Shown piece by piece: positions 1-39,037 of a stretch of 39,037 nucleotides of DNA. Under the pieces are notes generated by a model that was given only the letters and a program-made list of their open reading frames with translations, searched no databases and was not told the DNA's origin. The stretch comes from a virus. Numbering within the stretch: position 1 is the first letter of the stretch; the number at the start of each line of letters is the position of its first letter. Both the position numbers and the translations under genes were made by a program. The stretch lies in UHGV virus genome UHGV-2079062; one strand, written 5' to 3'.

Positions 1-120
1 TGAAAAACAGGCTGAGCACGGTGTACGTCAGCCCGGAAAAGTGCATATCCAGCAGAACATCATGAAAATAATGGGTACTGTAAGTAAGCGTGCAGCAAGA
101 ACCGTATTGACGGGGATGTG

Positions 121-1659
121 TTATTCAGTCGGCAGTGCTACGCGCCAGGGGAGCAGTTCGCCGACCCGGTTTATCGGCCAGTCGGCTATGACGTCAAGGA
201 CATAGCGGAGGTAGCTTTCTGGCTCCACTCCGTTCAGTTTGCACGTCCCGATCAGGCTGTACAGCAGCGCTCCCCGCTCTCCTCCATGATCCGAACCGAA
301 GAACAGGTAGTTTTTGCGGCCCAGACTGACCATCCGCAACGCATTTTCAGCGATGTTATTGTCCGCCTCAGCCCAGCCATCATCTGCATAGTACGTCAGC
401 GCCGGCCACTGGTTCAGGGCGTATGCGAACGCTTTCGCCAGTTCTGAGTGTCGCGACAGGGTTTTCATCTTTTCACGCAGCCAGCTTTCCAGGGATTTCA
501 GCAGCGGTTTCGTTTTCAACTGACGTTCGGCAAGGCGCTGCTCCGCCGTCATTCCCCTTATCTCTGCCTCGATGGCGTACAGTTCGCCGATCCGTTTCAG
601 CGCTTCCTCCGTCAGGGCTGACGGGGTGCGAACGTGCACATCGTGGATTTTACGGCGGGCGTGAGCCCAACAGGCGGCTTCCGTTATCCGGCCATCCCGG
701 TACAGCTCGTTGAACCCGGCGTATGCATCCGCCTGCAGTACACCACTGAACCCCGCAAGATGGGTCTGCGGATGGATGCCTTTTCTGTCCGGGCTGTAAG
801 CGAACCACACCGCCGGCGCCAGCGTTGACCCGGCGTTACGGTCGTCACGAACGTAGGTCCATAACCGCCCGGTCTTCGTTTTCTTATTGCCTGGCAACAG
901 CACCGGGACAGGCGTGTCATCAGCATGGAGCTTACCGTCAGTCAGCACATAGTCCTGAAGCGCTTCTTCCAGCGGTGACAGTAGCCGGCAGCATGCATCC
1001 ACCCAGCCCGACAGCAGTGAACGACTCAGCTCCACGCCCTGGCGGCCGTACATTTCAGACTGGCGGTACAGCGGGGTGTGCTCTGCATACTTTGAGATCA
1101 GCACGCGGGCCAGCAGCCCCGGTCCTGCGATACCCCGCTCGATGGGCCGTGAAGGCGCGGGGGCCTGCACGATGGCATCGCACTGAGTACAGGCATGCTT
1201 TTCACGTACAGTCCGGATAACCCGGAAGGCGCTGCGCATCAGCTCCAGCTGTTCGGCGGCATCCTCACCCAGATAGCTCAGCGAGCCTCCACATTCCGGG
1301 CAGCATGACGCTGCCGGCAGCAGCCGTTTTTCATCGCGGGGGAGTGATTCGGGGAACGGTTTGCGGGTGCGGGTTTGACGCAGCGGGCGCTGCACGGCCG
1401 GGTCGTCAACCCGACCGGTAAGGGTATCACTTTCTTTCTGAAGTGCCTTCAGGTCAGCTTCCATCTGTGCGATACGACGGGAGACTTTTTCCGAGCGGCT
1501 GCCGAAGTTCATCCGGCGCAGCTTATCCAGCTGTGCCTGCAGATGGTCTATTTCGCGTTCACGCTCGTTCAGCTTTTCCTGCAGGGCACGGTTCAGCGCC
1601 TCCTGTTCGGCAAGGAGACGTTTCAGTGCATTGATATCGTCAGGAAGTGAGCTGCTCAT
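121..1659 (-). CDS. IS66-family transposase (TnpC/Orf3)
   Basis: 512-aa ORF with N-terminal coiled-coil/leucine-zipper region, CxxC...CxxC zinc motif and conserved IS66 transposase core, recognised from translation. Confidence 0.9.
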
Positions 1660-1707
1660 ACCGGGTATATTACCAGGCTCATTCAGCGTCGACCAGGATA
1701 AAGAGGC

Positions 1708-2055
1708 TTACAACATAGTCAGGGACGTAAGCAGTCTTTTAGGCTGCCGCCAGTCGATACCTTCCAGCAGCATCGCCAGCTGTGCCGGTGTGAGGAACAC
1801 TTTGCCATCCCGGGCTGACGGCCAGGCGAAGCGGCCGCGCTCCAGCCGTTTGGTCAGCAGACACAGTCCATCGCCGGTAGACCAGAGGAGCTTTACCTGA
1901 CTGCCATTACGCCCACGGAAGATAAAAACGTGACCTGACATCGGATCGTCTTTCAGCGTCGTCTGCACCTTTGCCGCCAGGCCGTTGAAGCCGTTTCTCA
2001 TATCGGTGATGCCAGCGACCAGCCAGATCTTTGTCCCTGATGGTAATGGGATCAA
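1708..2055 (-). CDS. IS66-family accessory protein TnpB (Orf2)
   Basis: 115-aa ORF immediately upstream of the transposase, overlapping tnpA stop by 4 nt; sequence typical of IS66 Orf2. Confidence 0.85.
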   Translation of the reverse strand: MIPLPSGTKIWLVAGITDMRNGFNGLAAKVQTTLKDDPMSGHVFIFRGRNGSQVKLLWSTGDGLCLLTKRLERGRFAWPSARDGKVFLTPAQLAMLLEGIDWRQPKRLLTSLTML

Positions 2056-2456
2056 CGTTTGAGCTCCCGTATCAGCAGGTTCAGGATATTTTCGCTGATG
2101 GCACCATTCAGACGGAGTGATCCGTGCCGGAACGTCACTTCACAGCTGATATTGAGTGATTCAGGTGTCGCAGCAGCTACAGGTTGTGACCGGGGGGAGG
2201 TTGTAGGGACAACATCTTCGGCATCAAGTGTTATCGGGAGCAGCTCAGGCACGTTGTTTTCTGTTGTTGAAGGAGGACGTAGTTTTCCTTCGCGCCAGTA
2301 CTGGCGCCACTTGAACAGCAAATTATCGTTGATCCCATGCTCACGAGCGAGTTGCGCTACGGAGATCTCTGGTCGATGCGAGAGTTCAACCATTTTGATT
2401 TTGAACTCAACGGGATAATTAGGGCTTTTTTTACGCACTGCGGTTAATGATTTCAT
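2052..2456 (-). CDS. IS66-family accessory protein TnpA (Orf1)
   Basis: 134-aa ORF, first gene of the IS66 operon; helix-turn-helix-like N-terminus. Confidence 0.75.
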   Translation of the reverse strand: MKSLTAVRKKSPNYPVEFKIKMVELSHRPEISVAQLAREHGINDNLLFKWRQYWREGKLRPPSTTENNVPELLPITLDAEDVVPTTSPRSQPVAAATPESLNISCEVTFRHGSLRLNGAISENILNLLIRELKR

Positions 2457-2525
2457 GGATTGCGTCCACCATATTTGGTGTCCACTATTCTCTCAGGAAT
2501 TTCAGGATCTGCCAGACGGTGCTGA

Positions 2526-2645
<120 letters not shown>

Positions 2646-2724
2646 TGAGTCTTTAAGTGATAAGCATAAACCGCAGCACGATCTTGCATACGACGTGCTA
2701 CGGCTTCCGACATCTTGCTAAACG

Positions 2725-3138
2725 TTAACTGACCGAATCTGGCTGAATAGGCAGTGACTGTGTCCAGTCACCAGCCCTGATATATGCACGTAATGATTTA
2801 CGGTACTCAGTCCACTCTGTAAGTGCCGACTTCACTGCGTTCTCAGTTGTGTCAGTGTAGTCAGCATCCTGGATCTGATCGTTCAACAAATCGATTTGAG
2901 TTGTTGCGCGAGCATACTCAGAGTTTGATATTGCCATATTTTCCGCGGCTAATTCGGCAACTGATTTTTCAATAACTGGCGCCGTGAAATTAGTACCGTC
3001 ATATGTCCAGTTTATTCCTGCGGCAATGCCAGTAATATTAATGACGGTGTAATCCGGAAATAATTTTTTTGCATCGTTATCTGAATTACAGACAACCGTA
3101 TTTACGACGACATTATTTTTAATTAATGCGTAATTCAT
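2725..3138 (-). CDS. phage tail fiber assembly protein (Tfa)
   Basis: 137-aa ORF immediately downstream of the tail fiber gene with ATGA start/stop overlap; N-terminal [11 protein letters not shown] motif typical of Tfa chaperones. Confidence 0.75.
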   Translation of the reverse strand: MNYALIKNNVVVNTVVCNSDNDAKKLFPDYTVINITGIAAGINWTYDGTNFTAPVIEKSVAELAAENMAISNSEYARATTQIDLLNDQIQDADYTDTTENAVKSALTEWTEYRKSLRAYIRAGDWTQSLPIQPDSVS

Positions 3139-4052
3139 TATGCAAACTCCTCAATCACGCAGATCCCAGGCGCTCCTGTTCCACCGGCTTTTAGCACTCC
3201 TGAAAAAGCGGTGTCATAAGCAGCACCTCCGCCAGCACCATATGCTTTGGCTGCAACACCATTAGCAGAACCAGCACGACCACCTCCCCCCCAGAACGAA
3301 GCCGCACCATTACCAAATGAGTAATAACTTCCCTGCTGACCGTCACTACCATAGCCACCATGGATATTGATTAGCCCGCCAGTAGCTGTTCCAGCTGCAC
3401 CACCAGAACCAACTGACGGAGTGTTTACGCCGGATCCACTACCACCGCGACCGGCTGACATTCCATTAAATGTTGATGTCCCACCTGGATTATCAGCTGT
3501 TCCACCTGCTCCGATAACGACAGAAAAATCACTGATATCTTCAAGGTCAAAAATACCGATGCAGGTTGCGGCAGAGCCACCTCCACCTCCAAACGCCGTC
3601 TGAGAAAATGATGTGGCGATGACAGAACTACCACCGCCACCTCCCCCGGTAAGAATTACCTTAATTTTCCGGGTACCCGGTGTTGGGGTGTAAGTACCAG
3701 ATGAGGTAATCACTTGAGTATTAAGCAAGCGGCCTACTACACCGGAATCATCCACCAAACCAAGGTTTTCGAGAGCCGTTTGCACAGTGCCATCCGATTT
3801 GATATCGCCAAACGGATTCTTGCGGCTTAACAGCAGCGCACGAAGCGCGGTAAGCAGCTGGTCGTGCCGCGCCTTCTCCAGACTGGCACCGGATGCCTCC
3901 ACCACGCTGCAGAGTTCTTCCTGCAACATGTCAAAGTAGTCATCATCCAGATCGGTGGCTGGCGTGCCGGTCTGGGGGTTACCACGGGTAAAACCGTTCT
4001 TACCCGCGCCGAACTTATCCTTCTGCGCGGTTTTTGTGTCTATACGATGCAT
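3138..4052 (-). CDS. phage tail fiber protein, glycine-rich
   Basis: 304-aa ORF with conserved N-terminal tail-fiber region followed by long Gly-rich tracts; position between baseplate genes and tfa. Confidence 0.7.
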
Positions 4053-4055
4053 GGA

Positions 4056-4640
4056 TTACTCCGGATATTTAAAAATTACGTAGGTATGCGACGGGCAGAG
4101 TTTGTTAAGCACACATTCGACAACGGTGTCCCCCCAGATACGCAGTGCGGAATCACAGGGGTCGCCACATGTCATCCAGGTGGTGTTGGTGGCGGCTGGC
4201 ATGTTGACCTGCCAGTAATACCGCCATTCCGGCACATTCACCGCGTCAGTACAGGCCGATGAGCAGGTGAACGTGCTTTTATCGTATTGCGTGATAGTGG
4301 CGTCTGGTCTGCCCAGGGCAGCAAGCTGTGCAAGGTAAAAATCCTCATTGATGCCGCCCGCCAGATTAACCTTCGCATCCAGCCGTTGCTGACGCTGGCG
4401 AAGGGTCTGTGTCCCTGCGGGAATACATTCATCCGGCAGACCGCACAGACGCTCCCAACGGTTTATCAGTTCAGTGGTGGTGCGCGGATCCAGCTCCCGC
4501 ATCAGGGCATCCGCACGCTGATGAACACGGGTTAATGACGGTGCCGCACCAGCAATCGCCGGATCGCTGGCTGACCACGCCGGACCGGGCGGCAGCAGTG
4601 CCGACAACAGACGGATGTAATCATCGTTTGTCACGTCCAT
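4056..4640 (-). CDS. phage tail protein, Mu gp48-like (YmfQ/DUF2313 family)
   Basis: 194-aa ORF directly downstream of the baseplate J-like gene; synteny with Mu-type baseplate modules. Confidence 0.6.
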
Positions 4641-5689
4641 GAAATCGCCCCCAGAACCGCCAGTTCATTTTTTGCAATGGAGATATTGTCCGCCGGTGCA
4701 AGCAACTGATGGCTGTATTCCCCGTTCGCACCGGAAATCGCCTCACTGATACGTGACACCTTCAGTTCTCCCTGCGGATAACCATCACGCAGCAGGAACG
4801 AACGCAACTCGGCGGTGATGGCAGCCCGTATTTCCGGTGTGTCCGGCGTCACGCGGATATGAAAATCCACCGTATGTGCCACCGGCCTGAACACATACAA
4901 ATCAGAGCCTGCCACCGGGGCCAGTGGCCCGATATGTTGTCTTGCCGCCGTTTCCGTTGATTCTTCCGGAATGGGATTAATCAGGTCACTGCTGGCAATC
5001 ATCACACCGACAGTTCCCGTTCCCATCCAGTGACGGTATGTCCATGCGCGGGTAATGCCGGGCACTTCTTTAGCCCAGACGACATAGTCCCCGTCAGCCC
5101 CGCCCTGCGGCGTCCAGTAATACCGCTCAATGACGCGGGCGCGCCACGTTTCCAGATCTTCAGTATCGAATCCGCCAGTCAGGGTATCTGCAACACCGGA
5201 AGACGGCAGACCATTCACCGGCGTGACCAGGATTAATGCCGTACCGTCGTCAGCGTTACCGACCGCGCCTGTAGTTGAGCAAGTGATCGGCACACGCAGG
5301 ACACCACCGGAGCTGATTGCATCGGCAGTTGCCGTGTACTGAACCAGGTCATCGCGCTGAATCACGCTCCCGGCAGTCACCTTCAGGCCATCGCTGACAC
5401 CTTCCCAGCGCATATACCCGCTGGCAGCCGTGGCCCCCTTGCGCGGACACCGTTTCATCGCAGCATGTCGCGCCAGCCAGGACTCATCGCACAGGTCAGG
5501 CAGCATATTCATTGCCAGATAATCGATGTACCCGTAAACCGTATGCAGCGCCGCCGCATACACCTTTGCCCGCACGTCTTCATCCATGCGCCGGAGCGTG
5601 TCGCTGACGTCCAGCCTGGCGAATAAATCGTTACGGAGCATACTGATATTTTCTGCCAGCGTCGGGCGCTGAAATTCACTGTCCGCCAT
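4631..5689 (-). CDS. baseplate J-like protein (Mu gp47-like)
   Basis: 352-aa ORF, size and position typical of baseplate J/gp47 wedge protein in Mu-like tails. Confidence 0.7.
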
Positions 5690-6104
5690 GCGTTATCGCA
5701 CTCCACAGATCATCAAAAGAAATCATTACCGGTCCGTCACGACGCCAGAGAGTGATACTGTTACCCAGCTCATTAATCCCGGTGCGGCGGATATCCAGAT
5801 CAATACGGGACACCACGCCGTCATCAATCATCCATTGCAGGCATTCGCGGATATACCCCCTTACCGTCTGCACCAGCTGATTGGTCAGTTTGCTGCGCTG
5901 AAGCAGCCACAGTCGGGAGCCGTAACGGTCATTCTGTACCGCAGGCCAGGTATCCCCCCACCATCCCATCGGGACGTCGGCGTTGTCATCAGGCTCCGCC
6001 CGCCGCCAGGTGAACAGGGAAATCACCACGGCGCGGGTCAGCGGATCCAGCGGTGCGCTGGCGCAGGTGCGTTTACCGTTCACCGTCAGCCACAGTTCCA
6101 TCAT
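5676..6104 (-). CDS. phage baseplate protein, Mu gp46-like
   Basis: 142-aa ORF between gp45-like and gp47-like genes, overlapping both. Confidence 0.55.
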   Translation of the reverse strand: MMELWLTVNGKRTCASAPLDPLTRAVVISLFTWRRAEPDDNADVPMGWWGDTWPAVQNDRYGSRLWLLQRSKLTNQLVQTVRGYIRECLQWMIDDGVVSRIDLDIRRTGINELGNSITLWRRDGPVMISFDDLWSAITHGGQ

Positions 6105-6649
6105 GCCTCCATCGCTTTATCAGGTTTGTCGGTGTTACTGCCCTGACCGTTCTCTCTGTGACGATGCTCGTTATAGGCAAGCCGCATCGCTGACATGGTG
6201 GTGCCGCTGGAGTCGCACAGGTCTTTCACCTGTCCTGTCACTTCCAGGTCCATTTCAAAACGTGCTTTAGGTGAATTGCGAAACGTGATCGTTTTACCTG
6301 CACCGTCCACCACGATCCCCTCCCGGGTCAGCGTCACGGACTGCCCCTGATCGTCATAGACAGCCACCTCACCCGTCTGCAGCCCTTTCAGGCGGTAACG
6401 CCGATCCGACACCGTAACAACCACCGCATGAGAACGGTCACCATCCGGAAACAACACCACCGCTTCCGCACCGCTGTTTGCCCTTGCGGTAAAACCGTAA
6501 GGTTCAAGATGTTCAACCCCGGCTTTGGGTTCACCGGCAATCAGGGACACATCCACGGTCTGACATTTCGTGGCGGCACTGATGCTTTTCACCACGGCCC
6601 GCCCAATCAGGCCGAGGAGTTGTCGCTGCATGGCTTCAATCGTCCTCAT
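6101..6649 (-). CDS. baseplate assembly protein V / spike (Mu gp45-like)
   Basis: 182-aa ORF in canonical position after the hub gene. Confidence 0.6.
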   Translation of the reverse strand: MRTIEAMQRQLLGLIGRAVVKSISAATKCQTVDVSLIAGEPKAGVEHLEPYGFTARANSGAEAVVLFPDGDRSHAVVVTVSDRRYRLKGLQTGEVAVYDDQGQSVTLTREGIVVDGAGKTITFRNSPKARFEMDLEVTGQVKDLCDSSGTTMSAMRLAYNEHRHRENGQGSNTDKPDKAMEA

Positions 6650-7728
6650 CAGAACGGGTCCTCCTGTACTCTGGCTTTTTTCTTTTTCCGCGCGCCGGGG
6701 GCTTCGGGTTCAGGCAGATAAGCATCAGGTGGGCCGACACGGATTTCCGTCAGAGTGCCGTTCTGGTCCTGAGTAAACGTGACTTCCGAAACAAGCAGTT
6801 CGGTATTGTCGAAACCACAGACCGGATCAAAGACAATCACCCGCTGGTTGGGCTGCCACAGCGTACCATTACCCTGTCGCCAGCCCTGCACCACATAGGT
6901 GGTTTCATCCGTCCGCGCCGCCCGTTGTCGGGCTTCAAAGTCCGCACGGGCAATACAGCCTGCCCCCGTAGCCTGCCCTGTCTGCCTGATATACATCGGA
7001 CGGTAACGGGCAATAAATGCGTCCTCTGTGCGGGCCCGCAGCGCGGTGGTGGTGGCCTCACCGAAATCATCGTCGTTTCCGGCACGCTGCCCCGCCACCT
7101 GGTAAACAGAAAACCGCTCCCGGATACTCTTCTCCGTATCGCAGGAAAGGATGTTTTCCCCGAGTACCAGCGCAGTATGTGCCCGCGTTGAGCCAATACC
7201 GCCAATCACCAGCCTGCCGTGCGGGTCGTCGTAAGCCAGTGCCTGCTGCTGACCGAGTATTTTGTTGATTACCTCAATCACCGTTTCACCGTAATCAGGC
7301 TGGACATCAGGAATAACACCCGACGGCGCACCGTTGTTCACCACCTCAATGCCGAAAGGCGCAGCAAGCGCCTGCGCAATCTGTACCAGCGATCGTCCGT
7401 TAAACTGTGTCGGTTCGGCTGCACAGTCAATCAGGTCAGCGGTCAGACTGCGTCCGGCAATACCGGTGCTGACCGAACGGGCATCGTAACGAACGGGCGT
7501 CGCCTCCACCCAGCCGGTGATCACCAGCTCATCACCAATCAGCACCTCCACTTTTGAACCGTTTTTAATGCGCGGCTGAAGCGTGGTAATACCCTCATCT
7601 CCCGGCCACTGGCGGGTGATCTCCACACTGAAATCCCGCGCCAGCCGTTCAATACCGGCACCGATGCGCACCGATGTCCAGCCATTCCACTCCCGGCCAT
7701 TTACCCGTAGCGTGACATTGTCGTTCAT
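6649..7728 (-). CDS. baseplate hub protein (Mu gp44 / P-like)
   Basis: 359-aa ORF downstream of the DNA circulation gene; synteny with Mu P. Confidence 0.6.
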   Translation of the reverse strand: MNDNVTLRVNGREWNGWTSVRIGAGIERLARDFSVEITRQWPGDEGITTLQPRIKNGSKVEVLIGDELVITGWVEATPVRYDARSVSTGIAGRSLTADLIDCAAEPTQFNGRSLVQIAQALAAPFGIEVVNNGAPSGVIPDVQPDYGETVIEVINKILGQQQALAYDDPHGRLVIGGIGSTRAHTALVLGENILSCDTEKSIRERFSVYQVAGQRAGNDDDFGEATTTALRARTEDAFIARYRPMYIRQTGQATGAGCIARADFEARQRAARTDETTYVVQGWRQGNGTLWQPNQRVIVFDPVCGFDNTELLVSEVTFTQDQNGTLTEIRVGPPDAYLPEPEAPGARKKKKARVQEDPF

Positions 7729-9053
7729 TGCACTGGCACCTTCAGAGGGATCACCGGCACAAAGCCGGGATGCGTAATGGCATTACGCCGGATAATGTCC
7801 GCATCACGCGCCGCGTTATCAAACCAGGTCGCCGCCAGCACCAGCGCGGGTAAAACCTCATCCGGCGTGCGCTGAATGATCCGTGCAGACTGTTCAAGGC
7901 GCGTGTTGATATCCGCATTCAGATCTGCTTTCACCCGGCGCAGCGCCAGAAACAGCGCATCACTGGTTGTACGGGACAACTCCTTATCAATTGCCGTATT
8001 CAGTGTGTCGCGAATGTCAGTCAGTTCTTCCCACGTCGGCAGGTCAACCGTGCTTTTCACCGCCGGAGCATTGTTCAGTGCCGGATGCGTGACGGAAGGC
8101 CAGTCAGTGCTCTGCGCGGGTGTTGTTGCCTGCCCCACTGCGGCATTCTGCATCACCGCGGAAGTTGTTGGCGCAGGCAATCGGGTGACGGCATACGCCG
8201 CTTCGCTGATTGCGGTCGTACGAAGGATGCTGGCAACCACGTTACGCTGCTGCGTCGCCGTGGCGGTGGTTTTACTGTCCGTTTTCCAGACGCCGCGCGG
8301 TTGCAGATCGCTGCCGAGGCTGACACCGGAAAGCGTTTTGATCATGGTGACCAGGTCGCTGGCGTTACCATAAAGGCGTTTCCCGGTACGCCACATTTTC
8401 TGCACCTGCTCAACGAAATTTTTGCCTGACGATGGTGGCGGCAGAAGTACCGAGATATCCCCCTGCAACAGCCTGGCGGCATCCGATACGGCAGAATCCA
8501 CCACTTTCATCGCATCAGAAACATACCCAAGCATTGTGCTGGCATTACCGATAACGTCGTTCTGCACAAAATCCGCCACGCCATCGATACTGAAACCGCT
8601 GAAGCTGTCACTGATGCAGTCATCCAGTGCAGAACAGGATGACATCAGCGTCTGCGCCGTCGCCACGCCTGATGTGGGGTAAGAGAGATCTCCCGCTTCG
8701 ACAAACTTCAGGTCAAAGCGGACAATACGCCCTTCACTCTTCGATGTGCTGACCCGAACTTCCCCGTCAACACAGACTTTCAGCTCACCGTATGTCGGGT
8801 GGACAAGCGTGCCGGGACCGGGTTTATTCAGCGCGTCAATCAGGCGATCGCGCTGGTCAAAGCAGTCATCTCCCACCACATAAGCCGTGATGGACGGGCG
8901 GAAAGTGACTTTTCCCAGATCTTCGGTATAGGGTTTGTCGCGGTTCGGATATTCGTGTGTTTCCACACGACGGCCGGTTCCCGCACTTTCTTCTTCAACC
9001 TTAAACGGCACACCTCGAAATGACGCATCCTGAAGCCTGTCTTTCCACGTCAT
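7725..9053 (-). CDS. DNA circulation protein (Mu gp43 / N-like)
   Basis: About 442-aa ORF; ATG at 9053 preceded by GGAG; the ORF track extends to a GTG at 9059. Position after tape measure region matches Mu N. Confidence 0.65.
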   Translation of the reverse strand: MTWKDRLQDASFRGVPFKVEEESAGTGRRVETHEYPNRDKPYTEDLGKVTFRPSITAYVVGDDCFDQRDRLIDALNKPGPGTLVHPTYGELKVCVDGEVRVSTSKSEGRIVRFDLKFVEAGDLSYPTSGVATAQTLMSSCSALDDCISDSFSGFSIDGVADFVQNDVIGNASTMLGYVSDAMKVVDSAVSDAARLLQGDISVLLPPPSSGKNFVEQVQKMWRTGKRLYGNASDLVTMIKTLSGVSLGSDLQPRGVWKTDSKTTATATQQRNVVASILRTTAISEAAYAVTRLPAPTTSAVMQNAAVGQATTPAQSTDWPSVTHPALNNAPAVKSTVDLPTWEELTDIRDTLNTAIDKELSRTTSDALFLALRRVKADLNADINTRLEQSARIIQRTPDEVLPALVLAATWFDNAARDADIIRRNAITHPGFVPVIPLKVPVQ

Positions 9054-9063
9054 ATACACTCCG

Positions 9064-9094
9064 AAAATAAAAAAGCCACCTATTAGAAGGTGGC
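9064..9094 (-). terminator. rho-independent terminator downstream of the tail-module moron
   Basis: Minus-strand stem GCCACC/GGTGGC (9075..9080 / 9089..9094) followed by a T-rich run (9064..9074). Confidence 0.55.
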
Positions 9095-9114
9095 CTTGTA
9101 ATGAATTTTATTAA

Positions 9115-9645
9115 TTAGCGAGTCAGAAACAACGAATCTTTATACTTTTGCTGTTGTTCATTTAAATACTTAGCTGTTTCATCGCTGGCAAATGGAAATA
9201 TTACCGTATTTTTAGGCATGGTAATTTCTTTTTTGTCCAGCGTCAGAGTAAACATAGGAACATACTGAGCAGAGTAACGCACCGCAGAAACGAGCTCTAG
9301 TTTAGACTCTTCAATAACACTTAAATTATCCAGGCTAACTTTCTCTTCATCTTTTTTCTTTGACGCATTTAAAGTTTTTATTACTTTATTTAATTTCTCC
9401 TGAAAATCCTCCTTAAAGTTTTCAGGATTGCCGTCGACAACAAGAATCTGTTCACCCTGATTATCTGGAAAAATAATCTTTGCACTTATCAATTTATTTT
9501 CTTTATAAACATCACCAAGTTTTATGGCTCCTCCAGATAACTGAATAATATGTTCATCTTTAAAGGAGATGTTGCCAGAGATTATGAGAGATGAAAAAAT
9601 AGCCGCTGCTCCAAGAATTACACTTGCTGTGATATAGCCTTTCAT
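9115..9645 (-). CDS. hypothetical secreted or membrane-anchored protein (moron inserted in tail module)
   Basis: 176-aa ORF in a markedly AT-rich segment; N-terminal hydrophobic signal/anchor (MKGYITASVILGAAAIFSSLIISG); lysine-rich; no counterpart in Mu-type tail synteny; flanked by its own promoter-like and terminator sequences. Confidence 0.6.
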   Translation of the reverse strand: MKGYITASVILGAAAIFSSLIISGNISFKDEHIIQLSGGAIKLGDVYKENKLISAKIIFPDNQGEQILVVDGNPENFKEDFQEKLNKVIKTLNASKKKDEEKVSLDNLSVIEESKLELVSAVRYSAQYVPMFTLTLDKKEITMPKNTVIFPFASDETAKYLNEQQQKYKDSLFLTR

Positions 9646-9680
9646 TTTTCGCCTATTAACATTTTTCTAAATGTGCATTA

Positions 9681-9708
9681 ATTCTATCACTCTATTTATG
9701 ACTTACAA
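9681..9708 (-). promoter_or_regulatory. candidate sigma70 promoter for the moron (TTGTAA-N16-TAGAAT)
   Basis: Minus-strand -35 TTGTAA (9708..9703) and -10 TAGAAT (9686..9681), about 35 nt upstream of the moron ATG; by eye only. Confidence 0.35.
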
Positions 9709-9736
9709 CCAGCAATACATGTGAGGGGAATCCTGG

Positions 9737-11569
9737 CTACCAAAATCGGGTATAGCCAACATCGTGATTTATATCAATGCCACTGGAGCGTGTTTCCGTA
9801 ACCCGCATACCTGGTGGCATATTTATAAATGATACCTTGATCTCACCATCAACTTTTGGCGCGGTAGCTTTATTAATCATGAAGGGATTCGAGCCTGTGG
9901 CATCGGAGGCGTTGTTTGCCTGAGCCGGATCCACCGCCGGATAAGGCGTGTATCCCCGTGCCGGTATTCCCGTCCCATAAGCATCATAAGCACCCGCGCC
10001 CCACTGCGCCGAGTTAATGGTATCGACCGTGTCACCGGAACTGTCGGTAAACCATTCAATAATCGGCTTCAGCTTATCCCACATATCCTGAAACCACTTA
10101 ACAACCGGTCCCCAGTTATTGATCACCATCCCCAGCGGCGACCAGGCAAAAACTTTCTTAAGGAGTTCCCAGCCAGCCTCAAAATAAGGACCAATGGTTT
10201 CCCAGAGCTTCTTGAAATAAGGTCCGACAACATCCCAGTTAGTGATAATTAATCCCGCAGCCAGGGCTATCGCCGTCGCAATCATGCCAATCGGCGTCAT
10301 CGACATGATCCTGCTGACAATGCTGATGGCACTGCCCACGCCCATCAATCCCAGTTTCAGAATCGCAAGACCGGCAGCAAGCCCGACGACGCCGCGAATA
10401 ACCCGGGGATTTTCATCCGCAAACTTCGTGAATTTCTCCCCCAACTCCCCCAGCCACTGCGTGATGTTCTTAGCGTCACCAGAAAATGCGCCGCCAATAG
10501 CCGCAAGGCCGTTAGTTGCGGTCCCCGTCATTGCCTCCCACAGGTTGGACAGCGTACCAAGCTGAGCCTGAACACGTTTATTCAGGCTGGCCTGTTTATT
10601 CATCTTCTGCTGGATCTGATCGTAGCCATCCTTTCCTTTATCGATTAGTGCATTGACCACCTGAAGGGTTTCGGCATCATCACCAAATATTGCCTTAAGT
10701 ACACCGGTTCGCTTAACGTCGGTCAGTTTTCGCAGCTTTGCCAGTTGCCTGAACATGTTATCAAGACCGCCAAAACTCCCTTTGCCATCAGTAAAATCGA
10801 GCTGTACCCCGAGTTTCTGGCGGGCCATGATTTTATTGACGTCCCTGATTTTCTTAACGCTTAATCCGGACTGGATAACTTTTCGCAGGGCATTACCTGC
10901 CGACTCCCCGTTCATCCCCATCTGATCCATCATGACACTGATGGGGGCAAGACTCTGTGCAGCCTGAAGACCGTCCTTATTCACCATCTTCAGAACAGAG
11001 CTGGTTTTAGTGAAGAATGACAGCATGTTGGTATCGTCCACGCCCAGATAAAACGCCTTCTGAATTGTGTCGAACAGCCCCATCATGTCTTCTGAGGCCG
11101 TTCCGGTAGCATCCTGCATCTTTGCGGCAAACTCAGCAGCCGCTTCCGGTGTTTTTTTCAGTTGTACCGCAAGATAAGCTGTCGCTTTACCCACACCACC
11201 AAGAATGTTTTCTGCCGGGATCCCCTGACGCACCAGCATCTGCATCATGTTCTGGAAATCAGCCGTTGTACCGGGTAGCTGGTTACCCAGGCCAATAGCC
11301 AGTTTATTGATGTCCTGAAAGCTCTTTCCAACCTCGCCGTTCGCATCCATCATGGCGACTTTCAGCCCGGTGGCGGCGTTTTCCTGATCAGCATAAGATT
11401 TCAGGGAAAGCGTCAGACCCGCTGCCAGTCCGCCACCAAGCGCCAGCCCACCCTGTGACGCTTCTTCCGCCTGGCGTTTAAATCCCCGGATTTTCTTTTG
11501 CATTTTCGACAGCGCGGGAGAAAGCCTGTCGACACCGGTGATCAACGCCTTAAGCTCAAATTCAGCCAT
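9737..11569 (-). CDS. phage tail tape measure protein
   Basis: 610-aa ORF with Ala/Gly-rich helical N-terminus and hydrophobic central segments; located after the tail assembly chaperone. Confidence 0.85.
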   Translation of the reverse strand: MAEFELKALITGVDRLSPALSKMQKKIRGFKRQAEEASQGGLALGGGLAAGLTLSLKSYADQENAATGLKVAMMDANGEVGKSFQDINKLAIGLGNQLPGTTADFQNMMQMLVRQGIPAENILGGVGKATAYLAVQLKKTPEAAAEFAAKMQDATGTASEDMMGLFDTIQKAFYLGVDDTNMLSFFTKTSSVLKMVNKDGLQAAQSLAPISVMMDQMGMNGESAGNALRKVIQSGLSVKKIRDVNKIMARQKLGVQLDFTDGKGSFGGLDNMFRQLAKLRKLTDVKRTGVLKAIFGDDAETLQVVNALIDKGKDGYDQIQQKMNKQASLNKRVQAQLGTLSNLWEAMTGTATNGLAAIGGAFSGDAKNITQWLGELGEKFTKFADENPRVIRGVVGLAAGLAILKLGLMGVGSAISIVSRIMSMTPIGMIATAIALAAGLIITNWDVVGPYFKKLWETIGPYFEAGWELLKKVFAWSPLGMVINNWGPVVKWFQDMWDKLKPIIEWFTDSSGDTVDTINSAQWGAGAYDAYGTGIPARGYTPYPAVDPAQANNASDATGSNPFMINKATAPKVDGEIKVSFINMPPGMRVTETRSSGIDINHDVGYTRFW

Positions 11570-11710
11570 GTGTGCGTTTCTCCTGCTCTATCCTGTTTGC
11601 CTGACTGACCAGCAAGGGAATTTCACTGATCGGCATATTCAGCAATTCGAAGGGATTAATGCGCCAGTAGCTGGCGCAGTCAAAGAAGCGATCAGTGAGG
11701 TATTCAGCCG

Positions 11711-11980
11711 TCAGGCCTGGAGGAAAAAACCAGCCACAAGCCACGCCGCTGCATTCAGGTCTGCCGGAGACATCTGGTCGACAGAGCTTTGCGGCACTTT
11801 CGCCAGCCGCACAATGTATTTCGACACCACATGCGCCAGAAGTCTGACGGACTCATCCTGATTCATCTGGTAGGGATACCCCAGCTCGCGGACATCCTTC
11901 CCGGTGGGTTCATCAAACTCCAGTACGGAGAGTGTCTCACCATGAGCGATAATCGGTTTCTTTAACTCAAGCTCTTTCAT
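11711..11980 (-). CDS. phage tail assembly chaperone (G-like); -1 frame extension runs to 11562
   Basis: 89-aa ORF between tube and tape measure genes; an overlapping -1 frame ORF (11562..11744) begins at a TTTTTTC slippery heptamer (forward 11723..11729) and ends at the tape measure start. Confidence 0.6.
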   Translation of the reverse strand: MKELELKKPIIAHGETLSVLEFDEPTGKDVRELGYPYQMNQDESVRLLAHVVSKYIVRLAKVPQSSVDQMSPADLNAAAWLVAGFFLQA

Positions 11981-12336
11981 TACTGGTAATCCCCTTCTTC
12001 ACCGTGGAACTCAAGATCAACCGTGCCTTCTTCGGCATTATGGTTCGCTTCTCCGTGCAGCCAGGCGGACGACAATACATAGACCTGACCGTTCGCCAGC
12101 TCGGCAGTGATGGTCATCTCATCAGACGAGGTGATTTTGCTCACCGGAAAATTCTTCGGCACCTTGAAGGTCCCTTTGACATAAGGCGCACGGTGAGTTT
12201 CCTTGCGGTCCACTGAACCGTCCAGGCCGATGATGTCATCATTGACCGTCCTGTTCATGGGCACCTCAATGCCGCCGGTCAGCGATAGCTGCTGACCGTC
12301 AATTTTGAAATAACAGGTTCCCCCGATACGGGCCAT
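11980..12336 (-). CDS. phage major tail tube protein (Mu gp40-like)
   Basis: 118-aa ORF immediately downstream of the sheath gene with ATGA overlap. Confidence 0.75.
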   Translation of the reverse strand: MARIGGTCYFKIDGQQLSLTGGIEVPMNRTVNDDIIGLDGSVDRKETHRAPYVKGTFKVPKNFPVSKITSSDEMTITAELANGQVYVLSSAWLHGEANHNAEEGTVDLEFHGEEGDYQ

Positions 12337-13832
12337 TATGCAGACTCCTCTGAATACTGAAGACGGAACTGGTTAACCACGGCAAAAACACGCAACTGGT
12401 TAACATAGTCAGGCGGGAACAGCGTGTTCAGGCGGTTCGGATCGCTGGCATCACGCTCCACAACCAGGTACTGCTTAAACAGTTCGTAGTTTTCCACGAT
12501 CCCCGCACGCTCAAGCTGACGGTAGGTTGCCAGCAGTTCCCCTTTGATTACCGCCGGGGTGACAATCGCCTGACCGGGACCAAAGCGGGTACCGTCGCTG
12601 GCAAGCTTGTGACGCCCGTACTTACTGGTAATGACGGATTTCAGTTTGCGCAGTACATACGCACTGGTATGCAGCGTCTCGCTGTCGAGGTAGCTGTTAT
12701 CCGCAACCCCGTAAGCATTTTTCCTGTACGTGGTGACATCACGCTGAATGCGCAGCACCCCGCTTTCGACATACGCCGTTGCCACGCCATGAGACAGCAG
12801 GGTCTGCTGCTCGGTCATCGTGAACCGTTTCCCCTTCGGCGCAGGCAGCATACCCACCAGCTCACCGGTCTGCGTGGGACGTGCCGGATCGTTGCGGATA
12901 AACACCGCTGCGCGGGCGGTACGGCTTGCCGCCAGCTCGTCGGCAGGCGTCTGGGTGTCTTTTTCGTACCCCGCCAGGGTAATGTGCTGCTGGTTAAACT
13001 GGTCACCTGCGGTCACCAGTTCTGACAGCGTGCCGATCTTTGCCGTATACACATGACCATACAGCTGACGCGCATAGCTCCAGCGACCGCTGGTATCGTT
13101 CATCTCGGTCACCAGCGTGTTAACGGAGGCCGTGTCGTTGAACGGCAGGCCGATATAATCAAACGGCTCATCCGCCATTGCAGCCACCGCGCCGGTGAGA
13201 ACAGGAGCGCCCGTTCCGGCGTTCCCCGTCGCCACGGCAATCTGTACGCCCGCTGGCAGCACTTCGCCCCCACCGAAGCCGTAGTAATTGAGGCTGACAG
13301 GAATTTCATTCCCGCAAAGCCCCTTATGGCGAGCGGTCAGTGTAACCACACCAGCCGAAGATGAGGCCGTAAACGGCAGGGCCGGAACGGCATTGATGGC
13401 ATCTTTGATACTGCTGGCAATCGTCGCGACGTTATCGCCGTTGGTCACCGGTGCCTGCACGCGGGTACGTCCCACATAAACATTCACCGTGCCGGTTTCG
13501 GTTGCTGCCCCGGTCACCGTCAGCGTAACTGTTGCCGCCGCGCCTGTGGATTCAGGAACGGCAATCACATACAGCTCGCCAAACGGGTCAGTCTGGCGAT
13601 AAGCCTCGACCATACGCGCCAGCTGACTTCCCGCACCACAAATCTGGCGTGCATAGTCTGCCGACGGCATCAGTACCAGACTGTTGGCAACAATCTCTGC
13701 ACCGTTATTGGCATGACCAATCAGCAGCGATGCTCCGCTGTCCTGTGCAGTATTCGCCGCCTGGTTATCCATTTCCGCATAAAACAACGGAACCAGCGTA
13801 TTCGACGGAATGGTGTTAAAGCTTATCGTCAT
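12336..13832 (-). CDS. phage tail sheath protein (Mu L / gp39-like)
   Basis: 498-aa ORF, size and position typical of contractile tail sheath. Confidence 0.85.
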   Translation of the reverse strand: MTISFNTIPSNTLVPLFYAEMDNQAANTAQDSGASLLIGHANNGAEIVANSLVLMPSADYARQICGAGSQLARMVEAYRQTDPFGELYVIAVPESTGAAATVTLTVTGAATETGTVNVYVGRTRVQAPVTNGDNVATIASSIKDAINAVPALPFTASSSAGVVTLTARHKGLCGNEIPVSLNYYGFGGGEVLPAGVQIAVATGNAGTGAPVLTGAVAAMADEPFDYIGLPFNDTASVNTLVTEMNDTSGRWSYARQLYGHVYTAKIGTLSELVTAGDQFNQQHITLAGYEKDTQTPADELAASRTARAAVFIRNDPARPTQTGELVGMLPAPKGKRFTMTEQQTLLSHGVATAYVESGVLRIQRDVTTYRKNAYGVADNSYLDSETLHTSAYVLRKLKSVITSKYGRHKLASDGTRFGPGQAIVTPAVIKGELLATYRQLERAGIVENYELFKQYLVVERDASDPNRLNTLFPPDYVNQLRVFAVVNQFRLQYSEESA

Positions 13833-13986
13833 CGGTGTTCACCTTTTTATTCACGCGCCGGATATCACCCGCGGCTTCACGGCGCAGCCAGTAGTTGTTC
13901 TCGTCAACATTTCGCCCTTCGGCGGGCAAAAGGTCGCCGCGGGCAGGGTCAGGCACTGACCGCCCTTTAACAGGTTTCACAAACAT
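13816..13986 (-). CDS. small phage protein (DUF2635-like) upstream of sheath gene
   Basis: 56-aa ORF (MFVKPVKGRSVPDPARGDLLPAEGRNVDENNYWLRREAAGDIRRVNKKVNTDDDKL) translated by hand; too short for the ORF track; overlaps the sheath start by 17 nt. Confidence 0.45.
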   Translation of the reverse strand: MFVKPVKGRSVPDPARGDLLPAEGRNVDENNYWLRREAAGDIRRVNKKVNTDDDKL

Positions 13987-13994
13987 GATGATTC

Positions 13995-14555
13995 TCAGGA
14001 AGGAAGGGTTATTTCGGTGTGATGTTCGATATCGCCGTCAGGCCCGTTACCGGGATCGAGATAATCAACATCAATCGCCAGCGTTCGCAGTTCATCCAGA
14101 CTGTTCAGGTCATCCTGCTGGCGGGTATCGTCTTCAGTCAGCTCGCTGATGACCGAAAAATCGAACTGATAAATCAGCTCATGACGATTCAGATCCAGCA
14201 GCGTACCGCCGTCATAGGTAATCGGGTTACCGCACGCTTCCGGGTTCCAGCCCAGCAGAGCCTTAAAGAGCATCTGCCGGACATCGTCCACCACATCATA
14301 CGAGGCAAACTGACCGCGCTCATCACGCCCGTTACTCAGTATGACAACCACGGAGAAGCCCTCTTTCAGCTCCTGCCAGTAGTCGGTCTGGCTTTTGTTT
14401 TCTCCCGGAGAGTCATCACCCGGTACCACATATGCCGCCGGGAGCTTCAGCTTTCCGACCTCCGGCAGATTTTTGAACTGGGCCGCGCCTGCAACCCGGT
14501 TTTCAAAATACGGACAGCGGGCACGCAGTGCAGCAATAACAGGCGTCAGTTTCAT
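13995..14555 (-). CDS. Mu gp37-like phage protein (DUF1834 family), tail completion region
   Basis: 186-aa ORF in head-tail joining region; assignment by synteny and recalled family. Confidence 0.5.
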   Translation of the reverse strand: MKLTPVIAALRARCPYFENRVAGAAQFKNLPEVGKLKLPAAYVVPGDDSPGENKSQTDYWQELKEGFSVVVILSNGRDERGQFASYDVVDDVRQMLFKALLGWNPEACGNPITYDGGTLLDLNRHELIYQFDFSVISELTEDDTRQQDDLNSLDELRTLAIDVDYLDPGNGPDGDIEHHTEITLPS

Positions 14556-15058
14556 CTGTGTCGTCGCTCCGGCTTCAGTGATTTACGCAATTCCCGCGCC
14601 AGAAAATAGCGTGTCCAGCTGCGGTTCTTTTCAAGAGTTTCCACCATGAAGTTATTACGTGGAGCCAGTCGCCAGCCGCTGCCACCGGATGCACCACGAT
14701 GATGGCTGCGACGACGCTTTGCCCCTCGCCTCACGCCATAGAACAAAAAAGCCGGATAAAAATCACCGGTGATACGGCGATTTCCCTCTCCATTACGCTG
14801 GTTAGGGGCTATACGTGCCATAAAACCAGGGCGATGTTTACTGGCTCTGGGTACCATGTAACCAATCGAACGAGCCAGGCGTCCGGTCTGATAACCGGGG
14901 TTTTCACCCGGTGCCGACCGCGCACGGCGCATCACCAGCCGACGGGCATCACGCATATGACGCTGACCAATCGTGACAAACGCCCGCCGGACACGGGCGC
15001 GGTTAAAGCGCATCTCCGCGGGCTGCTGAAAATCAACGTGCAAAAAGGAAGTCGTCAT
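14552..15058 (-). CDS. phage virion morphogenesis / tail completion protein (Mu G or HK97 gp10-like)
   Basis: 168-aa strongly basic ORF overlapping neighbours by 4 and 26 nt. Confidence 0.5.
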   Translation of the reverse strand: MTTSFLHVDFQQPAEMRFNRARVRRAFVTIGQRHMRDARRLVMRRARSAPGENPGYQTGRLARSIGYMVPRASKHRPGFMARIAPNQRNGEGNRRITGDFYPAFLFYGVRRGAKRRRSHHRGASGGSGWRLAPRNNFMVETLEKNRSWTRYFLARELRKSLKPERRHR

Positions 15059-15443
15059 TGTTGCCTCCGTGACTCTGCCTACATTCGCCCAGCTCCGTAC
15101 ACTCCAGCAGCAGAAAGCGCCGCGCCCCGTTCAGATCACGCTGACGTTTCACCCGATACACACTGTCATCACAGACCACCTCATAATCAGCAGTGATCCC
15201 CCGGCGGTAGCGAATGGTGATGTAATGGGTGATGGCGTCTCCGATCTGCGCGGTTTCCTGCCAGGTGGTGGCACTGGTCTGGATAACCTTCGCCCATGCC
15301 CGGAACGCAACCGGGTATTGAGGCTCCACGCCAAAGTTATCCGCGGGCATATCCACCCGCTGGCGGATCAGGACGCGTTTATTCAGCTCGCCTGGGTCAG
15401 GCAGAATGTAGGTTGCGCTGGTCTGCGCCTGACGAATTTTCAT
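15033..15443 (-). CDS. head-tail adaptor / head closure protein
   Basis: 136-aa ORF between connector and morphogenesis genes. Confidence 0.5.
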   Translation of the reverse strand: MKIRQAQTSATYILPDPGELNKRVLIRQRVDMPADNFGVEPQYPVAFRAWAKVIQTSATTWQETAQIGDAITHYITIRYRRGITADYEVVCDDSVYRVKRQRDLNGARRFLLLECTELGECRQSHGGNNDDFLFAR

Positions 15444-15763
15444 TGCGGAAAGTACCTGTACGGGCCGACAAGCCAGCCAAAACTCTGCGGCATGTCGAGT
15501 TTCTCCACTTCCGTAACCGACGAGCGGTTTTCGTAAAAATGGCTGATAAGCATCAGCATCCCCAGACGAATATCATCCGGCAGGTGCAGCCCGTCCGGAT
15601 CGCTGTCCGGAATGGTTTTATCCGGTGCATAGAGCTTCCGGTTCAGATACGTTTCCGTCCGCTTTTGTGCCGCACAGGCCAGCAGTTGCAGATGGCGGTC
15701 ATCAGCATCGAAATCCTCATCCAGCCGGAGTTGGGCTTTAATCTCTTCCATTGTCAGAAGCAT
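15440..15763 (-). CDS. phage head-tail connector protein (gp6-like)
   Basis: 107-aa acidic ORF immediately after the capsid region. Confidence 0.55.
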   Translation of the reverse strand: MLLTMEEIKAQLRLDEDFDADDRHLQLLACAAQKRTETYLNRKLYAPDKTIPDSDPDGLHLPDDIRLGMLMLISHFYENRSSVTEVEKLDMPQSFGWLVGPYRYFPQ

Positions 15764-15765
15764 AC

Positions 15766-15966
15766 TCAGCCCTCTTTACTGGTCGTGGCTTTTTTCTCTT
15801 TTGCCGCTTTACTGCTTTTTGCACTGATTCCGCGCTCTGCTAACCCGGCCTGAAGTGCAATCTCCTGCACCCGGGCAGGAAGCGCCCCGTCGTCATACTC
15901 ACCGGCCCGAATGACCTCAACACGCATACCGTCCGGTGACCATTTCAGATCTTGTTTCAGTATCAT
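15766..15966 (-). CDS. small hypothetical head-module protein
   Basis: 66-aa ORF between major capsid and connector genes; Lys-rich C-terminus; function unknown. Confidence 0.35.
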   Translation of the reverse strand: MILKQDLKWSPDGMRVEVIRAGEYDDGALPARVQEIALQAGLAERGISAKSSKAAKEKKATTSKEG

Positions 15967-16015
15967 GATTCTTCACCCGTCAAAACAGGGGGCGCGGTTC
16001 CGCGCCCCTGAATGA

Positions 16016-17221
16016 TTACGCCGCTGCAATCTTCAGCAGTTTGATGGCCTGCGAATCGACCAGCATCCCGCCGGTGCGCTTGGTGGTATAAAAACCGACA
16101 AACGGTTTATTGGTGTACGGGTCACGCAGAATGCGGGTGCCGATACGGTCAACGATGGTGTAACCCCGTTTGAAGTTACCAAATGCAATGGCTTTCGCAT
16201 CAGCGGCGATATCCGGCATCTGTTCGTTTTCAGCGATACCGTAACCCGCCAGAGAGGACGGCTGCCCCAGTTCCAGCCCTGGACGCCACAGATAGTTACC
16301 CTCGCTGTCTTTAAGCAGACGGATGGCAAACAGGCTGTTGTTGTTCATCATGAACTTCGCGCCAGTGCGGTGTGCCTTACGCAGCGTGTAAATCAGTTTG
16401 ATAATGGCGTCTGCGGTCACCGCGGTCGCTTCGCCGGATACAATATGCTGAAGTTTGCCGAACGCCCGGACCTTGTCGGTTTCATCAGTGGATTCATACG
16501 CCAGGAACCCTTTCGGCTTCTTGGTGCCATCGCCTGAGGTAAAGGCAATTTCTTCCTGTTCGGCAAATTCGGTTGCCAGCTCGCTGTTGATCCATGCCTC
16601 CACGTTGAAGAAGGCATCGTCCAGCATTTTCTGGGTAGCCTGCGGGTTGCCGTAGATTTCCCCCATGAGAGGTTCAATCAGCTCCAGTCTGGAGGTGGCA
16701 GTCTGGGATCGCGCGTCAGTCTCGCCAACCCATCCGGAAGCCGTACCGCCCAGATTCACCAGTTTTTTGTAGTCGGAGCCGCCAACGGTGATCACCGTGG
16801 CTTCCTGACGCATCACCACTTCATCTTTCAGCAGGTTAAGAATGTTGCGATCCAGTTCTTCCGGCACGGCGTAGCCACCGTCTTCATCGGTGCCCACCTG
16901 CAATGCCTTACGCTCCAGATCGCGCAGACCGTCTTCACGGCCTTTACGCAGGAAGCCCACAAACGCCTCTTTATGCTCGGTGGCCAGTTTATTTTGCGCT
17001 CCACCTGCCGGACGTTTCAGCTCAAGCAGCTCTTTTTCAAGGTCGCTTTTGAGATTTTCCAGCTCGCTGAGTTTCCCGTTCAGGGTTTCCACCTGCCCGG
17101 CAAGCTTGCCTTTTTCCTGCTCAATCGCATCCACGCGCTTGTCGTTCTTTGCTTTGAAGTCGTCAAACTTCTGCTGCAGCTCCTGCGCGACCTGTTCGAC
17201 ATCTTTAATATCAACCGCCAT
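16016..17221 (-). CDS. HK97-family major capsid protein
   Basis: 401-aa ORF with coiled-coil-like N-terminal delta/scaffold domain followed by HK97-fold capsid region; follows prohead protease. Confidence 0.9.
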   Translation of the reverse strand: MAVDIKDVEQVAQELQQKFDDFKAKNDKRVDAIEQEKGKLAGQVETLNGKLSELENLKSDLEKELLELKRPAGGAQNKLATEHKEAFVGFLRKGREDGLRDLERKALQVGTDEDGGYAVPEELDRNILNLLKDEVVMRQEATVITVGGSDYKKLVNLGGTASGWVGETDARSQTATSRLELIEPLMGEIYGNPQATQKMLDDAFFNVEAWINSELATEFAEQEEIAFTSGDGTKKPKGFLAYESTDETDKVRAFGKLQHIVSGEATAVTADAIIKLIYTLRKAHRTGAKFMMNNNSLFAIRLLKDSEGNYLWRPGLELGQPSSLAGYGIAENEQMPDIAADAKAIAFGNFKRGYTIVDRIGTRILRDPYTNKPFVGFYTTKRTGGMLVDSQAIKLLKIAAA

Positions 17222-17235
17222 CGTATTTCTCCTGA

Positions 17236-17922
17236 TTAGAAGTTCAGATTTTTCAGTGCATTCAGTGCAGAGCTCACATCCTCAGCGTCGCGCAGGGACA
17301 GTGCGCCATAGCCCCCGGCCATGAATGCTTTGGCCTGGGTACGGGAGAGTCCGACATCACGCAGGACTCTTTCGATTTTTTTCTGTTCGGGGATTTCCCC
17401 GCGGGCCAGCGCGTTCTTGACGTCGCTGATCCGCGCCTCGTCGTTAGACGGGAACGTCACCAGACTGACTTCCCAGAGGTCGATTTCTTTCAGCAGAAAG
17501 GCTTCTTTCGTCCGGTCGTATTCCCAGTCTTTCAGGACGTACCCAATAGAAAGGCCGGTTAACGAACCGGCCTTCATGTGTGCATGTGCGCGTTTTGCGA
17601 GGGGATCATCATCAATAAGCAACCGTCCCCTGACGTAAAGCCCGACATCGTCTTCCTTCATTTCGGTGTAAACACCGATGGGTTCATCCATGCGGTGCTG
17701 CCAGAGCAGCGCAGGTAACGCTTTTCTGTCACTCCACGCCCGCAGGGAAGCGGCAAATGCCCCTGACATCACCACATCATCGTGGCTGTCCTTTACACCA
17801 AAGACGGAGCCATACCCTTCAAACTCACCGGAGTCACTGACAGATTTCAGACTCAGCGGTACATCAAGACGTTGTTTCGTCTGCATTGGCGTTATCCTTC
17901 TGCTTACCGGCTTTACTGCCAT
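17236..17922 (-). CDS. HK97-family prohead protease
   Basis: 228-aa ORF between portal and capsid genes; overlaps portal end. Confidence 0.85.
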   Translation of the reverse strand: MAVKPVSRRITPMQTKQRLDVPLSLKSVSDSGEFEGYGSVFGVKDSHDDVVMSGAFAASLRAWSDRKALPALLWQHRMDEPIGVYTEMKEDDVGLYVRGRLLIDDDPLAKRAHAHMKAGSLTGLSIGYVLKDWEYDRTKEAFLLKEIDLWEVSLVTFPSNDEARISDVKNALARGEIPEQKKIERVLRDVGLSRTQAKAFMAGGYGALSLRDAEDVSSALNALKNLNF

Positions 17923-19105
17923 CGGAGGGTTTCGTGGTCATGTTCATCGGTGTGAGATAGACATCACCACCGGGACGCGGATTCATATCTTCCAGGTCGC
18001 GGCAGTCATTGGGAGAGTAAATTCCCCAATTGATCCCGGTAGCGTAGGCTTCAAAACGGGACTTCATATCCCCACGCAGTAAGGCCCCGGCGTTAAATTT
18101 GGCGTAATAAACGCCCTGCTTACTTTTTCGTACCAGTCCGGTGTTGATCCGCTGCTCAATGCGGGTCAGATACGGCACCAGTGAATAGTTGATAAATCCC
18201 AGCCCCAGCTCTTCGATATTGTTGAAGGTGGCGCGATCGGTGTTCTGCACCATGTGCAATGGCACCCGGAACAGACGACAGATTTCTTCAAGCTGAAACT
18301 TGCGGGTTTCCAGGAACTGGCTGTCCTCGGCGTTCAGCGCCATCGACTTCCAGTCCAGCCCCATCTCAAGGATCATCGGGCGGTGAGCATTGCCAAGCCC
18401 GGTGTGACGCTCCTCAAAATCTTTCTTCAGGCGCTCATAAGCCTGATCTGACAGCGTCTGCTCTGTACGCAACACACCCGACGTCACCGCGCCATTGCTG
18501 AACAGTCTGGCCCCGTGCTCTTCGGTCGCTGCCGCCAGCGATATTGCCTCGCGGGCATAGGCGATGGGATTCAGCCCCACCAGTCCGTCCAGCGTCAGCG
18601 TGCGCACATGCCAGATATCTTCCTGGCTCAGTACATCCGTGGAGCCATCCGGGAATGTGACCTGATAGACCGGCTCCCAGCTACTGTTAAGCTTCGGTAC
18701 CACACAGCCGGGATCGACGGGCAGCAGTTCAGCCACTTCGCCAAATGCTTTCACTTTGTAGGCGTAAAAGTTTCCCCGCAGGCACAGACAGGTGACCACC
18801 AGCTCCCAGAACTCCTGCGGCGTCATATAGCCATTGGGATGCGTGGAGATCAGCTTATGCAGACGTTCGCCAGTGGCTCTCTGCTTCAGGCTGCCGTTCA
18901 GGTGATACAGGTTGCAGGGCAACATCCCGACCGACTCCGCCAGCACCCTGACACAGGAAAAAACCGCCGTCAGTCGCATGGCCCGCTGGCTGCTGATCTG
19001 CTTTCCGGTATAGGTGTCGTAGGACAACCCGATAGCCTCCGCCAGCTCTGCTGGCGTGGTCACCGGTGCGTCACTTTTTCGTTGAAATAATCCCGAAAAG
19101 AACAC
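17864..19105 (-). CDS. phage portal protein (HK97 family)
   Basis: 413-aa ORF downstream of the terminase. Confidence 0.9.
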   Translation of the reverse strand: MFFSGLFQRKSDAPVTTPAELAEAIGLSYDTYTGKQISSQRAMRLTAVFSCVRVLAESVGMLPCNLYHLNGSLKQRATGERLHKLISTHPNGYMTPQEFWELVVTCLCLRGNFYAYKVKAFGEVAELLPVDPGCVVPKLNSSWEPVYQVTFPDGSTDVLSQEDIWHVRTLTLDGLVGLNPIAYAREAISLAAATEEHGARLFSNGAVTSGVLRTEQTLSDQAYERLKKDFEERHTGLGNAHRPMILEMGLDWKSMALNAEDSQFLETRKFQLEEICRLFRVPLHMVQNTDRATFNNIEELGLGFINYSLVPYLTRIEQRINTGLVRKSKQGVYYAKFNAGALLRGDMKSRFEAYATGINWGIYSPNDCRDLEDMNPRPGGDVYLTPMNMTTKPSDGSKAGKQKDNANADETTS

Positions 19106-19287
19106 TATTTACCTCCGCCGACAGACGACTGTGTACGGTCGAGATATCGCGCCACCAGCCACGACCAGAACAGGCACAACGCCCCGGCAACAACAAACCC
19201 CGCCGGGGGATAAATCAGCCAGGCACCATACGCCAGCAAAAGCGCCCCCAGCACGCCCACCAGAGGCGCGAGAATCAGCATGATCAT
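19105..19287 (-). CDS. small hydrophobic protein (two predicted TM helices) between terL and portal
   Basis: 60-aa ORF with GAGGT ribosome-binding site 7 nt upstream; stop overlaps portal start. Confidence 0.4.
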
Positions 19288-19298
19288 AATTACCTCAG

Positions 19299-21027
19299 TT
19301 AAAGCGAGCGGATCCCATAGGACTCAATGTGGTCAGACAGCGTGTCTTCTTTCCCGTACAGCATGGCTCTGCCAACCGCCATAATCAGCGCCACTGCACC
19401 ATCGATTTTGTTTTCCGCCTGCTCTTTGACGGGCTTCACCACATCATCGTTACCCGGAATGGTTTTGCCGACCACGTTGCCGATACACCAGGTCATGATG
19501 GGATTGCCATCATGATGAAAGCGCCCCGATTCAATTGCCGCTTCCAGCTCTTTCATCGGGTCGGACATGTTGGTGTAGTTCTGAATGATAGTGATGGGGT
19601 TCAGGTCTTCATCAGCAAGGTCATGTGACAACCCGGTCGCCCCGAAGGGGTCGATGGGTGACTCACTGACCGGGCTGATTTTGTTCGCCGCTTTGGCCTC
19701 CTCGAGGATGTAGCGATAATCCACCTCCGCACCATCGGTAACGGTCAGAACGCCCATTTCCACCCATTTCTGAAAGCGTTCGGCTGTCCGGCGATCTTCA
19801 TTTTTCTCGACGCTATACACCGTGTCATACGGTACCCAGAAACGCGGGGCCACACTGTAGTAATGCGTTTTACCGTCAATCTCGCGGGTATAAAGTCGCG
19901 CCATGCTGTTCATATCCAGCTTACGCGCCAGGTCAAAGGCCAGAATGCACGGCTGCCCCTCGAACTGCTCAAGAGTCAGTGATTTATCCTCGCAGCTCTG
20001 CCAGCTCACCAGGTTGAAATACGCCGAACGCGCCGACACCCAGATATTGAGGTGTTTTGTTTTAAAGACGTTTGCCAGACGGGCGTTATTTTTCGCACGC
20101 TGCTGCTGACTTAACAAAAATTCGCGATAAACCGACACGCCAATATTTGGATTGGCTTTTTCCAGCACCTGCGGGTCGGTCCAGTCGTCACCTTCATCAA
20201 CGGTATAGATGATCCCGAACAGTTCATCGTTAGGCACCGAGCCGTTGAGCATCTCGATGACTTCCCGCCGTTTGTCGTAGCACGGCCCCTCAATGTTGTA
20301 CCCGGCGGTGGTGATGGCCCACATCAGTGGCTGACGTCGCGCCCCCATCCCGGTAAGCATTGTGGTATAAAGCGCATCGGTGGCATGCTCGTGATATTCA
20401 TCAACCACGGCACAGTGGGGTGATGAACCATCACCTGGGTTGCCGATCAGCGGTTCAAACCGCGCGCCATCCTCCGGACGGTTCATGTTTGAGGCGTTAA
20501 CCTCAATCCCGAACGCTTCCGTCAGCATGGGTGTGCGTTTACACATCAGTCGCGCCGGGCGAAAGACTTCCCACGCCTGTTTCTCTGTCGTGGCACCGGA
20601 ATACACTTCCGCGCCAAACTCGTTATCACAGGCAAAACAATACAGGGCGACACCGGCAGAGATTGCCGATTTGCCGTTCTTACGGGGGATTTCGGTATAC
20701 ACGGAAGCGGCGCAGCCGGGAGCCTTTATTGACCCAGCCAAACGCACAGCAGATCACAAAGAGCTGCCACGGTTCCAGCGTGATGGGCATCCTCTTGAAT
20801 GCCCACTCCCCCTTGGTGTGTGGCAACAGCTGAATAAATTTCGCGGCCCGTTCAGCCAGGTCCTTGTCGAAGCGGTAACGAAACGACTTACTTTTTTCCG
20901 CCATCAGGTCATCAAGATGGCGCTGGCAGGCCTGAATCACAAACTGGCAGGCCACAATCTTTCCGCGCACGACATCACGGGCATACTGATTGGCAGCATT
21001 TACGTTGGGGTAAGATTTCCGGCTCAT
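19299..21027 (-). pseudogene. terminase large subunit, apparently frameshifted (N-terminal 20680..21027 and C-terminal 19299..20747 in different frames)
   Basis: N-terminal ORF ends ...[19 protein letters not shown] while the +1 frame continues ...[12 protein letters not shown] (Walker A) and the rest of TerL; frame switch localised to about 20690..20705. Confidence 0.75.
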
Positions 21028-21527
21028 GATTCGATGATTTTCAGAAACGGGTTAGTGGCTTTCTTCTGCCCCGCCAGGCCAATCAGACGCTGGCGGCTGC
21101 TGGGGTCGAGTCCGAGCATTGCCCCCGTGCTGCTCATCTCGGACTCCTGTTCTTTCTTGGCGGTCAGCTCCGGATTTTTGACCATACCGCCCATTGCACC
21201 GGTGATGGTGTTGCCCTGTCTGGCAATATTTTTCACGGCACGTCGCCAGAACTCATAGGCCACGCACCACCGCTCAAGTACCGCTAGGTCAGTCACGCAC
21301 AGCAGGCCCTGACCGCAGAGTTCTTTGGTTGTCAGTTGCCACATGATCGTGGCGAGAGGGAGATCCTCTTCAGCGAACCACTCCGGTGGCTCAACACCTT
21401 TGATGGGCGTAAAAACAGGTTCATCTTTGTTCAGGGCTCGCTTGCCGGGGTTTCCGGACAGCGCCTTGCGCGCCGTTGGCTTGGGGCGACGCCCGGAACG
21501 CCCCGCCGTTCCAGCCATATGCGGCAC
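21024..21527 (-). CDS. phage terminase small subunit (P27 family)
   Basis: 167-aa ORF immediately upstream of terL with ATGA overlap; basic N-terminus. Confidence 0.8.
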
Positions 21528-21643
21528 TCCTGGTTAAATTTCATTTTTCGCGGGTATAAAAAAACGATGGGGCGGGCAGTCCGGAAGACGTCAGGCCGCA
21601 GGGATTTGACCCGCCCCTCCCCTCAGGCAGTTGAGAATCATTA

Positions 21644-21994
21644 TCACTTCAACCGTTCACGGGCCGTCTTCGCCTTATGACACGGCCAGCACAGACTCTG
21701 CAGATTACAGTCGGCATCAGTGCCGCCATGCGCTTTAGGGATGATGTGGTCAACAGTTTTCGCCTCACGCACCACACCAGCACGCAGACATAACTGACAC
21801 AGGCCTTTGTCACGCTTCAGAATGCGCGTACGTATAACATCCCACTTAGAACCATAACCACGCTGATGACGGGACTGTCCTGGCTTGTATTGCTTCCAGC
21901 CTTCGCTTTTGTGGCTTTCGCAATAACCTGACGGGTCAGTGGTGGTATGGCGGCAGCCGCGAACACGGCAGGCTTTTGGGGTTCGTGGGGGCAT
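21644..21994 (-). CDS. HNH endonuclease (packaging-associated)
   Basis: 116-aa ORF with Cys-rich zinc-finger and H-N-H motifs (DHIIPKAHGG...N...CWPCH); directly upstream of terS as in HK97-like cos phages. Confidence 0.85.
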   Translation of the reverse strand: MPPRTPKACRVRGCRHTTTDPSGYCESHKSEGWKQYKPGQSRHQRGYGSKWDVIRTRILKRDKGLCQLCLRAGVVREAKTVDHIIPKAHGGTDADCNLQSLCWPCHKAKTARERLK

Positions 21995-22518
21995 ATGTAC
22001 TCCAATGAAGAAACCAGCGAAATAGCTGCCTTCATTCGTAGTAAACCTTTTTCATCAACGCAGTAATGGATTCTTTGAAGAGTCGCGATCAATACAACTC
22101 ACTAATGGAGAGACTTGTCTCACGCATGAGACAAATTTCCCGTTTGATTTAATGGACACTATAGAGGGACAGAATGCCTTCCTCACTCGAATCACATCAA
22201 TTAAGGAGGTTCAACATGTTTCATTCCACAAGTCATCAGGCTGTAATTATGGCAGCATCAGTTTGTGCCAAAGACCTTTTCCGCTTCACTTTGAGCCTGA
22301 TTCATTTCTACCTGACCGGCTCGCCTCTATCTTTTTAATCCCCGCTTTATCCAAATTGCATTGCCATAATGCCGACAACACACTGACATTCAAATCCAGA
22401 CTACCTCCAATAGTCTGACCGTACACCTATATAGTTTTAATTTTCATCAATCCATTTAACTATCGTTTAATTGTTGTCACATAGGATTCTGCTGTTTTTA
22501 ACAATACAGGATAATAAG

Positions 22519-22812
22519 ATGAAAAAAATGTTGTTTTCTGCCGCTCTGGCAATGCTTATTACAGGATGTGCTCAACAGACGTTTACTGTTGGAAACAAAC
22601 CGACAGCAGTAACACCAAAGGAAACCATCACCCATCATTTCTTCGTTTCGGGAATTGGACAGGAGAAAACTGTTGATGCAGCCAAAATTTGTGGCGGCGC
22701 AGAAAATGTTGTTAAAACAGAAACCCAGCAAACATTCGTAAATGGATTGCTCGGTTTTATTACTTTAGGCATTTATACTCCGCTGGAAGCGCGTGTGTAT
22801 TGCTCACAATAA
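22519..22812 (+). CDS. bor: Bor lipoprotein (serum-resistance protein)
   Basis: 97-aa ORF MKKMLFSAALAMLITGCAQQTF... with lipobox LITGC, near-identical to recalled lambda Bor; opposite strand just after Rz, as in lambda. Real start at ATG 22519 rather than track start 22471. Confidence 0.9.
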   Translation: MKKMLFSAALAMLITGCAQQTFTVGNKPTAVTPKETITHHFFVSGIGQEKTVDAAKICGGAENVVKTETQQTFVNGLLGFITLGIYTPLEARVYCSQ

Positions 22813-22843
22813 TTGCATGAGTTGCCCATCGATATGGGCAGCT

Positions 22844-23305
22844 CTATCTGCACTGCTCATTAATATACTTCTGGGTTCCTTCCAGTTGTTTTTGCATAGT
22901 GATCAGCCTCTCTCTGAGGGTGAAATAATCCCGTTCAGCGGTGTCTGCCAGTCGGGGGGAGGCTGCATTATCCACGCCGGAGGCGGTGGTGGCTTCACGC
23001 ACTGACTGACAGACTGCTTTGATGTGCAACCGACGACGACCAGCGGCAACATCATCACGCAGAGCATCATTTTCAGCTTTCGCATCAGCTAACTCCTTCG
23101 TGTATTTTGCATCGAGCGCAGCAACATCACGCTGACGCATCTGCATGTCAGTAATTGCCGCGTTCGCCAGCTTCAGTTCTCTGGCATTTTTGTCGCGCTG
23201 GGCTTTGTAGGTAATGGCGTTATCACGGTAATGATTAACAGCCCATGACAGGCCGACGATGATGCAGATAACCAGAGCGGAGATAATCGCGGTTACTCTG
23301 TTCAT
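22844..23305 (-). CDS. Rz: i-spanin Rz
   Basis: About 153-aa ORF with N-terminal TM helix and coiled-coil periplasmic domain, matching lambda Rz; start taken at MNRVTAII. Confidence 0.85.
22903..23085 (-). CDS. Rz1: o-spanin Rz1, embedded in Rz in the +1 frame
   Basis: 60-aa ORF with lipobox VVGC and proline-rich region ([13 protein letters not shown]), matching lambda Rz1. Confidence 0.85.
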
Positions 23306-23799
23306 TGCTGACCCCACAAACAGATTTCACGCTCAATCTCACGACGAGTCATGAGACCTTTCCATTGCTTACCGCCAGCATATGTCCAGCGACGTAGCTG
23401 ATCACATGCGCCTTTGATATCGCCTTGGTTTATTTTGCGAAGAAGCGTCGATGTTCTGAAATTGCCAGCACCCACGTTGTAAACGAATGAGTAAAGAGCG
23501 CCGCGCATTGTTTCCGGTATATCGACTTTGATGTACGGGTTAATTTGTCTGGCGACCGTGGCAAGGTCTTTATTCAGGAGGGCTTTGCATTCTGCTTTGG
23601 TATACGTTTTACCGAGCATGATGTCTTTTCCTGTATGCCCGTGACATACAGTCCATACACCAACAATATCTTTGTATGGTATGTAGCTGACACCTTCCAG
23701 ACCATCGTTACCACTTGGGCCAGTAATTAACACTGATGCTATAGCAATTGCTCCGCCACCAATAGCAGCAGCAACGGCTTTTCGTAATGATGGAGGCAT
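23302..23799 (-). CDS. R: SAR endolysin (lysozyme, phage 21 R-type)
   Basis: 165-aa ORF with N-terminal Gly/Ala-rich signal-anchor-release domain followed by lysozyme catalytic region. Confidence 0.9.
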
Positions 23800-24014
23800 T
23801 ATTCACCTCTCGCAGCCTTGCGCTTATCTTCTTTAATCTTGAAATAAAGGTTTGTCAGGTACGTCAGCAGGCCAAATACCAGGCTACCCAGCACACCTAT
23901 TGCTGCCCACTGTGAGGGCGTGACTTTATCGAGCAGCTGTAAAAACCAGTAACCGGCACTACCTGCTGAGGTGCCATAGGCGACACCCGTTGTTAACTTA
24001 TCCATGGATTTCAT
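23799..24014 (-). CDS. S: pinholin (phage 21 S-type), dual-start MKSM
   Basis: 71-aa ORF with two TM segments and charged C-terminus; Met1/Met4 dual-start motif. Confidence 0.9.
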
Positions 24015-24575
24015 AACCCCACCTCGCAGACAAAGCGGGTGTAAATTGAGGGAATACTACGAAACGTAACAGACTCGGAGTCAGTGAATAACTCAGGTAT
24101 TGGGTTATCAGCTAATATCGAGACTCAAAAAATGGAAAAACCCGCTCGACGGCGGGTTTAAGCTGTGTGACGAAGTAACCACTCTTAACAGCATAACCAA
24201 TTTTTTACGTACGTAAACCACTAAATGATATTTGCGAGAATGCTACCGAGTATTGAAAACACCACTACAAATACATAAGCAAATCCCAACAAATAATTTC
24301 CAGTGTTATTTTTAGCCGGTTTAAATTGAACCTTCAAATTATAGAGCACTTATAAATAACAGCCGTTAATATAAATTGGCTAATAGATTTATTTTTATTC
24401 AGCAAAGAGCCATGAATAGGATTCGATAGAAAAAAGTTCAGATAAAAATAGAGATCTACTTCACAAATCAAACGAGAAACCAAAACTTACATCTTGAAAT
24501 AATCACATTGATTAGATGAATATTTATCGCGCAGTGACATCATTTTTTAATAATAGTTCAAAAAAAGGGCTCACG

Positions 24576-25673
24576 ATGAAAAAATTAACAGTGGCAATTT
24601 CTGCTGTAGCTGCATCAGTACTGATGGCGATGTCTGCTCAGGCAGCTGAAATTTATAATAAAGACAGTAACAAGCTGGATCTGTACGGGAAAGTTAATGC
24701 TAAGCACTACTTCTCCTCTAATGATGCAGATGATGGTGATACTACTTATGCCCGTCTTGGCTTCAAAGGTGAAACCCAAATCAACGATCAACTGACTGGT
24801 TTCGGTCAGTGGGAATATGAATTCAAAGGCAACCGCGCTGAATCTCAAGGTTCCTCCAAAGATAAAACCCGTCTTGCCTTCGCTGGCCTGAAATTCGGTG
24901 ACTACGGCTCCATCGATTACGGCCGTAACTACGGTGTAGCATACGACATCGGTGCGTGGACTGACGTCCTGCCAGAATTCGGTGGTGACACTTGGACTCA
25001 AACCGACGTGTTCATGACTCAACGTGCAACTGGTGTTGCAACCTATCGTAACAACGACTTCTTTGGTCTGGTTGATGGTCTGAACTTTGCTGCTCAGTAC
25101 CAAGGCAAAAACGATCGTAGCGATTTCGATAACTACACTGAAGGTAACGGTGATGGCTTCGGTTTCTCTGCTACCTATGAATACGAAGGATTCGGTATCG
25201 GTGCAACTTATGCGAAATCTGATCGTACCGACACTCAAGTTAATGCAGGGAAAGTTCTTCCTGAAGTATTTGCTTCCGGTAAAAATGCAGAAGTTTGGGC
25301 CGCAGGTCTGAAATATGACGCTAACAACATTTACCTGGCCACTACCTATTCTGAAACCCAGAATATGACTGTATTTGCTGATCACTTCGTTGCTAATAAA
25401 GCCCAAAACTTCGAAGCTGTTGCACAATATCAGTTCGATTTCGGTCTGCGTCCGTCCGTTGCTTACCTGCAATCTAAAGGTAAGGATCTTGGAGTATGGG
25501 GCGATCAGGACTTAGTCAAATATGTTGATGTAGGTGCAACCTATTACTTCAACAAAAATATGTCTACTTTCGTTGATTACAAAATCAACCTGCTTGACAA
25601 AAATGACTTCACTAAAGCACTCGGTGTAAGCACTGATGACATCGTTGCTGTAGGTCTGGTTTACCAGTTCTAA
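24576..25673 (+). CDS. nmpC: outer membrane porin, OmpC/OmpF/PhoE family (prophage NmpC/Lc-type), apparently intact
   Basis: 365-aa ORF from [23 protein letters not shown] signal peptide to C-terminal ...VYQF; located between Q and the lysis genes on the opposite strand as in DLP12/PA-2. Track ORF 24516 start is an upstream in-frame extension. Confidence 0.9.
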
Positions 25674-25810
25674 TCTGATTACGAAAAAGATATGTTGCGG
25701 GAGGCGTTGCCTCCCCAACATATAAGTGGCTCCCTCAAGCCACTTCCTTTAGAAGCACAACCTTGCTTCTAACTATATAAACCTTCTGTTATATATTACC
25801 CTTTATTTTT

Positions 25811-25835
25811 GGGGGCGTCTCAACGCCCCATTTTT
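25811..25835 (+). terminator. rho-independent terminator downstream of porin gene
   Basis: GGGGGCG-tctcaa-CGCCCC stem-loop followed by TTTTT. Confidence 0.6.
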
Positions 25836-25862
25836 AATAACTTTTAGTAAATAATTGGCATA

Positions 25863-26246
25863 TTAATTAGAGTTATTAACAACGATATCCATCTCTAACC
25901 GGATATCTAATGCCATTAACATCCCTTCAATTATGCCCTCAGCCTTCTGTAACCTTTTCCCGATATAACCATCAGAGCAGCAATGCTTACCTGCCAGTGA
26001 CATGAATGTCATACCGACTACATAATAATCTACTAATAAATCGTGCAAATCGCTGTTGTTCTTTTTCAGACGGGCCATGCACCCGCAAATAATCATCGCG
26101 TCATCGTCACAACATTGCGGGCGAGATTTTACTTTTGAAGTAATTAATCCCTTAAAACCGGCGGCAATGGACGACCAGGTCACATCTTCATGATTATTAG
26201 CCGCCCACGCTCCCCAACGCTCAAGAACCATCTGAATATCACGCAT
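25863..26246 (-). CDS. late-gene antiterminator Q (DLP12 QuuD-like)
   Basis: 127-aa ORF with Cys-rich zinc motif; ATG at 26246 preceded by GGAG; positioned upstream of late/lysis region after rusA-ylcG. Confidence 0.8.
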
Positions 26247-26331
26247 CAACTTACTCCACAAAAATCAGACCAGAACGCCAATTACAAGCAAAAATCAACA
26301 AAACAGTATTAGTTGATTGTTATCTCTGACT

Positions 26332-26469
26332 TCATACTCCTGCTCCTGTCAGGGTTTTGGCGTAATTCTTCAGTATTCGGTAATCGGTCAAAACAGAACT
26401 GGGGAAACGATATAAGCGCAGGCGCATCCAGCGGTGGCGAAGAAGTTCTGCCATATTAAACTCAAACAT
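26332..26469 (-). CDS. ylcG: small protein YlcG-like
   Basis: 45-aa ORF ([45 protein letters not shown]) translated by hand; start overlaps rusA stop (TGATG). Confidence 0.55.
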   Translation of the reverse strand: MFEFNMAELLRHRWMRLRLYRFPSSVLTDYRILKNYAKTLTGAGV

Positions 26470-26831
26470 CATTCATTCCCCATTTCGGTGATGGTCAGTT
26501 CCAGCCTCCCACCTTTGGTAACAGGCATCTTCACAACGCGGTAATCAACGACCTGAGCATCATCCAGCCAGAAACCTGCTTTAGTGAGTGCGTCAAAAGC
26601 GGCTTTTTGCAGATTATCCAGGTCACGGCGACGGCGATCCGGCATGTGGCACTCAATGCGGATTTTCACAGGGATAGCCAGGCCGATATCCAGCATTGCG
26701 TTTTTAATGATTCTGGCGACGTTATCGCGGTATGCCTGCCCCTCTGCGCTGACGTGCGTGCGCCCGCGATTATGGCGGTAATAGCGATTATTGCTCGGAG
26801 GCCAGGGTAATGTGATGCTGTAGGTATTCAC
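26469..26831 (-). CDS. rusA: crossover junction endodeoxyribonuclease RusA (Holliday junction resolvase)
   Basis: 120-aa [21 protein letters not shown]... matching recalled RusA. Confidence 0.9.
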
Positions 26832-26850
26832 GCCTTAATAATCCCCTCTT

Positions 26851-27045
26851 TCAGCCACATAACCTGTGTTTTCGCCATACCTTCCAGCGCGCATTCTTTT
26901 GCATATGCAGCATCGACTTGCTTGGCATGCCCTTTACCGGCAATCTTCTGTATGCGCTAAACCTAGATAGAATCCACTCTGTGCTCATTGAAGCCCGCTC
27001 TATGCTTCCTTTCTGGTATTGAAGGGATTGAGATGGGCTAAGCAT
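26851..27045 (-). pseudogene. ninF-like 5' start fused out of frame to a YbcO/DUF1364-like 3' remnant
   Basis: ORF begins [18 protein letters not shown] (NinF-like) then diverges; a different frame over 26832..26955 encodes ...[29 protein letters not shown] resembling the YbcO C-terminus, preceded by in-frame stops. Confidence 0.4.
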
Positions 27046-27385
27046 TATTGGCCTCCTGCATCAGGAGAAAGACAATCATGGCGGCGCGGAGAGGTCTGGT
27101 ATCAAATATTGGGCTTACGCCTTTTGCATCCACACACCATTCAGTTAACTGGTCTAAGATAGAAATCCTGTATTTCTCAATAATCGGCCATGAAGCGCTC
27201 GGATCATTGCAGTAGTCAGGCAAATGATTTAATGGCTCAAAAGTTGTATCAGCATTTCCGTAATACCATTTGTTGGTGTTATTCCCTGATGTTTCCGGTT
27301 TACTTGCCCAAAGGCCTTTAAAAATTATGTCTCCTACCATTCTGTTAATTTCAAAATCACTTAACTGTGAATAATCCATTGTCAT
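27038..27385 (-). CDS. hypothetical nin-region protein (115 aa)
   Basis: ORF with GAGGAA ribosome-binding site; ATG overlaps stop of upstream ninE-like gene (ATGA); no family recognised. Confidence 0.5.
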
Positions 27386-27563
27386 TTCCTCGCACGATAT
27401 CTTAGCCACCGGATATCCCACAGGTGAGCTGTGTAATTGAAGGTTTTTACGTCAGATTCTTTTGGGATTGNNNNNNNNNNNNNNNNNNNNNGGAGCGTTT
27501 CGTTGGAAGGTATTTGCAGTTTTCGCAGATGATGTCGGTGAAACTTCGTCGCTGTCGCCTCAT
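27382..27563 (-). CDS. NinE-like protein, interrupted by assembly gap
   Basis: N-terminal [24 protein letters not shown] (27563..27492) and C-terminal [28 protein letters not shown] (to 27382) flank the N run; the two halves are not in the same frame across the 21-N placeholder. Confidence 0.55.
27471..27491. other. run of 21 N: assembly gap or masked bases
   Basis: Directly visible in the sequence. Confidence 0.98.
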
Positions 27564-28087
27564 GCCGCCCTCCTGACGCCCTGCCCGATCGCCATCAATG
27601 CCGCTTTGGATACGGTAGTAAACATCCGTCGAGGACTGATGAACGGTCGCCAAATCAGCAGCATGGAGCCTTTGCTGTTTCCCTTCTTCTCCAACCCTGT
27701 CGATGGTTCGATAAAATTAATCCGTCCATCAGTGATAATGCGAACTTCGTCGACACTCTCCAGAGCCTTGCTGAACCATCCGACTGACATATCCTCTGGC
27801 ACAAGCATAACTACCGTCTGTCGCTGTTGTATGCACTGCTCAGCGGCTTTTTCCACCCACGGCCTGATATTGCTGTACGGTGGGTTATTCCAGATTGCAC
27901 CGTGGCTTACCCACTCAGAATTGAGCGCGTCGTCGGCCTCAGTTAGCCAGTGAGCACACAGAGCATTTTTGTCGCTCGCTGCCGAATCCAGCCAGAATCC
28001 AAACTCAATATCCAGTGCATCAAAAAGCCAAAGCGGCGTTTGCCAGCAGTCCTTGTCGTGTGCTGGCGTATTTGATTTGATTGTCAT
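27560..28087 (-). CDS. phage DNA N6-adenine methyltransferase (Dam-like)
   Basis: About 175-aa ORF with NPPY catalytic motif; ATG at 28087 overlaps ninB stop; nin-region position. Confidence 0.8.
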
Positions 28088-28524
28088 GCAGCCCGATCTC
28101 CCCATCTCGCTTTCCACTCCAGAGCCAGTCTCGCTTCGTCTGACCACTTAACGCCACGCTCTGTACCGAATGCCTGTATAAGCTCTAATAGCTCCGCAAA
28201 TTCGCCTACACGCATCCTGCTGGTTGACTGGCCTATTACCACAAAGCCATTCCCGGCAAGGTTAGGAACAACATCCTGCTGCTTTAATGCTGCGGTAAAC
28301 ACACACTTCCAGCTTTCTGCATCCAGCCAGCGACCATGCCATTCAACCTGACGAGAGACGTCACCTAAGCAGGCCCATAGCTTCCTGTTTTGGTCTAAGC
28401 TGCGGTTGCGTTCCTGAATGGTTACTACGATTGGTTTGGTTGGGTCTGGAAGGATTTGCTGTACTGCGTGAATAGCGTTTTGCTGATGTGCTGGAGATCG
28501 AATTTCAAAGGTTAGTTTTTTCAT
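28084..28524 (-). CDS. ninB: NinB (Orf-family recombination mediator)
   Basis: 146-aa ORF MKKLTFEIRSPAHQQNAIHAVQQILPDPTKPIVVTIQERNRSLDQNRKLWACLGDV..., matching recalled lambda NinB. Confidence 0.9.
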   Translation of the reverse strand: MKKLTFEIRSPAHQQNAIHAVQQILPDPTKPIVVTIQERNRSLDQNRKLWACLGDVSRQVEWHGRWLDAESWKCVFTAALKQQDVVPNLAGNGFVVIGQSTSRMRVGEFAELLELIQAFGTERGVKWSDEARLALEWKARWGDRAA

Positions 28525-28597
28525 GACTTCCCTCTCCCCCAAATAAAAAGGCCTGCGATTACCAGCAGGCCTGTTATTAGCTCAGTAATGTAGATGG

Positions 28598-28888
28598 TCA
28601 TCTTTTAACTCCATATACCGCCAATACCCGTTTCATCGCGGCACTCTGGCGACACTCCTTAAAAATCAGGTTCGTGCTCATCTTTCCTTCCCGTTCTTCC
28701 TTGGTAGCAAACCGGTAATACACCGTTCGCCAGACCTTACCTTCGATAACCAGAAGACCTGCCCGTGCCATTTTAGCCGCGGCCTGATTTATGCTGGTTA
28801 CTGTTGCGCCTGTTAGCGCGGCAACGTCCGGCGCACAGAAGCTATTATGCGTCCCCAGGTAATGAATAATTGCCTCTTTGCCCGTCAT
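28598..28888 (-). CDS. ren: Ren protein
   Basis: 96-aa ORF MTGKEAIIHYLGTHNSFCAPDVAALTG..., matching recalled lambda Ren; immediately downstream of P. Confidence 0.85.
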   Translation of the reverse strand: MTGKEAIIHYLGTHNSFCAPDVAALTGATVTSINQAAAKMARAGLLVIEGKVWRTVYYRFATKEEREGKMSTNLIFKECRQSAAMKRVLAVYGVKR

Positions 28889-29586
28889 ACACTTGCTCCT
28901 TTCAGTCCGAACTTAGCTTTGAGTTCTGCGATCTTCGCCAGAGCCTGTGCACGATTTAGAGGTCTACCGCCCATGACAGGAAGTTGTTTTACTGGTTCAG
29001 GGATCGCCTCACCACGGTTAATTCTCGCAGTCATATGGACAAGCTCATCTGCGGCCTTACGGCGTAATTCCGCATCAGTAAGCGCATTGGCCCGCATGTT
29101 CTGATACAGGTTGGTAACCAGCCAGTAGTGCGCGTTTGATTTCCACGGATAAGACTCCGCATCCGGATACAGGCCTCGCTTCCGGCAATACTCGTAAACC
29201 ATATCAACCAGCTCGCTGACGTTTGGCAGCCCGGCGTTAACGGATGCTTCTTCCCGGCACCAGGCGACAAACTGCCCGGGTGATGGCAGGAATGGTCGAT
29301 TCTGCCGACGGGCTACGCGCATTCCTGCGTTAACCTGTTCCATTGTGGTGATCCCGTTTTCCCGGAAAGCCAGAACCCACTGGCGGCGGATTTCGTTCAG
29401 TTCATTCTGGTCACGGTTAGCCAGGCTCGCCGGGAAAGTTGCCAGTAACTGGCTGAACACACCGTTGATGATCTGCGCTACCTGCTGTACCTGCGGCTTT
29501 TCGTCGTACTGTTCCGGCATGTTGTTGGCGATCCGACGCATCTGCTCACGGTCAAAGTTAACCATCTGTGCGGCGATGTTTTTCAT
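28885..29586 (-). CDS. P: replication protein P (DnaB helicase loader)
   Basis: 233-aa ORF matching recalled lambda P; follows O with overlap. Confidence 0.9.
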   Translation of the reverse strand: MKNIAAQMVNFDREQMRRIANNMPEQYDEKPQVQQVAQIINGVFSQLLATFPASLANRDQNELNEIRRQWVLAFRENGITTMEQVNAGMRVARRQNRPFLPSPGQFVAWCREEASVNAGLPNVSELVDMVYEYCRKRGLYPDAESYPWKSNAHYWLVTNLYQNMRANALTDAELRRKAADELVHMTARINRGEAIPEPVKQLPVMGGRPLNRAQALAKIAELKAKFGLKGASV

Positions 29587-30482
29587 AAATCCACCCCGTA
29601 AATCCAGTCAGTGTTTGTCAGGTCGAGTTTTGGTTTTCTGGCTGTCACGCCAGCCTGTTGCTTGTTACGGTTGATTTCGAGCTGGGTCCACTTGTCGCGG
29701 AGTTTAGCCGGACTCAGCACGTTACCGGACCAGAAGTTGTCCTGGCATGCCCAGCGGAACAGTACACACATGTCGCGGTGGTTACGTCCGTCACGTTCAC
29801 GCATCAGGCGGATATCGTTAGCCCACCCAGCAAAATTCGGTTTTCTGGCTGATGGTGCGATAGTCTTCACCATGTCAAACATCCACTCTGCGGCGGTCAG
29901 GTCTTCTGCTGTCCCCCACTTGCTGCCGCTCTGAATTGCAGCATCCGGTTTAACCACAGAAAGATCGTTTTCTGGCTGGTCAGAGGATTCGCCAGAATTC
30001 TCGGACGAATAATCTTTTCTTTTTTCTTTTGTAATAGTGTCTTTTGTGTCCCCCTGTTTTGAGGGATAGCAATCCCCCAATTTGAGGGATGTTTTATCCC
30101 TCGTTTTAGGGGATTTTCCCTCGTTTTGAGGGATACACCATTCTGAGATGTTTTTATTTGGTCCAAACATGCCGCCTTGCTGCTTGATAATATTCATTCT
30201 GACGAGTTCTAACTTGGCTTCATTGCACCGTTTGACAGGTAACTTTGTAATCTCGCTAAGTTGAGAATCGGTGATTCTGTCCATTGGTTTATTCCACCCA
30301 TAGGTTTTACGCAGAATGGCAAGCAGCACTTTAAACTGTCGCTTGGTCAGATCTGCGCCTGAATAAGCCTCAAGCAGCATATTTGATAGTCTGGCGTAAC
30401 CATCATCGAGATCTGCCACATTACGCTCCTGTCCGGCAAAGTTACCTCTGCCGAAGTTGAGTATTTTTGCTGTATTTGTCAT
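29583..30482 (-). CDS. O: replication initiator protein O
   Basis: 299-aa ORF; contains the ori-lambda iterons within its coding sequence. Confidence 0.9.
   Translation of the reverse strand: MTNTAKILNFGRGNFAGQERNVADLDDGYARLSNMLLEAYSGADLTKRQFKVLLAILRKTYGWNKPMDRITDSQLSEITKLPVKRCNEAKLELVRMNIIKQQGGMFGPNKNISEWCIPQNEGKSPKTRDKTSLKLGDCYPSKQGDTKDTITKEKRKDYSSENSGESSDQPENDLSVVKPDAAIQSGSKWGTAEDLTAAEWMFDMVKTIAPSARKPNFAGWANDIRLMRERDGRNHRDMCVLFRWACQDNFWSGNVLSPAKLRDKWTQLEINRNKQQAGVTARKPKLDLTNTDWIYGVDL
30008..30134. repeat. lambda-type replication origin: four iterons (about 30050..30134) plus AT-rich region (about 30008..30049)
   Basis: Four tandem CCCTC-N-GAGGGA-type repeats (e.g. tccctcgttttgagggat) and adjacent AT-rich tract inside the O gene, as in ori-lambda. 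Confidence 0.85.
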
Positions 30483-30514
30483 AATGACTCCTGTTGATAG
30501 ATCCAGTAATGACC

Positions 30515-30814
30515 TCAGAATTCCATCTGGATTTGATTAGAACGCTCGGTCTTGCACACCGGGCGTTTTTTATTGGTGATTTCATCAAGCGCATACTTAA
30601 AAGCTCTGCTAATCGGACTGATGTCTGATGCCATGCCAAAAGCACACAAGACCGAAGCTATAAACCTCCAGTCTGTTCTGCTTATCTTCGATTCATGACA
30701 GCCAATCATCTTTGCCAGACCGCGCTGAGTAAGCGTTGACAGGTTGATAAGTAAATCTGTTTCTGCGCGATCAACGTCGCGCTGTGATAGTTTGCTGTAA
30801 TTTGTTTGTTCCAT
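30515..30814 (-). CDS. cII: CII-like transcriptional activator
   Basis: 99-aa ORF with HTH and C-terminus ...TNKKRPVCKTERSNQIQMEF resembling lambda CII; between cro and O. Confidence 0.8.
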   Translation of the reverse strand: MEQTNYSKLSQRDVDRAETDLLINLSTLTQRGLAKMIGCHESKISRTDWRFIASVLCAFGMASDISPISRAFKYALDEITNKKRPVCKTERSNQIQMEF

Positions 30815-30920
30815 TTCTTACTATTTCCATAGGTAAATAATCACTAATACGCATCTTTCGATGAGTTCTTAATTAGTTACCGCGTTGTCGGCGGTGCAGA
30901 TTGATAAAGAGCGGTGTTAC

Positions 30921-31148
30921 TTATGCTGCCAGAAGGTTCTTTTTGCTTATTTCAAGCATTTCGCTTGCTTGATATTTGCCACCAGAAATCTCTTCGATTT
31001 TTGATGCGTATTTCGTTTTCCCAAAAAACTCAGTCTTAGGGAGGAAGCCGTTTTTGAGCCACTTATAGACAGCCCTTTCGCTAACTCCACAAGCCTTCGC
31101 AACTTCAGGGATGCCGACACCTTTAATCGGCTCATCAAGATTTTGCAT
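30921..31148 (-). CDS. cro: Cro-like repressor (HTH)
   Basis: 75-aa ORF from ATG 31148 with AAGGA ribosome-binding site; HTH motif GIPEVAKACGVSERAVYKWLKNG; divergent from cI. Confidence 0.7.
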   Translation of the reverse strand: MQNLDEPIKGVGIPEVAKACGVSERAVYKWLKNGFLPKTEFFGKTKYASKIEEISGGKYQASEMLEISKKNLLAA

Positions 31149-31226
31149 AGGAATGTCCTTTTTCGTACTTTCAGTACGCATTATGGTTGAACTGAAAGTT
31201 TTTGCAAGTGCTTTAGTATCGTACTC
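31149..31226. promoter_or_regulatory. cI-cro divergent operator/promoter region (OR with PR and PRM)
   Basis: 78-bp divergent intergenic region containing palindrome CGTACTTTCAGTACG (31164..31178), its inverted core ACTGAAAGT (31191..31199) and AGTATCGTACT; cI has no Shine-Dalgarno, consistent with a leaderless PRM transcript. Confidence 0.5.
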
Positions 31227-31934
31227 ATGGTTCAGAATGAAAAAGTGCGCAAAGAATTCGCCCAGCGGCTAGCGCAAGCCTGTAAAGAAGCTGGTCTTGA
31301 TGAACATGGTAGGGGAATGGCCATAGCCCGTGCCCTTTCTCTTTCGTCCAAAGGCGTTAGCAAATGGTTTAATGCTGAGTCTTTACCACGCCAGGAAAAA
31401 ATGAATGCGCTTGCGAAATTTCTAAACGTTGATGTTATTTGGCTTCAGCACGGCACTTCGTTAAATGGAGCGAATGATGAAGATACTTTTTCAATTGTTG
31501 GCAAATTAAAAAAAGGGTTAGTGCGCGTGGTTGGTGAGGCAATTCTTGGTGTTGATGGTGCCATCGAGATGACCGAAGAGCGCGATGGGTGGCTCAAGAT
31601 TTATAGCGATGATCCAGATGCCTTTGGTCTTCGTGTAAAAGGAGACAGCATGTGGCCCAGAATAAAATCAGGAGAATATGTACTCATTGAGCCTAACACC
31701 AAAGTATTCCCAGGTGATGAGGTGTTTGTCAGAACCATTGAAGGGCACAACATGATCAAGGTTCTTGGCTATGACAGAGACGGAGAATACCAATTTACAA
31801 GCATCAACCAAGACCACAGGCCAATAACGTTGCCTTATCATCAAGTAGCAAAGGTGGAGTATGTAGCTGGTATTCTGAAGCAATCTCGCCACCTAGATGA
31901 CATCGAGGCCAGGGAATGGCTGAAAAGTTCATGA
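31227..31934 (+). CDS. cI: CI-type prophage repressor (HTH plus S24 LexA-like peptidase domain)
   Basis: 235-aa ORF with N-terminal HTH and C-terminal autocleavage domain (GDSMWP serine motif, conserved Lys region). Confidence 0.85.
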   Translation: MVQNEKVRKEFAQRLAQACKEAGLDEHGRGMAIARALSLSSKGVSKWFNAESLPRQEKMNALAKFLNVDVIWLQHGTSLNGANDEDTFSIVGKLKKGLVRVVGEAILGVDGAIEMTEERDGWLKIYSDDPDAFGLRVKGDSMWPRIKSGEYVLIEPNTKVFPGDEVFVRTIEGHNMIKVLGYDRDGEYQFTSINQDHRPITLPYHQVAKVEYVAGILKQSRHLDDIEAREWLKSS

Positions 31935-32063
31935 CTTCATCATCACATAGCTAGTAACCAGTACGTTTGGATGGTGGTGAGAAACACACTGCAAGCAAAC
32001 AGAAACATGGATATTAAAATATTAGCTTAACACAGCAAATCGAAAGAAACAGCGAGGGCTCGG

Positions 32064-32963
32064 ATGTCCCAAGAATTATCTTTAACCTTTACCGAAAACA
32101 TATATTATTCAACTAAAGAACCTGTAAGCATCAAAGATGTGATTACCTCCCTTCAAGGGTGGGAGGCCATCGCAAAACAATCAGAAGGTGTTTTGCAGGA
32201 ACTGACAGGGGCTAATATCCTTGATATATCGGTGCATGTTGCGCGATTAGAAGCAGGAAGCCTTTATGAAGATATTGTTATTAAACTCCTCTTTGGTAGC
32301 CAAGAAGAAATGGACAAGTTTCTTGCTGGCGCTCATGCAAAGATCGGAAATGGGAAAATGAGAAACGCTCTCGTTGGTGCTGTTGTTATTGGTCTGGTTG
32401 GATATGGCTTAGTTCTAGCAACTAAGGCTATGGCTCCAAGCAACACCTCCCACTTTGAAGCAAATAACAATACAATCATCAATATTGGTGCCGGTGAGGC
32501 TAATATTTCACCTGACCGTCTTCAAGCAATCATAGAAAGCACGGTAACCAATAAGAAGACTCTTGCCAAAAGTTCCATTAAGACGCTTGCCCCAGCTAGG
32601 GCAGACGAAGGATCTACGATGGTCATAGGTACAGGGGGTGGTACAGTGACCATTCCCGCTGAAACCATTAAAAAAGCCCCAACTGAAGTTGTCTTCACAC
32701 CAGAGTCATATACTCAGGATCATTTTGATGTTGATGTTGAAATCCGTGCATTAGACCTCGACAATCCAGAGAAAGGTTGGGCTGCTGTTATCCCTGGATT
32801 AATAGATCGAAGAGTAAATATGGTTCTTGGCCCCAACGTAAACCCATCAGATTTTGCAGGTAAATTTGCTGTACGTGCTGATATAACAATAACGTACCAG
32901 CTCAAATCATCAGATAAAAAATACCAACCGAAAGAAGTCTTTATAAAAGAAATAATCAAATAA
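32064..32963 (+). CDS. hypothetical 299-aa single-pass membrane protein in the cI-N (rex) slot; candidate lysogen-expressed exclusion/defence gene
   Basis: AT-rich ORF with GAGGG ribosome-binding site; central hydrophobic helix (MRNALVGAVVIGLVGYGLVLATKAMA); followed by a terminator; no resemblance to recalled RexA/RexB. Confidence 0.6.
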   Translation: MSQELSLTFTENIYYSTKEPVSIKDVITSLQGWEAIAKQSEGVLQELTGANILDISVHVARLEAGSLYEDIVIKLLFGSQEEMDKFLAGAHAKIGNGKMRNALVGAVVIGLVGYGLVLATKAMAPSNTSHFEANNNTIINIGAGEANISPDRLQAIIESTVTNKKTLAKSSIKTLAPARADEGSTMVIGTGGGTVTIPAETIKKAPTEVVFTPESYTQDHFDVDVEIRALDLDNPEKGWAAVIPGLIDRRVNMVLGPNVNPSDFAGKFAVRADITITYQLKSSDKKYQPKEVFIKEIIK

Positions 32964-32969
32964 TTATAC

Positions 32970-32995
32970 CCGGCCTCAGCGCCGGTTTTTCTTTT
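32970..32995 (+). terminator. rho-independent terminator after the 299-aa gene
   Basis: CCGGC-ctcagc-GCCGG stem followed by TTTTTCTTTT. Confidence 0.5.
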
Positions 32996-33253
32996 CCTCA
33001 CGATCGTCTACCTTATTTAACATCCGCACATGTGCTAACCCACGAACTAACACGCCAGCAAACAATTCTTTCTCTCCTACTGACCAATCTTCAATCTTTA
33101 CAAAAATAAACTCCTTTACATATCAAAAACATATCCCATTAAGTTAATGAACCACAAACAATTCGTACTTATAGTTCTTGATAATATCGAACTATTGGTT
33201 CATTATCATCACCATCAGCAGGACGCTGGCAGCCAAACGGAACAGATTGGCAG

Positions 33254-33287
33254 GCTCTTTAACTTCGATGATGCGCTGACAAAGCGC
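33254..33287 (+). promoter_or_regulatory. nutL site: boxA-like GCTCTTTAA and boxB hairpin GCGCTGACAAAGCGC
   Basis: boxA-like at 33254..33262 and 5-bp stem/GACAA loop hairpin at 33273..33287 (P22-type boxB), about 120 nt upstream of N. Confidence 0.6.
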
Positions 33288-33405
33288 GAACAGATACCAA
33301 ACGAGATGGGTTTGGGGTGATGTGAATTGCAGCAGTAACGACAGCAACCAGAAGATCAGCATCTGGCGCATCACCACCAAAGCCATTTCACATGAGGAAA
33401 ACATC

Positions 33406-33714
33406 ATGACGGTAATCGTGTACGGAAAATCAACATTTGCAGGAAATGCCAAAACTCGCCGTCATGAGCGGCGCAGAAAGCTGGCCATCGAGCGTGATTC
33501 CATCTGCAACATCATCGATTCGATCTTCGGCACAGACAGTGAGGAACCTGTTCAGGAAGACCCGAGAAAGCGGTTAAGCCTTTCTGAAAAAGCAATATCA
33601 CTCGGAAGCCTTCGCTGCAAGAAAGTAGATGAATGCAGTGGAAGTGTTTGCCTGCCAAACGTAGCTATTTACGCGGCAGGCTACCGGAAATCAAAACAAC
33701 TGACGGCGAGATGA
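33406..33714 (+). CDS. N: N-type transcription antiterminator (P22 gp24-like arginine-rich motif)
   Basis: 102-aa ORF MTVIVYGKSTFAGNAKTRRHERRRKLAIER... with GAGGA ribosome-binding site; arginine-rich boxB-binding peptide at N-terminus. Confidence 0.8.
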   Translation: MTVIVYGKSTFAGNAKTRRHERRRKLAIERDSICNIIDSIFGTDSEEPVQEDPRKRLSLSEKAISLGSLRCKKVDECSGSVCLPNVAIYAAGYRKSKQLTAR

Positions 33715-33730
33715 TAAATTCATTTGCTAA

Positions 33731-34312
33731 TTACTTGTTTTTGCCATGCTTATCCTGAGCGATAAGTTCATCCATAAGGCTGTCTGCCTTCCCGGCAAAC
33801 CGAATGTAGCACTCATGTCTATAGCTTTCAGGAATAACAAAACGGTCGGTATCAGGATATCCAACAGCAGGAGGCCTTCGAACGAGGAGTCCTTTTTTGA
33901 GCAATGAAATTGATTCATGAGCTCCCTTTTCCGTTTGTAGCTGGTTATTAGCGGCTACAGCGAATGCCAAATACGCTCTTTCTCCAAGAGTTAATGAATC
34001 AAACAAATCTTGCACATATTTTTCTTCTTTAGATTTTCGCTTCTGAGCAGCGGATACCTCAATTCTTTCAGTCACAGCGTGATAAGCGGAATTAACAACG
34101 CCGTTAAGCACATAGCTAACGCAAAACAACAGGATGTAATACATCCAGTAATGAGGAAGGATTTCTGGATTATGCAGGTTTATCCATTCTTTTACGCTTA
34201 CCGGCATAACAATAATCAATATGATCAGGATGATTAGCATATGAATCAACTGTTTAAGTGTCATTCCTTGCAGGAAAAAATGCATTAGTTCCTGCCACCA
34301 TGAGTTGTTCAT
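33731..34312 (-). CDS. sieB: superinfection exclusion protein B (SieB-like), membrane protein
   Basis: 193-aa ORF with N-terminal TM helices, opposite strand between N and ral as in lambda/Rac. Confidence 0.65.
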   Translation of the reverse strand: MNNSWWQELMHFFLQGMTLKQLIHMLIILIILIIVMPVSVKEWINLHNPEILPHYWMYYILLFCVSYVLNGVVNSAYHAVTERIEVSAAQKRKSKEEKYVQDLFDSLTLGERAYLAFAVAANNQLQTEKGAHESISLLKKGLLVRRPPAVGYPDTDRFVIPESYRHECYIRFAGKADSLMDELIAQDKHGKNK

Positions 34313-34455
34313 CGGCGTTTCTCTTTTGCTCTCTGTAGGGGTGAATAGAGTTTATCCGATTTCTCGCTGTAGGGGTACATGAGAACCACCGAGCCTGATG
34401 TGGTTAAAAGACAGGCACAATCTTTACTACCGCAATCCACTATTTAAGGTGATAT

Positions 34456-34542
34456 ATGGAAGAAGAATTTGAAGAGTTCGAAGAGCATCCTCAGGATGTG
34501 ATGGAACAATACCAGGACTATCCGTATGACTACGACTATTGA
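34456..34542 (+). CDS. small acidic protein (lambda orf28-like)
   Basis: 28-aa ORF MEEEFEEFEEHPQDVMEQYQDYPYDYDY with AAGGTG ribosome-binding site; overlaps ral start. Confidence 0.45.
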   Translation: MEEEFEEFEEHPQDVMEQYQDYPYDYDY

Positions 34543-34726
34543 TAAAAATCAATGGTGTGGACAATTCAAGCGATGTAATGGATGCAAGCTGCAATCGGAA
34601 TGCATGGTTAAGCCTGAAGAAATGTTTCCTGTAATGGAAGATGGGAAATATGTCGATAAATGGGCAATACGAACGACGGCAATGATTGCCAGAGAACTTG
34701 ACAAACAGAACAACAAAGCTGCCTGA
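34526..34726 (+). CDS. ral: restriction alleviation protein Ral
   Basis: 66-aa ORF MTTTIDKNQWCGQFKRCNGCKLQSEC... with Cys cluster; matches recalled lambda Ral. Confidence 0.8.
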   Translation: MTTTIDKNQWCGQFKRCNGCKLQSECMVKPEEMFPVMEDGKYVDKWAIRTTAMIARELDKQNNKAA

Positions 34727-34862
34727 TAGTGGCCTTTATTTTTGGCATAAATAACAGAATAAACACTGCACTGTGTATTCATTCCAACGAGTGAATACAC
34801 GGAGCAATGTCGCTCGTAACTAAACAGGAGCCGACTTGTTCTGATTATTGGAAATCTTCTTT

Positions 34863-34889
34863 GCCCTCCAATGTGAGGGCGATTTTTTA
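34863..34889 (+). terminator. rho-independent terminator (tL-like) between ral and ea10
   Basis: GCCCTC-caatgt-GAGGGC stem followed by GATTTTTT. Confidence 0.55.
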
Positions 34890-34908
34890 TCTGTGAGGAT
34901 ATGAACAG

Positions 34909-35277
34909 ATGTCAAACATCAAAAAATACATCATTGATTACGACTGGAAAGCATCAATAGAAATTGAAATCGACCATGACGTAATGACAGAGGAAAAACT
35001 TCACCAGATTAATAATTTCTGGTCAGACTCTGAATACCGACTCAATAAACACGGCTCTTTATTAAATGCTGTATTAATCATGCTGGCGCAACATGCTCTG
35101 CTTATAGCAATTTCGAAAGACTTAAATGCATATGGTGTTGTTTGTGAGTTCGACTGGGATGATGGAAATGGTCAGGAAGGATGGCCTCCAATGGATGGAG
35201 GTGAAGGAATAAGAATTACCGATATCGATACATCAGGAATATTTGATTCAGATGATATGACTATCAAGGCCGTCTGA
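34909..35277 (+). CDS. ea10: Ea10-like protein
   Basis: 122-aa acidic ORF with GAGGA ribosome-binding site; resembles recalled lambda Ea10. Confidence 0.7.
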   Translation: MSNIKKYIIDYDWKASIEIEIDHDVMTEEKLHQINNFWSDSEYRLNKHGSLLNAVLIMLAQHALLIAISKDLNAYGVVCEFDWDDGNGQEGWPPMDGGEGIRITDIDTSGIFDSDDMTIKAV

Positions 35278-35349
35278 GTGCGGTTTTACCGCATACCAAT
35301 AACGCTTCACTCGAGGCGTTTTTCGTTATGTATAAATAAGGAGCACACC

Positions 35350-35514
35350 ATGCAATATGCCATTGCAGGGTGGCCTGTTGCTGGCTGCCCTTCCGAATCT
35401 TTACTTGAACGAATCACCCGTAAATTACGTGACGGATGGAAACGCCTTATCGACATACTTAATCAGCCAGGAGTCCCAAAGAATGGATCAAACACTTATG
35501 GCTATCCAGACTAA
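35350..35514 (+). CDS. cIII: CIII (FtsH inhibitor, lysogeny regulator)
   Basis: 54-aa [57 protein letters not shown] with AAGGAG ribosome-binding site; matches recalled lambda CIII. Confidence 0.9.
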   Translation: MQYAIAGWPVAGCPSESLLERITRKLRDGWKRLIDILNQPGVPKNGSNTYGYPD

Positions 35515-35626
35515 ATTCACTATCGCCACTTTTATTGGCGATGAAAAGATGTTTCGTGAAGCCGTCGACGCTTATAAAAAATGGATATTAATGCTGAAAT
35601 TGAGATCAAGCAAAAGCATTCACTAA
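35483..35626 (+). CDS. kil: Kil (host cell-division inhibitor)
   Basis: 47-aa [50 protein letters not shown], matching recalled lambda Kil; overlaps cIII end. Confidence 0.85.
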
Positions 35627-35997
35627 CCCCCTTTCCTGTTTTCCTAATCAGCCTGGCATTTCGCGGGCGATATTTTCACAGCTATTTCAGGAGTTCAGCC
35701 ATAAACGCTTATTACATTCAGGATCGTCTTGAGGCTCAGAGCTGGGCGCGTCACTACCAGCAGATCGCCCGTGAAGAGAAAGAGGCAGAACTGGCAGACG
35801 ACATGGAAAAAGGCCTGCCCCAGCACCTGTTTGAATCGCTATGCATCGATCATTTGCAACGCCACGGGGCCAGCAAAAAAGCCATTACCCGTGCGTTTGA
35901 TGACGATGTTGAGTTTCAGGAGCGCATGGCAGAACACATCCGGTACATGGTTGAAACCATTGCTCACCACCAGGTTGATATTGATTCAGAGGTATAA
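35581..35997 (+). CDS. gam: Gam (RecBCD inhibitor)
   Basis: 138-aa [27 protein letters not shown]..., matching recalled lambda Gam. Confidence 0.9.
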
Positions 35998-36002
35998 AAC
36001 GG

Positions 36003-36788
36003 ATGAGTACAGCACTCGCAACGCTGGCTGGGAAGCTGGCTGAACGTGTCGGCATGGATTCTGTCGACCCACAGGAACTGATCACCACTCTTCGCCAGAC
36101 GGCATTTAAAGGTGATGCCAGCGATGCGCAGTTCATCGCATTGTTGATCGTCGCCAACCAGTACGGCCTTAATCCGTGGACGAAAGAAATTTACGCCTTC
36201 CCTGACAAGCAGAACGGCATCGTTCCGGTGGTGGGCGTTGATGGCTGGTCCCGTATCATCAATGAAAACCAGCAGTTTGATGGTATGGACTTTGAGCAGG
36301 ACAATGAATCCTGCACATGCCGGATTTACCGCAAGGACCGCAATCATCCGATCTGCGTTACCGAGTGGATGGATGAATGCCGCCGCGAACCATTCAAAAC
36401 CCGCGAAGGCAGAGAAATCACGGGGCCGTGGCAGTCGCATCCCAAACGGATGTTACGTCATAAAGCCATGATTCAGTGTGCCCGTCTGGCCTTCGGATTT
36501 GCTGGTATCTATGACAAGGATGAAGCCGAGCGCATTGTCGAAAATACCGCATACACTGCAGAACGTCAGCCGGAACGCGACATCACTCCGGTTAACGATG
36601 AAACCATGCAGGAGATTAACACTCTGCTGATTGCCCTGGATAAAACATGGGATGACGACTTATTGCCGCTCTGTTCCCAGATATTTCGCCGCGACATTCG
36701 CGCATCGTCAGAACTGACACAGGCCGAAGCAGTGAAAGCTCTCGGATTCCTGAAACAGAAAGCCACTGAGCAGAAGGTGGCAGCATGA
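36003..36788 (+). CDS. bet: Bet (Red beta single-strand annealing protein)
   Basis: 261-aa [29 protein letters not shown]..., matching recalled lambda Bet. Confidence 0.95.
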
Positions 36789-37465
36789 CACCGGACATTA
36801 TCCTGCAGCGTACCGGGATCGACGTGAGAGCTGTCGAACAGGGGGATGATGCATGGCACAAATTACGGCTCGGCGTCATCACCGCTTCAGAAGTTCACAA
36901 CGTGATAGCAAAGCCCCGCTCAGGAAAGAAGTGGCCTGACATGAAAATGTCCTACTTCCACACCCTGCTTGCCGAGGTTTGCACCGGTGTGGCTCCGGAA
37001 GTTAACGCTAAAGCACTGGCCTGGGGAAAACAGTACGAGAACGACGCCAGAGCCCTGTTTGAGTTTACTTCCGGCGTGAATGTTACTGAATCCCCGATCA
37101 TCTATCGCGACGAAAGTATGCGCACCGCCTGCTCTCCCGATGGTTTATGCAGTGACGGCAACGGCCTTGAGCTGAAATGCCCGTTTACCTCCCGGGATTT
37201 CATGAAGTTCCGGCTCGGTGGTTTCGAGGCCATAAAGTCGGCTTACATGGCCCAGGTGCAGTACAGCATGTGGGTGACACGAAAAGATGCCTGGTACTTT
37301 GCCAACTATGACCCACGAATGAAGCGTGAAGGCCTGCATTATGTCGTGGTTGAGCGGGATGAAAATTACATGGCGAGTTTTGACGAGATGGTGCCGGAGT
37401 TCATCGAAAAAATGGACGAGGCACTGGCTGAAATTGGTTTTGTATTTGGGGAACAATGGCGATGA
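36785..37465 (+). CDS. exo: lambda exonuclease (Red alpha)
   Basis: 226-aa [43 protein letters not shown]..., matching recalled lambda Exo; ATGA overlap with bet. Confidence 0.95.
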
Positions 37466-37644
37466 AGCATCCTCACGATAATATCCGGGTAGGTGCGATC
37501 ACTTTCGTCTACTCCGTTACAAAGCGAGGCTGGGTATTTCCCGGCCTTTCTGTTACCCGAAATCCACTGAAAGCACAGCGGCTGGCTGAGGAGATAAATA
37601 ATAAACGGGGAGCTGTATGCACAAAGCATCTCCTGTTGAGTTAA
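37462..37644 (+). CDS. small protein, lambda orf60a-like
   Basis: 60-aa ORF; ATG overlaps exo stop (ATGA). Confidence 0.6.
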
Positions 37645-37808
37645 GAACGAGCATTGAGATGGCACATAGCCTCGCTCAAATTGGAGTCAGGTTTGTGCCA
37701 ATACCAGTAGAAACAGACGAAGAATTTCATACGTTAGCCGCATCCCTTTCACAAAAGCTGGAAATGATGGTGGCGAAAGCAGAAGCAGATGAGAGAGACC
37801 AGGTATGA
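37617..37808 (+). CDS. small protein, lambda orf63-like
   Basis: 63-aa ORF overlapping the previous gene end. Confidence 0.6.
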   Translation: MHKASPVELRTSIEMAHSLAQIGVRFVPIPVETDEEFHTLAASLSQKLEMMVAKAEADERDQV

Positions 37809-37884
37809 CAACCACTGAATGCATTTTTCTGGCAGCGGGCTTCATATTCTGTGTGCTTATGCTTGCCGACATGGGACTTGTTCA

Positions 37885-38100
37885 ATGACACATCAGCAAG
37901 AAAACGCCCTTCGCAGTATTGCCCGTCAGGCTAATTCTGAAATCAAAAAAGCCAGACAGCAGTTTCCGGATAAAAACGTCGATGACATTTGCCGTAGCGT
38001 ACTAAAGAAGCACCGCGAAACGGTAACGCTGATGGGATTCACACCGACTCATTTAAGCCTGGCGATCGGCATGTTGAACGGCGTCTTTAAGGAACGATGA
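37885..38100 (+). CDS. small protein, lambda orf61-like
   Basis: 71-aa ORF from internal ATG of track ORF 37819..38100; start uncertain. Confidence 0.45.
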   Translation: MTHQQENALRSIARQANSEIKKARQQFPDKNVDDICRSVLKKHRETVTLMGFTPTHLSLAIGMLNGVFKER

Positions 38101-38198
38101 ACATGAAAAGCAAAATCATCAGGGAGCTACAGGCTCCTTTTTTATTATTCGCATTTACCCTCAAGCGTATTAACCAACAATTCAGGGATTAATGAAAG

Positions 38199-38417
38199 AT
38201 GGCAGACATCATTGATTCAGCATCAGAAATCGAAGAATTACAGCGCAATACAGCAATAAAAATGCGTCGTCTGAACTACCAGACTGTATCCGCAACTCAT
38301 TGTTGTGAGTGTGGCGATCCGATAGATGAGCGAAGACGCCTAGCTGTTCAGGGTTGTCGGACTTGTGCAAGTTGCCAGGAGGAGATCGAACTTAAGAACA
38401 AACAATGGGGACTGTGA
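38199..38417 (+). CDS. TraR/DksA-family C4 zinc-finger protein
   Basis: 72-aa ORF with CxxC-N17-CxxC motif (CCECGDPIDERRRLAVQGCRTCASC). Confidence 0.65.
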   Translation: MADIIDSASEIEELQRNTAIKMRRLNYQTVSATHCCECGDPIDERRRLAVQGCRTCASCQEEIELKNKQWGL

Positions 38418-38743
38418 TGGCCTCAAAGCAGCAAATTTCAACATCGTCCAACTGGGGTGTAAAAATGTTCAGAATCATTTTTCCTAACACCTGGTACGTC
38501 GACCACCACGGCACTCCCTGCAAAATCCTGCGTTCTACCCACAACAAAGTTCACTACATCCGAAAAGGCAGAACATGTATCGCCAGCATGTTCCGCTTTA
38601 ATCATGACTTTGAACCTGTGAATAAAGCTGATGCAGATCGGATAGCAGAAGAGATCGAAACGGCAGAACACATTAAGAAGTTACGTGACATGCGTTCAAA
38701 AAGCAGAGGTAACCATGGAATCATACAGCCTCACACTCGATGA
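38417..38743 (+). CDS. hypothetical protein
   Basis: About 108-aa ORF (track 38405..38743); start uncertain; no family recognised. Confidence 0.4.
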   Translation: MASKQQISTSSNWGVKMFRIIFPNTWYVDHHGTPCKILRSTHNKVHYIRKGRTCIASMFRFNHDFEPVNKADADRIAEEIETAEHIKKLRDMRSKSRGNHGIIQPHTR

Positions 38744-39037
38744 GGCCTGTCAGTTTCTTAAGATATCCAGACCAACCGCCACCAACTGGATACGAACAGG
38801 CCGCCTACAGGCAACACGTAAAGATCCAACCAAGCCAAAATCTCCTTACCTCACAACACGGCAAGCCTGCATTGCGGCGCTTCAGTCTCCGCTGCATACT
38901 GTCCAGGTGAACGCGGGTGATGGCATAACAGAGGAAAGAAAATGTCACTCTTCCGCAGAAGTGAAATATGGTACGCCAGTTTCACATTGCCGAACGGTAA
39001 AAGATTTAAACAGTCTCTTGGAACAAAGGACAAAAGG
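38715..39037 (+). CDS. xis: excisionase-like HTH protein (P22-size Xis), partial: runs off window end
   Basis: Open frame from ATG 38715 with no stop to 39037 (at least 107 codons); N-terminal AlpA/Xis-type HTH ([26 protein letters not shown]); overlaps int start in another frame. Confidence 0.55.
38942..39037 (+). CDS. int: tyrosine integrase, N-terminal 32 codons only (continues beyond window)
   Basis: GAGGA ribosome-binding site then [32 protein letters not shown], a typical P22/DLP12-type integrase N-terminus. Confidence 0.65.

What the first reader, a model, noticed from the sequence alone, without database searches (positions are those of the whole stretch)
9064..9708. AT-rich promoter-gene-terminator moron inside the tail operon encoding a secreted or membrane-anchored protein
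Seen in sequence: a 176-aa ORF (9115..9645) with an N-terminal signal/anchor sequence lies between the tape measure and DNA circulation genes, which are adjacent in Mu-type tail modules. It is much more AT-rich than its neighbours and is bracketed by a sigma70-like promoter (9681..9708) and a rho-independent terminator (9064..9094). Established knowledge: morons of this architecture in tail regions often encode envelope proteins conferring superinfection exclusion or virulence (phi80 Cor, lambda Lom/Bor). Inference: this is lysogenic-conversion or exclusion cargo, not a structural gene.
Basis: partly seen in the sequence, partly recalled or inferred. Interest (0 to 1): 0.7.

Follow-up and report, generated by a model that had tools for sequence, protein, structure and literature searches.

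The report
Exported cargo gene in phage tail operon
An SfV-like E. coli prophage carries an optional, AT-rich gene just after its tape-measure gene. The gene encodes an uncharacterised protein that probably faces the periplasm, and it is one of at least four alternative cargo genes at this spot, so it is a plausible but untested phage-exclusion factor.

Summary
A 176-aa ORF (9115..9645, minus strand) with about 34% G+C sits between the tape-measure gene and the DNA-circulation gene of an SfV/SfI/SfII-like prophage whose flanks are 52-56% G+C. A sigma-70-like site lies upstream and a strong hairpin plus T-run lies downstream.

The gene is optional cargo, not a structural gene. SfV, SfI, SfII and about two thirds of related E. 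coli prophages have the two tail genes about 60 bp apart. Other relatives carry one of three unrelated small genes at the same spot, one of which matches a PHROG family annotated as Sie-like.

The protein belongs to an unannotated family (phrog_5485; 77 clusters at 50% identity). It has an N-terminal hydrophobic helix and a confidently modelled alpha/beta domain (pLDDT 90.5) with no relative in the PDB. Relatives at 30-58% identity occupy the same slot in other prophages, including Leclercia and Edwardsiella. A structurally similar protein in a lytic Pseudomonas phage is lipoprotein-anchored, which argues that the domain works in the periplasm.

Two caveats apply. The hairpin is also present in empty slots, so it belongs to the slot and not to the insert. 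The promoter match is no better than chance and is not clearly conserved.

Superinfection exclusion at the envelope is the best guess but is unproven. This is a new member of a known kind.

The parts
9737..11569 (-). Tail tape-measure gene; it forms the upstream boundary of the cargo slot.
   Evidence: PF10145 at E 1e-26. PGAP annotates it as 'phage tail tape measure protein' in the identical E. coli B27 locus.
9646..9736 (-). AT-rich 91-nt spacer between the tape-measure stop codon and the cargo start codon. This is where the insert begins relative to empty relatives.
   Evidence: G+C 0.341. In the junction alignment, homology with empty and differently occupied slots ends just after the tape-measure stop codon.
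9681..9708 (-). Sigma-70-like promoter candidate, TTGTAA-16-TAGAAT with an extended -10 TG, whose -10 element ends 35 nt before the ATG.
   Evidence: Consensus scan, 9 of 12 matches. The number of such sites equals the shuffle expectation. An extended -10-like motif occurs in only 3 of 6 orthologous upstream regions. Function is unproven.
9115..9645 (-). Cargo gene encoding a 176-aa protein (WP_000679479, phrog_5485) made of an N-terminal hydrophobic helix and an alpha/beta domain.
   Evidence: The family has 77 representatives of 50%-identity clusters. The AlphaFold model has pLDDT 90.5.
9577..9639 (-). Codons 3-23, the predicted transmembrane signal-anchor or signal-peptide helix.
   Evidence: Kyte-Doolittle 19-residue windows score 1.3-2.1. 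AlphaFold models a helix at 3-23. A hydrophobic N-terminus is present in all 38 aligned family members.
9063..9097 (-). GC-rich hairpin (10-bp stem, 9097..9072) plus T-run, ending just before the GGAG ribosome-binding site of the DNA-circulation gene. It is a constant feature of the slot, not of the insert.
   Evidence: Terminator scan. Folding energy -15.6 kcal/mol, z = -5.8. Equivalent hairpins occur in the empty slot and with every cargo on the tail-gene strand.
7725..9053 (-). DNA-circulation (Mu gp43/N-like) gene; it forms the downstream boundary of the slot.
   Evidence: PF07157 at E 4e-34.

Best explanation
**What it is.** The segment 9063..9736 is one of several interchangeable cargo cassettes. 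They occupy a fixed slot in the Mu-type tail module of SfV-like prophages, between the tape-measure stop codon and a constant hairpin/T-run that precedes the DNA-circulation gene.

**The product.** The 176-aa protein is not part of the virion. It is inserted into or exported across the inner membrane by its N-terminal hydrophobic helix, so that its roughly 150-residue alpha/beta domain faces the periplasm.

**Most likely role (inferred).** It is probably an envelope-level superinfection-exclusion or anti-phage factor. It would interfere with an incoming tail tip or tape-measure protein as that crosses the periplasm and inner membrane. HK97 gp15 excludes at this stage, and T4 Imm does so by binding the tape measure.

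**Expression (inferred).** In a lysogen it would be transcribed from an AT-rich promoter in the 91-nt spacer, and the downstream hairpin would stop that transcript before the baseplate genes. During lytic growth the Q-antiterminated late transcript would read through the hairpin, so the gene would also be made late.

**Shown:** optional cargo, a variable slot, a conserved family under constraint, the export signal and the hairpin.

**Inferred:** periplasmic topology, expression in lysogens and the exclusion function.
For: **Optional cargo in a variable slot.**
- 1093 of 5426 complete E. coli genomes carry the flanks, but only about 179 carry this insert.
- Most of the rest have the two tail genes about 60 bp apart, as do SfV, SfI and SfII.
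- Three other cargos use the same slot. A 164-aa protein with a signal-peptide-like N-terminus is in 85 genomes and also in the isolated phage SKA5. A bPH_1 protein is in 28 genomes. A TM-anchored PF12869 OB-fold protein, which matches phrog_8545 'superinfection exclusion Sie-like', is in 72 genomes.

**A real, constrained protein.**
- The family has 77 cluster representatives, nearly all 170-180 aa, with a conserved G-x-V-x-L-G-x-V-Y-x-E motif.
- The AlphaFold model has pLDDT 90.5.

**Periplasmic location.**
- Every aligned member has a hydrophobic N-terminus.
- The only significant structural match is a lipobox-bearing protein of the lytic Pseudomonas phage ventosus (Foldseek E 2e-6). A similar fold therefore also appears with a lipid anchor, which places it in the periplasm.

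**Accessory or arms-race behaviour.**
- Low G+C is also seen in the same-slot homologues examined (0.335-0.42 against 0.47-0.57 in their flanks).
- The cargo diverges faster than its structural neighbours: 53% identity against 68-86% for all but one mosaic tape-measure gene.

**Other contexts fit genes expressed in lysogens or in conflict systems.**
- One homologue lies directly after a Peptidase_S24 repressor-like gene, beside conflict-system genes (L016).
- Another lies directly before a TM-anchored PF12869 protein (L014).

**Read-through and precedent.**
- A Q antiterminator gene is present at 26943..27320, which can explain how late transcription passes the hairpin.
- HK97 gp15 is a tail-operon moron next to the tape-measure gene and acts as an inner-membrane exclusion protein (PMC3594210).
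- T4 Imm binds the tape-measure protein (bioRxiv 10.64898/2026.03.06.709160).
Against: - No experiment or transcript data are available.
- The promoter match is at chance level. No rule-based promoter was found in the spacers upstream of the homologues in L006, L017 and L020. In L017 the spacer is only 34 nt.
- The hairpin is not specific to the cargo.
- There is no sequence similarity to any PHROG annotated as exclusion, to any PADLOC model, or to Pfam or NCBIfam.
- In every tail-slot case the gene is co-oriented with the late operon. It has stayed in tail modules down to 28-30% identity, and its divergence tracks the DNA-circulation gene (r = 0.90). This could instead mean a late-expressed role in the phage's own cycle.
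- Whether the N-terminal helix is cleaved or remains as an anchor is undecided.
Confidence: 0.45

Rival explanations
1. It is a late-expressed accessory for the phage's own lytic cycle. It would be made from the Q-dependent late transcript together with the tail genes. Possible roles are to protect infected cells or newly released virions (for example by preventing wasteful re-injection into lysing cells, as T5 Llp does for its receptor) or to modulate the envelope at assembly or lysis. On this reading it has no function in the lysogen.
For: - The gene has the same orientation as the tail genes in every tail-slot homologue.
- The upstream spacer can be as short as 34 nt, with no recognisable promoter.
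- The family recurs in tail or baseplate clusters down to 28% identity (L021).
- Cargo divergence tracks the downstream DNA-circulation gene (r = 0.90).
- A structurally similar protein occurs in a strictly lytic phage.
Against: - The gene is absent from most close relatives, including the viable phages SfV, SfI and SfII. Any such role is therefore dispensable.
- The markedly foreign composition and the unrelated alternative cargos at the same slot point to interchangeable accessory functions.
- Some homologues lie outside tail modules, next to a repressor-like gene or a resolvase.
Confidence: 0.25
2. It is a lysogenic-conversion factor that acts on the bacterium's interaction with an animal host or its environment (adhesion, serum resistance, stress tolerance), in the manner of lambda Lom or Bor, and not on phages.
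For: - The moron-like layout and the exported product.
- It is present in pathogenic lineages such as ETEC H10407 and APEC strains.
Against: - The protein has no lipobox and no outer-membrane beta-barrel. The model is an inner-membrane helix plus a soluble domain.
- Carriers include E. coli from flies, soil, plants and wastewater, and homologues occur in Leclercia, Lelliottia, Edwardsiella and a range of metagenomic samples.
- Cargo at the same slot and neighbours of homologues elsewhere point to phage conflict.
Confidence: 0.1
3. It is a decaying or neutral passenger: foreign AT-rich DNA, possibly silenced by H-NS, that happens to sit at a recombination-permissive junction and has no selected function in E. 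coli.
For: - Very low G+C.
- Occasional truncated or frameshifted copies (P0004, P0005, P0020; the CX04 record).
- Lost or absent in most relatives.
Against: - Length and motifs are conserved across 77 clusters down to about 21% identity, and the fold is confidently predicted.
- The copies in 179 of the 181 matching E. coli records are at least 99% identical, nearly all over the full length.
- The gene has been retained in the same slot in several other prophages, including Leclercia and Edwardsiella.
Confidence: 0.05

Closest known systems
HK97 gp15 moron, the first described moron (Juhala et al. 1999; Cumby et al. 2012; reviewed in PMC3594210)
   Same: - A single small gene inserted in a tail operon directly beside the tape-measure gene.
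- Base composition differs from the neighbours.
- The product has an N-terminal membrane segment.
- The gene is absent from close relatives.
   Different: - There is no sequence similarity: PHROG hits are only to families of unknown function.
- gp15 lies upstream of the tape-measure gene, whereas this gene lies downstream.
- This protein carries a roughly 150-residue folded domain beyond its N-terminal helix, a feature the gp15 review (PMC3594210) does not describe.
- Expression from the prophage and exclusion are shown for gp15 and untested here.
T4 Imm and other injection-blocking exclusion proteins (P22 SieA, T4 Sp)
   Same: The predicted location is the inner membrane or periplasm. The proposed mode of action is to block genome translocation. 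Imm has been shown to bind the tape-measure protein (bioRxiv 10.64898/2026.03.06.709160).
   Different: The sequence is unrelated, and so (from general knowledge) is the size. The topology here is a single N-terminal helix plus a periplasmic alpha/beta domain. No binding partner is known.
phi80/N15/HK022 Cor, T5 Llp, lambda Lom and Bor
   Same: These are tail-region or moron-encoded envelope proteins that give exclusion or host-interaction phenotypes.
   Different: From general knowledge, those are outer-membrane proteins or lipoproteins. This protein has no cysteine, so it cannot have a lipobox, and the model is not a beta-barrel. Only the structurally similar protein of Pseudomonas phage ventosus has a lipobox.
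TM-anchored PF12869 (tRNA_anti-like OB-fold) prophage proteins, phrog_8545 'superinfection exclusion Sie-like'
   Same: - They occupy the identical slot in sister prophages (L004, L005).
- They share the architecture of an N-terminal TM segment plus a small globular domain.
- A member of this family lies immediately next to a homologue of the cargo in L014.
   Different: The fold and sequence are unrelated. In the slot this gene is encoded on the opposite strand.
Variable accessory or defence hotspots of temperate phages (for example the P2/P4 hotspots)
   Same: A fixed position between conserved genes is filled by alternative, unrelated, low-GC genes in otherwise near-identical phages.
   Different: Here the position is inside the tail operon of SfV-like phages. 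It holds single small genes, mostly for exported proteins, and none matches PADLOC defence models. I found no description of this slot in the searched literature.

Membership tests
Moron (sense of Juhala et al. 1999; PMC3594210) | Extra DNA relative to closely related phages with conserved gene order | tested here: met
   SfV, SfI and SfII and most related E. coli prophages lack about 620 bp at this position; their tail genes are about 60 bp apart.
Moron (sense of Juhala et al. 1999; PMC3594210) | Base composition different from the surrounding genes | tested here: met
   G+C 0.343 and GC3 0.299, against 0.52-0.56 and 0.57-0.61 in the flanks. This is one of the two lowest-GC stretches in the window.
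Moron (sense of Juhala et al. 1999; PMC3594210) | Own promoter | tested here: inconclusive
   A 9-of-12 consensus match with an extended -10 lies at 9708..9681, but such matches occur at chance frequency. No clear conservation was found in the orthologous cassettes.
Moron (sense of Juhala et al. 1999; PMC3594210) | Own terminator | tested here: inconclusive
   A strong hairpin plus T-run follows the gene (z = -5.8). An equivalent element is present in the empty slot and with unrelated cargos, so it belongs to the slot.
Moron (sense of Juhala et al. 1999; PMC3594210) | Expressed from the repressed prophage | not testable with these tools
   No transcript data were available. No paper mentions the protein accession.
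Known superinfection-exclusion protein families (Imm, Sp, SieA, gp15, Cor, Llp, Ltp) | Sequence or profile similarity to a characterised member | tested here: not met
   PHROGs gives only phrog_5485 and phrog_34391, both of unknown function. There were no hits in PADLOC, Pfam, NCBIfam or PDB sequences.
Known superinfection-exclusion protein families (Imm, Sp, SieA, gp15, Cor, Llp, Ltp) | Envelope location | tested here: inconclusive
   This is a prediction only, based on the hydrophobic N-terminal helix, the hydrophobic N-termini across the family and the lipobox on a structurally similar phage protein.
Known superinfection-exclusion protein families (Imm, Sp, SieA, gp15, Cor, Llp, Ltp) | Blocks infection after adsorption when expressed | not testable with these tools
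   This requires plaque, adsorption and injection assays.
Outer-membrane or lipoprotein conversion factors (Cor, Bor, Lom) | Lipobox cysteine or outer-membrane beta-barrel | tested here: not met
   The protein contains no cysteine. The model is a TM helix plus an alpha/beta sandwich.
Virion structural component of Mu/SfV-type tails | Conserved presence across phages that share the tail module | tested here: not met
   Absent from SfV, SfI and SfII and from about two thirds of related E. coli prophages, and replaced by unrelated genes in others.
phrog_5485 (unannotated phage protein family) | Full-length profile match | tested here: met
   E 3.8e-108, residues 1-176 matched to profile positions 1-176.

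The most novel reading that the evidence does not exclude
The protein would found a previously unrecognised family of periplasm-facing phage proteins. These are anchored by a TM helix or a lipid and have a fold without a PDB relative. They would block genome delivery by contractile-tailed phages, for example by binding the tape-measure protein or tail tip. In addition, the junction between the tape-measure and DNA-circulation genes of SfV/Mu-type tails would be a dedicated hotspot for such envelope-acting exclusion genes.
Probability: 0.35. Interest if true: 0.6.

Novelty: new member of a known kind. Interest (0 to 1): 0.42.

Why it matters
- Tail-operon morons that protect lysogens are a known concept, but few have an assigned mechanism.
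- This work identifies a concrete, testable candidate family. It has about 77 clusters, a confident structural model and no annotation.
- It also identifies a well-defined cargo slot with at least four alternative occupants in roughly a third of the SfV-like prophages of E. coli. The carriers include pathogens such as ETEC H10407.
- If the cargos are exclusion factors, they would affect phage host range and phage-therapy outcomes in E. coli and Shigella. They could also help probe how contractile-tail phages cross the periplasm and inner membrane.
- If they are not, the finding is an ordinary prophage accessory gene.

Tried and rejected
- **AFDB50 Foldseek.** This library was not available.
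- **The search for related loci with the diverse alignment.** This failed because no stretch was conserved enough. With the close alignment, the species-representative genomes yielded only one locus, from Edwardsiella.
- **Second indexed protein search.** The search with the deep alignment returned mostly the same close homologues.
- **Phage records.** tblastn of the protein against 50,697 phage records found no match.
- **Family and RNA libraries.** PADLOC, Pfam, NCBIfam and PDB sequence searches were negative. Rfam gave only sub-threshold leader-like hits caused by the hairpin.
- **Literature.** Searches for the accession, for a described hotspot in SfV-like phages and for H10407 transcript maps gave nothing usable.
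- **Structural-gene reading.** Rejected because the gene is absent from close relatives.
- **Lipoprotein or outer-membrane reading.** Rejected because there is no cysteine and no beta-barrel.
- **Tight co-evolution with the tape measure.** Considered and set aside. Cargo identity tracks the DNA-circulation gene (r = 0.90) and not the tape-measure gene (r = 0.49). This rests on only 5 loci.

Full report
**1. What is in the sequence.**

The window is a lambdoid-regulated prophage with a Mu-type tail. It belongs to the SfV/SfI/SfII group, with 97.5-97.8% nucleotide identity over the tail genes. It is integrated next to tRNA-Thr and proA, and it is identical to a locus in E. coli B27. All late genes are on the minus strand.

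The ORF 9115..9645 (176 aa) lies between the tape-measure gene (9737..11569, PF10145) and the DNA-circulation gene (7725..9053, PF07157). No competing ORF of at least 50 aa overlaps it on either strand.

Its G+C is 0.343 (GC3 0.299), against 0.516 and 0.563 for the neighbouring genes. With the lysis region, it is one of the two lowest-GC stretches of the 39-kb window.

Upstream there is a TTGTAA-16-TAGAAT site with an extended -10 TG at 9708..9681. Downstream there is a 10-bp GC-rich hairpin plus T-run at 9097..9063. The hairpin folds far better than shuffled sequence (-15.6 kcal/mol, z = -5.8). The promoter-like site occurs at the frequency expected by chance in this AT-rich DNA (3 found, 3.0 expected).

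**2. It is optional cargo in a variable slot.**

- 1093 of 5426 complete E. coli genomes carry the flanking tail sequences. Only about 179 carry this insert, and 179 of the 181 matching records are at least 99% identical.
- In an evenly spaced sample of the hits, about half show the two tail genes about 60 bp apart (781 bp matched instead of 1401). SfV, SfI and SfII show the same arrangement.
- Other relatives carry something else at exactly this position:

| Cargo | Genomes | Notes |
|---|---|---|
| 164-aa protein with a signal-peptide-like N-terminus | 85 | also in the isolated phage SKA5 |
| 125-aa bacterial PH-domain protein (bPH_1) | 28 | no hydrophobic segment |
| TM-anchored PF12869 OB-fold protein | 72 | opposite strand; matches phrog_8545 'superinfection exclusion Sie-like' |

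- All of these cargos are low in G+C (0.31-0.39).
The gene is not a conserved structural component.

**3. The terminator belongs to the slot, not to the insert.**

The junction alignment and folding show a GC-rich hairpin followed by a T-run immediately before the GGAG ribosome-binding site of the DNA-circulation gene. It is present in the empty slot, with the PH-domain cargo, with the 164-aa cargo, and with every homologue of this gene.

- Empty slot (L001): CCCACTCCGGTGGG + TTTTTT, -18.7 kcal/mol for the whole spacer.
- The hairpin sequences do not follow cargo type.

The anatomy is therefore: tape-measure stop codon, then insertion point, then constant hairpin, then DNA-circulation gene.

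A Q-family antiterminator gene at 26943..27320 offers the standard lambdoid explanation for how late transcription passes this hairpin. That explanation rests on established knowledge and was not tested here.

**4. The protein.**

No Pfam, NCBIfam, PADLOC or PDB-sequence match exists. PHROGs places it in phrog_5485, of unknown function.

An exhaustive profile search found 77 representatives of 50%-identity clusters. Nearly all are 170-180 aa. All 38 that were aligned have a hydrophobic N-terminus and a conserved G-x-V-x-L-G-x-V-Y-x-E motif just after it.

With this deeper alignment AlphaFold gives pLDDT 90.5 and pTM 0.75. The model has a helix at residues 3-23. Four strands (32-72) follow, then a helix (74-93), two long strands (114-143) and a final helix (149-171).

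The only significant match among predicted viral structures is a 144-aa protein of the lytic Pseudomonas phage ventosus (Foldseek E 2e-6, probability 1.0).
- I located it as CNR37_00111.
- It has a classical lipobox (LLTGC), followed by a sequence that resembles the family motif.
- Profile-level sequence support is weak (hhalign probability 34%).

A similar fold attached to either a hydrophobic helix or a lipid anchor argues that the domain works in the periplasm.

Whether the helix in this protein is cleaved after G24 or stays as an anchor cannot be decided. Position -1 is G in 24 of 38 members but D, E, K or F in 8. There is no cysteine, so this protein is not a lipoprotein.

**5. Where relatives sit.**

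| Locus | Identity to the window protein | Context |
|---|---|---|
| L006-L010 (Leclercia prophages and metagenomic contigs) | 53-58% | same slot |
| L024 (Edwardsiella anguillarum) | 41% | same slot |
| L020 | 38% | same slot |
| L017 | 30% | same slot |
| L021 | 28% | a different myovirus tail/baseplate cluster |
| L019 | 24% | close to another tape-measure gene, on the opposite strand |
| L014 | 22% | after a resolvase gene and directly before a TM-anchored PF12869 protein |
| L016 | 27% | directly after a Peptidase_S24 repressor-like gene, beside HNH/CTD11/MC6-7 conflict-system genes |

The same-slot homologues are each low in G+C and followed by a hairpin plus T-run.

The cargo is more diverged than all but one of its structural neighbours: 53% identity against 68-86%, the exception being the mosaic tape-measure gene of L006 at 36%. 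Across five loci its pairwise identity follows the DNA-circulation gene (r = 0.90) and not the tape-measure gene (r = 0.49). The tape-measure gene is itself mosaic.

The gene is therefore an old, fast-evolving resident of this slot that has been lost or replaced many times. It is not a recent one-off insertion.

**6. Mechanism.**

The best-supported reading is a periplasm-facing accessory protein that acts at the envelope, most likely as a superinfection-exclusion factor. The arguments are circumstantial:
- The gene is optional and sits in a swap-prone slot.
- Two of the three alternative cargos also have hydrophobic or signal-peptide-like N-termini.
- One alternative cargo matches a PHROG family annotated as Sie-like.
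- The gene diverges quickly.
- Some homologues neighbour repressor-like or conflict-system genes.
- There is precedent. HK97 gp15 is a tail-operon moron next to the tape-measure gene and acts as an inner-membrane exclusion protein (PMC3594210). T4 Imm binds the tape-measure protein (bioRxiv 10.64898/2026.03.06.709160).

Against this reading:
- Expression in the lysogen is unproven.
- Only 3 of 6 orthologous upstream regions hold an extended -10-like motif (5 hits against 1.6 expected).
- One spacer is only 34 nt long.
- In every tail-slot case the gene is co-oriented with the late operon.

A late-expressed, dispensable role in the phage's own cycle is therefore a serious rival. A virulence-type conversion role is less likely, given the architecture and the environmental spread of carriers. 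A functionless passenger is unlikely, given the conservation of the family.

**7. Novelty and score.**

The concept of a tail-operon moron that encodes an envelope protein is established. The specific family is uncharacterised. I found no description of the cargo slot between the tape-measure and DNA-circulation genes of SfV-like phages in the searched literature.

I rate it a new member of a known kind. It is a good candidate for a simple experiment, but as it stands it would not surprise a specialist. Interest: 0.42.

Noticed in passing
window 9063-9097; L001 1855-1914; L002, L003, L006, L010, L017, L020 and L024 at the equivalent position: A GC-rich hairpin plus T-run sits directly before the ribosome-binding site of the DNA-circulation gene in every SfV-like tail module examined, including those with an empty slot. 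The stem sequences differ (CCCAC/GTGGG, CCCGCC/GGCGGG, GGCCACC/GGTGGC) but the element is always present. It may be a built-in intra-operon terminator or attenuator, or an RNA-stability element of the late operon.
   Followed up: partly
L002 1945-2439, L003 1918-2295, L004 1965-2411, L005 1883-2269 (same slot in other E. coli prophages): There are three alternative cargos at the same slot. One is a 164-aa protein with a signal-peptide-like N-terminus (phrog_8976, 85 genomes, also in phage SKA5). One is a bPH_1 protein (28 genomes). One is a TM-anchored PF12869 OB-fold protein encoded on the opposite strand (phrog_8545 'Sie-like', 72 genomes).
   Followed up: partly
L014 2491-3864: A 22%-identical homologue of the cargo lies immediately upstream of a TM-anchored PF12869 OB-fold protein and after a resolvase gene. 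Two protein types that are alternatives in the E. coli slot are therefore neighbours in this contig.
   Followed up: no
L016 184-5953: A 27%-identical homologue follows a Peptidase_S24 repressor-like gene. After it come a protein with several hydrophobic segments and genes with HNH_2/CTD11, MC6/MC7 and DUF2326 domains, which together look like a conflict or defence island.
   Followed up: no
window vs L006, L010, L017 and L020 (tape-measure, cargo and DNA-circulation genes): The tape-measure genes are strongly mosaic (24-77% identity), whereas the cargo and the DNA-circulation gene co-diverge (r = 0.90). This implies a recurrent recombination breakpoint between the tape-measure gene and the cargo.
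   Followed up: partly
MG018930 51995-52429 (L028 1995-2429), Pseudomonas phage ventosus: A 144-aa lipobox protein of a lytic 97-kb phage is the only significant structural match to the cargo protein. It shares a motif-like stretch (TIIHTRSAVVNVGEV). Sequence-level support is weak (hhalign probability 34%).
   Followed up: partly
window 23951-24900: This is a second low-GC island (0.324) that covers the endolysin and holin genes and small hypothetical genes. Weaker dips occur at 22051-22900, 25401-26150, 32651-33350 and 34451-35350.
   Followed up: no
window 26020-26868: A DUF6602 gene sits between the Q antiterminator and the holin genes. This is the classical lambdoid cargo position, where stx lies in Stx phages.
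   Followed up: no
window 1-1826 and 2739-3316: At the left end, a LEM-3-like GIY-YIG gene and the end of a DNA cytosine methyltransferase gene lie beyond a pinE invertase gene. The tail-fibre assembly gene is annotated as frameshifted, so the prophage may be defective.
   Followed up: no
NZ_CP081716.1 (L026), 37,667-bp circular record of E. coli CX04: A whole SfV-like phage genome is deposited as a 'plasmid'. Its copy of the cargo is 97.9% identical but shortened to 104 aa, and several tail genes are frameshifted. This is either an excised phage or a low-quality assembly.
   Followed up: no

Follow-up and report, generated by a model that had tools for sequence, protein, structure and literature searches.

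A probable programmed -1 ribosomal frameshift within the tail chaperone gene of a prophage of the SfV/SfII type

The production of two chaperone forms through a -1 slip is a well-known phage device, with G/GT of lambda and E/E+E' of P2 as examples, and the G/GT-type class of tail assembly chaperone frameshifts reportedly has its source in the work of Xu, Hendrix and Duda in 2004. The question raised by the locus described here is whether a short open frame located between a chaperone gene and a tape measure gene is translated by means of such a slip. The window, by which we mean the whole 39,037-nucleotide stretch analysed (virus genome UHGV-2079062), is an SfV/SfII-type prophage with a Mu-like contractile tail module, and the features concerned are the following.

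11980..12336, minus strand: tail tube gene, 118 aa (PF10618, E=2.4e-33)
11711..11980, minus strand: zero-frame tail assembly chaperone ORF (equivalent of 'G' or P2 E), 89 aa, 9.9 kDa, ATG to TGA
11723..11729, minus strand: slippery heptamer T_TTT_TTC, in which the last base of Gly84 GGT is X, followed by Phe85 TTT and Phe86 TTC
11562..11723, minus strand: -1 frame extension (equivalent of 'T' or P2 E'), 53 codons (PPGLTAEY...RTHG) plus the TGA at 11562-11564
11656..11683, minus strand: stem-loop within the extension, 39-44 nt 3' of the heptamer, a candidate element
9737..11569, minus strand: tape measure gene, 610 aa (PF10145, E=1.3e-26)

The gene order is tube (PF10618), PF10109 chaperone together with a -1 ORF at 11562-11744, and tape measure (PF10145); two overlapping ORFs lie between tube and tape measure, which is the arrangement that the G/GT-type class demands. 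The TAA stop of the tube gene and the ATG of the chaperone have one base in common (TAATG at the junction), and the chaperone ORF stops at the TGA at 11711-11713. Its 89-aa product matches PF10109 (Phage_TAC_7), the family to which P2 E and Mu gp41 belong, with E=2.4e-15 and a score of 56.7 bits (cut-off 25), covering profile positions 2-78 of 79; the same family is matched by all 17 chaperone family members examined. In the PHROG classification the ORF is assigned to phrog_166, 'tail protein', and the extension to phrog_32181 (function unknown; E=3e-41). Solved structures yielded no homologue by sequence, and NCBIfam holds no model for the chaperone part or for the extension part.

The first-pass annotation of this DNA had placed an 89-aa chaperone ORF at 11711..11980 with the heptamer TTTTTTC at 11723..11729 near its 3' end; all of these coordinates are borne out, and the heptamer stands in correct X_XXY_YYZ phase, at codons 84-86 of 89, with the zero-frame stop 9 nt further on. 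Its estimate of a fusion of about 139 aa ending at the tape measure start also holds: the predicted product has 86 + 53 = 139 aa (15.8 kDa, versus 9.9 kDa for the short form), with the predicted junction peptide ...WLVAGFFPPGLTAEYLTDR, and its TGA at 11562-11564 overlaps the tape-measure ATG (11567-11569) in ATGGCTGA, the extension running 8 nt into the tape measure gene. The statement that the -1 frame opens exactly at the heptamer was wrong, as this frame is stop-free from 123 nt upstream of it and position 11744 is merely its first GTG. The extension is reached solely via the shift.

Because slippery heptamers are common, a single sequence is weak evidence for recoding. In the window TTTTTTY occurs 30 times against 19 expected, and 16 of the 171 program-made ORFs carry an in-phase slippery heptamer within their last 20 codons; five of the 171 combine a heptamer with a long -1 extension, the other four being shadow ORFs that lie within real genes or antisense to them. 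The signal exceeds chance only because of its position and its conservation among relatives. We therefore rely on a set of 23 distinct relatives from Enterobacterales, Burkholderia and Derxia, with identities between 93% and about 35% and including phages SfIV, ST64B, phiP27, AH07 and BgVeeders33 and a Derxia genome. T_TTT_TTY is found at the equal aligned position and phase in 23/23 of them, as far as a betaproteobacterial relative at 38% identity, and the comparison with homologous chaperone pairs proposed by the first-pass annotation decides in favour of its reading. This conservation is seen at the nucleotide level: at synonymous sites the heptamer codons are GGT in 20/20 and TTT in 23/23, the last codon being TTC in 19 and TTT in 4, while all other conserved residues use 2-5 synonymous codons each in the same relatives, and synonymous variation is 0.06 at the slip site versus a mean of 0.45. 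The position of the zero-frame stop varies among the relatives (9, 24, 27, 30, 42 or 63 nt past the heptamer), and the T run is T6 in the window and T7 in ST64B, phiP27, SfIV and L019.

The -1 frame is open for 50-59 codons in all relatives and stops either right at the tape-measure start or no more than a few bases from it, with the 8-nt overlap present in 13 of the 19 sequences analysed, the window included. Its product shares the motif FDCAxYWRINPxELL...QANRI among relatives, and against close relatives pN/pS is 0.05-0.2 (pS 0.4-0.9), values by which the extension is under purifying selection as a protein. We also looked for homologues in which one uninterrupted ORF spans both parts and the slippery site is missing, an observation that the first-pass annotation had named as speaking against a frameshift. 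The only apparent cases (P0001-P0006) are singleton metagenome/Logan contigs with scrambled junctions (GFSSSLT, GFFLQARRLNTSL), and we read their continuity as the result of obvious indel errors, not as natural fusions.

Could heptamer and open frame be coincidental, or a relic, with the 89-aa protein as sole product? The abundance of heptamers just described would allow it, and inspection of eight public records, seven from phages and one a RefSeq E. coli record, showed the short form only and no annotated fusion. Such a reading would nevertheless leave a stretch of about 140 nt that is non-coding yet evolves like a protein, with the heptamer retained out to 38% identity and, together with an intact extension, in 80/80 near-identical viral contigs (25 different sequences at the DNA level); it is effectively refuted by the conservation of the extension, its pN/pS and the fixed codons of the slip site. 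Translation of the -1 ORF (11562-11744) as a small gene of its own, giving 60 aa from the GTG at 11744, is very hard to credit for other reasons. That GTG does precede the heptamer by 15 nt in the window, phage vB_EcoM-689R6 (ON470584) annotates a separate hypothetical protein, and the extension has its own PHROG family, phrog_32181; however, the GTG sits within the chaperone coding sequence, no start codon (ATG/GTG/TTG) precedes the conserved extension in 14/23 loci, three loci having none in the entire frame, and no Shine-Dalgarno sequence was found before candidate starts of the -1 frame in any of the 23. Independent initiation would moreover give no reason for the heptamer to be conserved at its synonymous sites.

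Slippage of the transcribing enzyme is harder to set aside, and still improbable. Here RNA polymerase would drop one U (or add two) on the T6 run, and a minority of mRNAs in the fused frame would be translated normally. The site is a homopolymer, of T6 here and T7 in the four relatives named above, its nucleotide-level conservation is compatible with either mechanism, and a downstream ribosomal stimulator is absent. What argues for the ribosome is that the motif is invariably in X_XXY_YYZ phase and its Z is a pyrimidine, on which tRNA-Phe can re-pair, and that the P2 annotation gives a translational frameshift at the homologous site. For slippage to be efficient, the E. coli polymerase usually needs runs of about 8-9 or more, and a run of 6-7 is short for this enzyme.

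We thus favour, with a probability of about 0.88 and on the strength of sequence comparison, the view that ribosomes undergo a programmed -1 frameshift within the chaperone gene of this prophage type, the G/GT-type reading of the first-pass annotation being supported by the chaperone family, the conserved heptamer, the selection on the extension and the P2 layout. Translation would start at ATG 11980, coupled to the stop of the tube gene, and the majority of ribosomes would read 89 codons and stop at the TGA at 11713-11711, giving the short chaperone. A minority would slip while the P site holds Phe85 UUU and the A site Phe86 UUC, the two tRNA-Phe(GAA) molecules re-pairing one base back on UUU-UUU, and would continue with CCU CCA GGC... 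for 53 codons, ending 8 nt within the tape-measure gene to yield the 139-aa fusion. By analogy with lambda gpG/gpGT and P2 E/E+E', the common N-terminal domain would form a coat on the tape measure protein and the C-terminal domain made only by frameshifting would recruit the tube protein, and the frameshift would set a fixed, low long:short ratio. The sequences themselves show the signal, its phase, its conservation at the nucleotide level and the selection on the -1 frame as protein, and we infer from there the ribosomal nature of the slip, its efficiency and the binding partners of both domains; full-text literature searches for this phage group yielded no proteomic or reporter data on the 139-aa product.

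Measurements in E. coli rank U_UU.U_UU.C and U_UU.U_UU.U with the efficient -1 heptamers, at 0.12% when bare and 0.9-7.6% with stimulators (PMC4066793). The first-pass annotation had suggested looking for a downstream stimulatory structure, and none conserved was found beside the heptamer by folding or by alignment fold: the 43 nt after it fold no better than shuffles (z=+0.31), folding of 100 nt past it gave nothing significant at the usual 5-9 nt spacing, and the alignment fold of 18 relatives showed no conserved structure at canonical spacing, only a distal 4-bp core. A significant hairpin adjoins the heptamer in Derxia alone (z=-2.86). The site hence lacks the conserved structure of a classical stimulated -1 frameshift, as defined by a hairpin or pseudoknot 5-9 nt further on or an upstream Shine-Dalgarno sequence, and P2 is likewise reported without such a stimulatory structure (PMC3091744). 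With no stimulator found, and with reporter values of only about 0.1% for a bare heptamer, frameshifting here could be very inefficient. Pro-Pro-Gly directly after the shift was considered as a functional stall motif and rejected, being conserved within the closest subgroup only.

The distal stem-loop at 11656-11683 has a dG of -14.2 kcal/mol (z=-3.89), and its stem codons are free of synonymous changes in 11 diverged relatives; its covariation does not exceed that of the shuffle control. It is rather doubtful that it acts as a functional RNA, be it as a long-spacer frameshift modulator or in controlling the stability or translation of the T/tape-measure message, and the alternative is that it is a mere by-product of the conserved C-A-S-Y-W-R peptide. 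A role through ribosome collision was discarded, since by our spacing estimate the queued ribosome would already be several nt beyond the heptamer, and since zero-frame ribosomes terminate before this hairpin.

Among known systems the closest parallel is with E/E+E' of P2, where a -1 shift at TTTTTTG in the FETUD tail operon is annotated in NC_001895, and the two layouts agree nearly to the residue. The sizes are similar (91/142 aa for P2 E and E+E', 89/139 aa here), the codon context is GGT TTT TTN in both (GGT TTT TTG in P2), P2 E' also ends 8 nt inside the tape-measure gene T, the PF10109 match stops at the slip site in both proteins, and both phages have contractile tails. An hhalign comparison of the family with P2 E+E' is collinear across the junction, with E=3.4e-4. 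The overall similarity is remote, being not significant by plain BLASTP (E=0.65), and that of the extension to P2 E' is weak, with an hhalign probability of 38%. The two differ in Z, which is C or T here and G in P2, and in PF06528 (Phage_P2_GpE), matched by P2 E+E' with 76 bits but not by the extension here, for which no match was found at E<=1 in the window and none in 17 family members. The flanking tail genes also are not P2-like but Mu-like, namely the tube PF10618 and the DNA-circulation PF07157, and public records of the SfV group name the flanking genes Mup39, 40 and 42.

With Mu the locus shares the gene order of sheath L, tube M, chaperone, tape measure and DNA-circulation N. Mu gp41 gives a marginal PF10109 match of 24.7 bits, just under the 25-bit cut-off, and the peptide of its +1/-2 frame is weakly similar to the extension here (hhalign E=0.0026). 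On the other hand, Mu gp41 has 144 aa and is mainly PF23746, its second frame is +1/-2 instead of -1, and T_TTT_TTY is absent from the corresponding place; a -2 frameshift is reported for Mu gp41 in Xu et al. 2004, as that work is cited in PMC2628397 and PMC5009743. The likeness to gpG/gpGT of lambda is one of layout: the site has the major tail (tube) gene on one side and the tape measure gene on the other, and a short form and a C-terminally extended form have a common N-terminus, the short form being abundant and the long one rare in lambda, at a ratio of about 30:1 set by frameshift efficiency (PMC5009743). The lambda heptamer is G_GGA_AAG, on which Gly/Lys tRNAs slip in place of Phe/Phe here, there is no detectable sequence similarity, and the lambda tail is non-contractile.

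This prophage type is present in 918 of 5,426 complete E. coli genomes (about 17%), and also in the Shigella serotype-converting phages SfI, SfII, SfIV and SfV, plus ST64B and phiP27. In every public record inspected the chaperone ends at 89-111 aa, and in most of them 85-140 nt before the tape measure gene are left unannotated. Among the 151 homologues found, no NCBI/UniRef protein covers the fused form, and the SfIV genome paper makes no mention of a frameshift or a chaperone. The locus adds one more ordinary, unannotated case to a known class of recoding; its value lies mainly in annotation and no new question is opened. A ribosomal-slippage CDS would give phrog_32181 a name and would supply a missing tail-assembly product that, by analogy, is probably essential. 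The combination of a Mu-like tail module with a P2-style -1 Phe-Phe slip, instead of the -2 shift of Mu, may also serve as a small data point on how a chaperone pair is kept while the mode of recoding changes.

The 89-aa tail assembly chaperone ORF (11711-11980, minus strand) matched PF10109 'Phage_TAC_7' (E=2.4e-15, profile positions 2-78 of 79), a family that takes its name from P2 E and Mu gp41, and occupies the following place among the late genes.

Late-gene order around the chaperone (all on the minus strand)
12336-13832, minus: sheath, first in the order
11980-12336, minus: tube (PF10618)
11711-11980, minus: 89-aa chaperone ORF, after the tube and before the tape measure
9737-11569, minus: tape measure (PF10145)
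9115-9645 (island 9060-9740), minus: AT-rich cargo ORF, between the tape measure and DNA-circulation genes
7725-9059, minus: DNA-circulation protein (PF07157), last in the order

Taken together, these tail genes form the SfV group's Mu-like module. Identity of the region to Escherichia phage vB_EcoM-689R6 and to Shigella phages SfII, SfI and SfV is 99-99.7%, and 918 of 5,426 complete E. coli genomes carry the identical 461 bases. Elsewhere the window carries genes for an HK97-type capsid, a terminase, a porin and an IS66 transposase, together with lambdoid early genes. The AT-rich island (9060-9740; GC 0.31-0.39 versus ~0.54 in adjoining genes) encodes a 176-aa protein with a hydrophobic N-terminus (9115-9645, minus strand), for which megablast of 50,697 phage records returned no match, despite the flanking tail DNA being ~99% identical to SfII/SfV; neither Pfam, NCBIfam nor PADLOC matched it, the sole match being phrog_5485, 'unknown function', and it has the look of an insertion into the tail operon, a moron or cargo gene. 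A Gram-negative porin gene (385 aa, 24516-25673, plus strand; PF00267, E=5.6e-157) between the late and early regions of the prophage is probably lysogenic-conversion cargo. The tail gene cluster has at its distal end a complete IS66-family transposase (512 aa, 121-1659, minus strand; PF03050, PF13817, PF13007, PF13005), which may interrupt the tail-fibre or conversion region and leave this prophage copy defective.

The first-pass annotation had proposed a programmed -1 ribosomal frameshift in the chaperone at a slippery TTTTTTC, and re-reading of the sequence bore out all its coordinates, including the heptamer at 11729-11723 (minus strand). The phase is the one required (Gly84 GGT, Phe85 TTT, Phe86 TTC, that is T_TTT_TTC), with the zero-frame TGA stop 9 nt 3' of the heptamer. 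Reading in the -1 frame from base 11723 gives PPGLTAEYLTDRFFDCASYWRINPFELLNMPISEIPLLVSQANRIEQEKRTHG, 53 codons, up to a TGA (11562-11564) within ATGGCTGA, 8 nt past the tape-measure ATG. The predicted products are thus 89 aa (9.9 kDa) and 139 aa (15.8 kDa), in agreement with the fused product of about 139 aa expected earlier. The -1 frame does not, as had been stated, open exactly at the heptamer: it is already open from 123 nt upstream, 11744 being simply its first GTG. The only catalogue entry for the extension is phrog_32181, 'unknown function'.

Taken from one sequence alone, the signal is not more than chance. The window contains 30 copies of TTTTTTY where 19 would be expected, and an in-phase X_XXY_YYZ falls within the last 20 codons of 16 of 171 mechanical ORFs. 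In five of these the -1 frame also runs on without a stop for 40 codons or more past the ORF's own stop; apart from the chaperone, these are four shadow ORFs that lie within the porin, recT, sheath and baseplate genes or antisense to them. Context and comparison therefore have to carry the case.

Relatives were gathered as 21 genome loci found with the chaperone profile plus five further phage records; with four duplicate loci set aside and the window counted, this left 23 distinct sequences, of amino acid identity from 93% down to ~35-38%. They include Buttiauxella, Citrobacter, Edwardsiella, Erwinia, Pantoea and Kosakonia, phages SfIV, ST64B, phiP27, AH07 and BgVeeders33, and the betaproteobacterium Derxia gummosa. 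This comparison with homologues, suggested in the first-pass annotation, came out in its favour: T_TTT_TTC or T_TTT_TTT is found in all 23 at the identical aligned position and phase. The position of the zero-frame stop varies (9, 24, 27, 30, 42 or 63 nt past the heptamer). Every relative has 50-59 open codons in the -1 frame, which in 13 of 19 sequences analysed stops precisely 8 nt into the tape-measure gene; in the +1 frame a stop usually follows after a few codons. In ST64B (locus L105, NC_004313) we found the site in sb15; a remark in the literature on ST64B may well concern another gene.

The extension is conserved as a protein, its motif FDCAxYWRINPxELL...QANRI being recognisable even in Derxia. 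In the -1 frame pN/pS is 0.05-0.2 against relatives with near-saturated synonymous sites (pS 0.4-0.9), and third codon positions take 64% of the differences among closer sequences. At the heptamer, the Gly codon is GGT in 20/20 (the remaining three sequences have a different residue there, its codon still ending in T), Phe85 is TTT in 23/23 and Phe86 is TTC in 19 and TTT in 4, while other conserved chaperone residues use 2-5 synonymous codons each. A sliding profile over 11 close relatives gave a synonymous difference of 0.06 at the heptamer and short overlap, and 0.05-0.17 where the extension's stop overlaps the tape-measure start, versus a mean of 0.45. Moreover, heptamer and intact 53-55-codon extension were present in 80/80 viral contigs (25 distinct DNA sequences) whose chaperone protein is identical to the window's.

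That the -1 ORF is translated from a start of its own, the reading annotated in ON470584, fails as an explanation: 14 of the 23 loci have no ATG, GTG or TTG ahead of the conserved extension domain, three lack a start codon in the entire -1 frame, and no candidate -1 start in the 23 loci is preceded by a Shine-Dalgarno sequence. Homologues with a single continuous ORF, named earlier as what would speak against the frameshift, were sought in the protein database, where only error-like contigs cover both frames. Each is a singleton contig, metagenomic or from Logan, whose scrambled junction is of the kind that indel errors produce, and none of the 151 matches was an NCBI/UniRef entry covering the extension. 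We give transcriptional slippage on the T6/T7 run a low rating, given how short the run is and that the motif is in tandem-slippage phase in every case.

In the predicted ribosomal frameshift, two tRNA-Phe (anticodon GAA) would slip together, from UUU-UUC to UUU-UUU. A systematic E. coli survey places H_HH.U_UU.Y heptamers among the efficient classes, with UUUUUUC giving 0.12% without stimulator, 0.89% when combined with the IS911 stimulator and 7.6% with that of IS3, and the P2 heptamer UUUUUUG 0.118%, 0.247% and 0.765%, respectively (PMC4066793). For P2, a frameshifting efficiency 2-3 times that of lambda (~1:30) is reported (PMC5009743). For the window chaperone we infer an efficiency of low-percent order. 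The downstream stimulatory structure that the first-pass annotation wished to see sought was not found adjacent to the heptamer in the window; the 43 nt 3' of it fold no better than shuffles (z=+0.31), and an alignment fold of the relatives revealed nothing conserved at 5-9 nt spacing. This agrees with P2 and its relatives, reported to have no such structure (PMC3091744). Strong hairpins starting 1-8 nt past the heptamer occur in three GC-rich relatives, Derxia's alone being significant against shuffles, and in none of the enterobacterial members.

Hairpins near the heptamer (L-numbers are relatives' loci; their own coordinates)
L019, 2750-2770: uncultured proteobacterium
L024, 2750-2790: Derxia, z=-2.86
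L108, 864-878: Burkholderia phage BgVeeders33

A more distal stem-loop lies inside the extension (11656-11683, minus strand; UUGAC-UGCGCCAG-CUA-CUGGCGCA-UUAA), 39-44 nt 3' of the heptamer (dG -14.2 kcal/mol, z=-3.89; 0/200 shuffles equally stable). Its stem codons TGC, GCC, TAC and CGC are free of synonymous change in 11 relatives, unlike the loop codon, which varies, and pairing is retained in 86% of cells across 18 sequences, in which covariation was not above the shuffle control; several distant relatives have the stem disrupted. The stem-loop may be an RNA element; alternatively, it may result from codon bias and conservation of the CASYWR peptide.

The closest known system is E/E+E' of P2 (NC_001895), whose annotated -1 site (GGT TTT TTG), products (91 and 142 aa) and E' end 8 nt inside gene T are almost identical to the window's figures; in both proteins the PF10109 match reaches the slip site. 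In hhalign (E=3.4e-4, probability 38%), the alignment of a profile of 17 fused sequences to P2 E+E' crosses the junction and continues into the extension; plain BLASTP against P2 was not significant, and 0/17 sequences matched PF06528, the P2 E' family, to which the extension does not belong. The flanking genes are also those of Mu, but Mu's chaperone, gp41 (144 aa; PF23746, with a marginal PF10109 match just under cut-off) has its second frame at +1/-2, in line with the -2 shift that passages in PMC2628397 and PMC5009743 attribute to Xu et al. 2004. Mu-like flanks together with a P2-like site indicate a Mu-like tail module carrying a predicted P2-style -1 Phe-Phe slip. SfIV (locus L107, NC_022749) displays a mosaic joint against window 11946-12400: its sheath and tube DNA are 97% identical, similarity stops ~35 nt into the chaperone gene, and its chaperone and tape measure are <50% identical to the window's (PMC3851460). 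Chaperone and tape measure were therefore swapped as one module, a joint exchange that fits a physical partnership between them.

In the records of SfV, SfII, SfIV, ST64B, phiP27, AH07 and one RefSeq E. coli genome, the short chaperone is the sole annotated form and 85-140 nt before the tape measure gene are left blank, while vB_EcoM-689R6 labels the -1 ORF a separate hypothetical protein; none of these inspected records has a joined CDS. BgVeeders33 labels the chaperone itself a hypothetical protein, no joined product for SfI was among the matches listed, and the SfIV genome paper mentions neither frameshift nor chaperone (PMC3851460). We class the predicted frameshift as a case, unannotated in the records inspected, of a thoroughly known kind of recoding; no surprise to the specialist, its assignment is of practical use for annotation.

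Follow-up and report, generated by a model that had tools for sequence, protein, structure and literature searches.

A large terminase gene in two reading frames

How does the large terminase gene (terL) of a prophage come to lie in two reading frames, and does the break reflect a mutation that silenced the gene, a recoding event or a fault of the assembly? The question arises from the window, i.e., the whole 39,037-nucleotide stretch of DNA analyzed here (UHGV virus genome UHGV-2079062), which holds an SfV/SfII/phiP27-like, HK97-type myovirus prophage of Escherichia coli. Its terL locus occupies 19299..21027 on the minus strand and measures 1729 bp, as against the 1734 bp of intact copies. 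The upstream part is an ORF of 115 aa (20680..21027, minus strand), whose ATG overlaps the stop codon of the small terminase gene terS (ATGA), the same as in intact genes, and which specifies 108 native residues, including ITLEPWQ, before running into the out-of-frame tail VYRNPP and a TAA stop at 20680..20682. The remainder lies in an ORF of 482 aa (19299..20747, minus strand), where 15 out-of-frame residues are followed by native TerL from V110 to the end, comprising the Walker A motif PRKNGKS, the remaining ATPase domain and the nuclease domain. The two ORFs overlap by 68 nt, the 482-aa ORF being in the +1 frame relative to the 115-aa ORF. The first-pass annotation had described exactly this arrangement—terL split by a frameshift, with the continuation carrying Walker A in the +1 frame of the downstream ORF—and both ORFs are confirmed by the ORF listing and the minus-strand sequence, the frame of the continuation by the ORF listing as well.

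With the 1729-bp stretch as query, megablast returned 1414 records from a set of 5426 complete E. coli genomes, and among those covering the whole query almost all are 1734 bp long, are named "terminase large subunit" and adjoin a gene for a "phage terminase small subunit P27 family" protein. The top three E. coli matches (strains BE311, F41 and K99S, annotated as "terminase large subunit") align at 100% coverage and 99.7% identity and are the same as the window gene except for five gap columns. Among phage records, SfII, SfIV, SfV, SfI and vB_EcoM-689R6 carry the gene at 96.8–97.9% nucleotide identity, with ST64B (81%) and phiP27 (75%) as more distant matches. The split is not a chance pattern, as the 1729 bases are the same as BE311 terL bar the gap.

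The intact BE311 protein (577 aa) matches Pfam TerL_ATPase (PF03354) over residues 86–256 and TerL_nuclease (PF20441) over residues 268–557; this protein, which is also the restored window protein, scores 92.5 and 117.5 bits against cut-offs of 23.7 and 24 bits, respectively, and thereby shows the domain order of a large terminase, i.e., an ATPase with Walker A followed by a nuclease. When the fragments are taken singly, the 115-aa stub has no Pfam match, and the 482-aa ORF matches TerL_ATPase from profile position 23 onwards only, along with the full TerL_nuclease domain. Among solved structures HK97 TerL (6z6d_A, E=5e-25) is the nearest, and no other solved relative is detectable by sequence. 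The genomic context is likewise that of a large terminase, 3′ of terS and 5′ of the portal gene, in agreement with the BE311, SfII and C11 annotations. What the window gene lacks is the one continuous ORF of a large terminase, since a 5-bp deletion leaves one ORF at 20680..21027 and another at 19299..20747. It counts by descent as a terL pseudogene and not as a functional member of the family.

A 5-bp deletion between direct repeats

Alignment with three intact homologs (BE311, SfII and C11), which had been proposed as a means of pinpointing the indel, places it as one 5-bp gap at about 20699..20703. This falls within the interval 20690..20705 to which the frame switch had been assigned from the ORFs, and it adjoins the palindrome GTATAC (20695..20700). 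The gap context reads ...CGCTTCC[GTGAG]GTGTATACC..., with a GTG direct repeat on both sides, and the intact codons over the gap are CGC CGC TTC C[GTGAG]GTG TAT ACC GAA ATC CCC CGT AAG AAC GGC AAA TCG. The missing five bases may be GTGAG, TGAGG, GAGGT or AGGTG, four equivalent placements that are indistinguishable, and re-insertion at any of the four positions yields the BE311 gene base for base and an identical 577-aa protein. The junction reads GTGAGGTG if intact and CTTCCGTGTATACC if deleted, with a single GTG (20700..20702, minus strand) kept from the original. The reading frame changes at codon 109 (R108, then E109 and V110), the break lying at codons 109–110, and a stop codon follows seven codons later; an indel that is not a multiple of three relative to intact orthologs and a premature stop, the two marks of a frameshift pseudogene, are both present.

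A deletion bounded by a short (3-bp) direct repeat is a classic signature of slipped-strand mispairing in vivo, and the segment deleted here lay between short direct repeats of which one copy is kept (GTGAGGTG to GTG). Replication slippage between the two GTG triplets is, judging from these end-points, the most likely mechanism of the deletion. The GTATAC palindrome, around which the first-pass annotation had seen the switch, is correctly placed, but any role for it falls away: it is unchanged native sequence in all intact homologs, on which ground a hairpin or a restriction-site effect was rejected as the cause. Because the GTG direct repeat explains the deletion end-points, the palindrome is incidental.

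Genuine deletion or assembly artifact

A genuine 5-bp slippage deletion that inactivated TerL, recent and private to the strain, is the reading favored here, with a probability of roughly 0.8. The opposing view, that the true terL is an intact 1734-bp gene from which consensus calling, polishing or gap closure dropped five bases, appears unlikely, even though the deletion is unique to the window sequence and has no independent corroboration. A 35-mer across the deleted junction and a less stringent 24-mer were each scanned against genome, metagenome and viral contigs with 0 matches, the intact junction as a positive control giving 97 exact matches in viral contigs; among the 5426 complete E. 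coli genomes none matches the window terL at 100%. The deletion is private to the window sequence, which neither proves nor disproves its reality. The terL span is exactly 1734 bp in all 37 full-length E. coli copies of an evenly spread sample and in 29 of the 30 best matches. A 1733-bp terL in E. coli ET846 (NZ_CP100895.1 2029323..2031055) may be an independent 1-bp frameshift or a sequencing error.

Window positions 2538..39037 are collinear with that genome over 36.5 kb at 99.88% identity, and all the differences amount to six substitutions (every one missense or synonymous), the terL deletion, an 11-bp gap and one run of N. Beyond the missing five bases, terL is the intact allele with no secondary degenerative mutation, a state that accords with an artifact but suits a very recent event equally. 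The typical errors of sequencing platforms are 1-bp homopolymer indels, whereas no 1-bp or homopolymer indel is found relative to BE311 over the 36.5 kb; because an error-prone assembly would show such indels, the genuine deletion is favored. The deletion site, moreover, is neither a homopolymer nor a low-complexity tract, and its ends carry the in vivo slippage signature described above. The only other indel in the 36.5 kb is one whole unit of a tandem repeat, the 11-bp CCAACAAATAA (24285..24295, between the holin and porin genes), which occurs once here and twice in tandem in BE311 and is again a slippage-type, biologically typical polymorphism.

On the other side stand two features which suggest that the assembly may be scaffolded or imperfect. 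The first is a run of 21 N at 27471..27491 inside a ninE-like gene, where BE311 has 16 bases (GCTTGCGTTTATTTCT); it represents a scaffold gap or else masked sequence, and nothing else in the window is ambiguous. The second is a junction at the left end bridged by a complete ISEc22 of the IS66 family (about 83..2537, minus strand; tnpC 121..1659, tnpB 1708..2055, tnpA 2052..2456), at whose ends no target-site duplication is present. On the right it abuts the 3′ end of the GIY-YIG cargo gene of the prophage. Its left flank (1..82) was tested for derivation from the Qin-type site seen in strain 23CRST024 and does not come from it, but has 100% identity to a lambdoid "tail assembly protein T" gene that belongs to a different type of prophage. 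Either two prophages were rearranged by way of the IS, or the assembly was joined across it. If the junction is real, the distal att site may also be lost, the distal 49-bp att repeat of BE311 lying about 4 kb beyond the ISEc22 break point; if it is a join across the repeat, confidence in the assembly is slightly lower. The choice offered by the first-pass annotation, an inactivating indel or an assembly error, was thus well framed. The lesion is a 5-bp deletion as measured against more than 1000 intact E. coli copies, and its slippage-type ends, together with the lack of 1-bp indels, tilt the balance toward mutation.

Predicted effect on the packaging motor

Within the ATPase domain, the break falls 3′ of LEPWQ and precedes Walker A (PRKNGKS) by six residues. 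The segment just upstream of it, which remains on the stub, opens the Pfam ATPase profile and resembles the adenine-binding or Q-type segment found ahead of Walker A in terminase ATPases. For T4 gp17 an adenine-binding motif has been described (PMC9958956). In the HMMER alignment PRKNGKS pairs with HK97 ARKNGKT, K118 and K121 of the present protein being K57 and K60 of HK97 TerL once the 10-residue His-tag of the crystallized construct is allowed for. Fung et al. 2022 (PMC9410871) report K57 and K60 to be essential for ATPase activity and packaging and place Walker A between beta-1 and beta-2, which puts the break in the ATPase fold on beta-1 or just ahead of it.

The frameshift at codon 109 would thus yield a 115-aa N-terminal stub of 12.9 kDa, against about 65 kDa for TerL, and beta-1, Walker A, Walker B, the lid and the nuclease domain would be stranded in the other frame without a ribosome-binding site of their own, so that no functional packaging ATPase/nuclease would be expected. 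Judging from the domain architecture, an active TerL is probably not made. After induction, replication, lysis and the building of proheads and tails would still be possible, whereas DNA cutting and packaging would be blocked and no infectious particles would form unless a compatible TerL were supplied in trans. Genomes in the megablast search carry up to 4 terL copies of this family, and a further copy might complement the defect in this way. As predicted from the sequence, the phage is very probably unable to package its own DNA.

Recoding and residual function

The two frames might in principle be joined during translation. Programmed recoding as a feature of the family was rejected because no relative shares the frame change: it is not conserved among the homologs, the aligned or sampled full-length copies being 1734 bp long save the 1733-bp copy of ET846. 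The first-pass annotation had held that TerL is a single polypeptide with no known programmed frameshift; a literature search for one in TerL brought up frameshifts in other genes only, its top match being that of the tail assembly chaperone, and the intact relatives with one continuous ORF all but rule such a mechanism out. Nor does the sequence show a dedicated slippery site: the only slip-prone element, the CCCCC run, belongs to the normal coding sequence of intact genes, and inspection of the ORF overlap revealed no Shine-Dalgarno-like stimulator.

That the split gene still functions, either through a +1 slip on the C-run that rejoins the frames upstream of Walker A or through separate fragments that form an active terminase, is highly improbable. 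CCC-N sites are prone to +1 slips, and at AAU CCC CCG UAA (20680..20691) a tRNA-Pro on CCC could re-pair +1 on CCC, with the stop two codons 3′ perhaps slowing the ribosome; the slipped product would keep the PRKNGKS Walker A and carry the junction peptide VYRNPRK. However, the C-run is native in all intact homologs and hence was not selected as a recoding signal, the split gene occurs in no relative, the slipped product would have VYRNP in place of the beta-1 segment EVYTEIP, and spontaneous slips are usually at about 1% or less. The two-fragment version faces the further difficulties that the cut lies inside the ATPase fold and that all starts retaining Walker A lack a ribosome-binding site. 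None of these candidates, at 20747 (GTG), 20741 (TTG) and 20702 (GTG), has a Shine-Dalgarno-like motif in front of it, and the next in-frame start 3′ of the stub's stop codon, as read from the minus-strand sequence, is beyond Walker A; reinitiation giving a functional C-terminal protein was rejected on these two grounds.

A milder variant, in which the deletion is real but leaky and a low level of +1 slippage on CCC-CCG-UAA gives traces of near-full-length TerL and packaging at a low rate, is scarcely probable either; were it true, the prophage would be attenuated and not dead. In the search for other assemblies with the lesion, an exact-sequence look-up of both ORF products in an index of 153 billion genes had neither on record. 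Such empty exact-protein look-ups are uninformative, as a locus taken for a pseudogene by an annotation pipeline may be given no protein at all.

Comparison with known relatives

The closest relatives of the disrupted gene are the terL genes of the thrW prophages of BE311, F41 and K99S (WP_000088151.1), with the same nucleotides over the whole gene except the 5 bp and the same neighborhood, namely HNH, P27-family terS, terL, ymfR, portal, HK97-type protease and major capsid. The window differs from BE311 in being without GTGAG at codons 109–110, and so frameshifted, and in having ISEc22 at its left end where BE311 runs on into the GIY-YIG cargo gene. The Shigella phages SfII, SfIV, SfV and SfI and the Escherichia phage vB_EcoM-689R6 have the same terS-terL overlap as the window but, unlike it, a continuous 1734-bp terL ORF; since these five records were deposited as phage genomes, sequenced phages carry the intact allele. 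HK97 TerL (PDB 6Z6D) shares the two-lysine Walker A RKNGK[ST] and the ATPase-nuclease architecture; it is, however, distant, intact and active, and the window TerL has about 50 extra N-terminal residues.

A parallel may be drawn with the ymfN remnant in the cryptic prophage e14 of E. coli K-12, a member of this terL family (97.9% identity over query 595–1734) and an established instance of terL function being lost in this phage lineage. There, a large deletion or fusion removed the first third of the gene and the element as a whole is heavily degraded, whereas the lesion in the window is a 5-bp frameshift and terL is the sole disrupted gene in the stretch common to BE311. A frameshifted prophage terminase is a routine and already-known kind of event; the present case is most likely one of ordinary prophage decay, an artifact being less likely, and it raises no new biological question. 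If the deletion is genuine, it illustrates cleanly how prophage domestication begins, a single slippage deletion having hit the packaging motor with all other genes of the shared stretch still matching those of a relative. In practical terms the gene should be annotated as a terL pseudogene and the prophage predicted to be non-infectious, although it looks complete save for terL and the rearranged left end, and this bears on prophage-intactness calls, on what to expect of induction and on phage transfer of the iss/bor and porin cargo.

State of the prophage and its surroundings

In BE311, a near-identical strain, thrW is the integration site of the prophage. Its layout, read by collinearity with the annotation of that strain, combines a lambda-like early region (exo/bet/gam, cIII, N, a cI-like S24 repressor, cII, O/P, nin genes and Q) with an HK97-type head and a Mu/SfV-like contractile-tail module, the remaining genes comprising porin and iss/bor cargo, lysis genes, the packaging and head genes HNH, terS, terL, portal, protease and capsid, and those for tail sheath, tail tube and baseplate. 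The genes around terL are intact and collinear with BE311 with zero differences: on the one side the P27-family small terminase gene terS (21024..21527, minus strand) and the HNH endonuclease gene of the packaging module (21644..21994, minus strand), and on the 3′ side a gene for a ymfR-like small membrane protein (19105..19287, minus strand) and the portal gene (17864..19105, minus strand). Apart from terL, no gene of the shared stretch departs from BE311 by anything beyond a missense change. Since only missense changes are seen elsewhere, either the decay is at an early stage or the lesion is an artifact. The term "cryptic prophage", which had been put forward at first pass, therefore overstates the degree of decay, although the ISEc22 junction at the left end may also have cost the prophage its distal att site.

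Two genes run opposite to the late genes of the phage and look like moron-type cargo. According to the BE311 annotation, they encode an iss/bor-family serum-survival lipoprotein (22519..22812, plus strand) and a porin (24516..25673, plus strand).

The tail region holds two further minor observations. A 304-aa glycine-rich tail-fiber ORF (3138..4052, minus strand), in which two of the six substitutions fall (V214I and A220D), is continuous in both the window and BE311; RefSeq divides the BE311 copy into an stfP pseudogene and a "glycine-rich domain-containing protein", a split that looks like an artifact of annotation. At 11569..11980 (minus strand), about 140 bp separate the tail assembly protein and tape-measure genes, and this gap is the usual place for a −1 frameshift extension of the tail assembly chaperone.

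Follow-up and report, generated by a model that had tools for sequence, protein, structure and literature searches.

The window analysed here, the 39,037-nt viral genome UHGV-2079062 in its entirety, carries between the antiterminator gene Q and the holin gene an intact porin gene on the opposite strand, and this unit is an ordinary, already known lambdoid-prophage cassette for lysogenic conversion, of the Lc/NmpC type. What can usefully be corrected is its architecture. In all likelihood the late promoter is situated past the porin, on the holin side, and late transcription therefore need not cross the porin gene. The arrangement that we regard as quite probable is that of a self-contained conversion cassette placed between the Q core and its cognate late promoter module, and not inside the late transcript. 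The features on which this reading is built are collected in Table 1.

Table 1. Features in and around the porin cassette (positions in the window; +, plus strand; -, minus strand).
Feature	Position	Strand	Details
bor homologue	22519..22812	+	profile match
Spanin Rz	22844..23317	-	PF03245
Spanin Rz1	22903..23085	-	within the lysis block 22844..23799
Endolysin R	23302..23799	-	PF00959
Holin S, phage-21 type	23799..24014	-	PF04971, E 2e-35; first gene of the late/lysis transcript
pR' initial transcribed region (putative)	24128..24183	-	contains TAAGAGTGGTTAC; qut-homologous stretch 24176..24169
Candidate tR' hairpin	24159..24138	-	followed by UUUUUCCAUUUUUU; from the terminator scan; sole candidate before the holin
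Late promoter pR' (most likely)	24190..24217	-	-35 TTTACG 24217..24212, 16-nt spacer, -10 TATGCT 24195..24190
AT-rich porin regulatory region	24220..24575	+	GC 0.285-0.305
Counterpart of an annotated PA-2 CRP site, by homology	about 24448..24468	+	feature 1363-1383 of the PA-2 record
Possible porin promoter	TTGAAA 24494..24499, GAATAT 24518..24523	+	picked out by eye only
Position of the DLP12 "essDp" lysis promoter, sigma-E-like	24527..24559	-	GAACTA 24559..24554, TCACT 24537..24533, +1 at about 24527
Porin open reading frame	24516..25673	+	start ATG at 24576
lc/nmpC-type porin gene, intact	24576..25673	+	365 aa; profile and alignment evidence
Porin signal peptide	24576..24644	+	23 residues; mature part 24645..25670
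Porin 3'UTR, equivalent to the IpeX RNA region	25674..25840	+	167 nt; four stem-loops and a terminator hairpin
Candidate intrinsic terminator for transcripts leaving Q	25682..25725	-	15-bp hairpin with one bulge, followed by CUUUUUCG
Porin/IpeX intrinsic terminator	25812..25835	+	hairpin GGGGCGTCTCAACGCCCC, then ATTTTTAATA; from the terminator scan
Q antiterminator, Q21 family, QuuD-like	25863..26246	-	127 aa from MRDIQ; PF06530

The identity of the porin was clear from several independent comparisons. The product was matched over the complete Pfam Porin_1 profile (PF00267; positions 1-337 of 337, E 4.7e-157, 523 bits) and passed the NCBIfam cutoff for the OmpC subfamily (529.8 bits, cutoff 484), as anticipated by an earlier note, made from the letters alone, that had read a full-length OmpC-family porin on the plus strand. 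Over their whole length, residues 24-365 could be aligned with the mature parts of OmpC, OmpK36, PhoE and OmpF of known structure, with E values of about 1e-137 against the crystal-structure sequences of the first three. Since these alignments start at residue 24, they open at the point where J02580 places the cleavage of Lc, and the 23-residue signal is identical to the sig_peptide annotated there. According to the translation, the mature protein starts with AEIYNK, carries at residues 132-138 the sequence LPEFGGD, which contains the PEFGG constriction-loop motif, and ends in ...GLVYQF, so that the signal peptide and the C-terminal Phe recognized in the earlier note are both present. From the end-to-end alignment, the protein is predicted to form a 16-stranded trimeric beta-barrel with channel activity. 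Its alignment with Lc of phage PA-2 is free of indels, the two proteins being equal in length and identical at 361 of 365 residues; the check for truncation or frameshift thus came out clean, and the gene is intact, as had been proposed. Likewise, the porin segment is a single BLAST piece in the window, while the copies in K-12 and 434B need two.

The same unit is found in well-known relatives. The lc gene of phage PA-2 (J02580; Blasband, Marcotte and Schnaitman 1986) shares with the window its length, its signal peptide, its orientation relative to S/R/Rz and its upstream region, including both annotated CRP sites. The differences consist of four substitutions in the protein (R99H, Q149G, A151T and V154F, relative to Lc), an 11-bp deletion in the AT-rich region of the window and, in the leader of the holin gene, a difference of 17 nt. 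The earlier assignment to the Lc/NmpC arrangement is further borne out by the nmpC region of DLP12 in K-12 and by 434B, a hybrid phage with a late region derived from DLP12, where the order quuD-nmpC-essD-rrrD-rzpD-borD and the strands are the same as in the window. Positions 24030..25835 are 99.2% identical in DNA to the DLP12-derived copy. In contrast to the uninterrupted gene of the window, which has no IS5, the porin gene of 434B and K-12 MG1655 carries an IS5 inserted behind codon 346 and bears a pseudogene annotation, in K-12 as two fragments, in agreement with the disruption mentioned in the earlier note. The cassette is also widespread: of 5,426 complete genomes of E. coli, 2,465 contain the 1.8-kb porin segment with at least 80% coverage, and the segment also occurs in 36 phage records, among them PA-2, mEp332, several ECOR-derived and infant-gut lambdoid phages and 434B. 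A porin on the opposite strand between Q and S was seen in K-12, 434B, mEp332, PhiR70_1, ev099 and ev017.

The genes flanking the porin, Q on one side and the holin on the other, both lie on the minus strand, just as first described, and the order of the lysis genes is the one annotated in 434B. Q is covered by the whole PF06530 profile (1-118 of 118, E 3.5e-53), a family named as Q21 in PMC9388147; the match to the solved Q21 protein is weak, indicating a distant relation. A late promoter of the phage-82 type beside Q, with the features given in PMC5001585, was dropped as a candidate because Pfam places this Q in the Q21 and not in the Q82 family. The window Q is 77-81% identical to the Q proteins of 933W-type Stx phages, and a comparison with those of 933W, PhiR40_1 and 1H12 gave 77-84% identity, with similarity stopping at ...LEMD (residue 120, window position 25887). 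The members of this Q family are generally alike up to that point and divergent after it, and the last seven codons of the window Q are specific to the cassette.

The key piece of evidence concerning the late promoter is found at 24218..24136 on the minus strand, which is homologous to an 83-bp segment of 933W annotated as pR', qut and terminator. The promoter aligns base for base with the 933W feature "pR'; putative late promoter" (702-729), and the hairpin at 24159..24138 matches the first "rho-independent terminator" of that phage. The same stretch aligns with positions 2922-3003 of Stx2 phage II and 3462-3544 of PhiR40_1. Indeed, when the sequence that follows Q in Stx2 phage II was compared with the window, this stretch, located between the porin upstream DNA and the holin, was the sole real similarity. 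The 83-bp module occurs in 363 phage records. In seven porin phages it is invariant from the -35 hexamer to the T-run, except for one hairpin base (G or T) and one nucleotide in the length of the T-run, whereas the adjacent AT-rich DNA shows substitutions and the 11-bp indel in the same phages. The -10 hexamer matches the consensus at only four of six positions. A scan for consensus promoters returned nothing convincing at pR' or upstream of the porin, and both promoters were thus assigned by homology or by eye.

Additional support was derived from start-site mapping in the Stx phages of the Sakai strain. There, Sy et al. located by dRNA-seq a PR' "closely associated with Q", whose start precedes the 3' end of tR', as obtained by Term-seq, by 258 nt. 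Counting 258 nt back from the second terminator of Stx2 phage II or 933W leads to a position 7 nt past the -10 hexamer, which corresponds to A 24183 in the window, the predicted start of the late transcript; this conversion of the Sakai coordinates depends on the 258-nt spacing and on an assumed version offset. The mapped 3' end in the Stx phages is that of the second terminator and not of the homologue of the 24159..24138 hairpin, which, as the only candidate tR' before the holin in the window, would presumably be efficient by itself. Taken together, homology to the "putative" promoter of 933W and the Sakai mapping make this the most likely pR', and the promoter would be active in this prophage.

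As pR' most likely lies between the porin and the holin, the cassette would separate Q from pR' and remain outside the late transcript. The description of the porin as "inserted within the Q-dependent late operon", given in the earlier note, is consequently not supported: the pR'-qut-terminator homologue is on the holin side of the porin. The Stx phages 933W and Sakai Sp5/Sp15 provide the closest comparison, with Q proteins in the range given above and an 83-bp segment about 77-78% identical. In these phages the module overlaps the last codons of Q and is followed by the second terminator at +258, tRNAs and stx. In the window, on the contrary, a 1.67-kb cassette on the opposite strand (about 25886..24219) parts the Q core from the module (24218..24128, minus strand), the holin comes directly after, and the first hairpin is the sole terminator. 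The module directly abuts Q in 933W, in other Stx phages and in PhiR5_1; in PhiR40_1 and PhiR55_1 it is set apart from Q by one ORF on the opposite strand (phrog_3152), and in vB_EcoS-569R4 by two opposite-strand ORFs. Phage 1H12, with a Blc lipocalin gene after Q, was discarded as an example of this architecture, its match to the pR' module being weak (score 27).

In phage lambda, pR' is immediately downstream of Q, and this precedent is the basis for a different layout, in which Q-modified polymerase would start right after Q and cross about 1.8 kb antisense through the porin before reaching S. The minus-strand hairpin at 25725..25690, with the CUUUUUCG that follows it, could be read as the corresponding tR', and the spacer between Q and the porin always accompanies the porin in phage records (36 each). 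However, this spacer (25862..25674) shows no similarity to the pR' or qut of this Q family, its best local alignment scoring 21 over an AT-rich run, and the scan found no minus-strand consensus promoter in it, while the homologue of the 933W module occupies the far side of the porin and relatives of Q with other opposite-strand cargo keep that same module beyond the cargo. A lambda-like layout is therefore highly improbable. With nothing similar to pR' between Q and the porin, the earlier statement that late transcription "must run antisense" through the porin gene no longer follows, and the interference between porin expression and lysis deduced from it loses its ground, as a transcript starting at about 24183 would lie outside the porin.

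A further alternative arises from DLP12, in which a sigma-E-type promoter, essDp, has been described upstream of the lysis genes. A study of the DLP12 lysis module (PMC7918800) gives the essD regulatory fragment as "-121 to +650", after Rueggeberg et al. 2015; the primers map to 24648..24629 (minus strand) and about 23890..23910 (plus strand), and the length of the amplicon fits, allowing for the 11-bp indel, with minus-strand transcription starting (+1) at about 24527 and pointing away from the porin start. Hexamers read from the sequence, with the spacing GAACTA-N17-TCACT, are at the right distance from this start. The activity of essDp is reportedly raised by both RpoE and Q(DLP12). These data could mean that essDp is the main driver of the lysis genes and the site at which Q acts, the 933W-like module being just a downstream terminator and qut. 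Against this, Q21-family proteins can load only where there is a promoter-proximal pause, dependent on sigma-70, beside the Q-binding element, the AT-rich stretch near 24527 varies among porin phages whereas the 933W-like module is almost invariant, and the same module is pR' in phages without any such AT-rich region. This possibility is accordingly regarded as distinctly unlikely. In any case, essDp, although different from the 933W-like pR', is also on the holin side of the porin ORF, so that the porin coding sequence would stay uncrossed under either promoter.

Returning to a cassette placed between Q and pR', a plausible course of events can be outlined. In the lysogen, the cassette would be transcribed on its own and the porin delivered to the outer membrane, and RNA from the cassette 3'UTR would lower OmpC and OmpF, with a change in permeability and the loss of OmpC as a phage receptor; these effects are known for PA-2 and DLP12 and are expected here from the near-identity of the sequences. 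Upon induction, Q made from the pR transcript would act at pR', downstream of the cassette, and the Q-modified late transcript, initiated at about 24183, would extend into S-R-Rz without passing through the porin. The bor and lom morons of lambda are likewise envelope-directed, autonomously expressed genes of the lambdoid late region with their own promoter and terminator, but they are located inside the late transcript, unlike the window cassette, which is upstream of pR', at the boundary between early and late regions. A collision between porin and late transcription should thus not be assumed when annotating or modelling such prophages.

The 540-bp AT-rich upstream region noted previously holds for about 355 bp, where GC drops to 0.285-0.305 between 24200 and 24600; the remainder, 24015..24219 (GC about 0.45), corresponds to the late promoter module and the holin leader and is not porin regulatory DNA. 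The small minus-strand ORFs at 24221..24349 and 24334..24483 gave no family matches and were rejected as genes, the frame of the former being shifted by the 11-bp indel among relatives; "ORF1" at 25512..25721 was rejected in the same way for lack of family matches. It could be argued that the porin is a silent passenger, intact and unexpressed, with no effect on the host envelope: one paper's title describes nmpC of E. coli B as a "quiescent" porin gene, and the consensus scan detected no promoter upstream of the porin. Nevertheless, the reading frame, the signal peptide, the 3'UTR and the terminator are all kept across viable phages, and NmpC of Perceval, a related prophage copy, is expressed in the LF82 lysogen 10-fold above the local background. 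Lc is also reported, in work from the Schnaitman laboratory, to be a major outer-membrane protein of PA-2 lysogens. A silent porin is, in view of these observations, very unlikely. An effect of the cassette on outer-membrane composition is supported by the published work on Lc and IpeX, and would be expected in this case as well. Papers from the Schnaitman laboratory reportedly describe how, through this effect, the PA-2 system loses the phage's own receptor.

The segment following the porin stop codon corresponds to a published regulatory element. IpeX (Castillo-Keller, Vuong and Misra 2006) is described as an RNA of 167 nt that comes from the porin transcript and represses ompC and ompF. The window 3'UTR occupies the same place, has the same length of 167 nt from stop to terminator and is nearly identical in sequence, to the extent that no difference from IpeX is detectable at this level; with the copies of PA-2 and of DLP12 origin it shares 99.1% identity. 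It corresponds, then, to the IpeX element, and would act as a repressor here too. The 3'UTR folds with a minimum free energy of -62.9 kcal/mol (z = -10.1), denoting a strongly structured RNA. RNAalifold found no compensatory change in seven 3'UTR copies, which are too similar to each other for this purpose, so the structure of IpeX is a purely thermodynamic prediction. An Rfam search of 22000..27500 at permissive E-values produced two chance-level matches and no IpeX family or model. The porin's own terminator, already pointed out in the earlier note, was confirmed as a plus-strand hairpin at 25812..25829 followed by ATTTTT, which starts 138 nt past the porin stop codon and ends 28 nt before that of Q.

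A strain with an intact lc/nmpC cassette can therefore make an extra general porin together with an IpeX RNA that lowers OmpC and OmpF, with consequences for the permeability to antibiotics and nutrients and for the sensitivity to OmpC-dependent phages. For PA-2 and DLP12, conversion effects of this kind have been on record since the 1980s-2000s, and almost half of the complete E. coli genomes contain the cassette.

Antisense transcription of the porin could still originate elsewhere. Only early pR transcripts that pass Q could cross the porin in antisense, and to do so they would have to get past the candidate minus-strand terminator, located 137-180 nt beyond the Q stop codon. This hairpin is the reverse complement of the first hairpin of IpeX and has a T-run on its minus-strand side only; hairpin and T-run are kept in seven phages, with the run reduced to four U in two of them. 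It plausibly stops unmodified polymerase past Q, and like the hairpin after pR' it is a putative terminator. An N gene is present in the prophage, and N-modified polymerase from pR might read past Q and antisense through the porin early after induction. Q and the porin are convergent, and if the Q mRNA ends at the 25725..25690 hairpin and the porin/IpeX transcript at 25835, both RNAs would share about 150 nt of perfectly complementary overlap, the single site at which genuine sense/antisense interplay might arise. Should this be the case, Q transcripts produced upon induction could titrate or destroy IpeX and lc mRNA, or lc transcription could, much as paQ does in lambda, damp leaky expression of Q in the lysogen. 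Conversion and lytic development would then be coupled by sense and antisense RNAs at their 3' ends, from pR and not from pR'. In this reading, which we consider rather unlikely as a whole, the cassette would occupy a recurrent "docking slot" between the Q core and pR', used by lambdoid phages of this Q family for opposite-strand cargo, and the overlap of the 3' ends would couple the RNAs of Q with those of IpeX and lc.

Two promoters would lie back to back just ahead of the porin gene. As read from the sequence, essDp, the published sigma-E-type lysis promoter of DLP12, would overlap the candidate porin promoter on the opposite strand, with the two start sites only a few bases apart. If this arrangement is correct, polymerase engaged on either promoter would shut out the other. 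The top match of the region to the sigma-70 consensus in a promoter scan (GTGACA-18-CATAAT, 10/12; plus strand, 25997..26026) was found elsewhere, within Q and on the strand opposite to it, a position reminiscent of paQ, the antisense promoter of lambda.

The pR' module (24218..24128, minus strand) also bears on the annotation of phage PA-2, whose 1986 record (J02580; L001 here) carries two "CRP binding sites". One of them (L001:1067-1087) corresponds approximately to window positions 24160..24180, within the start/qut portion of the module, which reads TAAGAGTGGTTAC at L001:1079-1091. This annotated site may represent a Q-utilisation or pause element instead of a site for CRP. As for the hairpin that serves as the candidate terminator in the window (24159..24138), its homologs in Stx2 phage II (L004:2980-3006) and 933W (L012:762-784) are followed by seven T residues. 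Despite this, the mapped end of the PR' transcript in Stx phages is not at this first hairpin but at a second terminator, 258 nt downstream of the start site.

The opposite-strand cargo carried between the Q core and pR' varies among related phages, as collected in the following table together with the promoters read around the porin gene.

Promoters ahead of the porin gene in the window, and cargo near Q in related phages
Feature	Position	Strand	Remarks
essDp	+1 at ~24527, within 24494..24559	-	window; published sigma-E-type; read by eye only
Candidate porin promoter	TTGAAA 24494..24499, GAATAT 24518..24523	+	window; read by eye only
phrog_3152 ORF	L005:2951-3397	opposite to Q	PhiR40_1, Q core/pR' junction
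phrog_3152 ORF	L017:1790-2236	opposite to Q	PhiR55_1, Q core/pR' junction
Two ORFs, one being phrog_2802	L016:775-2170	opposite to Q	vB_EcoS-569R4, Q core/pR' junction
Blc lipocalin	L003:3035-3559		1H12, after Q

Upstream of the porin gene, at 24296/24297, the window lacks 11 bp that are present in six other porin phages and amount to a single unit of a direct repeat resembling TTATTTGTTGG. Because this deletion shifts the frame of a small minus-strand ORF (24221..24349), it argues against considering that ORF as a gene.

The large terminase gene (19299..21027, minus strand) is split into two overlapping ORFs of 115 and 482 residues, with the break near 20703; 5 bp (AGGGA) are absent from the window when SfV TerL is taken as the reference. 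Consequently, the prophage may be defective in packaging, or else the split may reflect an assembly error.

Immediately beyond Rz, a bor homolog (PF06291; 22519..22812, plus strand) constitutes a second opposite-strand, envelope-directed moron of the late region. In the nin region, directly 3' of the DNA methyltransferase gene, the sequence contains 21 consecutive N (27472..27492), either masked or unresolved.

Follow-up and report, generated by a model that had tools for sequence, protein, structure and literature searches.

A one-gene cargo cassette behind the cI repressor of a 933W-immunity prophage and its product, a candidate phage-exclusion protein

The locus and its immunity region

The window, i.e., the whole stretch of DNA that was analysed (39,037 nucleotides of the virus genome UHGV-2079062), includes an immunity region in which an open reading frame (ORF) for a 299-aa protein follows the cI repressor gene. 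The features of this region, in window coordinates, are:

31164..31234, no strand assigned: OR region, positioned by transfer from the 933W annotation
31164-31178: oR1, palindrome CGTACTTTCAGTACG
31188-31202: oR2, transferred from 933W
31220-31234: oR3, transferred from 933W
31207-31180, minus strand: pR, transferred from 933W and detected in the promoter scan
31192-31219, plus strand: pM (PRM), transferred from 933W only and missed by the promoter scan
31227..31934, plus strand: cI repressor of the 933W immunity type, 235 aa, assigned with Pfam, PHROG and identity to the 933W cI
31935..32063, plus strand: cI-to-ORF spacer, with the left cassette junction and the ribosome-binding site (RBS), defined by blastn junctions, sequence and promoter scan
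32064..32963, plus strand: 299-aa ORF with an ATG start, function uncharacterised (WP_000076839.1, phrog_4506)
32970..32995, plus strand: intrinsic terminator, corresponding in position to tM of 933W
33145..33206, plus strand: putative OL operators and pL, from the promoter scan and the flanking inverted repeat TAATGAACCA/TGGTTCATTA
33254..33287, plus strand: nutL, with boxA GCTCTTTAAC (33254-33263) and boxB GCGCTGACAAAGCGC (33273-33287)
33406..33714, plus strand: N antiterminator with a P22-type arginine-rich motif (Pfam N_peptide, 4.9e-41)

The cI product matches Peptidase_S24 (3.5e-16) and HTH_3 in Pfam, and PHROG 4, transcriptional repressor (1.1e-48); its gene is 96.8% identical in DNA to the 933W cI, and the same value is obtained against the 933W record over positions 31149-31962. 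By these comparisons, the immunity region is of the phage 933W type. On the other side of the ORF, the promoter scan detected pL as TTGATA-17-CATTAT at 33178-33206, the interval 33145..33206 is read as OL operators together with pL, and boxB is of the P22 type. The original prediction placed the ORF upstream of the pL/nutL/N region, and a pL-like promoter, boxA, boxB and N were all located downstream of it.

It had also been proposed that the ORF directly follows cI with its own RBS and is itself followed by a terminator; both signals are present. The ATG lies 129 nt after the cI stop codon and is preceded, 5 nt ahead, by GAGGG at 32054-32058. The terminator shows a hairpin and a T-run, with a stem of 5 G-C pairs at 32970-32985 followed by TTTTTCTTTT (fold of -9.1 kcal/mol; z of -2.3 versus shuffled sequences). 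The promoter scan found no promoter-like site on the plus strand of the spacer; therefore, the ORF is most likely transcribed together with cI from pM, as would occur in the lysogen. In the 933W record, the annotated maintenance transcript is pM-cI-L0084-L0083-stk-L0081-tM. No Rfam element was found in the interval 30800-33800, the flanks of the ORF showed no direct or inverted repeats pointing to a site-specific insertion mechanism, and at the start of the gene there was no notable repeat, nor was a self-immunity element identified like aba, the DNA element that overlaps the start of bstA.

Cargo exchange and distribution of the gene family

In prophages that carry the same cI, the homology detected with blastn ends at 31952-31962 and resumes at 32953-32969, and these identical junctions enclose different genes. 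Four alternative cargoes were observed: BstA (PADLOC, 4.1e-106; E. coli OkiPb01707), a HipA_2 kinase plus DUF3037 (PDC-M66A/B; also in E. coli), the 933W stk cassette with DUF3024 (PDC-S43) and a PD-T4-6-like Ser/Thr kinase, and a pair of small uncharacterised genes. Given the position at which homology with these prophages restarts, the terminator is part of the backbone and not of the cargo. The view of the cI-N interval as a cargo hotspot is thus borne out, with one cI allele preceding BstA, HipA_2/DUF3037 or the stk cassette, and it agrees with its description as a mosaic hotspot common to rexAB and bstA (PMC8585504). The cassette is also found behind unrelated repressors in Edwardsiella (95% DNA identity) and Kluyvera (90%), and the same immunity region with the cassette occurs on lambda-like (1H12) and SfII-like virion modules. 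In our reading, this single gene constitutes a mobile cargo cassette, inserted after cI and ahead of the terminator of the maintenance transcript in a prophage with 933W immunity.

Horizontal acquisition had originally been proposed from a GC content below that of the flanking backbone. The ORF (0.413) is indeed below the whole window (0.507), but comparable values are found in cI (0.452), cro (0.425), sieB (0.405) and the interval 34313-35600 (0.410). The AT-richness is regional and extends across the early-left and immunity region, so that low GC was discarded as a mark of foreign origin; with backbone genes next to it just as AT-rich, the ORF's GC content gives only weak grounds for proposing horizontal transfer. 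The proposal itself stands on the presence of the cassette at 90-95% identity behind different repressors, and acquisition is documented better by the cassette junctions than by GC.

The protein matches phrog_4506 (PHROGs v4, unknown function) over its full length, with an E value of 1.9e-170 and residues 1-299 aligned to positions 1-300 of a profile of 300. The family comprises 656 representative clusters, nearly all of approx. 300 aa, distributed in Gamma-, Beta- and some Deltaproteobacteria. In E. coli, the gene is present in about 3% of the complete genomes (150/5426), and it is also carried by inducible infant-gut coliphages. The dN/dS values of 0.02-0.09, with every domain constrained, point to strong purifying selection; these values and the size of the family led us to drop the reading that the ORF is not a gene.

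The neighbourhoods of the homologues frequently include a repressor. Among 38 non-redundant (<80% identity) upstream neighbours on the same strand, 19 have Peptidase_S24, 16 have HTH_3 and 6 have Phage_CI_repr domains; the repressor-linked copies include those of Pseudomonas prophages and of the P. aeruginosa phages D14C, U7 and U9. Other copies are located directly upstream of the protease gene of a Mu-like prophage, behind the primase in an AlpA/AntA/DUF927 island, and within an AlpA/DUF3987/MobA element; six integrases were detected near family copies among 145 ORFs scanned from 23 loci. For neighbours outside immunity regions, PADLOC and Pfam scans gave no defence match and revealed only RecE-like genes. 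No partner gene was found for the 299-aa gene.

Searches for a characterised relative were negative, as had been anticipated for RexA, RexB and BstA. No match above threshold was obtained with Pfam, NCBIfam or PADLOC: the best Pfam score corresponds to DUF1206, with 16.9 bits versus a cut-off of 26.2, no family reaching its curated cut-off, and PADLOC gave nothing at E values up to 1. All PHROGs matches at E values up to 0.1 are of unknown function and include no described Sie family; no relative was detected among PDB sequences, whether the query was the protein alone or the profile. Hence no characterised family, of defence or otherwise, was matched in Pfam, NCBIfam, PADLOC or PDB. A second, word-indexed protein search, with the alignment as query, added no named relatives, and literature searches with the accession, the PHROG identifier and the phage names returned nothing on this gene. 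In P. putida, a pair of genes located right after a prophage repressor, possible members of the family, left two phages unaffected (PMC12894663). The word-indexed search placed P. putida PP_3897/PP_3898 neither inside nor outside the family.

Predicted architecture and comparison with known systems

The original prediction of an N-terminal soluble domain, one central transmembrane (TM) helix and a C-terminal domain of roughly 175 aa was upheld by hydropathy and by an AlphaFold2 model (pLDDT 82.5), in which an alpha/beta domain at the N-terminus is followed by a long helix (residues 98-123) and by a C-terminal part composed of helices and a beta-barrel. The regions of the protein are:

32064..32354, plus strand: residues 1-97, predicted cytoplasmic alpha/beta domain (AlphaFold2, conservation, charge, positive-inside count)
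32367..32423, plus strand: residues 102-120, single TM helix ALVGAVVIGLVGYGLVLAT (hydropathy, K/R bias, conservation)
32457..32501, plus strand: residues 132-146, juxtamembrane motif E-ANNNTIINIGAGE (alignments)
32610..32960, plus strand: residues 183-299, beta-barrel with a generic OB-like topology, predicted to be periplasmic

In the model, the N-terminal domain is formed by the elements E5-16, H23-48, E54-63, E67-77 and H80-89; it has a net charge of -6 and the conserved residues L30, G65, S66 and F77. Residues 102-120 form the lone hydrophobic peak (Kyte-Doolittle value of 2.24, with 0.93 as the next best elsewhere, and a family mean of 1.81 for the helix), in which G115 is 90% conserved. 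The mean K/R count in 40 homologues is 3.4 before the helix versus 0.5 after it, and a topology with the N-terminus inside and the C-terminus outside is predicted from the positive-inside rule alone. The motif E-ANNNTIINIGAGE is invariant in the 40 closer homologues and looser in the broader alignment of the wider family. According to the model and this topology, approx. 175 residues (~60% of the protein), i.e., the helical part and the OB-like barrel, would be periplasmic; the barrel shows a conserved loop with A229, D231, D233, G238, W239 and R250. The positive-inside rule and a net charge of -2 led us to discard a cytoplasmic OB domain for nucleic acid binding. Catalytic motifs, including those of nucleases, were not found in the protein.

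The occupants of the cI-proximal slot in other phages are the obvious terms of comparison. The RexA/RexB pair of lambda occupies the same slot in the same orientation, downstream of cI and before the terminator that precedes OL/pL, and like the 299-aa protein it is membrane-associated cargo, presumed to be expressed in the lysogen and dispensable for the phage. However, here a single ORF lies between cI and the terminator; RexB has four TM helices and RexA is cytoplasmic, whereas the 299-aa protein has one helix and is mostly predicted to be periplasmic. BLASTP gave E values of 0.18 (RexA) and 39 (RexB), and the family profile, when aligned to RexA with hhalign, a probability of 0.1%; membership in the Rex group was dropped on these grounds. 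The hallmarks of RexAB are a loss of membrane potential upon infection and the exclusion of phages of the T4 rII type. In Salmonella BTP1 and its relatives, BstA (approx. 300 aa) is likewise the product of a single gene, which comes right after the repressor gene and has a terminator of its own (PMC8585504); in E. coli OkiPb01707, a BstA allele follows the same cI and is bounded by precisely the junctions described above. Nevertheless, BstA is a cytoplasmic DNA-associated protein without the TM helix of the 299-aa protein, which does not match the PADLOC profile PDLC02356 (on which the allelic gene scores 4.1e-106) and gives a BLASTP E value of 3.5 against BstA; it was therefore not assigned to this family. 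With respect to the 933W cassette (L0084-L0083-stk-L0081), the cI/OR sequences are 96.8% identical, tM is in the equivalent position, and the 299-aa gene is a positional replacement of one gene for four. The 933W-type allele has a Pkinase domain (2.3e-46) that the Pfam search did not find in the 299-aa protein, hence a kinase of the Stk/PD-T4-6 type was rejected. A Cap15-like TM beta-barrel effector of CBASS/Pycsar was likewise discarded, since there was no PADLOC match and none of the neighbourhoods examined included a cyclase gene.

Several Sie proteins are membrane-anchored with their bulk outside the cytoplasm, and the 299-aa protein is predicted to be arranged alike. The entry-blocking members, such as P22 SieA (PMC10883804), HK97 gp15, P1 Sim and lactococcal Sie2009, are envelope proteins encoded by prophages, whose presumed site of action is the point of genome passage through the envelope; adsorption is normal, the genome does not enter and the cell survives. 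In contrast to them, the 299-aa protein possesses a further conserved domain in the cytoplasm, no homology to the SieA, gp15, Sim or Imm families, and a family far more widespread and conserved than is typical; moreover, Sie genes are mostly found outside the cI operon. SNIPE (PMC13190303) and a membrane-anchored Abi protein from an S. aureus prophage (PMC10127798) are, likewise, single proteins constitutively located in the membrane, which stop phages at or soon after entry; therefore, one-protein membrane defences exist. SNIPE is a nuclease, unlike the 299-aa protein, in which no catalytic motif was found and which has no sequence relation to either of these defences.

Possible functions of the 299-aa protein

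From the above, the 299-aa protein is a good candidate for a phage-exclusion protein, a role deduced from guilt by position, and we consider it probable that it has an anti-phage or anti-MGE function of some kind. The operon position, the allelic defence genes, the association with repressors, the spread on mobile elements and the constraint all argue for exclusion. Our tentative reading, to which a probability of roughly 0.35-0.4 may be given, is superinfection exclusion by an entry block in the lysogen. The product would be a bitopic inner-membrane protein, with a cytoplasmic domain of ~95 residues, one TM helix and ~175 periplasmic residues, that would protect the lysogen, and hence the prophage, from superinfecting phages by acting at the envelope; most likely, it would interfere with delivery of the genome across the periplasm and the inner membrane, and the cell would not be killed. 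This is slightly favoured over abortive infection because most of the mass is predicted to be periplasmic, as in entry-blocking proteins. Membrane effectors of the Rex or SieB type have almost no periplasmic part. Against the entry block, even and strong constraint and a wide spread would not be expected for a binder of fast-evolving phage parts, and would better fit a self-contained effector or a target in the host that is itself conserved; in addition, so simple a model leaves the conserved cytoplasmic domain without a role.

Those same properties, uniform purifying selection and wide spread, suit a self-contained sensor-effector whose target, the membrane, is universal. The protein could be the counterpart of RexAB in a single polypeptide, inactive in the inner membrane until one of its soluble domains senses infection, when the TM helix and the Asn-rich juxtamembrane segment would oligomerise and cause depolarisation or lysis before progeny are made; we regard this as rather unlikely. 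The stk gene acts by abortive infection. So do rexAB and bstA, also occupants of the slot (PMC8585504), and the TM helix is conserved beyond the needs of an anchor, with G115 at 90%, the small-residue spacing GLVGYG and, beside it, ANNNTIINIGAGE invariant among 40 homologues. However, the protein has a single TM helix, the predicted periplasmic share (~60%) is unlike that of known membrane Abi effectors, no PADLOC model of a TM effector is matched, and neither a partner gene nor a self-immunity element was found. A role in the phage's own life cycle, such as tuning of the lysis-lysogeny switch, or membrane tethering or timing during induction, would be in keeping with the co-transcription with the repressor suggested by its position, and RexA has been reported to modulate the lambda switch (PMC12894663). 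Nevertheless, the gene is dispensable, because prophages with the same cI, OR and tM carry other cargo instead; it is also present in elements without lambdoid regulation, and the periplasmic bulk is hard to square with control of the switch, so that such a role seems very improbable. Somewhat less remote, though still improbable, is a lysogenic-conversion or immunity role unrelated to phages, in which the gene would ride in a highly expressed repressor operon, for instance as an orphan immunity gene against bacteriocins or contact-dependent toxins that act in the periplasm, or as a modifier of an envelope process.

A broader form of the exclusion reading, which we put forward with reserve as a possibility that is not strong, is that of a new and widespread single-protein trans-envelope anti-phage system. 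In it, the periplasmic OB-like module would sense or obstruct the genome-delivery apparatus, or a conserved host factor that it needs, and would be coupled through one TM helix to the conserved cytoplasmic domain; the gene would be a plug-in cassette that, throughout the Proteobacteria, is carried by phages of the lambdoid and Mu-like kinds, by satellites and by integrative elements.

If the protein acts in defence or exclusion, ~650 sequence clusters without a link to described systems would be added to the known repertoire, with an unusual bitopic build in which conserved domains flank the membrane on either side. The near-isogenic 933W-immunity regions carrying this gene, BstA, stk or HipA_2/DUF3037 represent a natural experiment, and given that the junctions are shared, swap experiments and comparisons of defence spectra are straightforward. 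Such a function would be relevant to host range in phage therapy and to competition among prophages, including the Stx phages with which this immunity is shared.

The gene behind cI and its immunity region

The 299-aa ORF lies exactly where the original prediction had put it, immediately behind cI, and the other elements described there, i.e., its own ribosome-binding site, the terminator that follows it and the downstream pL/nutL/N region, are all present.

Features of the immunity region in the window
31164-31178, oR1, palindrome CGTACTTTCAGTACG, transferred from 933W
31180-31207, pR, transferred from 933W and independently recovered by the promoter scan
31192-31219, pM, transferred from 933W
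31227..31934, + strand, cI-type repressor, 235 aa (Peptidase_S24, 3.5e-16; HTH_3; PHROG 4 'transcriptional repressor', 1.1e-48)
32054-32058, + strand, Shine-Dalgarno GAGGG, 5 nt ahead of the ATG of the 299-aa ORF
32064..32963, + strand, 299-aa ORF, ATG start
32970-32985, + strand, terminator stem of 5 bp, all G-C, followed by TTTTTCTTTT, six bases past the ORF stop codon
33178-33206, pL-like promoter, from the promoter scan
33254-33263, boxA GCTCTTTAAC, from the sequence
33273-33287, boxB GCGCTGACAAAGCGC, from the sequence, which we take to be of the P22 type
33406..33714, N (Pfam N_peptide, 4.9e-41)
33731..34312, minus strand, sieB (Pfam SieB, 2.5e-22)

The ORF starts 129 nt after the cI stop codon, and the promoter scan found no sigma-70-like site on the + strand of this interval; the terminator hairpin has a folding energy of -9.1 kcal/mol (z -2.3). 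The GC content of the ORF is 0.413 versus 0.507 for the window, and a value below that of the flanking backbone had been read as a hint that this gene was acquired horizontally. However, cro, cI, sieB and the following 1.3 kb are equally low (0.40-0.45); therefore, low GC is a trait of the whole immunity and early-left region.

OR and cI (31149-31962) are 96.8% identical to those of phage 933W (AF125520.1), and many Stx-converting phages are as close. The 933W record is annotated in the order oR1-3, pR, pM, cI, L0084, L0083, stk, L0081, tM, nutL and N, with tM labelled 'putative terminator for pM transcript', and the positions of oR1, pM and pR in the window are coordinates carried over from this annotation. 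According to this mapping, the 299-aa gene fills the space from cI to the terminator equivalent to tM, where 933W has L0084, L0083, stk and L0081; it thus replaces the stk cassette on a 933W immunity backbone. The regulatory region as a whole (31149-33714) is a mosaic, in which cI, cro and OR are of the 933W type and the nutL boxB and the arginine-rich motif of N (GNAKTRRHERRRKLAIER) are of the P22 type. The virion module (3755-21994) is approx. 97.5% identical to SfI/SfII-type myoviruses (tail sheath), whereas the immunity region and the cassette are also found in the lambda-like Jouyvirus 1H12 and in 'Lambda_ev' phages, revealing that the early region is shuffled among virion types.

Further accessory genes adjoin this region (33731-35277), i.e., sieB, a Ral antirestriction homologue (34526-34726) and a DUF2528 gene (34909-35277), the last two named from the RefSeq annotation of an identical prophage. 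A 71-aa hypothetical protein (WP_032145726.1, 'FIG00644188') annotated by RefSeq/RAST at 33192-33407 on the minus strand, antisense over pL and nutL, is probably a spurious call.

Exchange of cargo and spread of the family

As described by Owen et al. (PMC8585504), the cI-N interval is an established hotspot of mosaicism, occupied by rexAB in lambda and by bstA in BTP1, and is presumably transcribed from the repressor promoter. When 31149-33714 was used as query against 5,426 complete E. coli genomes, the whole cI-cassette-N arrangement was present in 150 of them at an identity of at least 99%; a further 587 records had their best match at 95-99%, which in the sampled rows mostly comprised the cI part only. 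Four loci from other genomes were fetched as examples and their cargo was scanned.

Cargo behind cI in the four example loci
L035, HipA_2 kinase and DUF3037 protein (PDC-M66A/B)
L036, one 300-aa gene, BstA (PADLOC, 4.1e-106)
L037, DUF3024 protein, a gene without assignment, Ser/Thr kinase and small ORF (PDC-S43; PD-T4-6/mad6-like, the 933W stk cassette)
L038, two small genes with no family match

The cI protein of L035 is identical to that of the window (WP_000250470), L036 and L037 have the near-identical WP_000250473, and L038 has only the C-terminal part of cI in common. The proposal that the cI-proximal slot is a cargo hotspot is borne out by the BstA, HipA_2-DUF3037 and stk cargoes behind an identical or nearly identical repressor. 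The blastn comparisons place the left cargo junction at 31952-31962, 18-28 nt past the cI stop, and the right one at 32953-32969, at the ORF end and terminator start; therefore, the terminator belongs to the backbone and the approx. 1 kb between the junctions is the exchangeable cargo. Within the maintenance operon of this prophage with 933W immunity, the 299-aa gene thus forms a cassette of its own that can be exchanged, and its alleles elsewhere are defence genes, either validated (BstA, stk) or candidates (PDC-M66, PDC-S43). Both PADLOC candidates, PDC-M66A/B (L035:2435-3945) and PDC-S43, which heads the stk cassette (L037:4847-6923), are uncharacterised and lie in a validated hotspot.

A unit of the ORF with 40-60 nt upstream and the terminator (approx. 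32002-32997) occurs behind unrelated repressors in Edwardsiella hoshinae (95% DNA identity) and Kluyvera ascorbata (90%), and the cassette itself is mobile, too. Family loci were collected from a one-genome-per-species scan (25), from IMG/VR (39), and from exact look-ups and annotated phages. The upstream neighbour was defined as the longest ORF on the same strand whose end lay no more than 900 nt before the homologue, and clustering at 80% identity gave 46 groups; eight candidates were dropped, and among the 38 scanned, 19 carried Peptidase_S24, 16 HTH_3 and 6 Phage_CI_repr, indicating that the family is placed behind many different cI-type repressors. These repressor-linked copies occur in Enterobacterales, in several Pseudomonas species and in the P. 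aeruginosa phages D14C, U7 and U9; no conserved partner gene was found beside the family member in the Enterobacterales loci. The order in the three phages is cI, a 157-aa ORF (L039:2950-3423), the homologue, an ORF without assignment and a YafO-like gene; the 157-aa ORF takes the place of a conserved 78-86-aa ORF that separates repressor and homologue in Pseudomonas prophages (L012:5663-5923 and L021:5680-5916). Neither intervening ORF matched Pfam or PADLOC, and they may be partners or independent morons.

Other homologues are located directly upstream of the Mu-like protease gene of an Accumulibacter prophage, which corresponds to the accessory slot where Mu-like phages of Pseudomonas carry anti-CRISPR genes; in a transposable phage, between its early genes and its lysis genes; after the primase of a Serratia AlpA/AntA/DUF927 island; in an AlpA/DUF3987/MobA element; near integrases; and beside Zot-like genes in Nitrosomonas. 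The last case, which suggests carriage also by filamentous prophages, concerns two contigs (L026 and L027) with the homologue no more than a few kb from ORFs whose N-terminal sequence, judged by eye, resembles a Zot-type ATPase (P-loop motif).

Family and predicted architecture of the 299-aa protein

The protein (WP_000076839.1) has a single strong match, phrog_4506 (1.9e-170), a family labelled 'unknown function' to which it aligns from end to end. No family was reached in Pfam, NCBIfam or PADLOC, the best Pfam score being DUF1206 with 16.9 bits against a cut-off of 26.2; all public copies are named 'hypothetical protein', and a literature search for the accession and the PHROG id returned no paper mentioning either. 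A profile search over 1.84 billion representatives retrieved 656 clusters at E ≤1e-3 and 279 at E ≤1e-30, nearly all with members of 290-335 aa matching end to end. The gene is under strong purifying selection: dN/dS is 0.09 in comparison with copies at 96% DNA identity, 0.05 at 92% and 0.02 at 82%. All four protein regions are constrained, and the barrel evolves a little more quickly when more divergent pairs are compared.

The AlphaFold2 model of the full protein (mean pLDDT 82.5) and a separate model of the C-terminal part (pLDDT 85.2) predict a beta-alpha-beta-beta-alpha domain (residues 1-90), a helix (98-123), a second helix (125-145) with the motif ANNNTIINIGAGE, invariant across 40 closer homologues, three short helices and a beta-barrel (183-297). 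The lone hydropathy peak (residues 102-120) reaches 2.24 (family mean 1.81; next best 0.93), and it agrees with the modelled domains on the anticipated build of an N-terminal domain, one transmembrane (TM) helix and a C-terminal domain of approx. 175 residues. Lys and Arg average 3.4 per 15 residues ahead of this helix versus 0.5 behind it in the 40 homologues, which predicts an N-in/C-out topology with approx. 95 residues in the cytoplasm and approx. 175 in the periplasm. Across 144 sequences (median identity to the query 29%) conservation is evenly spread among the domains; it is highest at L30, G65, S66, F77, G115, P177, P206, A229, D231, D233, G238, W239 and R250, and the six from A229 to R250 lie in the barrel, whose conserved acidic loop is formed by D231-x-D233 and G238-W239.

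Likely function

The 299-aa protein would be produced from pM in the lysogen. It is predicted to span the inner membrane once, as a bitopic protein whose larger part is periplasmic, and would shield the lysogen from other phages. We assign a probability of about 0.65 to an anti-phage or anti-MGE function of some kind. As to its mode, a block of phage entry (Sie type) is tentatively and slightly preferred over abortive infection, because the bulk of the protein is predicted to be periplasmic, as in known entry-blocking proteins and unlike the Rex- or SieB-type effectors, which are almost wholly membrane-embedded.

Three points speak for abortive infection, which is judged the less likely mode. 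It is how several of the validated genes at this position (rexAB, bstA and stk) work; conservation of the TM helix and the segment next to it is unusually high; and even purifying selection together with the wide spread would be more in keeping with an effector that acts by itself, or with a conserved target in the host, than with a protein that binds variable phage parts. An envelope or immunity role unrelated to phages seems improbable. A part in the life cycle of the phage itself is less likely still, and is weakened by the prophages that share the regulatory backbone but lack the gene. In prophage P1 of P. putida KT2440 the genes PP_3897 and PP_3898 and a RexAB-like pair lie behind the repressor PP_3896; deletion of PP_3897 or PP_3898, which may or may not belong to the 299-aa family, left sensitivity to two phages unchanged (PMC12894663).

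Exclusion cassettes that sit in the cI-N hotspot and are expressed in the lysogen are an already known kind of element. The protein shares this interval with lambda rexAB and BTP1 bstA, and sequence and profile comparison found it unrelated to RexA, RexB and BstA, as had been expected. Both the family of the protein and its build appear to be new, with no characterised relative by sequence or fold and no entry in the defence libraries searched (PADLOC version 2023). The family is constrained and widespread, the cargo of many kinds of mobile elements, preferentially behind prophage repressors; its 299-aa member is a strong candidate, with a function that is put forward from position and would not be surprising in kind.
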